This document shows positions 1 to 64,000 of a stretch of 64,000 nt of DNA, one piece after another. Positions within the stretch are counted from its first letter, which is position 1, and each line of letters opens with the position of its first letter. The notes under the pieces are model-generated. The model saw nothing but the letters and a program-made list of their open reading frames with translations, ran no database searches and was not told where the DNA came from. Both the position numbers and the translations under genes were made by a program. The stretch covers positions 75,385-139,384 of the forward strand of contig JAPYUP010000001.1 in the NCBI GenBank assembly GCA_029940695.1, given 5' to 3'. The stretch comes from Candidatus Thalassarchaeaceae archaeon. Lineage in GTDB: Archaea; Thermoplasmatota; Poseidoniia; Poseidoniales; Thalassarchaeaceae.

Positions 1-173
1 TATTGCCTCATGGTCCACAGGCGCTTGGAGTACATCTCATTGTGAATCCCTCTTCTATAGGGGGGCTCTCCGGCTTCAAGCATATTCGCGCCAGTATTTG
101 AGTTGGTGACGGGCTCATCATCCACGAAGAAGCCCAGTGGGTTAGACGACAAGAACCATTCTCAACACGGATG

Positions 174-986
174 TTAACGTCTGACGGTGTAGTTATCGAC
201 GATTTTTATCAAAGTCTGCTGTTGTTCCTCATCAATAATGCCCTCTTCGAGCTTCTCGTGTAGGAACTCCTTGGATTCATTAGTTGTCAAGCGCTCGCCG
301 CGTGCCCAAATCGTTGCTAGAAGGTTTGATCGGTGTTCCTCGAGGATTCCCAACTTCGAGAGTACTAGTCTCATCTCGTACTTGTACTCCATGTGCCTAC
401 TCCTGTCCAGCCTCTTGGCCCTAGCAGCTGGCCGATAAGAGGAGACTCGGCTCCGGAACTTTCTCCTAGGTTTGATTTGGGGGGTTGTTATAGCGGTGGC
501 CGTGGAGATATTGGTTTTTACAGGCATTACCACATGAGCCGAGGCCCTCGCTTTGCTGCTTTCAATCAACTCTTTTGCTCTTTCACTTGTGCTCTTAATA
601 GGCTCACTAGGCTCACTAGGGTCACTAGGCTCAATTTCAACGGGCCCAGAATCGGGAACGGGTGCACTGAGTCCTAATGCTTGCCTCTTAGGTTCACCGA
701 GCAACTGTTGTTCTATGATCGCAGTCGATGGTTTCTCAGTAAGGGGATGGTCATCCTGAACAGAAGGTTCTGAAGCTGTGTCATCTTCAGGCTCCGGTTG
801 CGGAAGAGATTTGGAAATTGGGGCTGGCTTAGGTTTCGCCCCAGGAATTTGAGGGGGCAGTGGCATATGCTTGACCTTAATTGGTCGTGCGTCCGACCGC
901 ACAGTTACCTTCTTCGAGGATTTGGGGGTGGTACTCGAACCGAAGACGTTTTTCGGTTCTGCCTTGTGCCTCCTTCTCCTCTGCAC
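174..986 (-). CDS. Hypothetical protein. The N-terminal ~190 aa are Pro/Ser/Glu/Lys-rich low complexity and include an (EPS)n repeat. The C-terminal ~70 aa form a compact helical domain (MEYKYEMRLVLSKLGILEE...). The true start is uncertain and the gene may be much shorter.
   Basis: Complete ORF in the six-frame track. Strong compositional bias and an in-frame 9-bp tandem repeat. I recognise no catalytic motif. It lies downstream of kae1 on the same strand. Confidence 0.3.
   Translation of the reverse strand: MQRRRRHKAEPKNVFGSSTTPKSSKKVTVRSDARPIKVKHMPLPPQIPGAKPKPAPISKSLPQPEPEDDTASEPSVQDDHPLTEKPSTAIIEQQLLGEPKRQALGLSAPVPDSGPVEIEPSDPSEPSEPIKSTSERAKELIESSKARASAHVVMPVKTNISTATAITTPQIKPRRKFRSRVSSYRPAARAKRLDRSRHMEYKYEMRLVLSKLGILEEHRSNLLATIWARGERLTTNESKEFLHEKLEEGIIDEEQQQTLIKIVDNYTVRR
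601..636. repeat. 9-bp tandem repeat, GGCTCACTA and variants, about four copies inside the first CDS, encoding (EPS)n
   Basis: Read directly: ggctcacta ggctcacta gggtcacta ggctcaatt. Confidence 0.7.
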
Positions 987-1045
987 TGTCTAATCAGTCC
1001 TCAGCGCCTCGGTCTATCCGACTCTCATAAGCATTCTCGACATAC

Positions 1046-2095
1046 TCAAGCCCAAGCAACGCTTGTGTAGTCGGTTCTTAGGGAGGGATTGATGGCACTG
1101 TCCTCGATTCGCGTTGATATTCCGCACTGGTGCATTCGCCTTCCCAACTCTGCAATCATAGTCCCATTATCGACGCAGTAGGCCTTGTCTGGCCAGTGCG
1201 CGCTAGCCCCCCTCTCAATGCACATTCTCTGAGCCATCTCCCTCAATCTCCCATTGCAGGCAACACCACCACCAAGTAGCAGTTCGGTTTTCCCCGTGTG
1301 CGCCAAAGCCCTCTCTGCAACTTCCACGCAAGTAGCGAATGCATGCTCTTGCAGTGACCAACATATGACTTGCAGGGGGGAATCTTCACGAACCCTCTGC
1401 ACAGCAGAGGTCAGTATTCCTGAGAAGGCTATGTCCATCCCGTGGACGCCGTAAGGCAACTGAACCTCATCGAGGCTTGGTGGGCCGTCTCGTAAGCAAG
1501 CATCAGCTAGTCTCTCGATCTCCGGGCCCCCCGGGAATGGAATTCCGTGAACCCTTGCAAACTTGTCTAGCATGTTGCCGATTCCGATGTCGAGGGTTTC
1601 CCCTAGTACCCTGTAGCGGCCATTAGCACGGGCAATCACTTGGGTGTTCCCACCACTTACATAGAGCAATACGGGATCAACACAACCAGTCTGATTGCGC
1701 CCCACTTCGATATGCGCAACACAATGATTGACGCCAATTAGCGGCACATCGAGGCTTCTTGATAGAGATCTGGCAACCGAGGCACCAATTCGCAGACACG
1801 GCCCGAGTCCCGGACCCTGGCTAAAGGCTACAGCATTCACTGAACTCCAGTCGAAGCCTTCACTGGAACCGATATTGGTCAGCAAAGTGGAGGCGGCCTC
1901 AGAATGGTGATCGGCTGCTTCCCTAGGATGAATTCCGCCCTTTTCAGGATGGAATACAGCCGAATACGACGGATAGAGAGTCCCATTCAAACCAACGCTA
2001 CCCACAGACAAGGTATGCGCAGTGCTCTCTATCCCCAGTACAAGACCATTCACAGAAAGTCGTGAAGCACGAGTCCTTTCAAGTATCGCAGCCAT
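1046..2095 (-). CDS. kae1: Kae1 (OSGEP/TsaD family), the tRNA N6-adenosine threonylcarbamoyltransferase catalytic subunit of KEOPS
   Basis: 349 aa. Kae1/TsaD hallmarks: GIESTAHTLSVG, HCVAHIE, metal-binding His pair, and a C-terminal GGGVACNGRLR-like segment. Confidence 0.85.
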   Translation of the reverse strand: MAAILERTRASRLSVNGLVLGIESTAHTLSVGSVGLNGTLYPSYSAVFHPEKGGIHPREAADHHSEAASTLLTNIGSSEGFDWSSVNAVAFSQGPGLGPCLRIGASVARSLSRSLDVPLIGVNHCVAHIEVGRNQTGCVDPVLLYVSGGNTQVIARANGRYRVLGETLDIGIGNMLDKFARVHGIPFPGGPEIERLADACLRDGPPSLDEVQLPYGVHGMDIAFSGILTSAVQRVREDSPLQVICWSLQEHAFATCVEVAERALAHTGKTELLLGGGVACNGRLREMAQRMCIERGASAHWPDKAYCVDNGTMIAELGRRMHQCGISTRIEDSAINPSLRTDYTSVAWA

Positions 2096-2103
2096 CCGGG
2101 TGC

Positions 2104-3396
2104 ATGAGAACGCTAATCGTAAATTGCGGTGAAGTCGCTCATCTATCCACTGGTGACATCCGATTTCCTCTGTCTGGCTATCAGATTAAGGATAGAAATC
2201 ACCTCGTCCACTCAGAAGGAATGGCCATCCTCGTCGAAGATGGTATAATTGAGCGCATTGGCCCGACGTCAGATTTGATCGCTGAGCACGCTCCTTGGTT
2301 CCCTTCCACGACAAAATCAGTAGATACCACAGTCATAGACGTACACGGAAAGGCCGTTGTTCCCGGTTTTGTGGACTGTCACACCCACTTGGTTTGGGCC
2401 GGTGACAGGGCCGAAGAGTTGGCACTCAGGCAGGCCGGCAAAACCTACAGGGACATAGCGGCAGCCGGGGGCGGAATCAGCAAAACAGTCATTCATACCC
2501 GGGGCGCTTCCCTCGAGAACCTCGTAGAATCTGGAAATCGGAGGATTGTGGCTGCAATCGCAAACGGTACTACAGCGATTGAGGCCAAGAGCGGTTACGG
2601 ACTCGATGTTGAAGCTGAAGTCAAACTCCTAGAGGCGATTTCCATGATTGATAGGTCGACGGCTTGCAGCATTTCTCCCACTTGGCTTGGTGCGCATGAT
2701 TTCCCCGCCGACACAAGCCGGCGAGACTACATGGACCAACTAATATCGGACCAATTGCCAATTATCTCTGAACTCGGGCTAGCAAAATGGGTCGACGTTT
2801 TTTGTGAGCCTGGCTGGTTTTCACCGGAGGAAACCGCGGAAATCGTCAGGTCTGCCGGGGAACATGGAATCGGATCGAGGCTGCATGTTGACGAGTTCGT
2901 TGACTACGGGGGCCTCGCTCTAGCAGCAGAACTAGGATCTGTTAGTGGGGATCACGTTGCATGCTCCAGTGATGATTCACGACAAAGTGCTGCAGATGCA
3001 GGCACGATGCAGACATTCCTACCAGGAACCCCCTATGTGCTTGGCACCGATATTGCTCTGCCAATAAACAAATGCATCGAAGAGGACTGGGCCTTCTCAA
3101 CGGCTACTGACTTCAATCCAAATTGTCCTATCAACTCACTTCCTTTCATTGGTAGCCTGCTCTCCCATAGGCTAGGCATCGATCCTATCGCCGCTCTGGT
3201 TTCTGTAACTAGGAATCCCGCCACCACACTATTCGACGAATCGGAAATGAGGGGGGTGCTAGCAAAAGGCAGACCGGCCGATCTTAACGTGCTTTGGTCG
3301 TCATCCGCCGATAGTTGGTGCCAGACCCCTGGAAGCTCTCCTGTTAGCATGACCCTGATTGGAGGAGAAGTTGTAAACTCGGACAAGGCGTACTGA
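2104..3396 (+). CDS. hutI: Imidazolonepropionase (HutI). The start is probably the internal Met (MRTLIV...), which avoids overlap with kae1.
   Basis: Amidohydrolase-superfamily motifs VDCHTHLVWAG and HVDE. Length about 430 aa. Located in the hut neighbourhood. Confidence 0.8.
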   Translation: MRTLIVNCGEVAHLSTGDIRFPLSGYQIKDRNHLVHSEGMAILVEDGIIERIGPTSDLIAEHAPWFPSTTKSVDTTVIDVHGKAVVPGFVDCHTHLVWAGDRAEELALRQAGKTYRDIAAAGGGISKTVIHTRGASLENLVESGNRRIVAAIANGTTAIEAKSGYGLDVEAEVKLLEAISMIDRSTACSISPTWLGAHDFPADTSRRDYMDQLISDQLPIISELGLAKWVDVFCEPGWFSPEETAEIVRSAGEHGIGSRLHVDEFVDYGGLALAAELGSVSGDHVACSSDDSRQSAADAGTMQTFLPGTPYVLGTDIALPINKCIEEDWAFSTATDFNPNCPINSLPFIGSLLSHRLGIDPIAALVSVTRNPATTLFDESEMRGVLAKGRPADLNVLWSSSADSWCQTPGSSPVSMTLIGGEVVNSDKAY

Positions 3397-3852
3397 TACT
3401 ACTATACTATTGAAATGCTATTAGAACGAAAATATCGATAAATCACTAGTACAGTCACCCCCACCGTTCTAGAATGGAAATATTTCGAGTCATATGTTGC
3501 CGATAACAGTAGTTATCAGAACAATATTTTGAATTATCCATGTTGAGTTGCTGGCAGTGTCCCGTTTTTGAAAAATATCCAATAATTATGCCTTCGCACC
3601 CCCACTATTAGTGAAATATTGAAACCGGGTATAGTAATCACGAATCGTGACTTCGGAAGTACATGGTTTCTGCATGAAGTGCAAAACCTATGTTTTGATT
3701 AGTAATCCTATGGAAGTACCGATGCGAAACGGTAGAACCAGAATAGCTGGAACTTGCTCGATCCAAGGCTGCACTGGCAGGATTTCAAAGATTGTTTCCT
3801 AACCAACTCTTGGAGAATGATTCTTGAGTGGGTGTGAATACGCAATATGGCC
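3397..3852. other. A 456-bp AT-rich non-coding spacer between hutI and tRNA-Val. It contains two short palindromes: GATAACagtaGTTATC at 3502-3517 and TCACGAaTCGTGA at 3638-3650.
   Basis: No ORF of 60 aa or longer. AT content is clearly above the window average. The palindromes were read directly from the sequence. Confidence 0.5.
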
Positions 3853-3928
3853 GGGCTCGTGGTCTAGGGGTTATGACGTCGCCTTGACATGGCGAAGATC
3901 GCAGGTTCAATTCCTGCCGAGCCCACCA
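3853..3928 (+). tRNA. tRNA-Val, anticodon GAC, with the CCA end encoded
   Basis: Manual fold. Acceptor stem GGGCUCG/CGAGCCC (7 bp). Anticodon stem UCGCC/GGCGA with loop UUGACAU. T-arm GCAGG-UUCAAUU-CCUGC. U8, A14 and G18G19 are present, with discriminator A. Length 76 nt. Confidence 0.75.
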
Positions 3929-3945
3929 ATAGTATTGATACTATG

Positions 3946-4707
3946 TTAATCGCTATTCAATGAATATGAGACTCTCAGTCTCCCTTTGCCCTTGTTCCTC
4001 ACTCCTTTGAAGGTCACCGGGTGAATCTCCCTAGTGTTGACGACATGAGTGCCTGCACATGGGCAGAGGTCAACTCCATCAACTTCGATGACCCTGAGAT
4101 GGGTGACTGAAGGTGGGATTCTATCAATGAATTTCATGTGTCGCATGTCTTTATGATTCGTGATTGTGTCCCTGTCCCACTCGTGAACGTTCACTGGAAT
4201 TGCCGAATCGATGACTGAGTTTACTGCATCGATAAGAACGCCGGGGTCGAAGACGGTCTTATCCTCGAATAGTAAATCCACCCTAGACTGTTCCATACCT
4301 ATCTGGTTTCCAACTGTTTCTGCGCCCCATATGTCTTCGGCTAAAGCTGAGAAGATGTGCTGAGACGTATGCATCAGTGCGTGAGCGTTTCTCCTCTCTG
4401 GGTCAATTGAGCATACGATAGGCTCACCGACATTGAATATAGACGAATCTTCGACGGGGTGATCTATCAATTCTCCCGGTAGTACCTCGAAGAAAGGGGC
4501 GGTTCTGCCATCACTGTGAGAAATATAGCCAGTATCACCTGGTTGGCCCCCTCCACGAGGATAACAGTGGGACTCAGAGAGAAACAAGGATGATTCTGAA
4601 GTGCCCATTACATGTGCTTCGAAGGAAGGTGGATTAGTGCCTGGGTGGCGAAGCATATGCAGCATCTCTTGCACTGTCTCACCCGAATAATCGACCAATC
4701 GCACCAT
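3946..4707 (-). CDS. alaX: AlaX-M-type alanyl-tRNA editing protein (a trans-editing AlaRS-editing-domain homolog). It may instead start at an internal Met, MLHMLRHPG, at about 4662.
   Basis: EGGGQPGDTGYI-like beta-barrel motif (PRGGGQPGDTGYI), then the Zn-binding HxxxH (HTSQH) and CxxxH (CAGTH) motifs of AlaRS editing domains. About 250 aa. Confidence 0.65.
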   Translation of the reverse strand: MVRLVDYSGETVQEMLHMLRHPGTNPPSFEAHVMGTSESSLFLSESHCYPRGGGQPGDTGYISHSDGRTAPFFEVLPGELIDHPVEDSSIFNVGEPIVCSIDPERRNAHALMHTSQHIFSALAEDIWGAETVGNQIGMEQSRVDLLFEDKTVFDPGVLIDAVNSVIDSAIPVNVHEWDRDTITNHKDMRHMKFIDRIPPSVTHLRVIEVDGVDLCPCAGTHVVNTREIHPVTFKGVRNKGKGRLRVSYSLNSD

Positions 4708-6229
4708 TCATTATGGAACTGGAGAGAGCTTCGCACTCGGCAGTTAGGGATCTGTCACTATCCAGAGGAGAGACGTGTTTCCTGACCCATTCGTGGAGTT
4801 TTTCGACCCCATTACCTGGTTCCTCCTCTATCCTGTCGAGTGCCTCGCAGGAGCAAATCAATTCGTTTGCAATCACCTGGGAGAGATAACGCGTCGTTGT
4901 AGTTGCCCTGAATGTTCCAGTAGCCCCCATAGACGCATGATCCTCTTTCCCCATGCTAACGGGCACGTTACTAGAAGTAGCTGGGTTCGCAAGCAAGTGT
5001 AATTCAGATATGAGGGAGGCTGCGACGTATTGGATTAGCATCAAACCGCTCTCTAATCCCTCTTCATTGGCCAGGAATGGTTTCTGTCCACTCCATTTAG
5101 GATCGAGAAGCTGGTTGATTCTGCGTTCAGAAAGCGATGCGAGTTCGTGACAGGCTAGAGCGATGGCATCGCTCGCCAAAGCAAGGTTCTGTCCATGAAA
5201 GTTACCACCACTGATGATTTCGTATCCGTTGTCTTCCACGAAGATGAGGGGGTTATCCGTCGCGCTGTTGATTTCCACCTCCAGCATCCTCCTTACTTCC
5301 CTCGTTAAGTCAATGACTGGTCCATGAACCTGGGGCGAGCACCTGAAGCAGTAGGCATCCTGTACCCGATTACAATCAGCATGAGAGAGCATTATCTTAG
5401 AATCAGCGAGCATCCCAGAAATTCTAGCAGCAGAGATGGACTGCCCGAATTGTGGCCTGGCGGAATGAATTCTTGGGTCAAATGGCGCATGGGAACCCCT
5501 GATTCCTTCTAGGGAGCATGCGACAGCGCAATCGGCTGCTAAGAGGAGGTTTTCGAGATCCGTGAGTGCTATTGCCATGTATGCGCACATTTGGCTAGTT
5601 CCGTTTATCAGCGACAAGCCCTCCTTTGCTTGCAATTTGATGGGCGAAAGTCCAGCACTACTTAGGGCATCACTGCTTTGCATGACATTCCAAGAGTTCT
5701 CATCGCAGATTGTACAGTCACCTTCACCAATCAATGACAGAGCCATGTGCGAAAGCGGGGCGAGATCTCCCGATGCCCCCAGAGAGCCAATGCGCGGGAC
5801 TACGGGGGCGATTCTGGCGTTCACCATTGATAGCAGCAGATCAACTACCTCCGGCCGGGCACCAGAGAAACCCTTCGCAAGGGAATTTGCCCGGATAATC
5901 ATCATCATCAGAACATGTTCCGGGTCCATTCTTTCTCCGACGCCACAAGCGTGGCTCCTGATTAGGTTGACTTGGAGGTCTTCCAGATGTCCGAGTTCAA
6001 TCCTAACTGAAGACAAGGCGCCGAACCCAGTATTGATTCCATAGACCACATCATCAGAGTCTAGGACTTGCTCTATGGCGGATCTTGATTTCGCCATGGC
6101 CTCCCTAGACGATTCAGAGAGTGAGGCTGTGTGTTGACCATAGGCGATGGCTAATACGTCCTCAGGACGGAGGGATTCCCCGTCTATGTGAAACTCGCCC
6201 ATGCGTCGCGACCGAGGTGACGGGGTCAC
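4679..6229 (-). CDS. hutH: Histidine ammonia-lyase (HutH)
   Basis: 516 aa. MIO-forming Ala-Ser-Gly triad within GSLGASGDLAPLSHMAL. Aromatic amino-acid lyase family. Sits between hutU and alaX. Confidence 0.85.
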   Translation of the reverse strand: MTPSPRSRRMGEFHIDGESLRPEDVLAIAYGQHTASLSESSREAMAKSRSAIEQVLDSDDVVYGINTGFGALSSVRIELGHLEDLQVNLIRSHACGVGERMDPEHVLMMMIIRANSLAKGFSGARPEVVDLLLSMVNARIAPVVPRIGSLGASGDLAPLSHMALSLIGEGDCTICDENSWNVMQSSDALSSAGLSPIKLQAKEGLSLINGTSQMCAYMAIALTDLENLLLAADCAVACSLEGIRGSHAPFDPRIHSARPQFGQSISAARISGMLADSKIMLSHADCNRVQDAYCFRCSPQVHGPVIDLTREVRRMLEVEINSATDNPLIFVEDNGYEIISGGNFHGQNLALASDAIALACHELASLSERRINQLLDPKWSGQKPFLANEEGLESGLMLIQYVAASLISELHLLANPATSSNVPVSMGKEDHASMGATGTFRATTTTRYLSQVIANELICSCEALDRIEEEPGNGVEKLHEWVRKHVSPLDSDRSLTAECEALSSSIMNGAIGRLFG

Positions 6230-6235
6230 ATAGAG

Positions 6236-8251
6236 TCATCGAGAGTGCTTGAAGACGCCCTCGAGCAGATTTGGCTCAACCATGTTTGGCATGGTCACCT
6301 CCAACTTGGCGTTGGCCCCCATTGCCCTAGAGATTGCGAACTCAGCACCCTCACTCCTAGCCCATGAACGCCGTGCTAATCCATTGTTTACATCCCATGA
6401 TATCATTGAGTCTATCCTGCTCTGAGAGTCTTGAGAGCCATCTAGCACCAATCCGAATCCCCCATTGATCACTTCGCCCCAACCAACGCCCCCACCATTG
6501 TGCAAGCTCACCCACGTGGCCCCCCTGAATGAGTCTCCAACGAAGTTCTGAACAGACATGTCAGCTGTGAACATAGAACCGTCTTGGATGTTGGATGTCT
6601 CTCTGAATGGGCTGTCAGTCCCCCCAACATCGTGATGATCACGGCCAAGGACTATTGGCGCTGAGATCACTCCTTCGGAGATTGCGTCGTTGAATGCCCT
6701 AGCTATACTGCGCCTGCCATTCTCATCTGCGTATAGAATCCTTGCCTTGCTTCCCACGACCAAACCCTGGCGTTCAGCCTCTGATATCCATCTGATGTTA
6801 TCGAGGTATTGAATCCTGATTTCGTCGGCGCAGTTTCTGGACAGGTTCTCCAGAACCTCTTGGGCGATTCTATCAGTTTCCATAAGATCAGATACAGCAC
6901 CTGAGCAACAAACCCACCTGAAGGGACCGAACCCATAGTCGAAGCACATGGGGCCCATGATGTCCTCAACGTATGAGGGATATCTGAAACGTCCATCCCC
7001 CAGAATAACATCCGCACCCGCTCTGCCTGCCTCTAGAAGAAAGGCGTTGCCGTAGTCCCAAAATCTGGTTCCTTTGGAGTTTAGAACATTAATTGCATTA
7101 ACTTGCCTTCTAAGGGACTCTTGCACTCTTTCCTTGAAGGCCGCTGGGTCATTCTTCAGAAGTTCTAGGCTCTCACCAAGGGATATCCCAGCGGGAATGT
7201 AACCGCCTAGCCATGGGTTATGCAGGCTTGTCTGGTCGCTTGCAAGATCTGGGTACAGACCAACGTCAATGAGGTGCTCCAGAAGATCTACGATGTTTCC
7301 CAAATATCCCAGGGAAACGGCCTCATTGTTGGCTCTGGCTTCAATTGCCCTCTCGACAACTACATCAAGGTCGTCGTACAACTCTGAGAGCCAGCCTTGC
7401 TCAAGCCTCTTATTGGCTGGTTTGGGATCAATTTCCGCAATAAGGCACACTGCTCCAGCTATTACTGCAGCTTTGGCCTGTGCTCCCGACATACCACCTA
7501 AGCCTGAGGTCACGTAAATCACTCCGCCCAGGCCTTCTTCTGAGGTCCTTCCAAGGTACTTCCGCGCGGCATTCAGGAGTGTAATTGTCGTCCCGTGGAC
7601 GATGCCTTGGGGGCCTATGTACATGTAGGAGCCAGCAGTCATCTGACCGTACTGTGAAACCCCAAGGGCATTCATGCGCTCGTAGTTCTCTTGTGAGGAA
7701 TAGTTGGGAACCACCATGCCGTTGGTTACCACTGCCATCGGCGCATCGGCGCTAGATGGGAACAACCCGAGTGGGTGACCTGAATACATTACCAGAGTCT
7801 GATCTTCGTCCATTTTACCAAGGTACTGCATAGTTAGACGGTATTGGGCCCAATTCTGGAATACTGCGCCGTTCGCACCATAAGTGACCAATTCGTGTGG
7901 GAACTGGGCGACTACTGGATCCAGGTTGTTCTGAATCATCAACATTATCGCTGCGGCAAATGGTGATTTCGCAGGGTAATCCGAGATTGGTCTGGCGTGC
8001 ATTTCGTACTCTGGTCTGAACCTGTGCATGTAGATGTGACCATAATTGTCCAACTCGGCCAGAAACTCAACGGCGAGAATTGGATGCCACGTCGAAGGGA
8101 AGTACCGCAGAGCGTTCTCGACGGCAAGCCTCCTCTCTGCATCAGACAGGACCGGGGGCCTGCTTGGTGCATGGGATACCGAGGTATCTAGGAGTCTTGG
8201 GGGAGGAAGTTGTTCGGGTATGCCCTCTCGAACTTCTTCGCTAAACGCCAT
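6236..8251 (-). CDS. hutU: Urocanate hydratase (HutU), long form of 671 aa with an N-terminal extension
   Basis: GLGGMSGAQ NAD-binding motif and a conserved urocanase core. Its start overlaps the stop of the upstream cyclodeaminase gene (ATGA coupling). Confidence 0.85.
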   Translation of the reverse strand: MAFSEEVREGIPEQLPPPRLLDTSVSHAPSRPPVLSDAERRLAVENALRYFPSTWHPILAVEFLAELDNYGHIYMHRFRPEYEMHARPISDYPAKSPFAAAIMLMIQNNLDPVVAQFPHELVTYGANGAVFQNWAQYRLTMQYLGKMDEDQTLVMYSGHPLGLFPSSADAPMAVVTNGMVVPNYSSQENYERMNALGVSQYGQMTAGSYMYIGPQGIVHGTTITLLNAARKYLGRTSEEGLGGVIYVTSGLGGMSGAQAKAAVIAGAVCLIAEIDPKPANKRLEQGWLSELYDDLDVVVERAIEARANNEAVSLGYLGNIVDLLEHLIDVGLYPDLASDQTSLHNPWLGGYIPAGISLGESLELLKNDPAAFKERVQESLRRQVNAINVLNSKGTRFWDYGNAFLLEAGRAGADVILGDGRFRYPSYVEDIMGPMCFDYGFGPFRWVCCSGAVSDLMETDRIAQEVLENLSRNCADEIRIQYLDNIRWISEAERQGLVVGSKARILYADENGRRSIARAFNDAISEGVISAPIVLGRDHHDVGGTDSPFRETSNIQDGSMFTADMSVQNFVGDSFRGATWVSLHNGGGVGWGEVINGGFGLVLDGSQDSQSRIDSMISWDVNNGLARRSWARSEGAEFAISRAMGANAKLEVTMPNMVEPNLLEGVFKHSR

Positions 8252-8871
8252 TACCAGCCCAACCTCTCCGAAACAATGGAACGAATCACCCCGACTAATT
8301 CATTTGACGTCGCTAGTAACTTTTCTATTCGGGCTGCCTCTTTCTCTACATCTTCACCTTCAATAGAATCTAGATTGATTCGTACATTCATAGATGCGAT
8401 GTAGGCTGCAGTATTCGCAAGCTCTGCCGAAGCGGCAAGATCGGTCAAAGCGTTCGAGTTGCCGTGTTCAGCCAATTTTTGTATCGAAACGAGGAGTTCG
8501 CAAGCCTCAATTGCAGTCTCCAACGGGACCGCCGCGGCCCCCCACGTAGCATTGCGAATCTCCCCTTTTCTAGCAGATACCTCTGCTTCGTCACCTTTGG
8601 GAAGTCTGTAGGCACGCATGACTGCGTCAAAGGCCTCTGCATCCTTCTCTGCGAGGACAATTGCCCTATCGGAACCTGATTCAGATGAAATTATCACGGC
8701 GTCAGCGGCGTCGACTCCATCGACTGATATCTTCCTGCCTTTGGACAATCGCGCTACCATAAGAGCGAGAGAATGTGCATGAGCTAACGCAAGAGCAGCT
8801 ACTGAACCCCCCCCAGGGGTTGGAGAAGATGATGAAATTCGACTCAGAATTTCCTTGTATCCCTCATTCAC
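8251..8871 (-). CDS. Formimidoyltetrahydrofolate cyclodeaminase (stand-alone FTCD C-domain homolog)
   Basis: 206 aa. SPTPGGGSVAALALA motif typical of the cyclodeaminase/FTCD_C family. Translationally coupled to hutU. Confidence 0.7.
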   Translation of the reverse strand: MNEGYKEILSRISSSSPTPGGGSVAALALAHAHSLALMVARLSKGRKISVDGVDAADAVIISSESGSDRAIVLAEKDAEAFDAVMRAYRLPKGDEAEVSARKGEIRNATWGAAAVPLETAIEACELLVSIQKLAEHGNSNALTDLAASAELANTAAYIASMNVRINLDSIEGEDVEKEAARIEKLLATSNELVGVIRSIVSERLGW

Positions 8872-8872
8872 A

Positions 8873-9913
8873 CTAATTCCTCATACTTTCTATGGCCCAC
8901 TCAATTATGTTTGATTTGGGATTGAATTCTCCCAATACGTCCAGCATGAGTCCCGAAATGGCTGCGTGGACCAATGACTGCTCATCTGCTATTGAGGGTT
9001 CATCGTGGTAGTTCCTGCCAGCAGCCAGCATCGCCTCAAGTGGGACTAGGCCCACCAACTCCCCAGCAACTGCATTGAGATCAATTTGGCTGGCTTCCTC
9101 CCTGATTGCATCTGTCACTGTATGCAGGCCAGTTACCTTGTAGTCCAACAGGTTCATCGAGACTTGCGCGGTGTCTTCGTTGTACATCCACCCTGCAGCC
9201 TGCAATGACTGGAACCTACCGGGCTGCCTGAGCGGATTTCCGCTAGGACCAAGCACCTTCTCGCCGTTCTCATCCCTCAATAATGACCCACTGGTCCTTA
9301 TTTTGGCCGCTATTGAGTTGGCCTTGGCCTTTTCAGTGGTGTCAAGATTGACGTTGTATGCTATCAGAATCTGTCGTGCCCCAGTTGCTGTAGCTCCCAT
9401 TTTTGGCTTGAACTCGGCCGGGCCGTAGTCAGGAGTCCAATCCATTGAGGATATTTTCGACGCTAGGCCTTCGTACCCGCCCCGCCTTATGTCGGGAAGC
9501 CTAACCCTCTGTTCGTTTCTAGCAGCCTCAGCATAGAGGTAAACAGGCAAGTCTAACCGGTCAGAAACAGCCTCTGCATAACGTTCCGCTAGTTCTACGC
9601 ACTCCGCCATTGTGGTTCTCTGGATTGGAATGAACGGAACGACATCGACAGCACCCATACGTGCGTGCTCGCCATGGTGCTCGCTCATGTCAATGAGATT
9701 GAGTGCGACTTCAGTGGATATAATGGCAGCGTCGAGAACAGATTCCGGATAACCAACCATTGTCATGACAGTTCTATTGAAGTCGTAACCCATATCGACA
9801 TCAAGCAACGTCACCCCTTCCACGCCACGTATAGCCTCGGAGATCTCCTCGATAACCGAACTGTTTCGTCCCTCGCTGAAGTTCGGGACGCACTCGATCA
9901 AAGCGGACGACAT
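8873..9913 (-). CDS. Glutamate formimidoyltransferase (stand-alone FTCD N-domain homolog). Proposed to convert formiminoglutamate to glutamate plus 5-formimino-THF.
   Basis: ECVPNFSEGR N-terminal signature of formiminotransferase. 346 aa. Immediately upstream of the cyclodeaminase gene. Confidence 0.8.
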   Translation of the reverse strand: MSSALIECVPNFSEGRNSSVIEEISEAIRGVEGVTLLDVDMGYDFNRTVMTMVGYPESVLDAAIISTEVALNLIDMSEHHGEHARMGAVDVVPFIPIQRTTMAECVELAERYAEAVSDRLDLPVYLYAEAARNEQRVRLPDIRRGGYEGLASKISSMDWTPDYGPAEFKPKMGATATGARQILIAYNVNLDTTEKAKANSIAAKIRTSGSLLRDENGEKVLGPSGNPLRQPGRFQSLQAAGWMYNEDTAQVSMNLLDYKVTGLHTVTDAIREEASQIDLNAVAGELVGLVPLEAMLAAGRNYHDEPSIADEQSLVHAAISGLMLDVLGEFNPKSNIIEWAIESMRN

Positions 9914-9950
9914 GCTTCCTGCACAGGATGGGGCATGATGAGGATTCTGC

Positions 9951-11195
9951 TTACCCGTAGAGGCCGTCAGGACCCATAGAGGAACCCTGACGGCGCTTCC
10001 TTGCGATTTTATTGATTGCAGCTACTAAGTCAGATTTAGTGACCGAATCCCTTCCGTCGGAAATTGCTGAGATGCCTGCTTCGATAGTGGTGGATTTGAT
10101 TTCAGCGCCGCTGAAACCATCTGCCATTATTGCGAGCTTGCGCAAATCAACGTCCTCAAAAAGCGGCATGGATCTTGAGTGAACTTGGAATATGGTATTG
10201 CGGGCATTGATATCGGGCATGGGGATTTCGATAATCCTGTCGAATCTGCCCGGTCTTAGAAGAGCTACGTCTAGTAGTTCAGGGCGGTTGGTAGCGGCTA
10301 TCACCTTGACGTTGTTCAACGATTCAAAACCATCCATCTCGGAGAGCAATTGCATGAGTGTCCTCTGTACTTCTCGGTCTCCTGAAGTGGCTGTGTCTAG
10401 GCGTCTCGATCCAATGGAGTCGAGCTCGTCGATGAATATGATAGAGGGTGCCTTCTCGCGCGCGAGGTCGAAGAGCTCCCTGACCATCCTGCCTCCTTCC
10501 CCTATGTACTTCTGAGCCAACTCAGCGCCGACCAAACCTAGGAAGGTGGCCTTGGTAGCGTTCGCCACGGCCTTTGCCAGCATGGTTTTTCCAGTGCCTG
10601 GGGGGCCAGTTAGCAAGACTCCTTTGGGGGGGTCGATACCGAACTCCTCGAAGGCCCCCGGATTCTCAAATGGAAGTTCTATTGCCTCGCGTAGCTCTTG
10701 TATCTGTGCGTCCAACCCACCGATTGAGCTGTATTCCACAGATGTGCTGTCGATAACCTCAGTGCCACTGACCAAGGGATCCCATGAATCTGATAAAATA
10801 TCGATTACAGAGAGAGTGTCTTGATTCAGCGCCACCCTAGTTCCCGGTTTGAGGTCTTTGAATTCCAGCCTCTTGTTTACCGAGACTAGGAATACCGTGC
10901 CGTTAGAGCTCCTGACTACGGCTTGGTCGTCAATCAGGTCTTGGACGTAACCGATGACGAGTGGGGGTGACTTGATATTTCGTAGTTCCTCGTCTAGTCT
11001 GTTGGCGCGCCTTTTCAATTGAGCATACTCATTCTCCAAGAACAGTTTCTCTGTGAGAAGCTGCTGGGCCTTCTTCGACAGTTCATCGAAATTCCCCCTT
11101 AAACGAGAAAGAGAAGCATCTTGGTCGGAGACAACCGATTTGAAAGATTCCGATTTTCTGGTTGCGTCCTCTGCCTCGCTTGCCATGAGCAGCAC
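9951..11195 (-). CDS. pan: Proteasome-activating nucleotidase PAN (AAA+ ATPase)
   Basis: N-terminal coiled coil and OB region. Walker A GPPGTGKT. AAA second region of homology. C-terminal HbYX-like ...GLYG end. Confidence 0.85.
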   Translation of the reverse strand: MLLMASEAEDATRKSESFKSVVSDQDASLSRLRGNFDELSKKAQQLLTEKLFLENEYAQLKRRANRLDEELRNIKSPPLVIGYVQDLIDDQAVVRSSNGTVFLVSVNKRLEFKDLKPGTRVALNQDTLSVIDILSDSWDPLVSGTEVIDSTSVEYSSIGGLDAQIQELREAIELPFENPGAFEEFGIDPPKGVLLTGPPGTGKTMLAKAVANATKATFLGLVGAELAQKYIGEGGRMVRELFDLAREKAPSIIFIDELDSIGSRRLDTATSGDREVQRTLMQLLSEMDGFESLNNVKVIAATNRPELLDVALLRPGRFDRIIEIPMPDINARNTIFQVHSRSMPLFEDVDLRKLAIMADGFSGAEIKSTTIEAGISAISDGRDSVTKSDLVAAINKIARKRRQGSSMGPDGLYG

Positions 11196-11256
11196 TCCGA
11201 ACCGGCACTTATGACATCTGCGAAGGAATCATGTTCACCTCCAGTGTGGGGACACC

Positions 11257-11823
11257 ATGGGGACATGCGAACTCTGTGGCTTCGAAGGAGTATCCACACG
11301 GAGAGCCTCAGTTTCACAGACTACCCTAGAATGCTGCAATAAGTGCATAGATTCCATGGGACTGTCTGTGGAGCGTCAGATTCTAACAGTAATGCCATCA
11401 AACTCGCCTTCCAACCAAGTTACTGGTAGGGGGCTGGCAGGCGTGGACATCATGACCAAGGACTCAAAGGAACTAGCCGACGACTTCCATACTAAAATCA
11501 GAGCCGCACGGGAAGCAAGGGGCTGGTCACAGAGTGACCTTGCCCGCAGAATCAACGAAAGGGCAAACGCAGTCCAGAAGGCGGAAAATGGAATTATGCC
11601 GACCGACTCGGTGATTCGCAAAATTGGTAAAATATTGAATCTGAAATTATTCATAGACTCGATGCCCAAGAACACTAGGATGACGACGTCAGATGAATCG
11701 AGAGAGATGACAATCTCGGACGCCAAAGACATTCCGCAGGAGGGAGAACGAAGCAGGAAAGGCAAGAAGAAGGGCAGGAAACTTGGCGTCTCGAGGTCGG
11801 GTGCCCGATCTAGGAGACAGTGA
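11257..11823 (+). CDS. mbf1: Archaeal MBF1-like transcription factor: N-terminal Zn ribbon, C-terminal HTH-XRE, and a basic tail
   Basis: The N-terminus carries CxxC...CxxC (CELCG...CNKC). The HTH is REARGWSQSDLARRINERANAVQKAENG. Confidence 0.6.
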   Translation: MGTCELCGFEGVSTRRASVSQTTLECCNKCIDSMGLSVERQILTVMPSNSPSNQVTGRGLAGVDIMTKDSKELADDFHTKIRAAREARGWSQSDLARRINERANAVQKAENGIMPTDSVIRKIGKILNLKLFIDSMPKNTRMTTSDESREMTISDAKDIPQEGERSRKGKKKGRKLGVSRSGARSRRQ

Positions 11824-11826
11824 TAC

Positions 11827-12372
11827 GTGAGCGAAGTTCCCCTCCATGTGATTCACCTCGATCAAGACGACCCTAGAAAGTGCACTGCTCGGAGACTCGG
11901 GTCGCATGGCCTAGCATTATTACATTACGATGTTCGCAAAGCCCCTAGGAGGGGTTTTTTGTTGGACCCCAATGCAACAGTGATCCTAGGCCCTGAAGAC
12001 AAGGGGATGATAGAATTGGGTGGGGCCTTGGTTGCTTTGGACTGCTCATGGAAGAAGATTGAGGAGTCACTAGTAAGTGTAGAACTGCAGACGATGTTGG
12101 AATCACGAACCCTACCCATACTACTAGCGTCAAATCCCGTGTCTTGGGGCAAGCCAGGCCGCCTTTCCACCGCCGAGGCCCTAGCAGCGTCTCTGTATTT
12201 GATTGGGTACAAGGAGCAAGCCTTTCGTTTGTTGAGTCCATTTCCATTCGGCGACCAGTTTATGGAACTGAACAAAGAGCCTCTGAACGCATACATCGAA
12301 GCGCGAAGTCGCAAAGAACTGACTGAGCTTCAGTGGGAGTTCTTCGATTCGGGTCGTTCAGCGGACTACTGA
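11827..12372 (+). CDS. tsr3: Tsr3 (DUF367), 16S rRNA aminocarboxypropyltransferase
   Basis: The DDPRKCTARRL motif matches the Tsr3 D-x-K-K-C-T-A signature. 181 aa. Located 4 bp after mbf1. Confidence 0.65.
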   Translation: MSEVPLHVIHLDQDDPRKCTARRLGSHGLALLHYDVRKAPRRGFLLDPNATVILGPEDKGMIELGGALVALDCSWKKIEESLVSVELQTMLESRTLPILLASNPVSWGKPGRLSTAEALAASLYLIGYKEQAFRLLSPFPFGDQFMELNKEPLNAYIEARSRKELTELQWEFFDSGRSADY

Positions 12373-14568
12373 ACCAGACCTAATGTCACCATCTAAGGTG
12401 AGCACTCGCACGTTACCCTCACCATCATCGGCTGCAAGCAGCATTCCCTCAGAGAGAACTCCGCGGAGTTTGCGGGGCTCAAGGTTGGCTACGAAAACCA
12501 CGTTGAGTCCTTTGAGATCGGATGGTTCGTACATTTCCTTGAGGCCAGCACAAAGTGTCCTTGACGAGCCAGGTTCGTCTTCTATAGTAATGACGTATAA
12601 CTTATCAGCATCAGGATGATCCTCGACTGAGATGATCTTCCCCGTCCTCATTTGGACCTTCATGAAATCATCGAACTGAATGTAATCCCCCCCAGTCTTC
12701 GGAGGGGTCTCATCATCATTGTCCTTCCTGTCACCGTCCAAAGATGATTCCCTAGCTAGAATATCGTCAAGGTCTAGCCTTGAGAACAATGGGTTGGGTG
12801 CTGCAGAGTTCCAGGAGAGTGGGGAGGCTGAATCTAAGGCAGCTTCCCAAAGAACATCATCGATATCAGAAGGCTCACCAATCATCTCCCAAAGCCTATC
12901 AGAAGAAAAGGGTATGAATGGTCGTAGTGCCACAGCAAGGCATCTACAGAGCCTCCAAGACATAGCCAAACAAGAAAGTGACTTCGACCTTTCCTCCGAA
13001 TTCTCTGCGTCGATGAACTTCCACGGAGCTGCTTCTTGGAGCAACGCATTACCTAGTTGTGAGATTCCCATGATGGTTCTCAGGGCCTCTTTGAAGCGTT
13101 GCCTCTCCATCGATTCGATAGCATTGGACATCATTGACTCGACATTGTCAATCAGACTGCTGTGGTCCGCGATATCATCAAATCCGTCTAAGGGGTTGGA
13201 GCCAGCTGTGGGCAATCTGTGGGTCAGGGTCATCACTCTGTGGACGAAATTGCCATAGGTGCCAATCAACTCGTTGTTGACTCGGTCTACGAACTCCCCC
13301 CAACGGAAGTCAGTGTCATGAGTCTCTGGCATGTTGATGGAAAGATAGTACCGTAGAGAATCGGGGTCATACTGCTCGAGGAACGAAGGGAGCCAGATGG
13401 CATGACGTCGACTTTTGCTTAGTTGCCCCCCTTGGAGCATCAGGAACTCGTTGGCAGACACATTGTCCTCGAGAATCAAGTTACCAGGAGATGGCTCATG
13501 AGTGATGTCAAGCTCATTTTCGGAGGCATTCAGTCCCATCAGTATAGCTGGCCAGATGATAGTATGGAATGGTATGTTGTCCTTGCCCATGAAGTATATG
13601 TGGCGAGGTGGCTGGCCTTCCTCGGGGACCTTCCACCACCTCTCCCAAGCAGATGCTCCGTCTGGATGGCCTTCCTCTGCTGCATAACGTTGAGCCCAAA
13701 TCCTAGCACACGTGTAGTAACCTTGCACTGCCTCGAACCAAACATAGACCCTCTTTGAGTTCCACTCCTCGCCTTCAAGTGGCAGAGTGATGCCCCAATC
13801 GATGTCTCTAGTCACCGCTCGGGGGCGCAATCCCATTTCTAGCCAGTTCTTCGTCATAGCCCTGACGTTTGGCTTCCAAACACTTTGCCTTTCAGAGGCA
13901 TGGGCTTCTAGCGATGCTTGGAATTCATCCAAGAGCAAGAAGTAGTGGTCGGTGTCTCTGACCTCGATTTTGGCATCAGGATTCAACTTTGATATTGGGT
14001 TGATGAGTTCGTGGGCTTCGTAGGTAGCTCCGCAGGAATCACACTGATCCCCTCGAGCGCCTTCATCCCCGCACACCGGACAATCCCCCTCGACATATCG
14101 GTCAGGGAGAAACCTGAGAGTTCCTCCCGATCCGACTGAGCAATATTGCTGCATCGTCTTGCGTTCTAGGAAATTGGCCTCAAGCAGCTTGCTGAAAACC
14201 TCCTTCACGATGTCCTTGTGCATCTGGTCAGAAGTTCTGTTGTAGAGTGCTCCGCCGAATTCGATTCCCCTTGGATCCACGGGATTGACCCATGAGCACC
14301 CTAAATCAGCCAATGCCTTGGAGTTGATTGAGTGGTAGGTATCCACTACCTCCTGTGGGTGAATCCCCAGCTCCTCAGCAGTGATGGTGATTGGAGTTCC
14401 GTGCTCATCCGATCCGCTGCACATCAGGACCTTGCGTCCGCGAGCTCTCTCGTATCGGTACTGAATGTCTGCGGGGAGACAGTTGCCAGCGACATGGCCC
14501 AGGTGGAGTGGGCCGTTTGCATAGGGCCATGCCATGAAAATTGATACGTAACTCATCCCGACGACCAC
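12358..14568 (-). CDS. metG: Methionyl-tRNA synthetase with a C-terminal EMAP/tRNA-binding domain
   Basis: HIGH-type motif PYANGPLHLGH, a KMSKS-type QLSKS motif, Zn knuckles CPVCGD...CDSCG, and a C-terminal tRNA-binding OB domain. Confidence 0.9.
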   Translation of the reverse strand: MVVGMSYVSIFMAWPYANGPLHLGHVAGNCLPADIQYRYERARGRKVLMCSGSDEHGTPITITAEELGIHPQEVVDTYHSINSKALADLGCSWVNPVDPRGIEFGGALYNRTSDQMHKDIVKEVFSKLLEANFLERKTMQQYCSVGSGGTLRFLPDRYVEGDCPVCGDEGARGDQCDSCGATYEAHELINPISKLNPDAKIEVRDTDHYFLLLDEFQASLEAHASERQSVWKPNVRAMTKNWLEMGLRPRAVTRDIDWGITLPLEGEEWNSKRVYVWFEAVQGYYTCARIWAQRYAAEEGHPDGASAWERWWKVPEEGQPPRHIYFMGKDNIPFHTIIWPAILMGLNASENELDITHEPSPGNLILEDNVSANEFLMLQGGQLSKSRRHAIWLPSFLEQYDPDSLRYYLSINMPETHDTDFRWGEFVDRVNNELIGTYGNFVHRVMTLTHRLPTAGSNPLDGFDDIADHSSLIDNVESMMSNAIESMERQRFKEALRTIMGISQLGNALLQEAAPWKFIDAENSEERSKSLSCLAMSWRLCRCLAVALRPFIPFSSDRLWEMIGEPSDIDDVLWEAALDSASPLSWNSAAPNPLFSRLDLDDILARESSLDGDRKDNDDETPPKTGGDYIQFDDFMKVQMRTGKIISVEDHPDADKLYVITIEDEPGSSRTLCAGLKEMYEPSDLKGLNVVFVANLEPRKLRGVLSEGMLLAADDGEGNVRVLTLDGDIRSGSVVR

Positions 14569-14690
14569 AATCTACCCCGTCAAGTTAGATATTTATGTCA
14601 TGTTCGCCCGGGGGTACATGGAGTTAAGCACAGTGAATAGCCGTACGGGTACTTTCACGACACCCCATCGGACTCCGAGAGGCATCAGAA

Positions 14691-15749
14691 TTGATTGATT
14701 ACACGTTGATCGTTGCATACGCCGTACTGGCGCTGAGCGCTTCGTTTCTCTGCAGCATTCTAGAGGCTGTTCTGCTATCGGCGTCGTACGGACATATAGC
14801 TGCTCTCAGAGACACCCATAGTAAGATCAGCCGGACTTGGACTACTTGGAAAGAAGACCCGGAACGTCCTCTCACCGCCATTCTCACACTCAACACCGCT
14901 GCTCACACAATCGGGGCACTCGGAGTTGGTGCAGAGGTCGAGAACCAGTTTGGTGGTGGGCATTCCATATTCCTCGCTTCAGCTATACTCACGTTAGCCA
15001 TTCTGCTGCTCAGCGAGATTCTGCCCAAGACTATCGGAGCACTCTACTGGCGCAGACTAACGATTCCCTCTTACCACATCCTTAGGGTAATGATGGTAAT
15101 TCTATGGGTCATCGTAAAACCAATCGAGTTGATTCGCTCCTTGTTGCCTCGCGTACAAACGGCAACTGTAACGCGTAATGAGCTCTCAGTACTTGCCGAT
15201 ATCGCGGAGGAATCGGATGTAATCGAGGAAGATGAGGAAACAGTCATTCAGAATCTTCTGAAGCTCAGGGAGATGAAGGTTAGTGCCATAATGACTCCCA
15301 GGGTAGTCATGACTACGGTCACTTCTACCGAGACCGTCGGTGAGGTGTTGAAGAGGATCCCCATTATGATTCACGGGAGGATGCCCGTTACTGGCAATAA
15401 CGTTGACGAAGTGAAGGGGTTCGTCCTAAGGAGTGAGATTCTTAGGAGGGCCGCAGGCGATGACTTCACTAAGACTATGATCGAAATCTCTAGGTTTGCA
15501 CGATCCTGTAGTACAGAGGACTCGGTGGACAGGGCACTAGACATTTTACTAGAGAACAAGGAACAGATATTGGTAGCCAAGGACGAGTTTGGAGGCACTG
15601 CGGGACTAATCACTATAGAGGACATTATCGAGACGCTGCTTGGCGTCGAGATAGTGGATGAGTCCGACCAAGATGCAATCGATGAGGGAGTCCTTCATGA
15701 GGACATGAGGGAACTAGCCAAAATTCGCTACGACTATGTGGACGAGTGA
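14691..15749 (+). CDS. CNNM/CorC-family transporter (DUF21 transmembrane domain plus a CBS pair)
   Basis: N-terminal four-TM DUF21-like segment followed by tandem CBS-like regions. 352 aa. Confidence 0.7.
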   Translation: MIDYTLIVAYAVLALSASFLCSILEAVLLSASYGHIAALRDTHSKISRTWTTWKEDPERPLTAILTLNTAAHTIGALGVGAEVENQFGGGHSIFLASAILTLAILLLSEILPKTIGALYWRRLTIPSYHILRVMMVILWVIVKPIELIRSLLPRVQTATVTRNELSVLADIAEESDVIEEDEETVIQNLLKLREMKVSAIMTPRVVMTTVTSTETVGEVLKRIPIMIHGRMPVTGNNVDEVKGFVLRSEILRRAAGDDFTKTMIEISRFARSCSTEDSVDRALDILLENKEQILVAKDEFGGTAGLITIEDIIETLLGVEIVDESDQDAIDEGVLHEDMRELAKIRYDYVDE

Positions 15750-15759
15750 AAAGGACTGT

Positions 15760-16575
15760 CTATTCGGTTCCATCACCAGAGGTGGCGTCACTGACTTCCT
15801 TGTCTTGTAGCCAGCCCCTCTCTGCGGAGTAGTCACCTAACTGCTCCAGCCTTTTCAACCACCCCTTGGCTTCGGCAGTCTTGGTGGTCCTCACCAGCCA
15901 GACCCCGCCAAAGAGCGTGTCCCATAGTCCCATGTTATCCCTCTTGAAGCGGTAGAATAGGTAATCAATCATTGAAGGTAGAAGAAGAGCCAGCCCTATA
16001 CCTAGAAGAACCTGTCCGCTGGTTTCCCCGAGGTCCTGAATAGAAGTGGCGACCATGAGCAAGCCCAACAACACGACTACGAACGTCAGCCCCTTAATCA
16101 ATAGAAAGTAGGGGCTAGGCCGTACACCTTTGGAATTGACATAAGTTGTCCTGCTAATCCAGTTTCCTACAGTTCTGCCGGTCGACCGGGGCATAAAGCC
16201 CAAGTTGAACACCATCAAGAGCAAGCCGAGGATTATGAAATAGGTGAAATCTGCAAAGGCTCCCCAAGCGTTGATTACAAGAATTGGGATACACCACCCA
16301 AAAGAGACTGCGAAGTCCGAACCTCTGCGTATGAGGCGCTGACCGCTGGTTACCTCTTCGAACCCATCTGGTAGCGTCTTGACCTGCCTAGTTTTCCTCA
16401 CTCGTGGAGTGCGGGCCTTCCTTTCTCGTCTTCGAGATCGCGGCTTCTCCTTAGCGGCCTCTTGCACTGGCTCGGGTACAATGACTGTGGTTGGGGGGGG
16501 CGTGGGGGCGACTGGTAGTGGCTCCTGCATGCCCCCTCCAGATTGTATCTTGTCAGCCTTCTCCAGCAAGCCCAT
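15760..16575 (-). CDS. RDD-family integral membrane protein with a Pro/Lys/Arg-rich N-terminal tail
   Basis: RRGSDFAVSFGW and GRTVGNWISRTTYVNSKG match the conserved R..D and GqtlGk...V.dG blocks of RDD proteins. Three or four TM helices. Confidence 0.45.
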   Translation of the reverse strand: MGLLEKADKIQSGGGMQEPLPVAPTPPPTTVIVPEPVQEAAKEKPRSRRRERKARTPRVRKTRQVKTLPDGFEEVTSGQRLIRRGSDFAVSFGWCIPILVINAWGAFADFTYFIILGLLLMVFNLGFMPRSTGRTVGNWISRTTYVNSKGVRPSPYFLLIKGLTFVVVLLGLLMVATSIQDLGETSGQVLLGIGLALLLPSMIDYLFYRFKRDNMGLWDTLFGGVWLVRTTKTAEAKGWLKRLEQLGDYSAERGWLQDKEVSDATSGDGTE

Positions 16576-16578
16576 CTG

Positions 16579-17565
16579 TTAACCCCCATACCTTTCCGCT
16601 ACTCGTTTGTACAGTTCGAAATCGGGGGATTCTACAAAGTTGTGCATGACGGTATCGGGCAGATCGCCAAGGAGGTCGTTAATCATCCCGAAGAAGCGGA
16701 CGCGGGAATCGTCATCCGTATGCTGTGGATCCCTACCCACCTTCTGAAATAGAGCGAATGATTCTGATTCAATGAAGCTATTCGTGAAATCATCAGGCAT
16801 CTCGCCCAAGAGGCTGTTAATGACGACGAAGAATCGATGGAATTCCTCATCAGCAGATCTGAAGCTCTGAATCGCAACGACGAACTCGTCGAAGTCGAGC
16901 GTTCCAGAGTCATCGAGGTCGGCCTTGTCGAAAAAAGATTTGAGGGAATTGAGGTCCAAATTGTACAGTGTCTCGCTGGATATACCCGTGGCGTCGGAGA
17001 CCCTGACGACGAAATCCTCATCATCCATAGCTTCTAGGAATTCTGAGAAAGACATCTCGTTGCCCTCTTCGGGAACGGAAATCAACTCAACTGTCGGCTT
17101 GATGAAGCGCAAGTCGTGTTGCTCCTTCTTCCTCAGGATGATGATTTCTCGGTCCAGTTCAGAGCCGAATCGGTCAGAGAATCTATCCATCAGGCTGCCC
17201 GACTTGCCCGAAGCAATCCGATCTATTTGCCCGTACATACTGTCTCTAGATCCGGTGCCGATACTCGGGTCGGAAGTCTTCCTATTTTCCCAGACTGACT
17301 TGAAGTCCGAGGCCGAGTCCTGCTGATTGGGCATCGGAAGGTCGCCCAAGGAATTGGCTGCGTCAAGGAGATCCGCATCACCACTCAACTCCCGTGGAAA
17401 TCCAAACTGGGGGGGAGGGGAAGGAAGAGGAAAATCGAGCGGCGGGGGTGGCATCACCAATCCCTGAGGTGGTGGCGGCAATGTAGTATTGTCATCATCG
17501 AAGTCTGATTCAATGCTATCCAGAGCATCAACCATGCCATGCTTCCGAAGTCCTCCACTATTCAA
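16579..17565 (-). CDS. EF-hand-containing repeat protein with a Pro-rich N-terminus
   Basis: Canonical 12-residue EF-hand loop DLDDSGTLDFDE, flanked by the helices LKSFFDKA and FVVAIQSF. Internal ~40-aa duplication (FFVVINSLLGEMPDDFTNSFIESESFALFQKV versus FFGMINDLLGDLPDTVMHNFVESPDFELYKRV). Confidence 0.5.
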   Translation of the reverse strand: MNSGGLRKHGMVDALDSIESDFDDDNTTLPPPPQGLVMPPPPLDFPLPSPPPQFGFPRELSGDADLLDAANSLGDLPMPNQQDSASDFKSVWENRKTSDPSIGTGSRDSMYGQIDRIASGKSGSLMDRFSDRFGSELDREIIILRKKEQHDLRFIKPTVELISVPEEGNEMSFSEFLEAMDDEDFVVRVSDATGISSETLYNLDLNSLKSFFDKADLDDSGTLDFDEFVVAIQSFRSADEEFHRFFVVINSLLGEMPDDFTNSFIESESFALFQKVGRDPQHTDDDSRVRFFGMINDLLGDLPDTVMHNFVESPDFELYKRVAERYGG

Positions 17566-17597
17566 TATTCTGTGGTCGCGGGAACGCCGAGCATCGA

Positions 17598-18809
17598 TTA
17601 TGGCCGCGTTACTTCTGCCCAGCCCTTCAGTGAGAGGAATGTGGCCATGGCCTCGCTCACCTCGAAGAGATCCCCCGCGTTGCCCTCAATCCTCTCCCCG
17701 GCTATTTCTGCAGTGGCATCATCGATGAGTATCCTGACCGACATTCGATTTTGCTGACTGAATACCACGGACTCATTCAAGGGCTCGAACCTGTCGCTTG
17801 TGCTGGGATCCAATCTATACAAAGGAAACTCTGTGACTCTGAGGCCGGATTTTCCATGTAGGCTACCAACCCATCGAATAACTCTCTTAGTGTCAACAGT
17901 GACTGCCTCATCTGTCTCACCAGCACTTCCCATGACTACTGAAGCATCACCTTTGACCAACTCCCAGAATATTGGTGTGCACGTCTCGCCGAAAACCAAC
18001 AGGGCCATATCGTCCCGCAGGCGACTGACTCGTTCCGGTGACTCAGCCAGTTCGGCGAGCTCTAATATCCTAGCCTTGCCGGCAGACCTAACTTGGCTTC
18101 GCGGTAGTCTGGCTCTTTTCTTCAATATCCCATGGAGCCTCTCTAGGGTAATTTTCCAATCTGGTCCCTTCTTTGAGATGACTCTGAGTTGTTCCAACAC
18201 GGAGTTCATCCCTAATCTGGCTCGATTTCCCCAACTCACGTCTGGTCCTGCCAGAGCAGATTGGACGTCGATTCCCTCCCCTCGGATGTAATTCACGATC
18301 TCCCTCCTTGCGTTAGAATCAAGGTGAAGTAGATTCGGATCCCTCACGTGAATGTGAAATCCCCGGTGTCCAGAGAATGTGGTTTGGACGTATTCCTCTC
18401 TGAATCCGAACTCTGGGTGCAGAAATTCCGACCAGAGCCTCCAGGCCTGATGCTGTATGGTATCAATCATTGTGGGAAAATCAGTATCCGACACACCCGG
18501 AAGGTGATCCCCATCGAGATCGAAGATGAGATCGGCCCCCAGCCATCCCTTCTCTGACATCTTCCTGTTCGAAGGGCGCTGGTAGTAGGCTGTGCTATGG
18601 AAGCAAGAGTGGGGTGCGCGATTCTTGAGATAGTAAAGTAACTCGGTTTTGCTTTGGAAGGCTCTGTGCCTATCTGGCGGGGCTCCACCCCAAGGAACGA
18701 ACATCCACTCCCTGGATCTCAGCCTAGGTGGAGTCCAGAGCGAAGCGGAATCGAGCGAACCGTAGTACTCAGAGAAACGCAGCGCGAAGCGGCTCCAACC
18801 ACCTGCCAT
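17598..18809 (-). CDS. priS: DNA primase small (catalytic) subunit PriS
   Basis: Catalytic acidic motif LIFDLDGDH and the invariant SGHRGFHIHV (SGxRGxH) motif of archaeo-eukaryotic primases. 403 aa. Confidence 0.75.
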   Translation of the reverse strand: MAGGWSRFALRFSEYYGSLDSASLWTPPRLRSREWMFVPWGGAPPDRHRAFQSKTELLYYLKNRAPHSCFHSTAYYQRPSNRKMSEKGWLGADLIFDLDGDHLPGVSDTDFPTMIDTIQHQAWRLWSEFLHPEFGFREEYVQTTFSGHRGFHIHVRDPNLLHLDSNARREIVNYIRGEGIDVQSALAGPDVSWGNRARLGMNSVLEQLRVISKKGPDWKITLERLHGILKKRARLPRSQVRSAGKARILELAELAESPERVSRLRDDMALLVFGETCTPIFWELVKGDASVVMGSAGETDEAVTVDTKRVIRWVGSLHGKSGLRVTEFPLYRLDPSTSDRFEPLNESVVFSQQNRMSVRILIDDATAEIAGERIEGNAGDLFEVSEAMATFLSLKGWAEVTRP

Positions 18810-18936
18810 GGATTAGCAAGAGTCGGGTGGGACATAAGTTTTCAATCAGCCCAGTTGGAGTCCCGTGACTGGTTTTCCCTCGGTCGCTGGTGCTGCTCCC
18901 GTAGCCTCAACATAGGCCTCCCAGCAAACGTACTCG

Positions 18937-19989
18937 TTGTCCATTACGATTGCCTCAGCGAAAGTTAGGGCCCGTCCAGTGATAGCGCAAACCGGTCCGA
19001 GTTGTCCTGATGCGGTTGACAACTTGCTTGGGTCAGGCATGGCATTGCCTGCTACGCTTGATTTTTCATCCTTGCGAACCAAGTGTCCCCATGCAAACCC
19101 ATTTCAACTCAATGGCCGGCGAGGAACCGTGTCAGTTGAACCACTGCTAGTTAGAATAGGACATTCACCAGACCCTGATGACGCATTCATGTTCTTCGGA
19201 TTAACTTCAGGCGTGATAGAAACCCCAGGACGTGTGTACGAGCATTCCCTTGTCGACATAGACACCCTGAATATAGAGGCCCGAAAGAGCACCTACGAGG
19301 TCTCCGCAGTTAGCATTCGCTCGTTCCCAGATATCTCAGAGGAATACGCCCTGATGAACTGCGGTGCCTCTATGGGCGAGGGATACGGTCCGATGGTCAT
19401 CTCCAATATGCCAATGAGTGAGGAAGAGGCTAGCGAGAAGACAATTGCAATTCCTGGTTTCAGCACCAGTGCCTTCCTCACGCTGAGACTGGCATTAGGA
19501 GAGGTTAGTGTGGTCGAAGTTCCCTTCGACGAAATTCTCCCTGGTGTAATCCTTGGGAAGTACGACGTCGGTGTAATCATCCATGAAGGTCAGCTGACAT
19601 GGAAGGGTGACGGCGTGCATCTTGTTCTGGATCTTGGTATGTGGTGGAATCAAACAACGGGGCTGCCTTTACCACTTGGGGGGAACGTCGTCAGGAAGGA
19701 CCTAGGTGAAATAGTTTGCAGAGAAATCACAAGGGACGTCAGAGCGAGTATCAGACATGCACTGGATAACCCAGAGAAGGCTCTTGAGTTCGCACGTCAA
19801 TGGGGGAGGGGGATCGATGAGAGCACCAACGAAAAGTTCGTATCGATGTATGTGAACGAGCGTACAGTCGATTATGGACCAGAAGGCCGTGAGGCAATCA
19901 GGCTATTCTTGAAGAAAGGACAGGAAATCGGGCTTGTTAGGGGGGACATGGATGTGCGGGACATTCAATTCGTAGGGCATGATGATTAG
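18937..19989 (+). CDS. mqnD: MqnA/MqnD-family (VitK2 biosynthesis, PBP-like fold) protein, probably 1,4-dihydroxy-6-naphthoate synthase MqnD
   Basis: GHSPDPDDAFMFFGL N-terminal block and a periplasmic-binding-protein-like profile. Paralog of the mqnA ORF in the same cluster. The A/D assignment is tentative. Confidence 0.55.
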   Translation: MSITIASAKVRARPVIAQTGPSCPDAVDNLLGSGMALPATLDFSSLRTKCPHANPFQLNGRRGTVSVEPLLVRIGHSPDPDDAFMFFGLTSGVIETPGRVYEHSLVDIDTLNIEARKSTYEVSAVSIRSFPDISEEYALMNCGASMGEGYGPMVISNMPMSEEEASEKTIAIPGFSTSAFLTLRLALGEVSVVEVPFDEILPGVILGKYDVGVIIHEGQLTWKGDGVHLVLDLGMWWNQTTGLPLPLGGNVVRKDLGEIVCREITRDVRASIRHALDNPEKALEFARQWGRGIDESTNEKFVSMYVNERTVDYGPEGREAIRLFLKKGQEIGLVRGDMDVRDIQFVGHDD

Positions 19990-20437
19990 TATGGAAAGCG
20001 AACAACCAGACACTAGTGAGTTCGGCTCAGTCGACCCTGCCCCCCCTAGTGAGTCGGTTAGTATTGGTTCCTTGAGGGAAACCCTATGCAATGAAGAAGA
20101 GCGAATGTTCCTCAGGATGAGGGCTCTTTTTGCTTTGAGGAACATCGGTGAAATTGAGGCCATCAACTCTCTGGCGGCTGCGTTCAATTCCGCCTCTGCC
20201 CTGCTCAAGCACGAAATCGCCTACGTCATGGGTCAGATGCAAGATGGCCATGCAGTGCACCACCTGGTAGAGAGGCTGGAGGACGAGAACGAGGACGTAA
20301 TGGTCAGGCATGAGGCAGCAGAAGCCCTAGGCGCGATAGGGGACACTACGGCCTTGGCAACACTGGAGAGGTTCAGGTGCGATCCTGAGATAGTTGTAGC
20401 AGAATCCTGCGAGGTTGCCATCGACCTCCTCGAGTGA
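19979..20437 (+). CDS. Half-size deoxyhypusine hydroxylase (DOHH)-like HEAT-repeat protein: four HEAT repeats carrying two His-Glu metal motifs
   Basis: LLKHEIAYVMGQMQD and VMVRHEAAEALGAIGD reproduce the two HE motifs of one DOHH dyad. Flanking segments (RALFALRNIG..., DPEIVVAESCEVAIDLLE) align to eukaryotic DOHH halves as I remember them. 152 aa. Confidence 0.6.
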   Translation: MMISMESEQPDTSEFGSVDPAPPSESVSIGSLRETLCNEEERMFLRMRALFALRNIGEIEAINSLAAAFNSASALLKHEIAYVMGQMQDGHAVHHLVERLEDENEDVMVRHEAAEALGAIGDTTALATLERFRCDPEIVVAESCEVAIDLLE

Positions 20438-20465
20438 ATATCAGGCGAACGCTTTGATTACCCGG

Positions 20466-21263
20466 CTAGTCGAAGTTAAACCACGTTGGTTCTTCTTCCA
20501 TGCCACAAACTTCCCTGAGAAAATGTAACAAGCCGGAAATGCTGTTGTTATCTAGAACGTTACTGACCCCTCGCTCGAAGTAAGATTCCATCCTATCCCT
20601 GGTAAAACCGAGACTTTCAGATGCTGCGCCGATGACCGCTGCCCTGACTTTGGAGTCTCTCTCGAAAAGATAGTACTGTTCCACCATGTCATCATGAGCC
20701 TCCCTCACGAGTTCGATAGGTGAGTCTCTTCTAGCAGCGAAAACGCCAAACACCATGGGCAATCCCGTCAGATTTGTCCACTCAGCCCCTAAATCTAGTT
20801 TCACCAAATCTGGATTGCGGCTAGCAGCTGAAAGGGCTCGGTCACCAATGAGCAAAGCCCCGTCGCAATCGCTCAGCATCGTCTCTATATCTGGCCCCAT
20901 CTCAACCATTTTTGGATCCAAATTAATGCCTTGGAGGAGCCATTTGAGCAGAGATTGCGAGGTTGAAGAGTCGGATGGTAGTGCGATGTCCCTCATTGAT
21001 TCGATTGGCCTGCTGCCGAAGAGCAGAACAGAGCCAACGCTCCCCTTACTAACGATGCCAAGATCTGGTATCAGGTGCATCACATCGGCGTGCAAGGCGT
21101 AGTCTGCAGTGGGAATGGGGGCTGTCAGGCAGTCTCTCCTAAGGAGATGTCCAGTTAGCCATGCAGGAGGGGCAGGGAGAATTTTCCAACGGCTGCCTAG
21201 GGATGAAAACACGGGATCACAATTGACGAATGCGACCCGTCCTAGAACACGCCTCCACGACAT
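20466..21263 (-). CDS. mqnA: Chorismate dehydratase MqnA (futalosine pathway). Start placed at the internal Met (MSWRRVLGRVAF...) just after the stop of the upstream radical-SAM gene.
   Basis: RVAFVNCDPVF N-terminal motif, ALLIGDRAL, and LTGLPMVFGVFAARRD, all typical of MqnA. The full ORF in the track (to 21380) would overlap the upstream gene by 110 bp. Confidence 0.6.
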   Translation of the reverse strand: MSWRRVLGRVAFVNCDPVFSSLGSRWKILPAPPAWLTGHLLRRDCLTAPIPTADYALHADVMHLIPDLGIVSKGSVGSVLLFGSRPIESMRDIALPSDSSTSQSLLKWLLQGINLDPKMVEMGPDIETMLSDCDGALLIGDRALSAASRNPDLVKLDLGAEWTNLTGLPMVFGVFAARRDSPIELVREAHDDMVEQYYLFERDSKVRAAVIGAASESLGFTRDRMESYFERGVSNVLDNNSISGLLHFLREVCGMEEEPTWFNFD

Positions 21264-21270
21264 GAATCCA

Positions 21271-22584
21271 CTACACCTGACCAGCAATCGGAAGGGGGAG
21301 GGTGGTTCGACCAAGTCCATCGAAGACCTCGAAGGATGTGTACGTCGAGTTTCTCTTAATGGGGACAAGTCCGGAGGCAATCACCAACCGAGCGAGCTCC
21401 TCCCTACTGTAATCCAACCTAGTCGTGCTACCTGCATCATGCATAATTTCCTCGTGTCCCACTGTTCCATCGATATCGTCAGCACCTGAATTGATTGCAA
21501 TAGAAGCCACGTAATCACCTATGTTCATTCTGTACGCTTTGATGTGTGGAATGTTGTCCAACAGTATCCTAGATGTTGCAATCACCCTTATGATCTCGTT
21601 TGCTGAAGCCAGTTGGGCCTCAGGAAGACGAGTGTTATCGGGAAGATATGGGTACGGTACGAAGCACTGGAAACCACCGGAGCCATCCTGTTGCACCCTA
21701 AGACAATCGAGGTGTATCATACGTTCCTCGACGGTTTCTATAGTCCCGAACAGCATGGTGCAGTTAGTTGGGATCCCTATCGAATGGGCGGTTCCGTGAA
21801 TTCCCAAATACTCCTTCGAAAGTTCCTTTCCACGGCAGATTCGATCTCTGACCGAATCTACTAGGATCTCAGCCCCCCCTCCGGGCAACGAGCCCAACCC
21901 TGCGTCTTTCAGCAGTTCCAAAGTCTTCCTGATGGGCAACCCCGATCTCTTAGAGATGTGCTTAATCTCAACTGAGGTGAGTGCCTTTATGTGAATTTCT
22001 GGGAATCGCGCCTTTATTGATTGAAATAGATTGGTGTAGTGCTCCACTGTCCACTGAGGATGCAGGCCACCGACAGCGTGCACCTCACCGATGTAGTTGC
22101 CATAAGGCTCGATACGGGAAACGAATTCTTCTGACGAGAGTGCATAGGATTCACTATGTCGAGGGCCCTTTCTAAACGCGCAGAACCTACAGGCCAACGT
22201 GCAGATATTCGTGGTGTTCACATGCAGATTGTCATTGAAGAATACATGATTGCCGAACCTCGATCGCTTGATCATGTCGGCTAGAGCACAGAGTCCCGCA
22301 AGCGAATTGTGATTATGTAGTAATACACCCCCTTCTACTGTAATTCTATGACCATCAATAACTTTCCTCAATGTCCCACTGAGTAGTGAGTCACGTTGAA
22401 CAGCGATGGGAGGTACCATCTCGGAGAGCTTCAGTCTCCAGCCCGAATTTGCATATGGCTGAGAATCGGACATCGAATTTCGATGAAACGAGCGGTCAAT
22501 AGGATTTGAACCCACGTTAGACAGAGGCATCGCGATGTAGAGTAGTTGAAAACTATCAATAGCCCGCATCACATCATCAATCAT
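21271..22584 (-). CDS. Radical SAM enzyme of the MqnC/MqnE (CofH-like) family, i.e. cyclic dehypoxanthine futalosine synthase or aminofutalosine synthase. The N-terminal ~70 aa may not be translated.
   Basis: CxxxCxxC cluster CTLACRFC in the NTTNICTLACRFCAFRKG context typical of MqnC/MqnE. Adjacent to mqnA. Confidence 0.65.
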   Translation of the reverse strand: MIDDVMRAIDSFQLLYIAMPLSNVGSNPIDRSFHRNSMSDSQPYANSGWRLKLSEMVPPIAVQRDSLLSGTLRKVIDGHRITVEGGVLLHNHNSLAGLCALADMIKRSRFGNHVFFNDNLHVNTTNICTLACRFCAFRKGPRHSESYALSSEEFVSRIEPYGNYIGEVHAVGGLHPQWTVEHYTNLFQSIKARFPEIHIKALTSVEIKHISKRSGLPIRKTLELLKDAGLGSLPGGGAEILVDSVRDRICRGKELSKEYLGIHGTAHSIGIPTNCTMLFGTIETVEERMIHLDCLRVQQDGSGGFQCFVPYPYLPDNTRLPEAQLASANEIIRVIATSRILLDNIPHIKAYRMNIGDYVASIAINSGADDIDGTVGHEEIMHDAGSTTRLDYSREELARLVIASGLVPIKRNSTYTSFEVFDGLGRTTLPLPIAGQV

Positions 22585-22599
22585 AGAGAGGAATCGCCG

Positions 22600-23415
22600 A
22601 TGCGCCTCAGTCTCGATGAATTATGTGAAATGGCTAGGAGATGTAGGTCAGATATAGTCAGAATGACGAACGCGGCCGGCTCCGGACATCCCGGTGGCTC
22701 TCTGTCTGCCATCGACCTCATGGTCGCTCTGTACGGAACCAATCTAAGATTCAGGGTCGACGACCCTAATTGGGAAGACCGTGATAGGTTCATATTGAGC
22801 AAGGGGCATGCTAGTCCAGCGATGTATGCTGTCCTCCACCAGATGGGCGTACTCGATGAAACCGACATCATGGGCTTCAGAAAGTCTGGGTCGGTCTGCC
22901 AAGGCCATGTTGACATGAGTTGGACGGACGGTGTGGACTTCTCCGGGGGTAGCCTCGGAATGGGCATGTCATTTGGCCTAGGATGTGCCATAGCAGCAAA
23001 GATGGATAATAGCCGACGAAATGTCTGGGTGATGATTGGCGATGGTGAGACGCAGGAGGGCCAAGTATGGGAGGCTGCTATGGCTGCGGCTTACCACAAC
23101 GCCTCGAACCTGAAGGTCATAGTCGATAAAAACAGGATTCAGAACGATGACTTCGTAGAGGTCCAGATGGGGATAGGCGACATTGCCTCAAAGTTCTCTT
23201 CGTTCGGCTGGGAGGTCAAGGAAGTCGATGGGCACGACATGGCCTCAGTGGTGGATGTGATTGACTGGGCTGTAACGTACCGAAAGGGGCCAGTTACAAT
23301 TGTCGCCCACACCACCAAGGGCAAGGGAGTCTCCTTCATGGAAGACAACCCCGCTTTCCATGGTAAGGCCCCAACCGATCAGGAACTGGAGTTGGCCTTG
23401 GGGGAACTGGCATGA
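22600..23415 (+). CDS. tktN: Transketolase N-terminal subunit (TPP-binding)
   Basis: GSGHPGGSLSAIDLMVALYG TPP-binding motif and GDGETQEG. Followed by the C-terminal subunit with a 4-bp overlap. Start taken at MRLSLDEL. Confidence 0.85.
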   Translation: MRLSLDELCEMARRCRSDIVRMTNAAGSGHPGGSLSAIDLMVALYGTNLRFRVDDPNWEDRDRFILSKGHASPAMYAVLHQMGVLDETDIMGFRKSGSVCQGHVDMSWTDGVDFSGGSLGMGMSFGLGCAIAAKMDNSRRNVWVMIGDGETQEGQVWEAAMAAAYHNASNLKVIVDKNRIQNDDFVEVQMGIGDIASKFSSFGWEVKEVDGHDMASVVDVIDWAVTYRKGPVTIVAHTTKGKGVSFMEDNPAFHGKAPTDQELELALGELA

Positions 23416-24371
23416 GTGCGTCCCTATCTGAGGGTGCTTCCAGAGATGGCTATGGCCGTGCGCTGCTAAGGCTCTCTGAGGACCCACGAGTAGTTGTTCT
23501 GGAAGCAGACCTAGGAAAGTCAACGAAGTCATGCCACTTTCGAACAGATCATCCAGAGAGGACGGTTTCTCTTGGTATTGCCGAGCAAAACATGATGCTC
23601 GTGGCCTCGGGGATGGCAGCCTCAGGGAAGATTCCTTTCGCTAGCACTTTTGCGATATTCTGCGAACGCGCCTTCGAGCAGATCAGGAATGGGATTGCCA
23701 GACCGGGACTGGCCGTTCACGTCTGTGGAAGTCATGGAGGAATTCACACCGGTTCAGACGGGAGCAGTGCGCAATCGATTGAGGATTTGGCAATCTACAG
23801 GACCTTGCCTGGGATGACTGTGATTCATCCGTGCGATGACCTATCTGCTGAGGAATTGACGATACAGCTCAAAGATATCGAAGGGCCATCATACATGCGT
23901 ACTGCGAGAAACAAGACGAAGCGTCTGTATGACGGTGATAGCGTGGGGGGCCTGAAGATTGGGAGCGGAAGTGTACTCAGGGAAGGGATGGATGTCGCCA
24001 TACTATCATGTGGAGTAATGGTCGAGCAATCACTCGAGGCGGCTGCTGACCTATCCAAAGAAGGCATCGAATCTACTGTGGTAGACATGCACACCATCAA
24101 ACCCCTTGATGATACACTGCTCGATAGGCTATCCGAAGAATGTGGTTGCTTGGTCACCGCAGAGGACCACTCGGTGATTGGGGGGTTGGGAAGCGCTGTG
24201 TCGGAATGGTTGTCCCTCAATCGGCCCATTCCTCTAGAGATGGTCGGCGTGGCCGACAGATTCGGTGAGAGTGGCGACTCAGACGATCTCATGCGAATAA
24301 TGGGCCTTACCTCGGCTGAAATTTTTGGTGCTGCGAAGCGTTCCATTGACAGGAGAAACACCGTTCCATGA
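23412..24371 (+). CDS. tktC: Transketolase C-terminal subunit (pyrimidine-binding and C-terminal domains)
   Basis: Transketolase_C-like profile. Coupled to the N-terminal subunit gene. 319 aa. Confidence 0.85.
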   Translation: MSASLSEGASRDGYGRALLRLSEDPRVVVLEADLGKSTKSCHFRTDHPERTVSLGIAEQNMMLVASGMAASGKIPFASTFAIFCERAFEQIRNGIARPGLAVHVCGSHGGIHTGSDGSSAQSIEDLAIYRTLPGMTVIHPCDDLSAEELTIQLKDIEGPSYMRTARNKTKRLYDGDSVGGLKIGSGSVLREGMDVAILSCGVMVEQSLEAAADLSKEGIESTVVDMHTIKPLDDTLLDRLSEECGCLVTAEDHSVIGGLGSAVSEWLSLNRPIPLEMVGVADRFGESGDSDDLMRIMGLTSAEIFGAAKRSIDRRNTVP

Positions 24372-24424
24372 ATACCATGATGGCGGTCATTTCATAGGGG
24401 TCGGGATGGCGAGAATCATACTGA

Positions 24425-25009
24425 ATGGATGACTCCGATGCGGTGAAGAGGTTACTCGATGGCACTATCGAGCCCTCGGAAATTGAGGGTAACCCCCATC
24501 TGTTTTCCATGGCCGAGAGGATTTACGGCAGAGAAGCACTGGAAGAGCTTGGTGTGTTCCCCCCAAAGATCGAGACTCCTGTTGTTCCTGAGAACATCGG
24601 AACCATCCCCTTAGGAGTTAGCCTTCCAGACTTTCAACCCGAACTAGACATATTGAAGACAGGAGACGTGGAAAGGAAGAAAGGAAAGAGAAGGTTAGTT
24701 ACCATTGGATTAGGAATTCTAGGTCTCCTCGGTGTCGGCTTCAACCTAGTGAAAGGAGTTGGTTGGGTACTTTGCTCAACAGGAATTGCCAACATGAGGG
24801 AGGTTTGCTCTGAAGGAAATACCAAGATTATTTGGCACAAATCATTCGGTTGGGATAATCTTCACCAAACTGAAACATGGGTTCAACCCATGCAAATTGA
24901 CCTGACAGACGGGGTACTGTTGGTGATATTTTCGCTGTTGACTCTGATTGGCATTTTCGTCAGAAAGAAGTCAGTACATTCGGGCGATGTACTGCCTCCT
25001 CTGGGTTGA
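24425..25009 (+). CDS. Hypothetical membrane protein with two predicted TM helices
   Basis: ORF with hydrophobic segments (LVTIGLGILGLLGVGF, VLLVIFSLLTLIGIFV). No motif recognised. Its 3' end overlaps proS convergently by about 39 bp. Confidence 0.3.
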   Translation: MDDSDAVKRLLDGTIEPSEIEGNPHLFSMAERIYGREALEELGVFPPKIETPVVPENIGTIPLGVSLPDFQPELDILKTGDVERKKGKRRLVTIGLGILGLLGVGFNLVKGVGWVLCSTGIANMREVCSEGNTKIIWHKSFGWDNLHQTETWVQPMQIDLTDGVLLVIFSLLTLIGIFVRKKSVHSGDVLPPLG

Positions 25010-26491
25010 CTTGCCGGTTATAACGCAAACATGTGGTTCTACAAAAGAATGGTCGCAATCGCCAAGAAGAGTCATTCCAGTCAGTTTCTCTAGGACTTCG
25101 GCGTCTGAGTCATTGCCATCGAAGGCAACCTCGTAGACAATACCCTTCTCGAATTGTTCAGCGAACTCCAAGTTTCCTTCCTCGCCAACAAGTGGAGGTA
25201 GTGGTTTGACCAAATCCTCGAAGTTCCTGTTGGCACGTAATCTAAGTTCGTCCGCCATAGAATCCAGAGCATCGGATACGGTGGATGCGATGCCATCTAT
25301 GGGGGGTGCCATCTTTCCCCCAGTCCTCAGTGAGATGATACATTTCCCTTTGGCGATATCTCGGGGACCGAGCTCAAGTCTGATTGGTGCCCCCCTAATT
25401 TCCCAATCATAGTGCTTCACACCGGGCCTTACATCCCGATCGTCAATCTTCACCCTTATTCCAGCTGATGATAGTTCGTCGGCGAGCGCCTCCACGGCCG
25501 GGATGACACTATCGTCGGCATGGGCAGCCACCGGCATCAGGATGACTTGGAAAGGAGCCACCGAAGGGGGCAAGATTAGTCCATTGTCGTCTCCATGCAT
25601 CCCCACTACTGCCCCCAATAACCTCTCAGACATTCCGAAGGTGGTTTGATGGCAGAGCTTCGTCTGCCCGTCCGCGGCCTCGTACGACAGGTCGAAAGTG
25701 TCCGCCCACTGGTCTCGATAGTGATGATAGGTTGCGACCTGTAACGTTCGTCCGTTAGGCATCACTACGTCAGCGGCCTTGGAGAACCAAGCTCCGGGGA
25801 AAGTGTCCCAGACGGGCCTCTTCGATACAATGGAGGGCAGGCAGAGATCATGGAGTATCCGTTGGACCATCTCGGCGTCCTCCTCGATTTGACGGTTCGC
25901 GCCATCCTCGTCCGCATGGACTGTGTGTGCCTCAAAGAAGTGGATTTCTCGGACACGGATGAATGACCGGGTCTGCTTCGTCTCGTAGCGGAAGGTATTG
26001 ACAATTTGGAATGTCTTCAGTGGGAGGTCGGCGTGGCTTCTGACCCATAACGAGAACATGGTGTACATCGGAGTCTCGGAAGTCGGACGCAGGAACATGG
26101 GAACCTCTAGTTCGTTCTCGCCGCCACGAGTAACCCAATAGACCTCCTTCTTGAACCCCGAATTATCATCATCCATTCGGAGTTCTGATGGGTCCACACC
26201 AGCTTCCCGGGCTGCCTTAAGCTTAGAGACGAGGCGGTTCTCCTTCTCGAGAAGGTCCTCTGGTACGAGCAGGGGGAAATTGTACTCCTGATGTCCAGTT
26301 CTCGTCATCTCTGAACGAGCGAGGCCATCAATCAGGTTCATCGTGCTCAAGCCATACGGTTTCCAAACATCCATGCCCTTGATTGGATACCTCTTATCGA
26401 CCAAATCCGCAATCTCGATGATGGCAGGGTACCACACGTTGAAATCCGACTTCGGTGGGATGCCGCGCTTGGCTTTCCTTGGACTTGTCAT
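24971..26491 (-). CDS. proS: Prolyl-tRNA synthetase, archaeal/eukaryotic type. Start placed at the internal Met, MTSPRKAK.
   Basis: SDFNVWYPAIIEIADLVDKRYPIKGMDVWKPYG closely matches the archaeal ProRS N-terminus. Class II motifs (FRYE..., R..E.H.FEAH) are present. Confidence 0.8.
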   Translation of the reverse strand: MTSPRKAKRGIPPKSDFNVWYPAIIEIADLVDKRYPIKGMDVWKPYGLSTMNLIDGLARSEMTRTGHQEYNFPLLVPEDLLEKENRLVSKLKAAREAGVDPSELRMDDDNSGFKKEVYWVTRGGENELEVPMFLRPTSETPMYTMFSLWVRSHADLPLKTFQIVNTFRYETKQTRSFIRVREIHFFEAHTVHADEDGANRQIEEDAEMVQRILHDLCLPSIVSKRPVWDTFPGAWFSKAADVVMPNGRTLQVATYHHYRDQWADTFDLSYEAADGQTKLCHQTTFGMSERLLGAVVGMHGDDNGLILPPSVAPFQVILMPVAAHADDSVIPAVEALADELSSAGIRVKIDDRDVRPGVKHYDWEIRGAPIRLELGPRDIAKGKCIISLRTGGKMAPPIDGIASTVSDALDSMADELRLRANRNFEDLVKPLPPLVGEEGNLEFAEQFEKGIVYEVAFDGNDSDAEVLEKLTGMTLLGDCDHSFVEPHVCVITGKSTQRRQYIARMY

Positions 26492-26540
26492 GGTGCTTCT
26501 CCCAGCCGCCAATCGCTTCAATGATTCGTATACGAGGTGC

Positions 26541-27734
26541 TCAATTGGATGAGATGATAGCCTCGATGGCCTCGCACAGCTCAAGGTCGTCCTTCATTGA
26601 ATGAACCGAACCGTCAGGCTTCACAATCCTGCACCTAGGGGTGTTCTCATCCCTGACTTCTCCCATTAGGTTCGCGACGACTGCATCGACCCGATAGGTA
26701 GCAATCTGCTCCATCGCCCTTTCAACGAGGACGCCCTCAGAGACACCGACCTCGAGTTTGAAGCCTATTCGAATAGATTCTCCCACTAATGGGGAAAGTT
26801 TAGCGATATGCTTCGGTCCGGGACTCAAGGTTAGTTCCCACGACTCTGCGCCGCTGGCCTTCTTTCCCTCTTCAGGACGCGAGTAATAATCCAGTACTGC
26901 GGCGGCATGAATCCAAGCTTCGGGCTTATTTTCTGCCTTGGCAACTTTCAAGGAAACTGAGAGCATCCCATCCGGAGTACCATCCCTGCGTACGTCTGGC
27001 AGTAGGAATGAGGGGGATGCTGAGGTCTTTCCCGCAATGCATATGATGTCGTGCCCCATCCTATGGAGATACTCGGCTATGGTCCAACCGGTTTGTCCAG
27101 AAGAGGCGTTTTGAATCGCTCTCACTGCATCTATGGGCGCCCTGTTAGCCCCTAATGTAATGGCGATTCGCCTTCGGTTGTCGAGTTTCTTATTGAGAAG
27201 ATTGCAGAGTTTGGCAACGATTGAAATCGCGTCAGGTTGCTTCCTACGACCCTCACTTGAATCATCAACGAGAACGGCTGCTCCGTCGGCTTCCAGCGCA
27301 TCAATCAATTCTCCCGTAACAGGGTCATCGAATAGGTCGTCGTGCATCGATGGGACGAACAACAGGGGAGTACCGTTGCCCCTGGCAGCAGAAAGAGCCA
27401 TCATGACCGGGGAGTCGATGATGCCATGAACGTGCTTGGCTATCGTGTTTCGGGTGGCCGGAGCCAGCAGGACCCCATCGAACTCAGCGAGTTGTGCCAT
27501 TTCCGGGTCCCAGTCTGTAAGAACGTCTGTTCCTGAACCCCATGAGAGAGCCAGTGGGGTGATTATCTTCTCAGCGCTGCTTGTCATCATAGTGACGATT
27601 GTAGCCCCATGCCGTCGAAGCTCCCTTGCGAGTTTGACAGACTCAACTGCAGCGATTCCTCCGGAAACAGCAAACAAGACTGTTCTACCTGCCAGGCAGC
27701 GGCTGCTGATCTCAACTCCGGTGTCGCCTCTCAC
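26541..27734 (-). CDS. coaBC: Bifunctional CoaBC: phosphopantothenoylcysteine decarboxylase and phosphopantothenate-cysteine ligase. Probable GTG start at 27734, because the longer ORF would overlap the thiolase gene.
   Basis: Flavoprotein N-domain GRTVLFAVSGGIAAVESVKLARELRRHGATI. DFP/CoaB C-domain with HAAAVLDY and a ...TLGANR-like region. Confidence 0.75.
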   Translation of the reverse strand: MRGDTGVEISSRCLAGRTVLFAVSGGIAAVESVKLARELRRHGATIVTMMTSSAEKIITPLALSWGSGTDVLTDWDPEMAQLAEFDGVLLAPATRNTIAKHVHGIIDSPVMMALSAARGNGTPLLFVPSMHDDLFDDPVTGELIDALEADGAAVLVDDSSEGRRKQPDAISIVAKLCNLLNKKLDNRRRIAITLGANRAPIDAVRAIQNASSGQTGWTIAEYLHRMGHDIICIAGKTSASPSFLLPDVRRDGTPDGMLSVSLKVAKAENKPEAWIHAAAVLDYYSRPEEGKKASGAESWELTLSPGPKHIAKLSPLVGESIRIGFKLEVGVSEGVLVERAMEQIATYRVDAVVANLMGEVRDENTPRCRIVKPDGSVHSMKDDLELCEAIEAIISSN

Positions 27735-27813
27735 ATGCGTGGTACCGCTTGGTGCTTCATGAGTGCGTCGACTGAGAGAGATGAAATGAAAGATCAGGAT
27801 GTTCGTATTGCGG

Positions 27814-29004
27814 TTATACCCTCTCAAGGGCGGTTGCGATGCCCATGCCACCGCCGATGCACATGGTGGCAATAGCTCGCTGACCGTCCGTTCTGGCCAG
27901 TAAGCTGGCAGCTTTGCAGGTGATTCTAGCACCAGAGGCACCGAGTGGGTGTCCAATTGCAATCGCACCGCCATCCAAATTGACAAGTTGCGGGTCCAAT
28001 CCCAACTGCTTGACGCAAACGATGCTCTGAGAGGAAAACGCCTCGTTCAACTCAAAGAGGTCAACGTCTGAAATTTCCCAGCCTGCCCGTTGCAACACTA
28101 GCTCGGTGGCCGAGATTGGTCCGAGGCCCATCAAATCAGGAGGGCACCCGGTTACTGCGCCTGCAACTACTGCTGCGATGGGTGTCAATCCATTGGCAAG
28201 GGCAAACTCTTCACTGCAGACCAGCGAGAATACAGTACCATCGGTCAGAGGCGAAGATGTTGCAGCCGTGACTGATCCACCTTCGATAAACGCAGGGGGT
28301 AGGCGAGACATCGATTCAAGCGAGGTTTCGGGGCGTACGCAGTCATCTTGGTGGACCTCGCCATCGGGCTTGGAAATAGGAGCTAACTCGTCGTCGAAGT
28401 ACCCTGCCTGCAAGGCTTCAGTAGCCTTCTGATGGGATGTCAGGGCGAATCTCTCCTGCTCCTCCCTCGAGATGCCGTGCAGATTGGCTACGTTCTCTGC
28501 AGTTATTCCCATGTTGACGTATGCCGGAGGGTATGAGGACTCCAATGCAGGGTGGGGACTCCAATTGAATCCCCTCCGCATTACCCTGGACATGGACTCG
28601 ATTCCCCCACAAAGGAAGCATTCTCCCCAACCGCTCATTATGTGAGAGGCCGCTGTGAGGATAGATTGCATCGAAGAACCGCACAGCCGATTGAAAGTCG
28701 CACCGGGCACAGAATTGGGCAATCCCCCGAGGTAGGTGATTATTCGGCCGATGTTGTAGCCCTGCTCTCCCTCTGGGTAGGCGCAGCCTACCAAGATGTC
28801 ATCGATAAGGGCTGGTTCGATAGAATTTCGATGGAGCAAGGTACGAGCCACTTGTCCGGCCATCTCATCGGGGCGCACATCAGCGAGGCTGCCTCTGTGG
28901 GCCCTCGTGAATGGGGAGCGGCTCCAATCGACGATTACAGCCCTCACAGAGGTTCGTCGCAAGGGGCGGCCATAACGATTCCCGGTATAATGAGTCGTGA
29001 TCAT
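27814..29004 (-). CDS. Acetyl-CoA C-acyltransferase (thiolase II/FadA-like)
   Basis: NRLCGSSMQ active-site Cys block, GYPEGEQGYNIGR, and C-terminal CIGGGMGIA with catalytic Cys. 396 aa. Confidence 0.8.
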   Translation of the reverse strand: MITTHYTGNRYGRPLRRTSVRAVIVDWSRSPFTRAHRGSLADVRPDEMAGQVARTLLHRNSIEPALIDDILVGCAYPEGEQGYNIGRIITYLGGLPNSVPGATFNRLCGSSMQSILTAASHIMSGWGECFLCGGIESMSRVMRRGFNWSPHPALESSYPPAYVNMGITAENVANLHGISREEQERFALTSHQKATEALQAGYFDDELAPISKPDGEVHQDDCVRPETSLESMSRLPPAFIEGGSVTAATSSPLTDGTVFSLVCSEEFALANGLTPIAAVVAGAVTGCPPDLMGLGPISATELVLQRAGWEISDVDLFELNEAFSSQSIVCVKQLGLDPQLVNLDGGAIAIGHPLGASGARITCKAASLLARTDGQRAIATMCIGGGMGIATALERV

Positions 29005-29018
29005 TCACCGAGAGGTTC

Positions 29019-29735
29019 TTGTGTAAGAGTCGATGGGCCATTCCCATGATAAGGGAATGCTCAATTCACGGATATTTCTCTGATGACGACCTTTGTCCAG
29101 CCTGCAATTCTGATGGCAAGTTCATCATGAGTACGGGCGAGCGTGACAGCATGGCGAGGAAGCTCGCACTCATCCTGAGGCATGCGCCCGAGAAGTTTGA
29201 TCTCGAGATGGACATCAATGGCTGGATTGACGTGAGGGACATCATCAGGCAGTTCAAGAACTCGGACAAAAGGAGACATCATTGGCTACGACCTCACCAC
29301 CTCAGGGCTATCTCTGAGACAGACCCAAAGGGCAGGTACGAGGTTCGTGGTAACATGATCAGGGCAACTTATGGTCATACCGTGGAAATAGAGCTCGACT
29401 TGCCAACTAGTGATATTCCAGACTCGCTGTACTATCCATGCGATCCTGAAGAGGCTGGAAATCTGCTTACTGTTGGAATTAAACCGGGAGGCAGGGCGCA
29501 TGTTCACCTTTCTGCCAATATGCGAGCAGCCGCTGAGGCGGGAAGAGTGCATAGAGACGACCCTACCATCATAGAGGTCGATACTGCCAGAATGGTAGCT
29601 ACTGGGGAGACCATTTGGCATGCAGGAGTGACCGTATACTTGACTGAAAACGTGTCGGGGGAGTACCTTAGTATCGTAGACCCAGCAGATCCCGAGCTCT
29701 CCCTGTTGAGGGAAACATGGATCGAAGAGGAATAG
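29019..29735 (+). CDS. kptA: RNA 2'-phosphotransferase Tpt1/KptA family protein with an N-terminal Zn-ribbon extension
   Basis: LALILRHAPEKFDLEMDINGWIDVRDI, ATYGHT and RAHVHLSAN blocks, as in the Tpt1 R/H catalytic tetrad regions. N-terminal CSIHG...CPAC. Confidence 0.6.
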   Translation: MCKSRWAIPMIRECSIHGYFSDDDLCPACNSDGKFIMSTGERDSMARKLALILRHAPEKFDLEMDINGWIDVRDIIRQFKNSDKRRHHWLRPHHLRAISETDPKGRYEVRGNMIRATYGHTVEIELDLPTSDIPDSLYYPCDPEEAGNLLTVGIKPGGRAHVHLSANMRAAAEAGRVHRDDPTIIEVDTARMVATGETIWHAGVTVYLTENVSGEYLSIVDPADPELSLLRETWIEEE

Positions 29736-30059
29736 TCAGAACTCTCCACATACGGGACAGAATTCGATATCCTGACTCATGACAGCGCCGCATGCTGGGC
29801 ATTTCCCCTCTTCCTTGGGGGTAGGGGCCACCTCATGCTGACTCGCTACCCTAGTCGGGGACTCCCTAGCTACGAATGGGGCTGCGACACTGTCTCCCAA
29901 TCTCTCGATTAGCTCCCCAAAACGTATTGCCTCGGCGATTGCAATCTCAATCTGAAGTCTCCTCCGATCTCTTTCATTTGAGTCTTCAATGTTAGCGGTT
30001 TCTGCGAGTTCGGCTTGCAGCCACCTCTGGAACCTGCTAATGTCAGTGGCATTCGGCAC
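29736..30059 (-). CDS. Small hypothetical protein with a C-terminal Zn ribbon (CPACG...CPVCG)
   Basis: 107-aa ORF. CxxC-x10-CxxC at the C-terminus. Otherwise helical and charged. Confidence 0.3.
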   Translation of the reverse strand: MPNATDISRFQRWLQAELAETANIEDSNERDRRRLQIEIAIAEAIRFGELIERLGDSVAAPFVARESPTRVASQHEVAPTPKEEGKCPACGAVMSQDIEFCPVCGEF

Positions 30060-30148
30060 GGACTCACCAATTGGCTATCATGGTTAAACTGTACGCGTCT
30101 GAGATTGAAAATGTTAGAATACGAGTGTTATGAGGGTGCGTTGAGAAT

Positions 30149-30946
30149 ATGAATAGCAGAATAGTGATTAAGCTTGGGGGGAATCTAATCACCGACAAAT
30201 CTTCCCAGAAGACCATTAGGCGAGAAGAAATCGATATCGTCTCCTCCATCCTCGCTGCCACATACGACGAAGGTTATTCGTTAGTAATAGTCCATGGAGC
30301 AGGTTCCTACGGCCATCTGCTAGCAAGACGCTGGTCAATTGACACTGGGGCTAAACCAGAAATTCTCGAAGAGCAAAGGGGCGCAGTGTCCCAGATTAGA
30401 ACGGACATGCGCGAGTTGAACGCAGAAATCGTATCCAGTCTAGCCCGCAATGGACTTCGTTCAGAGGGGTTTCCCCCCTCCAATTGGGCAGAAGGTACTG
30501 GAAGAGAATTCGTGGGTGACCTAACAATGTTTGAGCGTGAAGCGGATGATGTTATCCCCATTACTTTCGGGGACGTTGTCAATACGGGGGATATGGAAGA
30601 ATTCGGTATTCTCTCTGGGGATGACCTGATGCTAAGGCTATCCTTGGAACTTCCGGATGTGACTCACTCGATCTTCCTACTGGGGGATGCTGGAGGTGTG
30701 ATGGACAGGCCCCCAGACCAGACGGGCGCACGACTACTGCCAAGTTGGAAACCACTGGACGATATAGCCTCCAATCACATACCTGAGATCGATGTAACGG
30801 GTGGAATAAACCTCAAACTAGCACGTGCAAGCGAGATTGCAAACGTGATAGGAGAGGTTTGGCTTTTGGATGGGAGAGAGCCAGACAGGGTGCTTGAGTT
30901 GCTAAGAACAGGTAAAACGGTCGGGACAAAGATTCTCAGTAGTTGA
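30149..30946 (+). CDS. ipk: Isopentenyl phosphate kinase (amino-acid-kinase family)
   Basis: IKLGGNLITDK start and the VHGAGSYGH motif, as in the IPK VHGGGSFGH. 265 aa. Confidence 0.75.
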   Translation: MNSRIVIKLGGNLITDKSSQKTIRREEIDIVSSILAATYDEGYSLVIVHGAGSYGHLLARRWSIDTGAKPEILEEQRGAVSQIRTDMRELNAEIVSSLARNGLRSEGFPPSNWAEGTGREFVGDLTMFEREADDVIPITFGDVVNTGDMEEFGILSGDDLMLRLSLELPDVTHSIFLLGDAGGVMDRPPDQTGARLLPSWKPLDDIASNHIPEIDVTGGINLKLARASEIANVIGEVWLLDGREPDRVLELLRTGKTVGTKILSS

Positions 30947-30989
30947 GGAACTTCATATATGCCCCTCATTCCCCGATTACCTGAGAGAA

Positions 30990-32684
30990 ATGGTACACGA
31001 CCATGCTTTGTCGTTGGAGGACCATGACGACTCCCAGTCAGAAATGATGGAGGAGATGTGTCTTGTAGTTGATGGGCAAGACAATTTGACCGGTACCTTA
31101 TCAAAGTTAGATTGCCATCATCTTAACGGGCATCGACACAGGGCCTTCAGCGTACTCCTATTCGATTCAAAGGGTCGCCTGTTGGTGCAACGCAGATCTT
31201 CTGAAAAAATCACCTTTCCCGGAGTTTGGGGTAACACTTGCTGCAGTCACCCCCTCGATATAGAGGGCGAAAATGGAGATGCTATGAGCGGCGTCGTCAA
31301 CGCTGCTAAGAGGAAGTTGGAACACGAGCTCGGAATTCCCACAAGCTCCACAGATAACTGGGACTTCCATCATATTGGCATATTGGAGTATGCTTGCAGG
31401 TGGAATGAAAATTGGGTTGAGAGGGAGATGGACCATATTCTGATTGTGGAAGGAGACGCCGAGATAACCCCAAACGAGAATGAGATTTCTACCGTCCGTT
31501 GGATGGGCCCGGCCGAAGTTGGAAAGATGATGAACGGTGAGAGTGAATGGGGTGAAGAGACCGTAGCTCCTTGGTTTCGCCTAATCTGGCAGCATTTCAT
31601 AGAACCCAACGGATGTGATGCCAATACCCTCGCAAGCTTGATTTGCGAAGGCATCGTATTCTGCGGGGAAGTCGATTTGGATGGACGGGCAATCAAACCC
31701 GGACAGAAGTTCCTAGATGCGCTATCCGTGCAAAAAGAACGGACCGAGCAAGAGATTATGACTAGCCTCAGCAAGATGGGACAGGAAAGACTTCACGGCG
31801 CAATGACTCATCTTTTCAAGGGGGGTGGGAAGAGGTTGAGAGCGATACTTCCGCGGCTCGTGGGGGAGGCTGTCGGAGATGCCAACGACGGTCACTACAC
31901 CCTCGGGGCGTCTATTGAGATCATTCACAACTTCACCCTAGTCCACGACGACATCATGGACCAAGACCCAATACGAAGGGGCCTAGATTCGGTTCACGTC
32001 GCATATGATGTTGCTACTGCCATTAATGCAGGAGATGCGATGCTCGCAGTTGGGTTCGAGATTCTTGCAGAGTCAAAGGACATTCCCCCCGAAATTCTCA
32101 AGCAACTTATCATTTCTATCGGAGAGATGGTGAGGGGGGTCGCAGAAGGCCAGCAGGAAGACATCGAGTTCGAGGGCAGGGAGCACGTAACTGAGGAGGA
32201 GTACATTGCTATGATAGCAGGCAAGACCAGTGCTATGTTCGAAACCTGCGCTAGGACGGGAGCGATACTCGCCAATGCTAGTCAAGATGCCATCGACAAC
32301 ATGGCTCGATGGGGGCTGAATCTTGGGCTCTGCTTCCAACTGATGGATGACCTCATTGAAATCACCGGCGACACCGTCACACTGGGCAAGCCAGCAGGGT
32401 CTGACATCATACAGGGAAAGAAGACGCTGATCGCTATACATGCTATTGGCTGCGGGCAAGATTTACCATATTTCAACAAGGTGTATGGCACAGGAAATTG
32501 TGACAATGATGACTTGGCCAGAGCCGTAGATGAATTGCGAGAATCGGGTTCGATTAACTATGCCAAGCAAAAGGCGATGGAGCACCATGCACTGGCCCAT
32601 AGTTGCCTAGACGAGTTGGAAGAATCTGAGGCAGTTAGTGTGCTGAGGGACCTTACTGACTTCCAACTGATTAGAATAAACTGA
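30990..32684 (+). CDS. Bifunctional fusion: type 1 isopentenyl-diphosphate isomerase (Nudix-type IDI) at the N-terminus and geranylgeranyl diphosphate synthase (trans-prenyltransferase) at the C-terminus
   Basis: The N-terminal ~200 aa align with E. coli Idi (HRAFSVLLFDSKGRLLVQRRSSEKITFPGVWGNTCCSHP, ...EYACRWNENWVERE...). The C-terminal ~330 aa carry FARM LVHDDIMD and SARM FQLMDDLIE. Single uninterrupted ORF of 564 aa. Confidence 0.8.
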   Translation: MVHDHALSLEDHDDSQSEMMEEMCLVVDGQDNLTGTLSKLDCHHLNGHRHRAFSVLLFDSKGRLLVQRRSSEKITFPGVWGNTCCSHPLDIEGENGDAMSGVVNAAKRKLEHELGIPTSSTDNWDFHHIGILEYACRWNENWVEREMDHILIVEGDAEITPNENEISTVRWMGPAEVGKMMNGESEWGEETVAPWFRLIWQHFIEPNGCDANTLASLICEGIVFCGEVDLDGRAIKPGQKFLDALSVQKERTEQEIMTSLSKMGQERLHGAMTHLFKGGGKRLRAILPRLVGEAVGDANDGHYTLGASIEIIHNFTLVHDDIMDQDPIRRGLDSVHVAYDVATAINAGDAMLAVGFEILAESKDIPPEILKQLIISIGEMVRGVAEGQQEDIEFEGREHVTEEEYIAMIAGKTSAMFETCARTGAILANASQDAIDNMARWGLNLGLCFQLMDDLIEITGDTVTLGKPAGSDIIQGKKTLIAIHAIGCGQDLPYFNKVYGTGNCDNDDLARAVDELRESGSINYAKQKAMEHHALAHSCLDELEESEAVSVLRDLTDFQLIRIN

Positions 32685-34892
32685 TTAATCAGTGTACTGG
32701 GACTCTCCGGGAATCTCTGCCTTCAGCCCCTTCCGTTGCCTTATCTCACCGCTGACCTTGTGGAATAGGTCGGAAGGAACTTGGACGTAGCCAGCGTTCT
32801 CGGTATTCCATACGGCCCTTCCTTGGGTTGCTGCCCTGATGTCGTTGGAGAATCCGAACGACTCGGCCACAGGCATCTTGCCGATGACGCTAGCGACTCC
32901 GCCTTCTACAGGCATGTCTTCAATGATTCCTCTCCTGGTTGTAACTTCTCTTGTGATGCCCCCAATCCATTCGTTGGGCGCATCTATCCTAATTTTCTGG
33001 ATAGGCTCGAACATCACGGAGCCGGCCCTGATTAACGCACCCTTGATGGCGTTCCTGACAGCCGGAATTGTCTGTGCGGGACCCCGGTGGATGGCATCCT
33101 CGTGCAACTTAGCGTCAACTAGCCTGGCCATCACACCAGTCAAGGGCTCTTCCGCAATGGGGCCCTTCTTACAGACATCGTTGAACGCCTCGATAATCAG
33201 TTCCCGAGTCTCATGGAGGTTCTGAATACCCTTGGTATCGTTGACTAGAATGGTGGTTCCGTTTATGGCATATATCTTCCTCATCAGATTCTTTTCCATG
33301 CCAAACTCTGCAAACTTGTTACCGGTTTCCTTCGCATCCTTGGCACGAACAGGGCCATCCCCGAAGTGACCCTCCCTGAGGGCTTGGACGACCTCCTCTG
33401 TTAGGGTCTCAACCTCAATGTAGAATCGATTGTGCCTGTTTGGGGACTTCCCCTCGAAGGGGCGGCCCTTGTTGTCGCCAGAGATAGACTCTCGATAAAC
33501 CACAATGGGCTCGCTGACATTGACTTTGATGCCTTGCTCCTCCTCTAGCCTGTATATGGTAATCTCCAGATGCAGCTCACCCATTCCAGCCAGCAGAGCC
33601 TCGCCTGTTTCTTGGTTCGTTGAGACTTCCAAGGATGCATCTGCCTTCGCAAGCCCCCTTAGCGCGTCAATGAACTTCGGCAGATCCTTCATTGCCTTGG
33701 GCTCAATTGCAACCGTAACGACGGGTTCTGAGTAGTGGCGTATGGCTTCGAACGGTGTGGCATCCTGATCGCGTGCGATAGTAATGCCGGCAGCAGCGCT
33801 CCTGACCCCAGTAAGTGCAGCTATGTTGCCTGCCGACACTCCTGGGACTTGAATTCGGTCGCTCCCCACCATCATGCTGACTTGCTGCACTCGTTCGGCC
33901 TTTGCTGAACCAATCGCCCAAACGGTCTCGCCCTGCTTGACGGTACCCGAATACACCCTACCCACTGCGACTTCGCCTGCATGTTGATCCATCCAAATCT
34001 TGGTAATCATTAACGAAAGCGGTCCATCTGGGTCGCATTCTAACATGGACTTGCCGACCTCAGATTCCAATTCCCCTTGCCAAATGTTAGGGATCCGGTA
34101 CTCTTGTGCGATTAGGGGGGAAGGTAGTTTCTCAACTGTCATGTCGAGGAGAACCTCGTGCACAGGCGCTCTCTTAGCAAGTTCACGCTGTTGATCATTA
34201 TGACAATGTTCGAAGATTTCCTTGAATGAAATTCCTGACTTGGACATATATGGCACGGTTATGCCCCAGTTGTGGTAAGCAGAGCCGAACGCTACAGTGC
34301 CGTCTTGGACGCTGACCTGCCAATCTTTCTCGTGCCCATCGGGAGCGAAGCGTTCGATTAGGCTGTTGACCTTGGTTATCTGTACCATGAACCTCTCCTG
34401 CATATCCTCTGGAGTTACCTGTAGCTCGTTGATGAGTCGATCGACCTTGTTGATGAAGAGAACGGGCTTGACTTTCTCCTTCAGAGCCTGTCGAACAACC
34501 GTCTCGGTCTGGGGCATCGCTCCCTCTACGGCACAAGTCAGTATGATACACCCGTCTACGGCTCGCATTGCGCGTGTGACATCGCCTCCAAAGTCGACGT
34601 GCCCGGGGGTGTCGATGAGGTTGATTAGATAGTCATGATTGTTCACTTTGTGGACCATGGAGGCACTTGCTGCATTGATTGTGATGCCTCTGGCGCTCTC
34701 TTGGTCATCAAAATCTAGGACCCTCGACTTTCCGGCCAACTCCTCCGACATCATGCCCGCGCCGGCAATCAGGTTGTCTGAGAGAGTGGTCTTGCCGTGG
34801 TCGATGTGGGCAGCGATTGCGAGGTTCCTGATGCGTTCACGAGTTTGCATCACCTCAGTGGCACGCTTGATGTTCTCTTCCTTGCGTCCCAT
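32685..34892 (-). CDS. fusA: Translation elongation factor 2 (aEF-2)
   Basis: G-domain AHIDHGKTTLSD. 735 aa. The diphthamide-target His is in context ...HEDAIHRGPAQTIPA. Confidence 0.9.
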   Translation of the reverse strand: MGRKEENIKRATEVMQTRERIRNLAIAAHIDHGKTTLSDNLIAGAGMMSEELAGKSRVLDFDDQESARGITINAASASMVHKVNNHDYLINLIDTPGHVDFGGDVTRAMRAVDGCIILTCAVEGAMPQTETVVRQALKEKVKPVLFINKVDRLINELQVTPEDMQERFMVQITKVNSLIERFAPDGHEKDWQVSVQDGTVAFGSAYHNWGITVPYMSKSGISFKEIFEHCHNDQQRELAKRAPVHEVLLDMTVEKLPSPLIAQEYRIPNIWQGELESEVGKSMLECDPDGPLSLMITKIWMDQHAGEVAVGRVYSGTVKQGETVWAIGSAKAERVQQVSMMVGSDRIQVPGVSAGNIAALTGVRSAAAGITIARDQDATPFEAIRHYSEPVVTVAIEPKAMKDLPKFIDALRGLAKADASLEVSTNQETGEALLAGMGELHLEITIYRLEEEQGIKVNVSEPIVVYRESISGDNKGRPFEGKSPNRHNRFYIEVETLTEEVVQALREGHFGDGPVRAKDAKETGNKFAEFGMEKNLMRKIYAINGTTILVNDTKGIQNLHETRELIIEAFNDVCKKGPIAEEPLTGVMARLVDAKLHEDAIHRGPAQTIPAVRNAIKGALIRAGSVMFEPIQKIRIDAPNEWIGGITREVTTRRGIIEDMPVEGGVASVIGKMPVAESFGFSNDIRAATQGRAVWNTENAGYVQVPSDLFHKVSGEIRQRKGLKAEIPGESQYTD

Positions 34893-34933
34893 AGCAGACC
34901 CCTGAATGATTTGCCGACCTGAAAGCGGTTCAT

Positions 34934-34978
34934 AAAGCCGATTGACCCATAGATGGACATGATGTCAAACCGATTGAC
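34934..34978. promoter_or_regulatory. Direct repeat AA(A/G)CCGATTGAC occurring twice, 33 nt apart, in the S7/EF-2 intergenic region
   Basis: Read directly at 34934-34946 and 34967-34978. Lies upstream of the EF-2 start on the minus strand. Confidence 0.25.
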
Positions 34979-34998
34979 TGAGTGGTGCCAAGACTAAG

Positions 34999-35637
34999 TC
35001 ATCTCGCCGAGGCCGCAATCCTCTCGACTTCGTGCCTCTTACCGACGGCGTAAGAGTTGACGTCACCCTCGGCGGCCTTAGTGAGTTCTGAGATTACTCC
35101 CTGTGTCAACGATCTCTTGCTCTTCCTTGTCGCCGAGGTGGAACCGATCGCGAGGTTGCGCAGAGCGACATCTAGACGACGGCTCGGAGAGGAGTCGACA
35201 GCCTTGGGCACGTTGACCGCACCAACCCTAATCCGAGTAGTCTCCTCGCATGGGGCGGCTTCGGTAATGGCGTCTATGAACTTCTGCAGCGGGTTCTTCC
35301 CACTCCTCTCGTGAATCATGTCGAAAGCATCCTCGAGGGACTGGGCACAGTGCTGTTTCTTGCCGCTGAACTTCCCAGACCGCATCAGGTTGTTGATGAA
35401 CCTCTCAATAATCGAGAGGTCTTTTTTGCCGAACCATGCGTTGGCATGCCTACCCCCTGAGTGTGGTGTCCCTATCGTCCTGAGGTTGACGTAGGGGGAA
35501 ATTCCTGGGTCGTTGCATACTACCTCCGCAGCATCCCACTTGCCGAAGACCATCGTGCCTATGCCCGCAATCGGAGCCTGCTCTTCGATTTGCTCTTCGA
35601 TTTGCTCTTCACTTTGCTCTTCGACCTCGGTTTCCAT
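34999..35637 (-). CDS. rps7: Ribosomal protein uS7 with an acidic N-terminal repeat extension (EVEEQSEEQIEEQIEEQ)
   Basis: Conserved uS7 core (FGKWD..., ...NAW...KK...). The N-terminal ~22 aa are encoded by a 12-bp tandem repeat. Confidence 0.85.
   Translation of the reverse strand: METEVEEQSEEQIEEQIEEQAPIAGIGTMVFGKWDAAEVVCNDPGISPYVNLRTIGTPHSGGRHANAWFGKKDLSIIERFINNLMRSGKFSGKKQHCAQSLEDAFDMIHERSGKNPLQKFIDAITEAAPCEETTRIRVGAVNVPKAVDSSPSRRLDVALRNLAIGSTSATRKSKRSLTQGVISELTKAAEGDVNSYAVGKRHEVERIAASAR
35581..35628. repeat. 12-bp tandem repeat, CTCTTCGATTTG and variants, four copies inside the 5' end of rps7
   Basis: Two exact and two variant copies read directly. Encodes the EEQIEEQ repeat of the S7 N-terminus. 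Confidence 0.7.
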
Positions 35638-35646
35638 AGAACCACC

Positions 35647-36087
35647 TCAGCGCACCGGCTTCTCCTTTCGACCACGGACCATCTCGTCCAAAGAAACGCC
35701 ATTTACCTTGATTACCTTGTACCTCACACCAGGAAGGTCTCCATATGAACGGCCCTTGCTGCCTCCGATGCCCTCGACCATTACCTCGTCATGTTCGTCG
35801 ATGAACGAGATCGCCCCGTCACCGGGAGCGAATGCGGTCAGTCTGTTGCCAGTTCGGATTAGACTGATCTTGACCGCCTTCCTGATAGCGGAATTCGGCT
35901 GCTTGGCCTCAAAGCCGACCTTCTCAATGACTATGCCCTTGCCTTGAGGACTTCCTTGCAGAGGATCGTGCTTCAGTAATCCACCATGTCGTAGCTTGGC
36001 CTGGCGATTCCTGAATTTCCTCTCCTTCCATCGGTACTTCTTGCGATCAGTCTTCATCTTCGAACCCGAGAAAAGACCTCGCCCCAA
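35647..36087 (-). CDS. rps12: Ribosomal protein uS12
   Basis: [13 protein letters not shown]..., PNSAIRK..., and a conserved C-terminal GVRYKVIKV block. 146 aa. Confidence 0.9.
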
Positions 36088-36219
36088 TCATACACCCCTA
36101 GATGACGGGCCGGCGACCTGCCATCGGTTTATGAGACTGACGGGGGCGCAATCGTTGAGTTACGTCTCGATGCGGTTACGTGAGCCAACATTGAAGCAGA
36201 TTGGCGGGCGGGCGACACT

Positions 36220-37491
36220 ATGGGCTTCCGTCAAATGCTACAGGGCGTCCAAGTTGTGGATGAACTCGTCAGCGTGCGTCACGAAATGCTCGAGCTCTCA
36301 ATGGCATCCGAGCACCGCCCCTTGCTTCTAACTAATGTAAAAGAGTCACCAGGACATCGTGCAGCGCTCAACATCATTGACAGGGACAGGCTCTGCGAAT
36401 CCTTCGGAGTGAAACCTGGGGAGTTGATTGATATCCTCGCCTGGGCGATGAATAACCCCTCTGAACCAGTTCTGGTTGGCGCTCCGGGGGCACCTGTTCT
36501 AGAGAACACCATGGAAAAGGTTGACCTTTCGACTCTACCCATCCCATGGCACTATCCGGAAGACGGTGGGAGATACCAGTCAGCATCGGTGATTATCGCC
36601 CAGTACGGTGGTACAAGGAACGCATCGTTCCACAGACAACTTCTCAGGGATGCGACACATACAGTTTCTAGATTCGTGCCCCGTCACCTCCGTACCATGG
36701 CTGACAACGCAATTGAGTCTGGCGACGAGATTCCGATTGCCGTTGTGAACGGCCCTGATCCAGTGGTACTTCTTGCCGGTGCCATGTCATTCGACGAACC
36801 ACTCGACGAGCTAAGGGTCGCGGCTGCCCTTCATGAGAGATTATACGACGAGCCACTTAGAATTGTGGAGCTCTCAAACGGTGTGGCTGTTCCCGCAGAC
36901 TCAGAGTATGCCATGGAGGCCCGGATAACCCTGCAGACCGATCGGGAGGGACCCTATGTCGACATCACAGGAACGGTGGATGGCGTAAGACTAGAGCCAG
37001 TCATTGAATACGATGCAATCCATCACCGGGACTCTCCGGTCTTCCACGCCCTTATTCCCGCGGGATTGGAGCACAAGACCCTCATGGGATTGCCTAGGGC
37101 ACCTACTATCAAAGCGGCCGTGTCAGAGGTTGTGACCTGTACTGATGTCTACCTTACTGAAGGGGGCTGCGGATGGCTCTCTTCCGTAGTACAAATAGTG
37201 CCAACGCAAAAGAGTGACGGGGTCAAGGCCATCCATGCTGCCCTCGATGGGCATAGGTCGATGAAGCAGGTGATTGTCGTCGATGATGACATCGATGTCA
37301 CCGATCCTGCTCGTGTCGAATGGGCCTTGATGACTCGGTGGCAACCCGACGTTGACACAGTGATACTCTCCAGTCAGAAGGGCTCTAGTCTCGACCCCAG
37401 CCGTGACAAAGACGGGACGACGAGTAAAATTGGCATGGATGCGACATTAGATTCCTCTATCGATCGCTCGGCCTTCGAGTCGGTGCTGTGA
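36220..37491 (+). CDS. UbiD-family (prenyl-FMN-dependent) decarboxylase. It could be the futalosine-pathway decarboxylase (MqnL-like) or the archaeal anhydromevalonate-phosphate decarboxylase. The sequence alone does not resolve which.
   Basis: 423 aa. UbiD-like N-terminal and central blocks (…PLLLTNVKESPG…, …GRYQSASVIIAQYGGTRNASFHRQLL…). Confidence 0.6.
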   Translation: MGFRQMLQGVQVVDELVSVRHEMLELSMASEHRPLLLTNVKESPGHRAALNIIDRDRLCESFGVKPGELIDILAWAMNNPSEPVLVGAPGAPVLENTMEKVDLSTLPIPWHYPEDGGRYQSASVIIAQYGGTRNASFHRQLLRDATHTVSRFVPRHLRTMADNAIESGDEIPIAVVNGPDPVVLLAGAMSFDEPLDELRVAAALHERLYDEPLRIVELSNGVAVPADSEYAMEARITLQTDREGPYVDITGTVDGVRLEPVIEYDAIHHRDSPVFHALIPAGLEHKTLMGLPRAPTIKAAVSEVVTCTDVYLTEGGCGWLSSVVQIVPTQKSDGVKAIHAALDGHRSMKQVIVVDDDIDVTDPARVEWALMTRWQPDVDTVILSSQKGSSLDPSRDKDGTTSKIGMDATLDSSIDRSAFESVL

Positions 37492-37500
37492 GGGTTTCTT

Positions 37501-38487
37501 ATGTCCGAACGACCACTCGGAATCACAGAGTCCCTACAGCACCCAAGGCGTAGCTTGGGCAACCGATATAGAAGCCAAGCTGAGAAATTCCTGAGAGTCT
37601 CTGAGAGCGACCCTACGGGCCTTTCGTGGGCCGAGCAAAGCGCAAGGCAAAGCGTACTTCATGATTTCACGAACCCAAACAATTGGAGAATCCTTGTCAG
37701 AATAAAAATCAGTCTTGGGGACGCCGAAGGAGTCAGGGCTGTGCTCGAGGACCTGATTACAGTATTAGGGAGGGATTCGAATCACCTGTCCCAACTGGAT
37801 GGAATAGACATCCTCGGTTCTGCTGTCTCCCTTCTAGAGGGTGCCCTGAAGGCCGACCCTCTCGACCCGGATGAGTGGTGGGATGCCGTGGGCGATGACG
37901 ACGCGGCGATTATCGAATTCTCCTCACGCCTGAAGGGACTGGATGTCAGAGACGCTCGTGCTAACATTCTGTTCTCGAGGAGGCTTGAGAGGCTTAGGGG
38001 GGACGGCAAAGAAGATTTGTTCCTCGATTTATCGAGGTACCTCCTAGCTCAACGGCCCAACAATCACGAGGCGTGGGGGGAGTTAGGTAGAATGTACGAA
38101 AGGAGGGAAGAATATGACCAAGCTTGGCTATGTTACGATCAGGCACAGACTCATTTCCCTCGTTCAGACGCCCGGGACCGCTTCAAAGAGAGGATGAGGG
38201 AAAGACTAGCAGGTATCGAGGGGGGGCCATGGAAATCCCCGGGCATATCAGACAGAGTCGAATTCCTCGACAAGATGAGAGGGCTTTCCATCCCGGCACC
38301 CCACAATATCGAGGAAGAAGATGATAATGAGGTAGAGGGAGATGGGGCTGTCACGGAGATTGAAATGCTGCGCAGCAGCGGAAGGCTGCCAGAGGCCTTC
38401 TTCCTTGCACGGAGGATGGCAGCGGAGGGGCATGGAGACGCGGCCGGTCTTGTAGAGGGGATATTGGAGGAAATGGAAGATGAGTGA
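37501..38487 (+). CDS. Hypothetical TPR-like helical protein
   Basis: TPR-like segment HEAWGELGRMYERREEYDQAWLCYDQAQTHFP and an acidic C-terminus. Overlaps the downstream Nudix gene by 8 bp. Confidence 0.35.
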   Translation: MSERPLGITESLQHPRRSLGNRYRSQAEKFLRVSESDPTGLSWAEQSARQSVLHDFTNPNNWRILVRIKISLGDAEGVRAVLEDLITVLGRDSNHLSQLDGIDILGSAVSLLEGALKADPLDPDEWWDAVGDDDAAIIEFSSRLKGLDVRDARANILFSRRLERLRGDGKEDLFLDLSRYLLAQRPNNHEAWGELGRMYERREEYDQAWLCYDQAQTHFPRSDARDRFKERMRERLAGIEGGPWKSPGISDRVEFLDKMRGLSIPAPHNIEEEDDNEVEGDGAVTEIEMLRSSGRLPEAFFLARRMAAEGHGDAAGLVEGILEEMEDE

Positions 38488-38881
38488 TGGGTTCGTGGTC
38501 ATTTGGGCAATTCCGATGATAAACTCTGATGACAATGAGTGCTGGGTGATGGTACGACACAAAGATCGGGGTTGGGAGTTACCCGGAGGCGCCATTCACG
38601 AAGGAGAGGAGGCCGATGTGGCCGCTCTCCGGGAATTGTTCGAGGAAACAGGGCTGCTGGGAATAGCAAAGGCTGTGGAATCGGAAATCATAGAGGGCGG
38701 ATACGTCGTTCTTGTCGCGGTGCCGGAATCTCCTCGCCCGGATGCATGGTCATCGAGCGACGACTCGATTGAGGAGGTGGGCTGGTGCAAGGAAGTTCCA
38801 GAGAAATTGGCATGGGATTCAGGGGAAATAGAAAGAATCCTGAATCACGACTGGAGTGCCTCGATTAGCCTAGAATCCTGA
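38480..38881 (+). CDS. Nudix hydrolase
   Basis: Nudix box GGAIHEGEEADVAALRELFEETGL (GX5EX7REUXEEXGU). 133 aa. Confidence 0.7.
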   Translation: MSDGFVVIWAIPMINSDDNECWVMVRHKDRGWELPGGAIHEGEEADVAALRELFEETGLLGIAKAVESEIIEGGYVVLVAVPESPRPDAWSSSDDSIEEVGWCKEVPEKLAWDSGEIERILNHDWSASISLES

Positions 38882-39678
38882 ATCTCTCCCTTCCTTGACT
38901 CTAGAGTGATCCTCCACGAAGGCTCTCCAATGAGGTCACTGGCATCGAGCACCAGTCCTAAATCGTCCCTTGTCTCTCCAGATAGGTCTTCGATAATCAC
39001 CGGGAGGATTTCATCCACCACCTCTCTGATGTCATCTGGGTGGGAAGAAATGCTCGTTTTACCAGGGGTCTCTCTCGGTCTGGCATTCACGATTCTATCA
39101 CTCATCTTAGGGGACAAGGAATCGATGTCATCCAGTGCCATATCTAGCCACTCCATGCCACTGACTAAGGCTTCCCCGGTCATCTTTGACTCTGTGAGTC
39201 GCTTCATAGCAATCCAGAGATGCCTCATTGCTGGCTCGAAGTCATCCATGTCACATAGGATCCTCCCAGACTCCAGACGCGATAGTCCAATGACGTCGTT
39301 GGGGTGGCCATTAGAAGACGAGATATCGGATAGTGTCACAAGAGCCATCATCGATTCCCCCCTGTTTCTTTGCCACGCACCGAGGTTCAGTAATGCCAAT
39401 CCATGCAACGGAGAGCCGAATGACGCGGCCGCCAAGCGATCCACGCACCAACGCAATTCGGTTCCAATGTGCTCGCTCTCGATTGCGCCCAAAAGGGCCC
39501 TTTCCATCCTCAACCAAGCCTCCATCTCGTGATCCCGCTCCTCGATGCTCCTAGCCCGATCCAGAAGACCCTCACTGAAATCGATGGCTTGTTCGGTACG
39601 ACCACCGGAAAGCAATCTCTTGAGGAGAAGGGCGTCCACGGCTAGTTGGGTTGGCCCATTAACTGTTGAAGAAGGCAT
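38845..39678 (-). CDS. Hypothetical protein (helical, acidic)
   Basis: ORF only. No motif recognised. Convergent with the Nudix gene. Confidence 0.3.
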   Translation of the reverse strand: MPSSTVNGPTQLAVDALLLKRLLSGGRTEQAIDFSEGLLDRARSIEERDHEMEAWLRMERALLGAIESEHIGTELRWCVDRLAAASFGSPLHGLALLNLGAWQRNRGESMMALVTLSDISSSNGHPNDVIGLSRLESGRILCDMDDFEPAMRHLWIAMKRLTESKMTGEALVSGMEWLDMALDDIDSLSPKMSDRIVNARPRETPGKTSISSHPDDIREVVDEILPVIIEDLSGETRDDLGLVLDASDLIGEPSWRITLESRKGEIQDSRLIEALQS

Positions 39679-39687
39679 GAGGGCACC

Positions 39688-40053
39688 TCACTCCCTCTCG
39701 AAGGCTTTCGCTAGTCTCTCGTACTGATCCCTGACTCCCTCTTCCTTCTCCATGAGCCTCTTTAGGTGATCCTCGAGGGCAATGATTGCTTCGCTCATAT
39801 CATTAACTAGGGAATCCCTATCGTCAACCTCCAAGAGGAGGTTGCCGAAGGATCGAAATATCGGCCTCTCGGGATCCTGTTTCTCAAGTGCCTCGACAGT
39901 GATTCCGTACTCAGAAACTTGGGATGAGATGGTCTGGATTTGGTTCCTGACTACCTGAAGCTCCCTAGCAACTCCCTGGATCTCCTCGGCAGTCACTTGC
40001 TCGCTAATCAGATCCCCTCCCTCGAGTTGCTCTGAGCGATTGCTCAGAGGCAA
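39688..40053 (-). CDS. pfdB: Prefoldin beta subunit. The start is probably the internal GTG near 39996, because the longer ORF overlaps the upstream gene by 50 bp.
   Basis: About 105-aa coiled-coil pattern with central hairpin region VEALEKQDPERPIFRSFGNLLLEV, typical of prefoldin beta. Its position in the exosome superoperon matches known archaeal synteny. Confidence 0.6.
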   Translation of the reverse strand: MPLSNRSEQLEGGDLISEQVTAEEIQGVARELQVVRNQIQTISSQVSEYGITVEALEKQDPERPIFRSFGNLLLEVDDRDSLVNDMSEAIIALEDHLKRLMEKEEGVRDQYERLAKAFERE

Positions 40054-40246
40054 TTAACCCTCGCATTATCGTGTTCCACCTAGCCCTGAGGTCGTTGAAG
40101 CTGTAGGATTCAAGAAAGATGCTGAGGTGCCCGTTTTCGTTAGTGTGTTCAGCCTCGGTGACTATGGCTGCAGAAAGAGCCTCTGCTTGAGAGTGCCCTA
40201 CGGAGAGACGTAGGAGTATGGGCTCATTCCTCTTCGGAACTGGCAT
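40004..40246 (-). CDS. Pcc1-like small protein, a possible KEOPS subunit
   Basis: An 80-aa protein. The blocks AEALSAAIVTEAEH...LSIFLES and NDLRARWNTIMRGLIAS resemble the archaeal Pcc1 pattern (…ESEDLRSLRASINSYLRWI). Pcc1 often sits in this superoperon. Confidence 0.4.
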   Translation of the reverse strand: MPVPKRNEPILLRLSVGHSQAEALSAAIVTEAEHTNENGHLSIFLESYSFNDLRARWNTIMRGLIASEQSLRATRGRGSD

Positions 40247-40592
40247 CTGAATCTCTCTCTGCTAGCTTTCGTTCGTATTCAAGCGCTGCCTGCTGAGCGA
40301 TTACAGTCATATCAGTAGCAGTCGCCCCTTCCATCGAACGGCGAACAATGCGTTTATTGGCGTCCGAGGCCCTCGTGTATGGCTCCCAGAAGCCGCCCGA
40401 GAAGGTGTGTTGGCACTTTCTGCATTCCCAGATTCCAGCCACCTTCCTGCGGACCTTGGGGTATTGACAATTGGGGCAGGTGTATTTCCTCGACTTCTTA
40501 GCAAGGGCGGAGCCGGCCCTACGTCTGACACTGACTCCGTACCTAGGGCCATAGCGTGCTGTAGCTCCAGCCTTTTGGGTTCTCTTAGCCAA
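40224..40592 (-). CDS. rpl37ae: Ribosomal protein L37ae (eL43) with an approximately 30-aa acidic C-terminal extension
   Basis: TARYGPRYG, Zn ribbon CPNC...CRKC, and GGFWEP. The 122-aa length versus the usual ~90 is due to the tail ...LEYERKLAERDSDASSEEE. Confidence 0.85.
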   Translation of the reverse strand: MAKRTQKAGATARYGPRYGVSVRRRAGSALAKKSRKYTCPNCQYPKVRRKVAGIWECRKCQHTFSGGFWEPYTRASDANKRIVRRSMEGATATDMTVIAQQAALEYERKLAERDSDASSEEE

Positions 40593-40604
40593 TGATACAC
40601 CACC

Positions 40605-41384
40605 CTAAAGCGAATCTACAATCTTCCTGAGCTCCTTCGATCTTTCCTGAGCGTGCCCCATGATTTCGGTGAATTCTTTCGTTGTGAAAATCCCCTTTAG
40701 ACCCTTCTGAAGAGAATGGACATGGTCATCGTCCCCAAGGGTGATGTGAATTCTCTCATCACCCCCGAGCTCCTCCCTTCCGCACGCGTCGTACACAAAT
40801 CGGGTGCCGACCTTGTGGTAAGAACACATTATTGGAGTCTTGGACAAGTTCAACGGGTAGTCCTCCCCCACCTCGAAGCGCTCTGCTGGGACAACCGCGC
40901 TGCGTAAGGCGGCAATGCCAGCAAGCGCGAAGGCATCGAACAGATTGCCATCGTCGGAGATCGCGAACAGATCTAGAATTACCTGCCAAACCTTCTCGCC
41001 TGGGATGATACAGAGGGCATCTACATCGATGCATCCCGACTCCCTTATGCCTCTGTCTACGACTCGGCCCAGCTCAATCGACTCTGGGCTGGGGGGGCCT
41101 GATTCCCAATGTCGTCCAGCAACGGGCCTAATCTCAGCAGAGCACATCAGACCTCCCTGGTTGGGCCTGTCTGAGTATGGCTTCATAATCTGGAACTTGA
41201 CTCCTGCGAAAACAATGGTGTCACCCATCCTAACCCTAGCTGAGCCCTCAGCTCTGGGTAAAACGGAAATTTCGGCCTCGAGGTTACGGCCCTCCCAGCG
41301 CTGCCTGCCATCTATGCGGGCATCGTTCTCAGCTAATTCAGCGAGGTGGGCACGGAGCAGTTTCGGAACTAGAGGTAACGCCAT
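40605..41384 (-). CDS. rrp42: Exosome complex component Rrp42 (RNase PH-like, non-catalytic)
   Basis: RNase PH domain 1 and 2 profile. Translationally coupled to rrp41 upstream. 259 aa. Confidence 0.8.
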   Translation of the reverse strand: MALPLVPKLLRAHLAELAENDARIDGRQRWEGRNLEAEISVLPRAEGSARVRMGDTIVFAGVKFQIMKPYSDRPNQGGLMCSAEIRPVAGRHWESGPPSPESIELGRVVDRGIRESGCIDVDALCIIPGEKVWQVILDLFAISDDGNLFDAFALAGIAALRSAVVPAERFEVGEDYPLNLSKTPIMCSYHKVGTRFVYDACGREELGGDERIHITLGDDDHVHSLQKGLKGIFTTKEFTEIMGHAQERSKELRKIVDSL

Positions 41385-42100
41385 CAGTTCTCACCTCCCT
41401 TCAGAGAGTCGACCATCAGACGGTGAATCGATTGGGCAGCATCAATGTTGTACTGCCAAGCTTGATTGAACTCTTCCTGAGAAAGGTCGCCGTCCATCTG
41501 GAGGAAGACCAGCTCGCCTGAGTTTGGCAATATGCCCATTGGAAGATCAGCCTCGCCATAGTTGTCCTCTTCTTTGTTGAGGTCGCACACAACGATATCG
41601 TTGATCTTTCCACTTGCAACGCTGACTACCATGTCGGTCATCGGGATACCAGCATCAGCTAACGCGACTGAGGCGGCCGTGAGACCGACACAACGGGTTC
41701 CGGCTTCGGCAGTAACGATCTCGATGCTGATTCTAATCTTGGATCGTGGGTACAGTTCGAGAAGGACTACGCTCTCAAGCGCATCTTTGGTGACTTTGCT
41801 GACCTCCCTGCTGCGTCGGTTGAAACCAGGGCGCATTCGATCCGTTGTTGAGAATGGGGCCATGTTGTATGCAACATCCAGAACCGCTCGGTCCTGTCGC
41901 TGAATCTTCCTTGGATGGCACTCCATCGGGCCGTAGACTGCAACGATGGCCTCGTTGGTTCCCCACGTCATCCTGCAGGACCCGTCTGCGACGGGAACAA
42001 CACCTGTCTGGATGGTAATCTCACGAAGATCGCCGGGTCCCCGGCCATCAACTCTCAACCCGTTCTCGTCAATCATCTGGACATCTCCGTAGCCACCCAT
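41384..42100 (-). CDS. rrp41: Exosome complex exonuclease Rrp41 (RNase PH-like, catalytic)
   Basis: DGRGPGDLREITIQTGVVPVADGSCRMTWGTNEAIVAVYGP and TAASVALADAGIPM. 238 aa. Confidence 0.85.
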   Translation of the reverse strand: MGGYGDVQMIDENGLRVDGRGPGDLREITIQTGVVPVADGSCRMTWGTNEAIVAVYGPMECHPRKIQRQDRAVLDVAYNMAPFSTTDRMRPGFNRRSREVSKVTKDALESVVLLELYPRSKIRISIEIVTAEAGTRCVGLTAASVALADAGIPMTDMVVSVASGKINDIVVCDLNKEEDNYGEADLPMGILPNSGELVFLQMDGDLSQEEFNQAWQYNIDAAQSIHRLMVDSLKGGEN

Positions 42101-42810
42101 CAGTGACCACCCCCGACTGGGATAATACGTGATTCATCAGTCAATGAGTTGAGTCGCCTACGAACCTTCAATATACCATCCAAATCGCCATCAATCCACA
42201 TCCTGCCGTTATCGGCGACGATAATCCTACAATCGGTATCCTCCTTTAGCTGACGTAGTGAGTTGCCGCCCTTGCCAATCAGCCTGCCAAGCAGATGTGG
42301 GTCTATTTCCTCGATGACGCCCGAGCGTATCTTGCGTAGCCCCATACCCTTCATAGTGACTACGCTGGAGTGGGTTTCTTCGACTTCCTGAACCCTGCAA
42401 AGAATCGCCTCACCGATGTCCATCACGGAGCGTGTGCCACCAAACTCGACCTTGCCGGGACCAAGACTCATGGGAAGAATCGCGTTGAAGGGCGCACCAA
42501 GTTCAACGAACCATATGTTGTTCGTGCATCCCTCGATGTAACCGATTGCTAAGTCGCTCGGTCTGGGGATGTACCTCGTATGCAGCGGCTCAACTGTTAC
42601 CGTACTGCCCTTATTCATCATTCTACCTTGCTTTGTAGCCCGAAGCCTGCCTTCCATGACGAGTACGCCATGGCCAGCTTCTTGGCCTTTCAATTCTCCT
42701 AGGTCCTCCCCAGGAACGACGAGTGATTCGGCTCGTCGAGTATCTCGCGGTCCACCCGCGTCATTCTTCTTGCTCATGCTATCGAGCCGCGCGACCGGCC
42801 GGCCGTTCAT
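42100..42810 (-). CDS. rrp4: Exosome complex RNA-binding cap protein Rrp4 (S1 plus KH)
   Basis: N-terminal domain, S1 and KH blocks (...GRLIGKGGNSLRQLKEDTDCRIIV...). Coupled to rrp41. Confidence 0.8.
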   Translation of the reverse strand: MNGRPVARLDSMSKKNDAGGPRDTRRAESLVVPGEDLGELKGQEAGHGVLVMEGRLRATKQGRMMNKGSTVTVEPLHTRYIPRPSDLAIGYIEGCTNNIWFVELGAPFNAILPMSLGPGKVEFGGTRSVMDIGEAILCRVQEVEETHSSVVTMKGMGLRKIRSGVIEEIDPHLLGRLIGKGGNSLRQLKEDTDCRIIVADNGRMWIDGDLDGILKVRRRLNSLTDESRIIPVGGGH

Positions 42811-42841
42811 AACCGTTGATGCCGCTATGACAGTATTGGAA

Positions 42842-43531
42842 TCAGTCCAATTCCCTGACCTCGACGTCGGATGAGCGATTAGCGACCTTGTCGATGAGAT
42901 CGTTCTTCATCCCCCCTGGGACGGTAACTATGCAGGCCCATGTTCCGTTGCTCAGCCACTCCTCCCTCTGAATAGAGTCCCTGAGCATTTGATGGACGCC
43001 TCCGTAGTCCTTTCCTTGAACTTTGAAAGCGAGACGCACAGTGATGAATTGGAGAGGAATAAACGGCCTCAGAGCCGCGACAGCATCCTCAACCTGACTT
43101 TCTGTGGATTTGAACGGATCTACTGAGAAGCGAACCTCGTCCAGCGCGGACTCGATTCTAGTGTGAGGGTGTGGCAGTCTGGTTTTCGGGTCTGTGGCAG
43201 TGCTAGCGATTTGGTTGACAATTTGTCGCTTCTTATCCTCTACCATTCGACGCCTTTGCAATGTAGTCAGTTGAATTGTGCCATCTCCCAATATCTTAGC
43301 GACGCACGGGCCGAGGTCAGTGGTGCCAAAAACTCGTTCCAGAGCATCGCTCGTAGGTCTGTCCCCACCTTTGGCATCGGACCAAACCTCATCGATTGCA
43401 AGTAGGTCGTTGAGGGACACCGAATCAGGATCCTCCTTCCAATTGTCGACGAGCTCGGGGTCGACTAGAATCTCGTAGCGAGCTCCCCCCTTCTCGAATC
43501 GGGCGAGCACCGCATCGTCGAGGCTGACCAT
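42842..43531 (-). CDS. sdo1: SBDS/Sdo1 ribosome maturation protein
   Basis: FYSD-like N-terminal domain (ARFEKGGARYEILVDPELV...) and about 230 aa. Lies between psmA and rrp4, as in the archaeal superoperon. Confidence 0.75.
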   Translation of the reverse strand: MVSLDDAVLARFEKGGARYEILVDPELVDNWKEDPDSVSLNDLLAIDEVWSDAKGGDRPTSDALERVFGTTDLGPCVAKILGDGTIQLTTLQRRRMVEDKKRQIVNQIASTATDPKTRLPHPHTRIESALDEVRFSVDPFKSTESQVEDAVAALRPFIPLQFITVRLAFKVQGKDYGGVHQMLRDSIQREEWLSNGTWACIVTVPGGMKNDLIDKVANRSSDVEVRELD

Positions 43532-43569
43532 GGTTGCCCAGTGGGGAGTGTGGCTTAGAGGGTGGGGTC

Positions 43570-44316
43570 TCAGGACAGTTTACCTAAGTGCTTGAGAGTA
43601 GTCTCCATGTCCATCTTGCTGTAGCCGTCCTTGTCAACTGAGGCGATTTCGACAGTTTCTGGGTTAAGGTCATCCTCAAGGGACTCTCGCAGTGCCTCTA
43701 GTCCGAGTTTGATAGCGGCGTTCTTCGTCATTCCAGCCTTCCACTTGCCCTCGAAGTGATCGATCACTGATGAGCGGCCACGGCCAATCGCGCCTGCATG
43801 GTACGACTGGTATGCACCAGAGGGATCGGTCTCGTAAAGATGGACTCCCTCTTCGTCCATTCCTGCGATTAGCAAGGCGGTTCCGAACGGCCTGGCCCCA
43901 CCGTACTGAGTGAAGGACTGCTTGTAGTCGCACATCTTCTTGACAAGTGTGGAGACCGGAATGGCATCACCGTAGGTCATACGATTAATCTGGCATTGTG
44001 CCCGTGCTCTGTCGACGAGTTGGCGAGCGTCGGCAACGAGGCCCGAGGTGGTGATGCCGATGTGGTTATCAATCTGGTACATCTTCTCTATGGAGTCCGT
44101 GATGACGAGCTTGCTCTGAATCCTCTTGTCGACGATAAGGACCACGCCGTCCTTGTAGATTAGTCCAACAGTAGTGGTGCCCCTCTTTACAGACTCTCTC
44201 GCATACTCAACCTGATAGAGCCTGCCATCTGGGGAGAATGTCGACACTCCATGATCGTAACCTCGTCCGCTGGGTTGCATCTGAATCGGCCTCATGCCTG
44301 AATGGACTCTTATCAA
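43570..44316 (-). CDS. psmA: Proteasome alpha subunit
   Basis: YDHGVSTFSPDGRLYQVEYA signature and GTTTVGL. 248 aa. Confidence 0.9.
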   Translation of the reverse strand: MIRVHSGMRPIQMQPSGRGYDHGVSTFSPDGRLYQVEYARESVKRGTTTVGLIYKDGVVLIVDKRIQSKLVITDSIEKMYQIDNHIGITTSGLVADARQLVDRARAQCQINRMTYGDAIPVSTLVKKMCDYKQSFTQYGGARPFGTALLIAGMDEEGVHLYETDPSGAYQSYHAGAIGRGRSSVIDHFEGKWKAGMTKNAAIKLGLEALRESLEDDLNPETVEIASVDKDGYSKMDMETTLKHLGKLS

Positions 44317-44378
44317 TCTTGGTCGAGAGGAAACTCAGTCAGGGTGCCATTCATGGTGGTGCAGCTACTAGGCGGGCC

Positions 44379-45134
44379 ATGAAGGTAGCAGTGCTGGCAT
44401 CGGGGGGGAAGGATTCCTCCTACGCAGCCTGGTGGGCTACATTGCAGGGATGGGAAATTGTGGCTCTTGTGACTGTGGGGGTCCAAGGCAGCGACTCGAT
44501 GATGTTCCAGACGCAGAACACTGCAATAGCAGGGCTCCAAGCGGCCTCAATGGGGGTTCCGTGGCTGCCGATTACCACTAATGGAGAGGAGAAACAGGAG
44601 ATGCTGGACCTAGAGCAGGGGCTGTCTGGTTCCAGCTCGGTCGAAGATTCATTCCAGATCATGTGGCCAAAGTCATTCACACGTCCCGATTGCTTGGAGT
44701 TGCACGACGGTTTGGTTGATATTGACGGTTTAGTGGTTGGCGCACTCCGTTCCGACTACCAAAAAACCAACATCGAGATGATGTGCGAGAGACTGGGGAT
44801 TTCATCATTCTGCCCCCTTTGGCATCATAGTCCACAGAGTCACATGAGATCACTCTTGGACCATGGCTTCGTCGTCAGATTCATCTCTATTTCGTGCGAG
44901 GGCCTGGATGAGAGTTGGCTCGGCGTAGCCCTGACTGATCAAACCCTGAGGGATCTGGAAGACCTAGCTAGAGAGTTTCGCTTCAACCTCGACGGAGAGG
45001 GTGGTGAGTTCGAGACGATTGTTTCCTATGGACCGCACCTCAAGCGGGAAATATCCTGTGACGGTGTTTCGTGTTGGGAAGGTAGCAGGGGCATTTGGGT
45101 CATACGTTCTTGCAGTCTAAGCGAGCATCGTTAG
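44379..45134 (+). CDS. dph6: Diphthine-ammonia ligase Dph6-like PP-loop ATPase (DUF71/MJ0570 family). Start taken at MKVAVLASGGKDS.
   Basis: PP-loop SGGKDS and the GEGGEFETIV motif characteristic of DUF71/Dph6 proteins. Confidence 0.6.
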   Translation: MKVAVLASGGKDSSYAAWWATLQGWEIVALVTVGVQGSDSMMFQTQNTAIAGLQAASMGVPWLPITTNGEEKQEMLDLEQGLSGSSSVEDSFQIMWPKSFTRPDCLELHDGLVDIDGLVVGALRSDYQKTNIEMMCERLGISSFCPLWHHSPQSHMRSLLDHGFVVRFISISCEGLDESWLGVALTDQTLRDLEDLAREFRFNLDGEGGEFETIVSYGPHLKREISCDGVSCWEGSRGIWVIRSCSLSEHR

Positions 45135-45175
45135 ACTCAAACAGGGGTCTATGGTCGGCTCAGTCTGAGGATTCC

Positions 45176-46528
45176 ATGCCAGTGTCTCCAATTGACTACA
45201 GATATGGGCGGGATGAAGCCAAGGAAATCTGGTCACGAGATGGTCGCCACGCTAGGCTTCTTGAGGTCGAGAGAGCATTGGCGTGGGCTCACTGCCAGAT
45301 GGGCAGAGTTTCCGCTGACGACTACGACACTATCGCGGACATCGCTGATCCCGGGATAGTGACTGCGGACAGGGTAGATGAGCTTGAAGCCGAGACTCGT
45401 CACGATATCATGGCCTTGACCAAGGCCATGGCCGAATCTGCTGGTGATGCAGGATGGTGCATACACCTAGGCGCGACCAGCAACGACATCATAGACTCAG
45501 CAGTGGCGCTTCAAATCAAAGACAGCATAGACCTACAGCGAGATGTGATATCAGGGCTTATTCTCACTATGTGTGACATATCCGAGAGGGAGCGGGACAC
45601 GGTCATGCTAGGTAGGACGCATGGCCAAGCAGCAGTCCCAATTACCTTCGGTCTCAAAGTGGCAGTTTGGGTGGACGAGTTCAGGAGGCACCTCGATCGC
45701 CTCGACGAGATGGTATCACGCTGCATTACCGGCAAGTTCCTCGGTGCCGTTGGAACCGGAGCAGCGCAGGGTGAGAAGGCTCTCGAACTACAGGACCTAA
45801 TCATGGGCGAGCTTGGTCTAAAGGCTCCAGTGGCAACCACTCAGGTAGTAGGCAGAGACCGTTACATCGAATGGGTAGGGTGGATGGCTAACGTCGCAAC
45901 GAGCGTAGAGAAGGTGCTTCAGGAAGTCAGGAACCTCCAGAGAACAGAGATTTCGGAGGTGTCAGAGGCCTTCGATTCAAAGAAGCAGGTTGGTTCTTCC
46001 ACTATGGCACACAAAAGGAATCCCATTACCGCTGAGAATGCCTGTGGTCTTGCACGAATAGTTCGTTCTATGATTGTGCCTTCGTACGAGAACGCACTGT
46101 TGTGGCACGAACGAGATTTGGCCAACTCCTCCAGCGAGAGGTTTACCCTCTCCCACTCCATGATTCTGCTGGATGACATCATTCTCAAGTGCGACCGCGT
46201 CCTCTCGAACATGGTGGTCGATTCCGAGAGAATGAGAGAAAACATAGAGGCCCAGAAAGGCCTAATCATGGCAGAGAAGGTGATGCTGGAGTTAGTGGAC
46301 CGTGGAATGCCCAGAGACCAAGCCCATGAGGAGTTGCGGAGAGCCTCTATGGAGGCAGTCGAAAGTGGAATCAATCTGGAAGAGACATGCAAAACTTCCG
46401 ACTTGATTATGGAACTAGTAGGAGTTGAGGAGCTTGCTGGTTTCTTCGACCCCGGCTCCCATCTAGGATTTTCAAGCGAAATAGTGGAAAATGCGGTATC
46501 TATGGCGAGGGACCGCTGCTCAGAATGA
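45176..46528 (+). CDS. purB: Adenylosuccinate lyase. Start taken at MPVSPIDYRYG.
   Basis: Fumarate-lyase signature GSSTMAHKRNP with the HKRNP PurB-type variant. N-terminal ...SPIDYRYG.... About 450 aa. Confidence 0.8.
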   Translation: MPVSPIDYRYGRDEAKEIWSRDGRHARLLEVERALAWAHCQMGRVSADDYDTIADIADPGIVTADRVDELEAETRHDIMALTKAMAESAGDAGWCIHLGATSNDIIDSAVALQIKDSIDLQRDVISGLILTMCDISERERDTVMLGRTHGQAAVPITFGLKVAVWVDEFRRHLDRLDEMVSRCITGKFLGAVGTGAAQGEKALELQDLIMGELGLKAPVATTQVVGRDRYIEWVGWMANVATSVEKVLQEVRNLQRTEISEVSEAFDSKKQVGSSTMAHKRNPITAENACGLARIVRSMIVPSYENALLWHERDLANSSSERFTLSHSMILLDDIILKCDRVLSNMVVDSERMRENIEAQKGLIMAEKVMLELVDRGMPRDQAHEELRRASMEAVESGINLEETCKTSDLIMELVGVEELAGFFDPGSHLGFSSEIVENAVSMARDRCSE

Positions 46529-46858
46529 TCTCCTGAATACCCCGAAGAACCTGTCACGCTGCGTCCACGACCCGAAGATAAAGACTAGGGCTGCAACTAT
46601 CGACCAAATTTCAAGGCTTAGAGTGGGCACCAGCAGTAGGGCTATTGCAGTTACCGTCGCGAATACGAATAGTAGCATTATCATCGCATGAGGACCGTAT
46701 TGGTTCACGTCTTTCAGGGCGACTCGAAGGAATCCCCCCTCGAGAACGCCTTGGATCATGGGGGCATCCGTCTCCTCGAAATCGGGAAGTGGGCGACGAG
46801 GGATTCGCTCGCTCGCGCTGGCGGATCCGCCTGAGCTTGATTTGGAAGGCTTGGGCAC
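46520..46858 (-). CDS. Small hypothetical membrane protein with two TM helices
   Basis: ORF with hydrophobic segments (MIMLLFVFATVTAIALLLV, IVAALVFIFG). No motif recognised. Confidence 0.3.
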   Translation of the reverse strand: MPKPSKSSSGGSASASERIPRRPLPDFEETDAPMIQGVLEGGFLRVALKDVNQYGPHAMIMLLFVFATVTAIALLLVPTLSLEIWSIVAALVFIFGSWTQRDRFFGVFRRSF

Positions 46859-46914
46859 GATGCTCCTAGGAGGTTTCGATGATTATCCTTCTTGCACTAA
46901 TCGCTAGAAAACGC

Positions 46915-47148
46915 TCATTCACCATCATGCCTGTATCTGGCCTGCTGTAGTAGGTCCCCCATCTCTTCCAGTGCCTCATCATCTGGTTCCATTAGGCTCT
47001 CGGGGTCCTTGGCGGCACCGCTGTAATGGCCGTCGATGCCCTCCTCACTCACTCTTCGACGCTGTCTGAGTCCAAGGAAGAGCCAGATAAGCGCACCAGC
47101 CGTTAAGAGGAGGATGAGATTGACGGAGAGCTCCGTGATTGCCGTCAT
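46915..47148 (-). CDS. Small hypothetical membrane protein with one TM helix and an acidic tail
   Basis: 77-aa ORF. Hydrophobic segment LILLLTAGALIWLFLGL. Confidence 0.25.
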   Translation of the reverse strand: MTAITELSVNLILLLTAGALIWLFLGLRQRRRVSEEGIDGHYSGAAKDPESLMEPDDEALEEMGDLLQQARYRHDGE

Positions 47149-47181
47149 GGGGGGGATTCGGGAGATTCGGTATTATTTATT

Positions 47182-48450
47182 CTAGTGGATGGAGCCAAGG
47201 GAAATGGGGCGGGCCAGATGACGGCGGTTCGAGGCTGTCGGCTCCACCCAAGCACCAGAGACTGGAGAATGCTGGAGATCTGGGCGACGGCTCGTCCACG
47301 CCTTCTTCTCAGTACTACCGCAGGTTCTGCATCTGAGACCTTGGTTCCTTCCTGCGCTCCTCATAGTATTGGAACAGCAAATCGGCCTACTAACTATCCT
47401 TGGAGTGGGGCTGTCTAAGCATAGTTTCTCCAGGTGAATCGAACCATCGGGGGAGGTTAGTCCCATCCAACTCACGACGTCACCCGGCGACAATCTTCTC
47501 AGCAGCCTGTTGACCGGCCCGCCCTCGGAGAATGCTACCAAAGTGACAGACCTGGAGCCAGAGAATGCGACCAAGTGTGAATGCCCGCCCTTGGTCTCCT
47601 TTGGCCCGGACACAATCGTACCGGTCATCGTAGATGCGATGTGGTCGTCCGAAAGTTGGTTTGTCCTGTGTGCTGCATGTTCGGCGCATCTCTCGACGTC
47701 TCCTCTGCTCTGTAGCCATTCGTGAGCCTGGGAGACTGCTTGTGAGGTGGCACCTCTGATGCCATAGAGCACGGGGCATGGCGTCCTTGGGGCAATCATC
47801 CCTCTGCCCTTGGTGGGGTCCCTGTTGACGAAGGTCTCAGGGTGGAACTCCTCGAGCGCGGAGATGGCTCGATGAGCTACCTCTCTCCTGGTTCCGACCA
47901 AGGATGGTTCTCTCCATGCAATTAATTCCCATGAGGATGAGGGTTTTGGAATCCAGGAAATCGCAGCGCTCGCTCCCACCACCCCCCAGGACGGCATGGA
48001 TGAAAGTACAATGCAGCCATGATCGGTCACTTCTCTAAGTCGAGAATGGGCATCGACGTGCCCCCGTACCGCAGACCAATACCACTCATTAGGAGTGGAC
48101 GTGGGCGAGATAACCATGCATGGGGAGGAAGTATATTTCGTCGGAGGGAACTTCTTTGCGTCGGAAAGCAGAACCTCGAACCATTCACGGCAGATGGAAA
48201 ACAGCGCCTCGCAGTCGTCACTCATTATGTCGATTACCGCGCCCAGTGCCCCGTTGCCCCTGGTCCTCCTCTCAGCGAACGGCCAGAGTCGCACCAGCCT
48301 CCTCTCCACCACCTCAACGTCAAGATTACTTCGAATGGTACGAATGAGATTATCCATCCGCTCAGTGGTGCAACCAACTTCGGGATGATCTGTGTCGTCT
48401 AACCCAATCCTGATCAAACGGGTTGAGGGATCCTTACTCATTCCCATCAC
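47182..48450 (-). CDS. tiaS: tRNA(Ile2) 2-agmatinylcytidine synthetase TiaS
   Basis: N-terminal IRIGLDDTDHPEVGCTT matches the TiaS kinase-like domain (IGIDDTDS..GMCTT). C-terminal Zn ribbon CCSNT...CRTCG. 422 aa. Confidence 0.65.
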   Translation of the reverse strand: MMGMSKDPSTRLIRIGLDDTDHPEVGCTTERMDNLIRTIRSNLDVEVVERRLVRLWPFAERRTRGNGALGAVIDIMSDDCEALFSICREWFEVLLSDAKKFPPTKYTSSPCMVISPTSTPNEWYWSAVRGHVDAHSRLREVTDHGCIVLSSMPSWGVVGASAAISWIPKPSSSWELIAWREPSLVGTRREVAHRAISALEEFHPETFVNRDPTKGRGMIAPRTPCPVLYGIRGATSQAVSQAHEWLQSRGDVERCAEHAAHRTNQLSDDHIASTMTGTIVSGPKETKGGHSHLVAFSGSRSVTLVAFSEGGPVNRLLRRLSPGDVVSWMGLTSPDGSIHLEKLCLDSPTPRIVSRPICCSNTMRSAGRNQGLRCRTCGSTEKKAWTSRRPDLQHSPVSGAWVEPTASNRRHLARPISLGSIH

Positions 48451-49090
48451 CTAGGATGCTATCGACTACACTGGCCAGACCCAATGAAGAATCGCACCTT
48501 ATCCCCCTGACCCCGTGAGATTCAGCGGCCCCCATATCTGCATGGCGGTCCCCCACTAACACGGAAGTAGATTCGTCTGGCCGATCCAACCACTCACGAC
48601 CATAAAGGAATCGGGATTTAGACCCAGGATTCGAATTAGCAAAATCAAGCAACTGGCGACCTGCCTCAAGCATTCCTGGGTTTGGTTTGCGGGCCCATGA
48701 ACCATCCCAAGGAGCGTAGGGGCTGTAGAGGATCAGATCAAGGGCGGCGTCATCGTCCCCACTCTGTAGGATACTACGGAGTCGCCGGTGAATGCTGGCT
48801 AGATTTTCGTGTCCCCAGAGCCCGCGGCCGATTGGTGACTGGTTAGTCACCACGCAAATTCGGAATCCGGCGCGCCGCAATCTGCCTAGAGCGGTATCAG
48901 CGCCGGGAAGAAGTACTACTTCTTCGGGGGCGTTGACGTATTCCTCCGATCCAACGTTCAGCACCCCGTCCCTGTCCAAATAGGCGATTCTCCCTACCCA
49001 TTCCCGAGACGAAGGGAGTGGTGCAAGTTCGAGCGGTGCGTCGAGGGGTGAACCGTCTCTGTAGGGAGGAAGCATCTCCTCACAGCCCAT
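48434..49090 (-). CDS. gmhB: HAD-IIIA phosphatase of the GmhB (D,D-heptose 1,7-bisphosphate phosphatase)/HisB-N type
   Basis: IAYLDRDGVLN motif, then a ...VTNQ... block and a C-terminal D motif (VLVGDRHADM). 218 aa. Confidence 0.6.
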   Translation of the reverse strand: MGCEEMLPPYRDGSPLDAPLELAPLPSSREWVGRIAYLDRDGVLNVGSEEYVNAPEEVVLLPGADTALGRLRRAGFRICVVTNQSPIGRGLWGHENLASIHRRLRSILQSGDDDAALDLILYSPYAPWDGSWARKPNPGMLEAGRQLLDFANSNPGSKSRFLYGREWLDRPDESTSVLVGDRHADMGAAESHGVRGIRCDSSLGLASVVDSILGDGNE

Positions 49091-49649
49091 GATTCGACTT
49101 GATTGCCTCTTTGACGATATGGTTAATGATTAACTGGAGGTCTTCTATTCGTTCCATCGATTGAGTGGGCACTACGATAGCGACGTCAACCATGCCGGCA
49201 AGCTTGCCACCGCCCATTCCACCGTAATCACCAGTTACAGCAGCCGTCCTACAGCCATTCTCCATGGCGAATCGGATCCCATTCAGAACGTTAGGTGAGT
49301 TCCCCGAGCCACTGAACCCGACGACTAGGTCACCATCCCGCAAGAAGGTCGAGAGTTGGCCCACGAACACGTTATCATAATCGGTATCGTTGGCCCATGC
49401 AGTCAGAGAAGGGATGTTGTCCACGTGAGAAATCGTCCTTAGCGACAGTTCCTTCGACCAGTCGCCGGCGCTATGTGACGGTGTGCCCGCGCTTCCACCA
49501 TTGCCGATGAAGTGGACAGTCCCCTCTAAGTCCCGGGTGGCCTCAACGAGACTCCAGAACTTCTCGAGTGAGTCTAGGGGCATCCTACCTAGTGTGTTGA
49601 CGAGTTCATTGACATAGGACTCGGCGAAAGAGCGGAAGTCAAAGCTCAT
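49080..49649 (-). CDS. gmhA: SIS-domain sedoheptulose-7-phosphate isomerase (GmhA-like)
   Basis: GNGGSAGTPSHSAGD motif, as in the GmhA GNGGSAADAQH. 189 aa. Overlaps gmhB by 11 bp. Confidence 0.65.
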   Translation of the reverse strand: MSFDFRSFAESYVNELVNTLGRMPLDSLEKFWSLVEATRDLEGTVHFIGNGGSAGTPSHSAGDWSKELSLRTISHVDNIPSLTAWANDTDYDNVFVGQLSTFLRDGDLVVGFSGSGNSPNVLNGIRFAMENGCRTAAVTGDYGGMGGGKLAGMVDVAIVVPTQSMERIEDLQLIINHIVKEAIKSNHGL

Positions 49650-49709
49650 GGGTACCTGTTTGGGCGGGAGGGGGCATCCTATTTACGGATTGATGACAGG
49701 AACGTTCCG

Positions 49710-50693
49710 ATGGAGGACCCAATAGGGGCGGTAGTCAGCTCGCTCGCCTCTTCACTAGGCATTGCTGAGGTGACGATACAACTCATTATCGGCACCGTTG
49801 GGCTGGTGCTGCTCGGAATAGGCTTCCACCGGAGCGCGGAATCATATGCAGATCGCGCCGCCATCGCCGGATGGCCCTTGATTGGCCTGTTCTTCTACCT
49901 CTACTCTGATCACTATGTGGAGATCGCGGACCCGGTTCTGATTCTCATGACGGCTGGGGCGCTACCTGCTGGTATTGGAGTGTCACTATGGGAAGCGAAG
50001 GGCGAGACCGTTCACTCAGGAACCTTGCATTGGCTAAGGGGGTGTGTGGTGTGGTCAATGCTGCCATACTATGTCATTTACAACATTCCCCAACTCAATA
50101 TGGGCTTCGTGTACGTTACTGCACTGAGTGCAGGGTGGATGTTGGAGTTCTCTGGAATAGGGGGCTATGAGGTAGGGGGCATGATGATAGAAAGGTTTGG
50201 CGAGGCTCCCATTCCCGTCTCGGATTGGGCAGGTAACAGATGGATCCTCAGCGAACCCCTTGGGGAGATTGGTTTCTTCGTCTCGATGAACAATAGTGAG
50301 GGTGTGACCGTAGTCGCCTTCATCTTAGCGTGCTCTGCCTTGCAGTCCATGGCCGTATTCATTGGGGCGATTGTGGCTCTAAGCTCTGTTCACTGGAAGA
50401 GAAGGGTGCGAGCGCTACTCATCGCACTGCCCACTATCCACGTCCTAAACGTTTTCAGGAACGCGGGGATAGTTTGGCTTACAGACACTTACCCGAGTTG
50501 GTCCTTCTTCGGGATTGGGATGTTTGACTTTACCCACAGCTATGCCGCCAAGTTCGCTAGCCTATTCGCAATGTTTCTGATGGCAATCGCTCTGTTTGAC
50601 CTGCTGCCAGAGCTCCACAGACACATAATGAAAGTGTTGAACCCATTGATGGTTGCTTTGGGATCCAAACCAGCTTCATCAGACCATCCGTGA
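49710..50693 (+). CDS. Archaeosortase/exosortase-family polytopic membrane protein
   Basis: Multiple TM helices. LACSALQS matches the exosortase ACSG(L/I)RS Cys motif. HVLNVFRNAG supplies the conserved Asn/Arg. 327 aa. Confidence 0.5.
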   Translation: MEDPIGAVVSSLASSLGIAEVTIQLIIGTVGLVLLGIGFHRSAESYADRAAIAGWPLIGLFFYLYSDHYVEIADPVLILMTAGALPAGIGVSLWEAKGETVHSGTLHWLRGCVVWSMLPYYVIYNIPQLNMGFVYVTALSAGWMLEFSGIGGYEVGGMMIERFGEAPIPVSDWAGNRWILSEPLGEIGFFVSMNNSEGVTVVAFILACSALQSMAVFIGAIVALSSVHWKRRVRALLIALPTIHVLNVFRNAGIVWLTDTYPSWSFFGIGMFDFTHSYAAKFASLFAMFLMAIALFDLLPELHRHIMKVLNPLMVALGSKPASSDHP

Positions 50694-53600
50694 TCTGATT
50701 CTCTCGTATAGCTTGCCAGTCAGCGGCATGTCATGCTCCCAAGCGAATTCCTTCATCACCCGCACGGCCTCCTTCTCGAGGTCGGAATCACCCACGAAAT
50801 CTGTGATTTCTATCGTGTCTTTCCTCGTGTTTGCCTTGAAAGCAGCGATTGGCTCCTCCTTGTGAAACACGAGGTAGGCTGAGCCGTAGCCGAACCGCTC
50901 CCTGAGCACACTCCCAAAGTAGTGAATCAGCGGGTCTGAAGGTGGAATGACAAGGTCCCTCGATCTAGAGATGGTGTCTAGGCCCTCGAGCATGTCCTGG
51001 CGCCCCCAGCAGATGTCCTGCAGGTCATCGACTAGGAACCCCTTGATCAGTGTACCATCCTCCTCGAACTCGTGCATCACGTCACTGATTTCCTCTGGGG
51101 AGAACGAAGAACCTGCCAAACGCTCTAATTGCTTCAGCGTGATGACAGGGTAGTTTTGGACTAGTTCCCTGAGATAGTCTCTCTTGATTCCCCACAAGTC
51201 AGCGTTCGATATCGGTTCGACGGTCTTGAAACCGCCCCTGTAGTCTTGAATCAGGTGACCGCTCCTGACTAGGGGCGATACGAGTTTGCGGAAGTTGGAT
51301 CTACTCATGGCATTGCGTTCCATGTAGACATCGGGGTCATTGTGCTCTCTGAAGAACTGTAGAATCTCCTCATCCTCGGCCTCGATAGGTACGTTCCTGA
51401 TGGTTAGCAGATTCTGGAAGTGTCGATATCGAGCCCAAACCAGGTGTCCTCTGAGGTTGGAGCCCTGGTGCAACTGGTGCGCAGCGACCATCGAACTCAG
51501 GTTGACTCTGAACATCTCACAACGGCCCCTTAGGGAGAAGTCGTCACGAAGCTCGCTGGTGTTCTCCAATGCTATTGTCTCGTTTTCCCACCTGCTATCC
51601 TGATGTAGCGAATGGTGAAGGAATAGCATTCTATTGACTTGCTTCCTTGTTCTAGGCGCAACCACACCGCCCCTGATATACCTCTCACCATCACCCATCG
51701 AGACGAAACCGAGATTGGAGAGGATTAACTGGATGTTTTCGTCGCAGTCGTGAACGGGAACGCCGTTGAAGGCATGCAGAACTGAGACATCGACCAAGCG
51801 ATCACGATAGTTCTCGAGCAGCTCCTCGAAAGCGGTCTTGAAATCGTCTAGGTAGGAGTGGGGGATGTTGATGTCCTTGATCTCCAGGTAGTCGTTGACT
51901 ACGAACATCAAGATTCTACCAATTGGATCCACCCCCTTGAAGACCGGGTAGTACCATCCTTGTTTGAGCAGGAGGCGAATCTCCTGGATGAATCTGCTAC
52001 TGAACGGATCGGACTGGGACAGGATTCTCATCTTCCTGTCTTCAGGAAGGGGGGACAGTAGGCGTTCGGCGTCCTCAGGCGATGCGTAGTAGTCCGTTGG
52101 GTCAGGTTGGAGTGTTACAACTCTAGCTATCGTCCCCTCCCTCTCCAGTTCCCTCAGAGCATCGGCCAACTCCTCGACGGGACGGGCCACGAAGAAGCGC
52201 AGGGTATGAATCCGCACCGGTCCGATACGTGCAATGAGATGTGACAAGGCCTCATGGAATGGCAATGGTTCGATTCGGCCGTGCAAGCGTCTGAAAATGG
52301 CCATTGAGCGTTTCCTGTTCGGTATGTCGATGTACTGCTTGACGACTGCCAGTTGACGCTCCAGATTGGAAAGGGCTGACTTAAGGCTCCTCTGGACGTG
52401 GGCGTTTTCCTTCCCCCTAGGATAGTCTGCGAACAACTCCGAGCGTGAAGTTCCCTCCTCGGTTATCTTGTCGAGGAGTTCTTCCTCAAGTGGACCTAGC
52501 CACGGATCGCTCCTTAGCCCGAGAAGCATTGGAAGTTGATTGCCGAGTGTGTAGCCAACGCGGTTGTGTAGAAGCCTGCCGTTGAAGATGTCCGAGTCGT
52601 GCTTGATGTCCTTCCAGTCACGGAATCGGAAGTTTGTCACTCTGTGCAGCAACTCCTCCCTTCGTTGGACGAGGGCAAGATTCCGAATTGCGTCTACGGG
52701 TTCGTCGAAGGTCGCGAATGATTTGTGGAGAATGAGGGTCTGGAGAGTCCGATAGTCGATGACATTGACTTGGCCGCCAGTAATTCGGTACTCATCGACC
52801 CTGAGAATGAACTCGCCCTCGTCAGTCTGAGTGAAGAAGCCGATTGAGGCTAGGTTGCGCATCTCAAGCTCTTGCAACACGGCATCTACTTGAGCTGAGG
52901 GGAAGGGGAGCCTCAAACTGAGGGCCTCGGCGGTTTGCGGGCCCTCAGAGCCAAGCATGTCGAGCAGCTTGAGGCGTAGGCAATCCATTGGGTCAGAGAG
53001 GGATTTCTTCCTCCAGCTGGAGGGATTCCCACCAACAAAAGACATCCCCATCTCGTAGCTCAGGCCCCCGGTGTAGAGCGCTCTCAAGTCATCCATCTCC
53101 GTGGCTCCAGCAATCGCTAAGCATCCCAGCGTCCCATGGACCTCGGCCATTCTCATCGAGAACCACTTGTCATCGATCTTCTCGTGGCCTGTGCCGCGAA
53201 CCTTGGTAATCAGTTCGCGTTCGGCGAGCTCATGAACCCAACCACGAAGCGTATCGTGATCTATTGCCTTTAGCTTCTCGCTGTACAGTGGGTGCGTTAG
53301 CTTGCTCTCCAGACCGCCGCCCATGTCCATGAGTCTGAGGAGTTCGTTGGCATTGGTCGGTACTACAACCTTGGACTGGTAGTAATCCCACAATCGGGCC
53401 TCGTCCAGATCGGTAGCAAGGGAACGCGCGCCGAGAAGGCGACGTAGGATTTCAGGATCTACGTCCTTGATTAAGTAAGCACGTGTCCTGAGAGAGAGCA
53501 AGTCCTCGAATGAGGACATGAAGAGAGTCATTCCCAGTGGAGAGGGTATCTTGACCCTGCGGTGAACGATTCGGACGTCCTCGCTGTCCATCCTGTTGAT

Positions 53601-55976
53601 GAAATCCTTGAGTTGCCCCATGTCCAGATCAATGGTGAGTATCTCGCTCATCGCCTCCCTGACAATCACGGAGTTCTCCATCTGCCTATGCCGATGCAGA
53701 ATCTGCTCGGCCTTCTGCTGGAATTGCTTGGGGCTCACCTCCTCAGCACCTATTCTCCGAGGGTTCAGCATGCTTCTGGATGCGACCTCCCTGAATCGCT
53801 TCGCGAAGAGTTGGGATTCGAGGAGGTACTGCTGCAGTGACTCCCCGCTACTTCTGCCACTGAATACATTGGGGATGGCAGAGATCTCCACCTCGTGGCT
53901 AAGCTTGGCCATGAATCCGTTCTCATCGAAAGAGAGCTCGTGAACGGCGATGTTGTCCCTAGCCGCGAAGCCAGCGAACAGGTATCCAAGCGCGAGATTG
54001 AACGCACGGCCCCTACATGTCGTCACTACGTAGGTTGGTAGTGGTGCGGCGATCTGCTCGACCAGTATCCTGTCCTTTGAGGGTACTTGGAACGTCGTCG
54101 CAGAGTGCTCATCGAGGAACTGTGTTAGTGCGTTGGCAACAGGTCTGTTCAGACCTAGAACGTCGACCAAGAAGGGCGTAATGCTCTTCCCTATTCGAAA
54201 TTGAACGGCGACGAGCGCAAGAAGTTCGAGGACCTCCTTGCTGAGCTCATTGGTGCGACTCATCGCCTCCCCGGTCCAAGATGGGATTGTGGGCCGGTAA
54301 CCCGTGGCGGATGTGACGTTGACTCTGGTTCCAATTACGCTTGAGACACGGTAGGTTGATCCACCCAGCAGGAAGACATCCCCGTTCCTTAGACTCGAAA
54401 CGAAAGAGGATGATAGCTGTCCGACTAGGGTGCCGTCTGATGTGAAGACGAGAAAGTTGTTGTCTGGGGCTATGGTTCCAATGTTGGTATAGTAGATCAT
54501 CTGGGCAAATCCCCTCTTGCCGAAACGGTTCTCCTCCCAGTCTACCCACATCCTCCTCTCGTCATCCAGAAGATCCAGCACCTCGATGTAGTCGTCATAA
54601 GGCAACGACTTGTACGGCCAAGATGCGGAGACTAACTCGTACGCCTCGTCGATGTCCCATTCTCGGATGATCGTCAGGCCGATCAAAAACTGGGCTAATA
54701 CATCCAAGCAGTTCTCTGGGAACTTCAGCAGGTCCATATTCCCTGCTAGGATGCCATTCTGAAGCGCTACTAGCTCGAGGAGGTCATGTGGGGATGTGGG
54801 CAAGAACCGCGCTCTTGGCAGACCATCGACTTGATGTCCGGCTCGGCCAATCCTTTGCACGGCCGTGGCAATCGACCCGGGAGAACCCACCTGAATGACT
54901 AGGTCCACCGAGCCGATGTCAATTCCCAGCTCCAGACTGGATGAGGACACGACGCATCTGAGTAGGCCGTCCTTCAGTTTTTGTTCGACATCCACCCTGA
55001 TTGTCTTGTCCATAGAACCGTGATGTCCCTCTACTCCAAGGAGCCCAGCAACCTTCAGACGCTGGACAAAGGTCTCTGTCATGTTCCTCGTGTTCACGAA
55101 CACGAGTGTCGTAGTATGAGCCTCGACGAGTTCCTTGATGCGCTCGATATTGTGGTCGAGGATCTCCTTGACGGGAATTGATGTGAAGCGAGGAGTTGGA
55201 AGCAGAATATCTAGATCCAGTTCTCTAGATCCAGAGATCTTCGCAATCGAAATTCGTTGAGGCTCCAGATTGCTCTCCCGAGGATCGCTTGCCACGAGAA
55301 ACTCAGCCACCTTATCCAGTGGCTCCATTGTAGCGCTGATGCCGATTCTCTGGACCTCTGATTCAACCACTGAGTCCATCAGTGCTAAGCTGAGTGAGAG
55401 GTGCGTACCCCTCTTTGTTGGGACGAGGGAGTGCATCTCATCTACGATGAGCCATCTCAGGTCATTCAGAAGCGGTCTGAACCTCTTGGATGCCAGCAAC
55501 AGTCCAAGTGATTCGGGAGTAGTAATAAGGATGTGAGGGGGTTTCCTCAGCATCCTCTGCCGCTCCTTCTGAGGGGTGTCCCCTGTCCTGAGCCCGACCT
55601 TGATGTCCTGTGCCCTACTAGGTAAGAATCGCTCCTTGATTTCGTTAAGAGGTCCGATTAAATTCTTCTGTATGTCATTGGCGAGAGCCTTGATTGGAGA
55701 GATGTAGATGCATTGGATTGTGTCGGGAAGGGAGCCGTCCAGTGACCTCCTGACTAGATTGTCAATGATGGAGAGGAAGGCAGTCAGAGTCTTACCAGAG
55801 CCGGTGGGAGAGCATAGCAGTAGGTGTTCGCCGTCCAGAATCTTTGGTATTGCGCTCTTCTGAGGGTCAGTGAAGTCATCGAACTTGTCCAAGAACCAGT
55901 TTCTAACAGGTGGGGAGAGTCGACTGAGGATTTCGTCCCCATCCGATAACTCAGTTACATACGTAATTTCTGGCAT
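50679..55976 (-). CDS. lhr: Lhr-family large ATP-dependent helicase of full bacterial-type length, with a C-terminal extension (1765 aa)
   Basis: N-terminal P..VR.WF..F...T..Q, Walker A SPTGSGKTLTAFL, ISPIKALANDIQKNL, LRTGDTPQKER, ILITTPESL, DEMH, RCVVSSSSLELGIDIGSVDLVIQVGSP, and QRIGRAGHQ. All are Lhr-core hallmarks, followed by about 900 aa of C-terminal domain. Confidence 0.85.
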   Translation of the reverse strand: MPEITYVTELSDGDEILSRLSPPVRNWFLDKFDDFTDPQKSAIPKILDGEHLLLCSPTGSGKTLTAFLSIIDNLVRRSLDGSLPDTIQCIYISPIKALANDIQKNLIGPLNEIKERFLPSRAQDIKVGLRTGDTPQKERQRMLRKPPHILITTPESLGLLLASKRFRPLLNDLRWLIVDEMHSLVPTKRGTHLSLSLALMDSVVESEVQRIGISATMEPLDKVAEFLVASDPRESNLEPQRISIAKISGSRELDLDILLPTPRFTSIPVKEILDHNIERIKELVEAHTTTLVFVNTRNMTETFVQRLKVAGLLGVEGHHGSMDKTIRVDVEQKLKDGLLRCVVSSSSLELGIDIGSVDLVIQVGSPGSIATAVQRIGRAGHQVDGLPRARFLPTSPHDLLELVALQNGILAGNMDLLKFPENCLDVLAQFLIGLTIIREWDIDEAYELVSASWPYKSLPYDDYIEVLDLLDDERRMWVDWEENRFGKRGFAQMIYYTNIGTIAPDNNFLVFTSDGTLVGQLSSSFVSSLRNGDVFLLGGSTYRVSSVIGTRVNVTSATGYRPTIPSWTGEAMSRTNELSKEVLELLALVAVQFRIGKSITPFLVDVLGLNRPVANALTQFLDEHSATTFQVPSKDRILVEQIAAPLPTYVVTTCRGRAFNLALGYLFAGFAARDNIAVHELSFDENGFMAKLSHEVEISAIPNVFSGRSSGESLQQYLLESQLFAKRFREVASRSMLNPRRIGAEEVSPKQFQQKAEQILHRHRQMENSVIVREAMSEILTIDLDMGQLKDFINRMDSEDVRIVHRRVKIPSPLGMTLFMSSFEDLLSLRTRAYLIKDVDPEILRRLLGARSLATDLDEARLWDYYQSKVVVPTNANELLRLMDMGGGLESKLTHPLYSEKLKAIDHDTLRGWVHELAERELITKVRGTGHEKIDDKWFSMRMAEVHGTLGCLAIAGATEMDDLRALYTGGLSYEMGMSFVGGNPSSWRKKSLSDPMDCLRLKLLDMLGSEGPQTAEALSLRLPFPSAQVDAVLQELEMRNLASIGFFTQTDEGEFILRVDEYRITGGQVNVIDYRTLQTLILHKSFATFDEPVDAIRNLALVQRREELLHRVTNFRFRDWKDIKHDSDIFNGRLLHNRVGYTLGNQLPMLLGLRSDPWLGPLEEELLDKITEEGTSRSELFADYPRGKENAHVQRSLKSALSNLERQLAVVKQYIDIPNRKRSMAIFRRLHGRIEPLPFHEALSHLIARIGPVRIHTLRFFVARPVEELADALRELEREGTIARVVTLQPDPTDYYASPEDAERLLSPLPEDRKMRILSQSDPFSSRFIQEIRLLLKQGWYYPVFKGVDPIGRILMFVVNDYLEIKDINIPHSYLDDFKTAFEELLENYRDRLVDVSVLHAFNGVPVHDCDENIQLILSNLGFVSMGDGERYIRGGVVAPRTRKQVNRMLFLHHSLHQDSRWENETIALENTSELRDDFSLRGRCEMFRVNLSSMVAAHQLHQGSNLRGHLVWARYRHFQNLLTIRNVPIEAEDEEILQFFREHNDPDVYMERNAMSRSNFRKLVSPLVRSGHLIQDYRGGFKTVEPISNADLWGIKRDYLRELVQNYPVITLKQLERLAGSSFSPEEISDVMHEFEEDGTLIKGFLVDDLQDICWGRQDMLEGLDTISRSRDLVIPPSDPLIHYFGSVLRERFGYGSAYLVFHKEEPIAAFKANTRKDTIEITDFVGDSDLEKEAVRVMKEFAWEHDMPLTGKLYERIRSRMV

Positions 55977-56152
55977 TTTTCACGCGCACCTTCGCGAAGC
56001 AGGGAATTGGGGCCGTACATGAATGCTTCTCTGGTGCGGCTCGTATAACACCTGTAACAGCGTCGCGCAAATCGGGCTCGTATCGCAATGGGACGTATTT
56101 CTTAGGAACCCTAGGATGGCTTGAAAACCATGATGCGAGGTCGATAGCCACC

Positions 56153-57871
56153 ATGAGTAACGAACGCCGACTGGGACGTTTGACCTCGCTGCTAAGACGC
56201 AGGGGAATCATCCTACCCTCCTACGAGATATACGGCGGAGTCTCTGGTTTAATCGACTACGGACCCGTGGGTGCGAGGATCAAGCGAAGGGTCATCGATG
56301 TATGGATCGATCATTGGACGAGCGTGGGCAATGTGGTGGAGGTTGACTCGCCGACCATCACACCAGAGCCTGTGCTAGTGGCAAGTGGCCACGTGGACGA
56401 GTTCAACGACCACATGTCCGAGTGCGGCGCTTGCGGGGCCGTGTTCCGCAGTGATCACTTGCTCGAAGGGCTGAATCCAAACCCAAACTCTCTCGAGGCT
56501 TCGGATTTGGATGATAAAATCGCTGACAGCGCGATAACCTGTCCTAGCTGTGGTGGATTCGAGTGGAAGGGCGCTAGCCCGATGAATCTCATGTTCCCAA
56601 CTAGAATCGGCGCGAAGCGCGGAGGTAGGATGGCATACATGCGTCCTGAGACGGCTCAAGGCATGTTCATGCTATATCCTGCGCTTTTCAGACACTTCAG
56701 GCAGAGGTTGCCTTTCGGCGCTATCCAAACCGGGAAGGCGTACAGGAACGAGATCAGCCCCCGGCAGGGAATGATTCGCCTGCGTGAGTTCAACATGGCT
56801 GAGCTCGAGTACTTCATTGATCCAGATGAGCTCCCCAACCCGGACCTTGGTAGGTGGGACTCCAGCGTTTCGCTGCTACCTGACCCCGAGGGTCCGCACG
56901 CTGGAGAGCACTCAATGACCTTCGGCGAGGCCCTTGGTTCGGGGATTGTTAAGCACCCCACCGTGGCGTGGTTCTTGGCCCTGACTTGGGACTTCCTAGT
57001 CGATGTGGGGGTGGATCCAGAGCGCATTAGATTTCGTCAGCACGCTAGCACCGAGATGGCTCACTACGCCTCCGATTGTTGGGACTGCGAACTCAATGGC
57101 GAGCATGGATGGGTGGAGGCAGTGGGAATCGCCAACAGAACCTGCCATGACTTGTTATCTCACCAGGAGCACTCGGGATCCAAGTTGCTCAGGGGCTGGC
57201 GCCAATTCGACTCGCCGCGCACTGAAACAATGGAGGTGCTAACCCCAAATGGGGCGGTAATTGGTCCGACCTTCAAGGGCGATGCAAGCGCTGTAGCGGA
57301 CGCCCTCTCGGAATTGACCGACGTTCCTGACTCTCTTCCCTTCATACTTACCCTAGCTGACGGAACGAATGTCGAAGTCACCGAGGAGATGGTCACAAGG
57401 AGGGTCGAGAAGGTGACTGTGCATGGAGAGTACTTCACCCCACACGTAATCGAGCCAGCCTTCGGCATTGACCGAATCATCTGGCACATCCTAGACCATA
57501 GCTACAGCGAGACTGAGAAGGAAGGGAAAGGATACACGATACTCTCTTTGAAGCAGGACGTGGCCCCGTTTGACGTCGTCATCCTCCCCCTGTTCGACAA
57601 GGATGGCATGGGGGAGTTGGCTAGGCAGATTTCTTCGAGAGTCTCCTCCATGCCAGGAATACACGGCGATTTGGATGTAAGCAGATCGATAGGAAGGAGG
57701 TACGCGAGGGCTGACGAGATCGGTGTGCCTTGGGCGATTACCGTAGATCACGCCTCCTTGGAGGACGGTACCGTTACCGTCAGACGCAGAGATGACCAAA
57801 CGCAAGTACGTGCAGAAGTCGAATCGTTGCTCAGTCACCTGTCCTCGGGAACAATTGGCGAGTTGTTCTAG
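56153..57871 (+). CDS. glyS: Glycyl-tRNA synthetase, archaeal/eukaryotic alpha2 type
   Basis: SGLIDYGPVGARIKRRVIDVWIDHW N-terminus, class II motifs, and a C-terminal anticodon-binding domain. 572 aa. Confidence 0.9.
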   Translation: MSNERRLGRLTSLLRRRGIILPSYEIYGGVSGLIDYGPVGARIKRRVIDVWIDHWTSVGNVVEVDSPTITPEPVLVASGHVDEFNDHMSECGACGAVFRSDHLLEGLNPNPNSLEASDLDDKIADSAITCPSCGGFEWKGASPMNLMFPTRIGAKRGGRMAYMRPETAQGMFMLYPALFRHFRQRLPFGAIQTGKAYRNEISPRQGMIRLREFNMAELEYFIDPDELPNPDLGRWDSSVSLLPDPEGPHAGEHSMTFGEALGSGIVKHPTVAWFLALTWDFLVDVGVDPERIRFRQHASTEMAHYASDCWDCELNGEHGWVEAVGIANRTCHDLLSHQEHSGSKLLRGWRQFDSPRTETMEVLTPNGAVIGPTFKGDASAVADALSELTDVPDSLPFILTLADGTNVEVTEEMVTRRVEKVTVHGEYFTPHVIEPAFGIDRIIWHILDHSYSETEKEGKGYTILSLKQDVAPFDVVILPLFDKDGMGELARQISSRVSSMPGIHGDLDVSRSIGRRYARADEIGVPWAITVDHASLEDGTVTVRRRDDQTQVRAEVESLLSHLSSGTIGELF

Positions 57872-57885
57872 GGGCCAATCTTCAA

Positions 57886-59424
57886 GTGACGCCAATCAGA
57901 ACTGACCCTGTGGTCGGGGTGGGCGTGAAGCATGACTGGGCAGAGCGCTATCGCCCCAACGCCCTCTCAGATTTAGAGGGAAACGAAGATCGTATCAGGA
58001 GGGTGCGTCAGTGGCTCGATCGTTGGGTCTCAGACTCCGTGCCCAAAAAAAAAGGGTTGCTCCTTTCGGGGCCTCCCGGAGTCGGAAAAACCACTCTGGC
58101 TCTGGCAGTTGCGGAAGACAGGGGGTGGACGATCATCGAACTCAATGCCTCGGAACAGAGGAACGCCGCTGCAATCAGGGGATCTGCGACTAGGGGCTCC
58201 CAGCACATCTCCCTCGACCAATTCTCATCCGAAGGTCCCCCTTCGGGTAGGACTCTGATCCTCCTCGACGAGGTGGATCACCTCAGCGGGAGTTTCGCAA
58301 GAGTCTCTGAGAAAAGGATTGAGAGGGCCCTTGAGCCAACTGAGGAAGACTCGATCGTTCTGAGAGGAGACTCCGGTGGCAAGGCCGAGTTGCTTAACCT
58401 CCTGAGTTCGTCCCAACAGCCCGTAATTATGACTTGCAACGACCCGATGAGACTGTGGGGCAGCGGGAGCGGCTGGAGGAGAAACAGAGACAGATTCCTG
58501 AGGCTGGCTGAGAATGTCAATTTCCAGAGAGTGGGAAAGGCTGTCCTCAGGCGTGTTGCTCACAAGGTCCTCGACGCCGAGGGGATGAGCATTGACTCCG
58601 AGAGTCTCGATGCTCTAATCGAAGGCAACCCAGGTGACATCAGGGCGCTGGTCAAGGATCTTCAGTCACTATCATCAACCGAGCGCGGTCACATCACCTT
58701 GCCCGCTGTCAGGGACCTGGCAGAGGTAGCGGTGAGGGATGCGCATGTGGACGTTTTCAAGGCTTTGAGGCAGGTCTACGGCAATCGCTCCGGCTCACAA
58801 GCCAGGAGAATCCTGATGAACTCCGACAAAAATCCTGACGAGATGATTGCCTGGTTCGCATGGAACAACCAATCGGTGATGGATCAGCGAGATCTTGCGG
58901 CCATCAGCCCTGCAATGTGCAGATCCGACTCATCTCTAGCGACTAAATACACTAATCGTGCCTTCAGATCCTGGTACTGGGGTGCTGCTCTACCTGCTCA
59001 GGCAGCGGTGGCGTACTCCCCAAGCACTGGAGGCTCGGACGCTTACATCGGGTATCCTAACTTCCTCAGGAGGGGCAGCGAGTCATGGAGAACAGGACGG
59101 CTCGTTGAACGCCTCTCCGAACTGCTCGAATCGAGCAGATCTTCGGTCCGGGAGGACCTGTGGCCCAACCTCCTAGCTGTCCACGACAAGCAACTGGGGG
59201 GCGACCCAGGTGACTTCTCTGTGGCAATTAGGCTCGGACTAAGCGCTGAAGATCACCTATCTCTTCACGGGATACCCAAGTCCCACAAGAATTCCAAGAC
59301 CATAATCGGCGCCTTCGAGGAAATGAAGAGGGGTCAAGAAGACAAAGGGTCAGAAGAAACAGATGAGGGCGAAATCGGTAATGCTCTCAGTGGGACTCAA
59401 TTCACCCTAGACGGGTTCGATTAG
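57886..59424 (+). CDS. rfcL: Replication factor C large subunit
   Basis: AAA+ Walker A LLLSGPPGVGKTTLALAVA, Walker B LILLDEVD, and a sensor 2 region. C-terminal acidic/PIP-like tail ending ...TQFTLDGFD. 512 aa. Confidence 0.75.
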   Translation: MTPIRTDPVVGVGVKHDWAERYRPNALSDLEGNEDRIRRVRQWLDRWVSDSVPKKKGLLLSGPPGVGKTTLALAVAEDRGWTIIELNASEQRNAAAIRGSATRGSQHISLDQFSSEGPPSGRTLILLDEVDHLSGSFARVSEKRIERALEPTEEDSIVLRGDSGGKAELLNLLSSSQQPVIMTCNDPMRLWGSGSGWRRNRDRFLRLAENVNFQRVGKAVLRRVAHKVLDAEGMSIDSESLDALIEGNPGDIRALVKDLQSLSSTERGHITLPAVRDLAEVAVRDAHVDVFKALRQVYGNRSGSQARRILMNSDKNPDEMIAWFAWNNQSVMDQRDLAAISPAMCRSDSSLATKYTNRAFRSWYWGAALPAQAAVAYSPSTGGSDAYIGYPNFLRRGSESWRTGRLVERLSELLESSRSSVREDLWPNLLAVHDKQLGGDPGDFSVAIRLGLSAEDHLSLHGIPKSHKNSKTIIGAFEEMKRGQEDKGSEETDEGEIGNALSGTQFTLDGFD

Positions 59425-60980
59425 TCAGGACCCCATGTTCGTGGGTGAAGAAGCACCAACACAGTCAGCAGTTCGAGACGCCCGAGCCACATCAAGAAAG
59501 TTGAGATGAGAAGAGATGGGTGACTGAGGCTTGCCCACGTAGAGGTTGGCCCGTAAGCACCCAGGGCCGGTCCCGTATTGCCCAATAGGGAAATGACCAC
59601 GGAAAGGATGGTTTCCATGTCGAGTTCCGTCTCTATCATGGAGAACAATAGCAAGGAGACCGTCGCCAGCACCAACCACGAACTGATCATCCCAATAATC
59701 ATCCACACCTTGCTCTCCTCGATGACCTGCCCGTTGAAGCGAATCACGACGACCTTGCGCGGTTTGATTATCCTGAGAACCTCCCTCTTAGCCAGCTCGA
59801 ACGCTATCCTGATTCGAAGAACCTTGAGGCCACCCCCAGTAGAGCCGGCAGAGGCGCCGACTATCATCAGGAGCAGTAGGACGAACTTGCTGAAAACAGG
59901 CCAAGTGGTGAAGTCAGCGCTGGAGTAGCCCGTGCTCGAGATAGATATGGCTTGGAATAGCGCGTGCCTGATGGCTTCGGTGCCCCCGTTAGTGCCCGAT
60001 CTGTAAAGGTTGAATGCCATAGCGAGCCATGCAAGGAGCAGGACCAGTAGGTAAGTGCGGAGCTCCTCGTCCTTCCATACCTCCATAGATCGACCGGCCA
60101 TAGCGAAGTACAGGAGGCTGAAGTTTATGCATGTAAGCAGCATAAATACCATCAGTATCACCTCTATCCTAGCGGAACCAAAGTCCATGATTCCCCCATC
60201 AGAGGTGGCGAATCCCCCCGAGGGGAGTGTGGTCAGTGAATAGTTGACCGCATCGAAGATACCCATGCCGCCAACGAAATTGAGGAGGGTTATCTCCATC
60301 AGGGTCAAAGCGATGTAGATTGTCCAGAGCCGCCTAGCGGTGCTTTCCAGACTTATCCCCAACTGAGAGACGGAGGGGCCGGTCAACTCCGCTCTTGCTA
60401 GAGCCATCCCCCCACCCAATGCCCTGGAGAGTATGAGCAAACCGAGCATGATGACGCCCATGCCACCAAGCCACTGAGAAAGGGATCTCCACAGTATGAG
60501 ACTGCTTCTCTGGCTGCCGATGCAGTCTTGCTCGACGCCATCGAGACATATCGGGCTGGTAGTGTGATCAATTACGGTCGCACCAGTGGTAGTGAAACCC
60601 GACATGGATTCGAACCAGGAGTGGAGCAAACCCGCCAATACATCGGAGTGAGATGCAGTGCCGTCCATGTACTCGAATGGCCCATAGAACATCCCACCAA
60701 GCCAGAATGGCAGAGCGCCAACCGCAACCACTGGGATCCACCCAAGGGCCACTGAGGCGAACGCCTCCCGATCCCTGACTCTAGTTGAGGCATCTGCATC
60801 CTTCGAGAGGGAGACGAGTGATTGACCAAGAAGAGCGGCTAGGACTAGGGGGGCGAGGAACGTTCTCAGACCCGCCTCTAATCCCTCTTGGTGGCAACTG
60901 TATACAGCGACCACCGCCAAGGGGATGGCGACTAGGCGGATTGTCCACCCCAGAACCAGTCCTACAACATCCCAGCGCAT
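59421..60980 (-). CDS. trkH: TrkH/KtrB-family potassium uptake membrane subunit
   Basis: Polytopic. Repeated selectivity-filter-like GFTTTGATV and STGYSS/GGGL blocks. 519 aa. Located 2 bp after trkA. Confidence 0.8.
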   Translation of the reverse strand: MRWDVVGLVLGWTIRLVAIPLAVVAVYSCHQEGLEAGLRTFLAPLVLAALLGQSLVSLSKDADASTRVRDREAFASVALGWIPVVAVGALPFWLGGMFYGPFEYMDGTASHSDVLAGLLHSWFESMSGFTTTGATVIDHTTSPICLDGVEQDCIGSQRSSLILWRSLSQWLGGMGVIMLGLLILSRALGGGMALARAELTGPSVSQLGISLESTARRLWTIYIALTLMEITLLNFVGGMGIFDAVNYSLTTLPSGGFATSDGGIMDFGSARIEVILMVFMLLTCINFSLLYFAMAGRSMEVWKDEELRTYLLVLLLAWLAMAFNLYRSGTNGGTEAIRHALFQAISISSTGYSSADFTTWPVFSKFVLLLLMIVGASAGSTGGGLKVLRIRIAFELAKREVLRIIKPRKVVVIRFNGQVIEESKVWMIIGMISSWLVLATVSLLLFSMIETELDMETILSVVISLLGNTGPALGAYGPTSTWASLSHPSLLISTFLMWLGRLELLTVLVLLHPRTWGPD

Positions 60981-60982
60981 AT

Positions 60983-62407
60983 CTAGCTCCCTAGAGACTT
61001 CTCGACCTTCCTCAAGTCGTCGATTTCAAGGAACAGGTAGACCCTGTCCCCTTCCTCAAGAAGCTGGTCGTGCTCAGGGGCTCTCGCGTGGGTATTTCCT
61101 TCCTCATCGATTCGCTCTACCATAGCCAAATTAACTCCCAACTTTCTCTCTACTTCACTGAACAATGAACCGATGAGCCCGTTTCCAGACGCGATTTCAG
61201 CAGAAATCGAGACTAATGACGGCATTGATGGAATGCGTTGGTAAATTCCGGGAACGTGCATGTGGATGGATTTCAGTAACGAGGTCACGGCCACGCGCCT
61301 CTTGCTTACGGGTCGAAGTCCGATGCGATGAATAGCTTCGACGAGAGCCCTGTCATCCAAAAGCAAGCCAGTGCGCAGCACGCCCTTGTCCATGGCGCGC
61401 ATCGAGATTGAGATGTTGAGGTTGTCATCCCCGAGGGTTGCTATGGCGATGTCGTGATTCTCGATAGCCAACTCCCTGAGCAGCTCCTCGTCCTCGGGGT
61501 CGCCATGAATTACGTCTAGCCTCTTGTTGACGCCGATTCGCGAGCCGACAATCTCGTTAGCTGAATCTAAGTCTGGCTCGATGATTACCACGTTAGAACC
61601 CATCTCCAAGTAGTGCCGTGCCAGTCTGCTGCCGAATCTAGTTGCGCCAAAGATGGCGACGGAGGGCGTCTTAGGCATCTCGGCGTCTGGTGTTCCCAAT
61701 GCCAACGCTATGTGACTGAACGATTCGGTGGTGCCGGTGACGAAGAGCAGGCTATCGCCCTGTTGGATGATTTCGTTTCCAGAGGAGAGGGTCTCCCGGC
61801 CATCTTTTCCCCTGATTGCGAATATTGGGGGGACCATGGAATGCTTTCCCTCAACTGTCAAGCTCTCACCGGTAGTCGTTCCAATCAGTGGTGAGGTCTC
61901 AGTAACTTCGGAAACGACAATCCATGCGTTTTCCCCCAGAGGCAATATGTCATCCAAAGACGGGGCTATCAGTCCGGATACCAACTGGTCGACTATCGCC
62001 TCGGAGGGACACACGATGAAATTCGATCGCGACCACTTTTCGAGTGGTCCCGCGCCCCTAGAGGGATCCATTATTTTGGAATCCCTAACATTAGCTATCG
62101 TAATTAGTCCTGAGGCCGTTCGATCGCCGACCTGCTCACTGAAGACTCGCTTGGCGAAGGCGCAGCCGAGAAGATTGACGTGATCGTCATTGGTAGCAAG
62201 GACGATGATTTCGGCATCGCTGATGCCGGCTCTGATTAATGACTCTCTAGAAAGGGCGCTTCCAGTGACCAACAAGCAGTCGAGAGACTGGGACTCACTG
62301 ATGGCATTGGGGTTGGGATCGATGAGTGCGACACCCCTGCGCTCGCTCCTTAGTGCGGCGGCGACCCCACGGCCGACCTCGCCGGCACCTGCGATAATGA
62401 CTCGCAT
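60983..62407 (-). CDS. trkA: TrkA potassium uptake NAD-binding subunit (tandem RCK_N/RCK_C)
   Basis: Two Rossmann starts (MRVIIAGAGEVGRGVA and SVAIFGATRFGSRLA) and two RCK_C-like regions. 474 aa. Confidence 0.85.
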   Translation of the reverse strand: MRVIIAGAGEVGRGVAAALRSERRGVALIDPNPNAISESQSLDCLLVTGSALSRESLIRAGISDAEIIVLATNDDHVNLLGCAFAKRVFSEQVGDRTASGLITIANVRDSKIMDPSRGAGPLEKWSRSNFIVCPSEAIVDQLVSGLIAPSLDDILPLGENAWIVVSEVTETSPLIGTTTGESLTVEGKHSMVPPIFAIRGKDGRETLSSGNEIIQQGDSLLFVTGTTESFSHIALALGTPDAEMPKTPSVAIFGATRFGSRLARHYLEMGSNVVIIEPDLDSANEIVGSRIGVNKRLDVIHGDPEDEELLRELAIENHDIAIATLGDDNLNISISMRAMDKGVLRTGLLLDDRALVEAIHRIGLRPVSKRRVAVTSLLKSIHMHVPGIYQRIPSMPSLVSISAEIASGNGLIGSLFSEVERKLGVNLAMVERIDEEGNTHARAPEHDQLLEEGDRVYLFLEIDDLRKVEKSLGS

Positions 62408-62430
62408 CCAGTGCCAGTGAATTCATGGAT

Positions 62431-62442
62431 TGGATATAATAC
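62431..62442 (-). promoter_or_regulatory. Candidate archaeal TATA box (minus-strand ATTATATCC) about 30 nt upstream of the trkA start codon, possibly a leaderless promoter
   Basis: AT-rich TATA-like octamer in an otherwise GC-rich context. It sits at the expected distance from the ATG for a leaderless transcript. Confidence 0.3.
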
Positions 62443-62484
62443 TGCGCCAAATGAGGTAATACGAAAATTAGGGAGTGATATCAG

Positions 62485-63336
62485 TTACTCTTCGCTGTCT
62501 ATGATTTCCCCTCGGATTCTCAGCTCGGCCTTCTCCCTGTGGCGGTCTGCCTGCCGGATGGTGCGTCTGTAGGCCTGCCTAGCTGCGGGAGTCAAACCGG
62601 AAGGGAGCCATGTCTCCTGAGCCCTAAACCAGAACAGGATCACAAAGGGCGTTGCTACTAGGGCGAAGGCGGGACTGAACAGGGAGAGTACGAGGCACAG
62701 GGCTAGGATGGCCCTAGCGAGCGTGGAAAACAGGAGTGGTTTCGTTCGAGAGCCCCCCAGAAGCTGGTTGCCCTGCCACGTCGCCGGTAGAGCGTGTCCC
62801 ATACTCGCCAATAGGGCAATCAGCGCCGCCATTGCGACCGAGAATGGATTGAAGCCTGCGATGGGCGAGAGCGGGGCGAGGTCTGGATCGAATAGGCGAA
62901 CGATCAGGTAAGCCGCCTGCATCGAGCCGAGGCCTAGGCCGAGTGCCCAACCAAAGGGCGGGGACGCCCTGATGGAGGTAACGCGAGGTCTACCCACCAA
63001 GAACAAGGCTAACGAAGACTCCACTGCGGCAATCAAGAAGGAGAGTGCAAACAGGTTACCCAACGGAACGGAGACCGCACTAGTCGAAGAGTCCTCGATG
63101 ATAGTGATGAGGATCAACTGGTCCACTGCGAGAGCGAGGAACACCCCGACAACGATGCCGTAAAGCAAGTACTTCACCGCCCCAGAGAGGTCGTAGAACC
63201 CGGTCATACGAGCTATAACGCCCCTCCATCCGACGTAGACCCCAAGAAGACTGATGACGAACGCCACCTGCATTTGGAACATCGGAATTGAGGCAGCTGC
63301 CATGAACGGCCATGGCCCACCACCTTTGAGCCCCAC
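62485..63336 (-). CDS. Hypothetical polytopic membrane protein
   Basis: 283 aa with about 7 hydrophobic segments. No protease or transporter motif confidently recognised. Confidence 0.3.
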   Translation of the reverse strand: MGLKGGGPWPFMAAASIPMFQMQVAFVISLLGVYVGWRGVIARMTGFYDLSGAVKYLLYGIVVGVFLALAVDQLILITIIEDSSTSAVSVPLGNLFALSFLIAAVESSLALFLVGRPRVTSIRASPPFGWALGLGLGSMQAAYLIVRLFDPDLAPLSPIAGFNPFSVAMAALIALLASMGHALPATWQGNQLLGGSRTKPLLFSTLARAILALCLVLSLFSPAFALVATPFVILFWFRAQETWLPSGLTPAARQAYRRTIRQADRHREKAELRIRGEIIDSEE

Positions 63337-63378
63337 GCCTCAGACAACGTTCAAACCACACAATCCAGACCGAAGGTC

Positions 63379-64000
63379 ATGGCACTCGAGGGCTTCAAGC
63401 GCAGGGTTCTCAGCTCCATCGGCCTGCTCAAAGGAAAGAGGAAGGTCGATGAGGAGACTGTCAAGGATCTCAGCAAGTCGTTACGCAGGGCTCTGCTGGA
63501 GGCTGACTTCAACGTCAGGCAGGCCAAGGAGCTGACCGAGCGCATCGAGAGGAGGATGCTGGAGGAGGAGCCCAGACCAGGCGTGCGCCTCGAGACCCAC
63601 GCCATGAACCTAATCTACTCGGAGCTAGTCAGGATACTAGGATCTCCGAAGAGCATTCGGCCTCACAACCAAACCGTGCTGATGGTCGGCCTCTACGGCC
63701 AGGGAAAGACGACCACGACCGCCAAACTGGCAGAGTGGTGGAGGAAGAATCACAGCGTCAAGGTGGCTGTGATAGAGGCGGACGTCCACCGTCCCGGTGC
63801 TTTTCAACAACTCAGCCAGTTGCTTGAAGGTACTGCAGTGGAGGTCTACGGAGAGCCAGAGGGCAACGATGCTCCGACGATAGTAAGGAACGGGCTGAGG
63901 AAGATCGGGACGGCTGACGTGGTGATTATCGACACGGCTGGCAGGGACAGCTTGGACGGGGATCTGAAGGACGAGTTGCTAGAGATAGCGGAGGTTGCGA
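63379..64000 (+). CDS. srp54: Signal recognition particle protein SRP54, 5' partial (runs off the window end)
   Basis: N domain (MALEGFKRRVLSSIGLLKGK...) and the G-domain start GLYGQGKTTTTAKLA plus DTAGR. No stop codon before position 64000. Confidence 0.8.
   Translation, partial: MALEGFKRRVLSSIGLLKGKRKVDEETVKDLSKSLRRALLEADFNVRQAKELTERIERRMLEEEPRPGVRLETHAMNLIYSELVRILGSPKSIRPHNQTVLMVGLYGQGKTTTTAKLAEWWRKNHSVKVAVIEADVHRPGAFQQLSQLLEGTAVEVYGEPEGNDAPTIVRNGLRKIGTADVVIIDTAGRDSLDGDLKDELLEIAEVA

Follow-up and report, generated by a model that had tools for sequence, protein, structure and literature searches.

The gene at positions 30990..32684 (+ strand) of the 64,000-nucleotide stretch of DNA analysed here (the window) encodes a 564-aa protein in which a predicted type 1 IPP/DMAPP isomerase (IDI) is joined to a predicted short-chain (GGPP-type) trans-prenyl diphosphate synthase, and the best explanation of this protein, mechanism and history included, is that it represents a bifunctional IDI1-GGPPS of the MGII archaea (Poseidoniales), a reading to which we assign a probability of roughly 0.85. 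The window falls on the MGIIb/Thalassarchaeaceae side of this group of uncultured archaea, which rank with the most abundant of such microbes in the surface ocean and whose lipid chemistry is debated. The reading is built on the domain identities, the residue conservation, the three states of the locus, the anatomy of the junction and the breadth of conservation that were observed here, and the original prediction, namely that a type 1 IDI is fused to a GGPPS-type synthase directly downstream of isopentenyl phosphate kinase (IPK), was borne out on every point that could be checked in the sequence. The entry point of MGII isoprenoid synthesis would be built differently from that of other archaea, with a eukaryote-like IDI1 joined to GGPPS.

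The single ORF is uninterrupted, as had been claimed, and its frame remains open across the junction region (~31590-31760), where stops interrupt the other two frames; the homopolymer runs of six or more nucleotides nearest to the junction are found at 31204 and 31820, i.e. away from it. Such an ORF might nevertheless be an artefact, in which a frameshift merged overlapping IDI1 and GGPPS genes that are separate in the organism, and it is the case that close relatives carry separate genes with an ATGA overlap, that the two states differ by a net 1-nt indel and that one public locus (L022) is apparently split. We regard this as exceedingly improbable, as L022 is interrupted by runs of N only, the junction has diverged at the protein level yet stays in frame, and the one-frame fusion is present in at least 120 protein clusters (90% identity clustering) that are 64-90% identical to the window protein, the 120 best matches all spanning the full length, carrying both Pfam domains and originating from five independent sources (ENA, JGI, NCBI, Logan and Tara). 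At 22 loci from GTDB species genomes of both MGII families the two halves furthermore share a single frame, at 46-90% identity and with conserved synteny, while Poseidonia (MGIIa) proteins have the same architecture at 51% identity, such that the search of related genomes proposed with the original prediction placed the fusion across both families. Because one frame and the same neighbours recur in independently assembled data, in 22 species genomes and at least 120 clusters, the fusion is not an assembly artefact of the kind that had been named as a possible refutation, and its conservation indicates that it is real and under selection.

The N-terminal half (~aa 1-200; 30990..31589, +) was assigned to IDI1 by its match to TIGR02150, by mapped residues and by Foldseek. 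It scores above the cut-off of both type 1 IDI equivalog models, with 145.8 bits against 105.8 for TIGR02150 and 128.7 bits against 127 for NF002995, and the catalytic pair C85 and E146 (C67/E116 of E. coli Idi, the numbering of which was verified against PDB 1i9a), the metal ligands H43, H50, H87, E144 and E146 (H25/H32/H69/E114/E116) as well as E113, Y134 and W195 (E87/Y104/W161) are invariant in 121/121 family sequences. In the AF2 model, in which pLDDT exceeds 90 across the IDI domain, this domain superposes on human IDI1 2i6k with a TMt of 0.89 (Foldseek) and on 2i6k/2ick with an rmsd of 2.1-2.3 Å. Pfam assigns residues 49-186 to the broad NUDIX family only, and a weak match to the Nudix hydrolase YfcD (29.7 bits) was also obtained, which leaves some slight room for the view that the domain is no isomerase and instead a generic or regulatory Nudix protein, for instance a prenyl diphosphate hydrolase or a catalytically dead scaffold. 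That view, which had likewise been named as a possible refutation of the prediction, has very little probability given the equivalog scores, the invariance of all nine of the above E. coli Idi equivalents and the fact that the best solved relative is human IDI1 (E 3e-39); in addition, the slot carries isomerase function, since relatives hold a type 2 IDI at the same position. The domain is thus identified as a type 1 IDI, and IPP/DMAPP isomerase activity of the N-terminal half is predicted from these features. The high similarity to E. coli Idi that had been proposed holds at the level of motifs, whereas overall the half is closer to human IDI1, with E. coli Idi reaching only 5e-14 and ~31% identity. 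As it is also 46% identical to an oomycete IDI, we assign it from sequence to the long, eukaryote-like subtype rather than the short bacterial one. No type 2 IDI (FMN_dh/TIGR02151) was detected in the fused protein or among the 46 window ORFs scanned.

The C-terminal half (~aa 246-564; 31725..32684, +) is a prenyl diphosphate synthase domain, with PF00348 (polyprenyl_synt) matching residues 266-515 over profile positions 2-250 of 251 at E 2e-62 and 211 bits, against a cut-off of 27. The original description of a short-chain trans-prenyltransferase with intact FARM and SARM motifs was accurate for the domain and for the FARM (D320-D324, D-D-I-M-D; 31947-31961, +), a DDxxD without insertion in which all three Asp are invariant in 121/121; the SARM, on the other hand, reads D-D-L-I-E (D453-E457; 32346-32360, +) and not DDxxD. 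Its first two Asp are invariant, and the last position is Asp (DDLID) in 117/121 and Glu in the window sequence and three close relatives, a substitution that keeps the carboxylate. F315, at position -5 before the FARM (31932-31934, +), is invariant in 121/121, and in archaeal type I GGPPS a C20 chain length is signalled by a bulky Phe at -5 combined with a DDxxD FARM that lacks an insertion. The closest PDB entries, 5jfq and 1wy0, are both archaeal GGPPS, each of which contains the HNFTLVHDDIMD segment in identical form, and the modelled domain superposes on them with TMt values of 0.92-0.93.

The top NCBIfam matches of the synthase half were IdsA_Meth (259.1 bits) and GGPP_syn (247.5 bits), which lie below the respective equivalog cut-offs of 468 and 500, and for this reason the synthase is filed as GGPPS-like, of a divergent short-chain lineage, and its predicted C20 specificity is based on the -5 Phe rule and the nearest structures. 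Of the possible departures from GGPP as the final product, FPP or an FPP/GGPP mixture as made by methanogen IdsA, or a longer chain destined for the side chain of menaquinone, would be in keeping with the rank of the bifunctional IdsA_Meth model, with the 219 bits reached by the geranylfarnesyl synthase model, with the lack of any second prenyl synthase among the 46 ORFs scanned in the 64-kb window, and with the futalosine-pathway menaquinone genes present in the same window, on account of which quinone synthesis in the cell requires a prenyl donor as well. These departures are nonetheless rather unlikely, as Phe315 and the uninserted FARM are invariant in the family, the nearest structures are two archaeal GGPPS sharing HNFTLVHDDIMD, and the gene occupies the lipid-GGPPS position of the conserved archaeal IPK-IDI-GGPPS cluster. 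We infer that GGPP (C20) is the final product.

Between the two domains lies a junction segment (~aa 201-245; 31590..31724, +) which aligns collinearly with L088, L073 and L049, where the two genes are separate, and in which the former IDI C-terminal tail is followed by the former stop/start point (~nt 31662-31706, CGEVDLDGRAIKPGQ) and then by the start of the first GGPPS helix. The distance from PWF to GGKRLR is 81 aa in the separate genes and 82-87 aa in the fusions. Judged from this collinearity, the junction is made up of the former tail of IDI and the N-terminus of GGPPS, formed by a net 1-nt indel with no added linker. Conservation across it is moderate (0.57-0.73), and the AF2 model (mean pLDDT 89.7 for the whole protein) gives it a pLDDT of 77-92 and places in it a helix at 211-215 as well as a strand at 222-228; the pTM of only 0.66 means that the relative orientation of the domains and a direct proximity of the active sites are not established.

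The IPK gene (30149..30946, +) encodes a 265-aa protein of its own, matching PF00696 (AA_kinase) and, at 163.1 bits against a cut-off of 120, the NCBIfam equivalog NF040647 (IPPK_Arch). Its position upstream of the fusion was as predicted, with the correction that the spacer (30947..30989, +), read from the sequence, measures 43 bp rather than 44. This spacer contains no oligo-T run and has a TATA-like CATATATG ~30 nt before the fusion ATG, features by which it might act as a promoter or permit co-transcription, and spacers of ~30-65 nt separate IPK from the downstream gene in related loci. At every MGII locus, and at the majority of other archaeal GGPPS loci, IPK immediately precedes the IDI/GGPPS genes. 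The original prediction had placed the whole route from isopentenyl phosphate via IPP and DMAPP to GGPP on one polypeptide; the IDI and synthase domains do share one ORF, but as IPK is a separate protein the fused polypeptide covers only the route IPP to DMAPP to GGPP. In fused loci the order thiolase, Tpt1, Zn-ribbon, IPK, fusion, aEF2, S7 and UbiD is kept. For the syntenic UbiD gene, NCBIfam and PDB searches returned the generic family only, with a mevalonate-pathway and a quinone-pathway decarboxylase both being candidates.

A comparison of loci established that one syntenic slot exists in three states: IPK-IDI2-GGPPS, IPK-IDI1-GGPPS as separate genes, and IPK followed by the fused IDI1-GGPPS. 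The first, the usual order in archaea, was found in the close relatives L085, L086 and L087 (TIGR02151 scores of 325-359 bits against a cut-off of 281), and the flanking genes of L085 and L086 are those of the window; the second, with a 4-bp ATGA overlap between IDI1 and GGPPS, in L084, L088 and L089; and the third in most MGII genomes, including this window. The unfused IDI1 lineage is well populated, with numerous members in its clusters and contigs that reach 1.86 Mb, and as it does well the fusion is not required. The expectation that archaea usually employ a type 2 IDI was upheld, as IDI2 lies directly upstream of GGPPS in 30 of the 53 other archaeal GGPPS loci and nearby in 12 more. We propose that the ancestral order was the usual archaeal (MVK)-IPK-IDI2-GGPPS, that a eukaryote-like type 1 IDI then replaced the type 2 IDI in place, and that the ATGA-overlapping IDI1 and GGPPS genes subsequently merged via a net 1-nt indel without an added linker. 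Neighbour-joining trees with bootstrap were computed on EF2, EF2+S7, GGPPS, IPK, a four-gene set and EF2+S7+UbiD; the fused taxa formed a clade with 99% bootstrap in one gene set but with only 11-27% in most, and the placement of the unfused IDI1 lineage conflicts between gene sets. These conflicting trees would accommodate three orders of events, i.e. one fusion with the unfused lineage basal, one fusion followed by a later fission, or two fusions. The three locus states offer an unusually clean natural series, illustrating how a gene within an operon can be displaced by a non-orthologous one that then fuses with its neighbour at an ATGA overlap.

In the proposed mechanism of the bifunctional enzyme, isopentenyl phosphate would first be converted to IPP by the separate IPK encoded 43 bp upstream, after which the metal-dependent type 1 IDI domain would interconvert IPP and DMAPP with Cys85 and Glu146 as its acid/base pair, and the C-terminal trans-prenyltransferase would condense one DMAPP with three IPP to GGPP at the Mg2+ sites of its FARM and SARM, with Phe315, at position -5 relative to the FARM, limiting the chain length. 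The GGPP would feed ether lipids and other isoprenoids. The protein is probably a dimer formed via the synthase domain, by analogy with such synthases. Fusion would fix a 1:1 ratio of both activities and would generate DMAPP next to the site that consumes it; it may accordingly confer a channelling or flux benefit, and the gene may be co-transcribed with IPK.

It is a tentative suggestion, to which we give somewhat over one chance in three, that the protein is a naturally evolved channelling or flux-balancing enzyme, which would let the cell form GGPP with IPP as sole substrate while free DMAPP stays scarce, and that it forms the final step of a series from IDI2 via IDI1 to the fusion. A neutral origin, in which accidental read-through of two translationally coupled genes brought no kinetic or channelling gain beyond that of the operon, is a serious possibility that we likewise put at somewhat over one chance in three: a net 1-nt indel at the ATGA overlap sufficed and no linker was added, the two genes remain unfused in a related lineage with many members, and the pTM of the model does not speak for active sites that face each other in a fixed geometry. 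Against neutrality stand the in-frame retention throughout both MGII families, at identities as low as 46%, the structured and moderately conserved junction, and the independent origin of IDI-prenyl-synthase fusions in at least four other lineages (P0213, P0228, P0261 and P0268), as well as the increase in flux reported, in PMC7322351, for an engineered IDI-GGPPS assembly. That assembly, of IDI with the GGPPS CrtE in E. coli, raised carotenoid titres 5.7-fold (Kang et al. 2019, as cited there) and was made with synthetic peptide tags from bacterial or yeast enzymes, whereas the MGII fusion is natural, covalent, without added linker and conserved throughout an abundant clade of the ocean. If the channelling reading is true, the fusion would represent the first natural equivalent of the assemblies of IDI and GGPPS constructed by metabolic engineers and a clade-specific marker for MGII isoprenoid and lipid metabolism. 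The natural split orthologues and the fused protein provide a simple system in which a kinetic benefit of fusion can be tested, and for terpenoid engineering a field in which bringing the two activities together is already known to improve yields, the protein is a ready-made, evolution-tested IDI-GGPPS fusion.

Each half has known relatives. With the stand-alone type 1 IDIs (human IDI1 2dho/2i6k/2icj; E. coli Idi 1hzt/1i9a) the MGII IDI half shares the Nudix-type fold, the Cys/Glu acid-base pair, the His/Glu metal ligands and a TNTCCSHP-type motif, from which it differs in its archaeal host and in being joined covalently at its C-terminus to a prenyl synthase. The archaeal type I GGPPS of Geoglobus acetivorans (5jfq) and Pyrococcus horikoshii (1wy0) have in common with the synthase half the all-helical trans-IPPS fold, the DDIMD FARM without insertion, the -5 Phe, the position of the SARM and the place downstream of IPK and IDI, while the MGII protein is set apart by its N-terminal IDI domain, the DDLIE SARM in the window and scores of 247-259 bits as against 468-500. 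The archaeal (MVK)-IPK-IDI2-GGPPS cluster, in which IPK usually precedes IDI2, matches the MGII locus in gene order, strand and slot, but contains a flavin-dependent type 2 IDI, the norm in archaea according to PMC4244643 and PMC3533463, where MGII has a metal-dependent type 1 IDI that is unrelated to it and is fused to GGPPS.

Unfused IDI1 and GGPPS pairs of related marine archaea, namely L084/L088, the MGIII-type L049, L057 and L073, and Nitrosopelagicus L079, show the same order and a stop/start overlap, albeit with two polypeptides. L088 has synteny identical to that of the window and an EF2 that is 78% identical, with IDI1 and GGPPS unfused; the MGIII GGPPS is only 34-40% identical and has a different neighbourhood; and the IDI1 of Nitrosopelagicus, which is 29% identical and scores higher with NF002995 than with TIGR02150, is of the bacterial subtype and is therefore viewed as a separate acquisition. 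A natural type 1 IDI-squalene synthase fusion, PtIDISQS of a diatom, is described in PMC12168105 (citing Fabris et al. 2014), and likewise joins a type 1 IDI to an enzyme that builds isoprenoid chains; its partner, however, performs the head-to-head condensation of FPP and makes no direct use of DMAPP, its host is a eukaryote, and the fusion event is an unrelated one. Pfam detected no squalene/phytoene synthase domain in the MGII fusion, the partner being polyprenyl_synt.

A search of the full-text literature that is openly searchable, a body which includes few of the subscription journals and in which MGII genomics (Rinke 2018, Tully 2019, Orellana 2019), reviews of archaeal lipids and isoprenoids and a survey of isoprenoid genes in archaea from 2024 were covered, returned no description of the MGII fusion or of an IDI1 in MGII. 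The assertion that such a fusion had not been described holds to the extent of this literature, while the protein itself is already deposited in NCBI, JGI, ENA and Tara, the exact window sequence being present in NCBI (P0361). The public records of the fusion are named either as IDI or as GGPPS, which constitutes an annotation problem, as the database names cover one of the two halves.

The gene joining a type 1 IPP isomerase (IDI1) to a GGPP synthase (GGPPS) is a single ORF of 564 aa at 30990-32684 (+) of the window and follows the isopentenyl phosphate kinase (IPK) ORF of 265 aa at 30149-30946 (+), both being located where the original prediction had placed them, except that the intergenic gap measures 43 bp instead of 44. 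The upstream ORF scores 163.1 bits with the NCBIfam equivalog for isopentenyl phosphate kinase, above the cut-off of 120, in line with its predicted identity, and the two genes are co-oriented and a short distance apart, an arrangement that is conserved. The spacer contains a TATA-like CATATATG and lacks an oligo-T run; the fusion gene may share a transcript with IPK or use a promoter of its own. Across the junction (approximately nt 31590-31760) the fusion frame was found to be uninterrupted in the window sequence, as had been predicted, with stops closing both other frames, and no homopolymer of six or more nucleotides was present near the junction, the closest being at 31204 and 31820. The neighbouring genes of the window are archaeal (EF-2, ribosomal proteins S7 and S12, exosome and proteasome subunits, primase and tRNA synthetases), the best-matching named proteins come from Candidatus Thalassarchaeaceae (MGIIb) genomes, and the closest relatives place the window in Marine Group II (MGII; Poseidoniales).

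The N-terminal half harbours a NUDIX domain at residues 49-186 (Pfam) and passes both NCBIfam equivalog cut-offs for type 1 IDI, with 145.8 bits against 105.8 for TIGR02150 and 128.7 bits against 127 for NF002995. Alignment with E. coli Idi, the reference sequence of which was verified against the PDB 1i9a alignment, matched every functionally assigned residue of that enzyme in the fusion (C67→C85, E116→E146, H25→H43, H32→H50, H69→H87, E114→E144, E87→E113, Y104→Y134 and W161→W195), and the mapped residues are invariant in 121/121 proteins, these being the window protein and its 120 best relatives. The predicted type 1 assignment is therefore upheld by both cut-offs and by the catalytic Cys and Glu. 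A generic Nudix hydrolase devoid of these two residues was ruled out, as C85 and E146 are invariant and the IDI equivalogs are passed. The high similarity to E. coli Idi that had been claimed around the catalytic Cys/Glu region holds at the level of motifs only, at approximately 31% identity, and human IDI1 is by far the nearest solved relative (E 3e-39 as compared to 5e-14 for E. coli Idi). An oomycete IDI (46% identical) is among the closest named stand-alone relatives, and by sequence this half belongs to the long, eukaryote-like IDI1 subtype.

The C-terminal half contains a complete polyprenyl_synt domain (residues 266-515, E 2e-62; Pfam), and the solved structures closest to it are the archaeal GGPP synthases 5jfq (E 8e-58) and 1wy0. 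The first aspartate-rich motif (FARM), D320-DIM-D324, is without insertion and, like Phe315 five residues before it, is invariant in 121 family members; Phe at -5 with an uninserted FARM is the chain-length signature of archaeal type I GGPPS. Both aspartate-rich motifs had been described as intact, which is correct for FARM but not strictly so for the second (SARM), D453-DLI-E457, in which the last Asp is replaced by Glu with retention of the carboxylate; 117 of the 121 members have DDLID, and Glu at this position is found only in the window protein and three close relatives. The best NCBIfam model, IdsA_Meth, scores 259 bits, far under its equivalog cut-off of 468, while GGPP_syn scores 247.5 bits, far under 500, and as the C-half falls under both we infer a C20 product (GGPP) rather than take it from a classification.

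An AlphaFold2 model of the fusion, built with 38 fused homologues, was confident (mean pLDDT 89.7), its IDI domain superposing on human IDI1 (TMt, the Foldseek structural score, 0.89) and its synthase domain on 1wy0/5jfq (TMt 0.92-0.93). The region between the domains (approximately residues 201-245) is modelled at pLDDT 77-92 with a short helix and a strand, and is thus predicted to be a structured segment rather than a floppy linker; a pTM of 0.66 leaves it uncertain how the two domains are oriented towards each other.

A word-indexed protein search yielded 2916 relatives, and the best 120 of these clusters, originating from ENA, JGI, NCBI, Logan and Tara assemblies, are 64-90% identical to the window protein, approximately 562-585 aa long, cover 97-100% of the query and all contain both Pfam domains. 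Exhaustive search of 50%-identity representatives added more distant fused clusters at 51% identity (P0121, named Poseidonia sp., MGIIa) and at 43% (P0122). A scan of GTDB species genomes located both halves in one frame at 22 loci of Thalassarchaeaceae and Poseidoniaceae, with one further locus broken only by runs of N (L022). The search of related genomes that had been proposed thus confirmed, in one frame at 22 species-genome loci and in at least 120 clusters, that the fusion is real and conserved. Common to all these loci is the gene order (CoaBC), thiolase (-), Tpt1 (+), small Zn-ribbon protein (-), IPK (+), fusion (+), aEF-2 (-), S7 (-) and UbiD-family gene (+). The exact window protein is present in NCBI within a 77-member cluster, and fused proteins have been public for years with both Pfam domains precomputed, each record being named after one half only ('isopentenyl-diphosphate delta-isomerase', 'geranylgeranyl diphosphate synthase type I' or 'polyprenyl synthetase family protein'). 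Some database labels deserve comment: MBU01485.1 and L009 (CALDQY010000021.1) are filed under Gemmatimonadetes and a Rhodobiaceae MAG, which, given the archaeal EF-2/S7 synteny, look mis-binned. A 232-aa IDI (P0128, VFK24048.1), 59% identical to the N-half of the window protein, is attributed to the ciliate symbiont 'Candidatus Kentron', a label that also looks wrong. P0127, in which an IDI and a type IX secretion CHU_C domain are joined on a contig of 1.6 kb, may stem from a chimeric assembly.

Loci whose flanking genes match those of the window but whose middle differs came to light through the stand-alone proteins most closely related to the synthase half. At L085 and L086/L087, IPK is followed by a separate IDI2 (TIGR02151 325-359 bits vs a cut-off of 281; slot between IPK and GGPPS, L085 6883-8981 and L086 6914-9008) and a GGPPS, likewise separate, with 42-53% identity to the C-half of the fusion, and then by EF-2, S7, S12 and UbiD. 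At L084 and L088/L089 the same order holds with a separate IDI1 (235 aa, TIGR02150 145.9 bits) in place of IDI2; here the GGPPS (332 aa, 52% identity) overlaps IDI1 by ATGA, and EF-2 is 78% identical to that of the window. The third state is the IDI1-GGPPS fusion as found in the window. Comparison of the IDI2 slot of L085/L086 with the fused IDI1 points to non-orthologous gene displacement within one operon.

Among 53 other archaeal GGPPS loci retrieved in the same scan, spanning Thermoplasmata, Bathyarchaeia, Methanosarcinales, Archaeoglobi, Hadesarchaea, Desulfurococcales, haloarchaea and others, IDI2 lies directly upstream on the same strand in 30 and one gene away in 12 more, the typical order being (MVK)-IPK-IDI2-GGPPS. 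The earlier statement that most archaea employ type 2 IDI is in line with this and with PMC4244643 and PMC3533463, where IDI2 is the norm and IDI1 a sporadic acquisition. Since IDI2 is usual outside the group, the arrangement with a separate IDI2 is taken as ancestral, and the sequences support an order of events in which IDI1 replaced IDI2 in place and fusion came last. At the split junction of L088 the IDI ends ...KGDLT and stops while the GGPPS starts MSLPD... (ACA TGA GTT TGC CT), whereas MGIIa fusions read ...MGDVTHMLPN... (ACA CAT ATG CTT CC), with the former start Met retained and a net difference of 1 nt. The distance from 'PWF' (IDI) to 'GGKRLR' (GGPPS) is 81 aa when split and 82-87 aa when fused, and this near-equality indicates that no linker was added; what looks like one is the C-terminal tail that IDI already had, followed by the original N-terminus of GGPPS. 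Monophyly of the fused taxa received a bootstrap of 99% with EF2+S7+UbiD, and of 11-27% with EF2, EF2+S7, GGPPS or a four-gene set, so that the history may comprise a single fusion with the unfused IDI1 lineage branching off before it, a single fusion followed by fission, or two fusions.

MGIII-type loci (L049, L057 and L073) likewise carry a eukaryote-like IDI1 directly before GGPPS with overlapping stop and start, but differ from the window in neighbourhood, and their GGPPS is only 34-40% identical. In Candidatus Nitrosopelagicus SAG AH-558-I11 (L079, 4262-7622), MVK-like, IPK, IDI1 and GGPPS genes are contiguous as separate ORFs, the IDI1 being of the bacterial subtype (29% identical to that of the window, NF002995 scoring above TIGR02150), which suggests that in marine Thaumarchaeota IDI1 independently took the place of IDI2 a second time, at the same position of the operon.

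In the pathway predicted from these assignments, IPK would turn isopentenyl phosphate into IPP, the IDI1 domain would equilibrate IPP and DMAPP, and the synthase domain would condense one DMAPP with three IPP to GGPP, from which ether lipids and further isoprenoids would be made. Contrary to what had been envisaged, the whole route does not reside on one polypeptide, because IPK is encoded separately. Fusion would impose a 1:1 stoichiometry and have DMAPP made beside the enzyme consuming it. In E. coli, carotenoid output rose 5.7-fold when IDI was artificially assembled with the GGPPS CrtE, as summarised for Kang et al. 2019 in the review PMC7322351. Other IDI-prenyl-synthase fusions have independent origins: P0261 joins a bacterial-type IDI to an IspA-type FPP synthase (NF045485 352 vs 275 bits), P0213 (L082 499-2043) also has a bacterial-type IDI, P0228 (L083 1279-2949) joins a eukaryote-like IDI to a divergent GGPPS, and P0268 (L081 1215-2798) lies in an overlapping UbiA prenyltransferase-fusion-CMAS-like methyltransferase-SMR gene set. 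The CrtE result and these fusions argue that co-localisation is useful; against a strong advantage speak the split genes of a well-populated related lineage and the 1-nt change that sufficed for the event, and any functional advantage is putative.

IDI1 and GGPPS each represent a thoroughly studied enzyme family with well-known chemistry, and an IPK-IDI-GGPPS cluster is a common archaeal arrangement; what is distinctive is the combination: the IDI1 of this archaeon is eukaryote-like, it has taken over the operon slot of IDI2, and it is covalently joined to GGPPS. Among natural IDI fusions, the closest precedent that could be documented is a diatom IDI-squalene synthase protein (PMC12168105). 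In agreement with the earlier impression that such a fusion had not been described, no account of an IDI1-GGPPS fusion or of IDI1 in MGII was found in the incompletely covered literature, comprising the principal papers on MGII genomes, a survey of archaeal isoprenoid genes from 2024 and other sources, although the sequence itself is already public. The fusion is real, conserved and apparently undescribed, a natural enzyme predicted to be bifunctional whose origin can be read clearly, and the original interpretation is supported once amended as to IDI subtype, SARM variant, separate IPK and the 43-bp gap.

The stop codons of the fusion (ending at 32684) and of aEF-2, a convergent gene (32685-34892, -), adjoin each other at 32682-32687 with no intervening base pair, so that both transcripts must end inside each other's genes; the same abutment was seen in L084, L086 and L088. 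A UbiD-family decarboxylase gene (36220-37491, +; TIGR00148 305 bits, best PDB 6h6x) stays close to the IPK/IDI-GGPPS block across all MGII loci as well as in the IDI2-type relatives. Its product may act as anhydromevalonate-phosphate decarboxylase in the archaeal mevalonate pathway, in which case it would provide the substrate for IPK, or it may be a quinone-pathway decarboxylase. With the menaquinone decarboxylase equivalog it reaches 81 bits, far short of 496. The window carries futalosine-pathway menaquinone genes, namely two VitK2_biosynth (MqnA/MqnD-like) genes (18937-19989, +; 20466-21380, -) and an MqnE/MqnC-like radical SAM gene (21271-22584, -), which implies that the cell also needs a quinone prenyl donor.

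Adjoining the block is a bacterial-type, FadA-like thiolase gene (27814-29004, -; TIGR01930 405 bits), overlapped by 173 bp by the CoaBC ORF (26541-27986, -; 481 aa as listed), in which the Pfam domains begin at residue 102 and the true start is probably some 95 codons downstream. A histidine-utilisation cluster (2062-9913) comprises genes for an amidohydrolase (2062-3396, +), histidine ammonia-lyase (4679-6229, -), urocanase (6236-8251, -) and formiminotransferase-cyclodeaminase parts (8251-8871 and 8873-9913, -). The window further encodes an Lhr-type helicase of 1765 aa with an AlkZ-like DNA glycosylase domain (50679-55976, -) and a 328-aa protein (16579-17565, -) with EF-hand/EH-domain matches, which are unusual for an archaeon.
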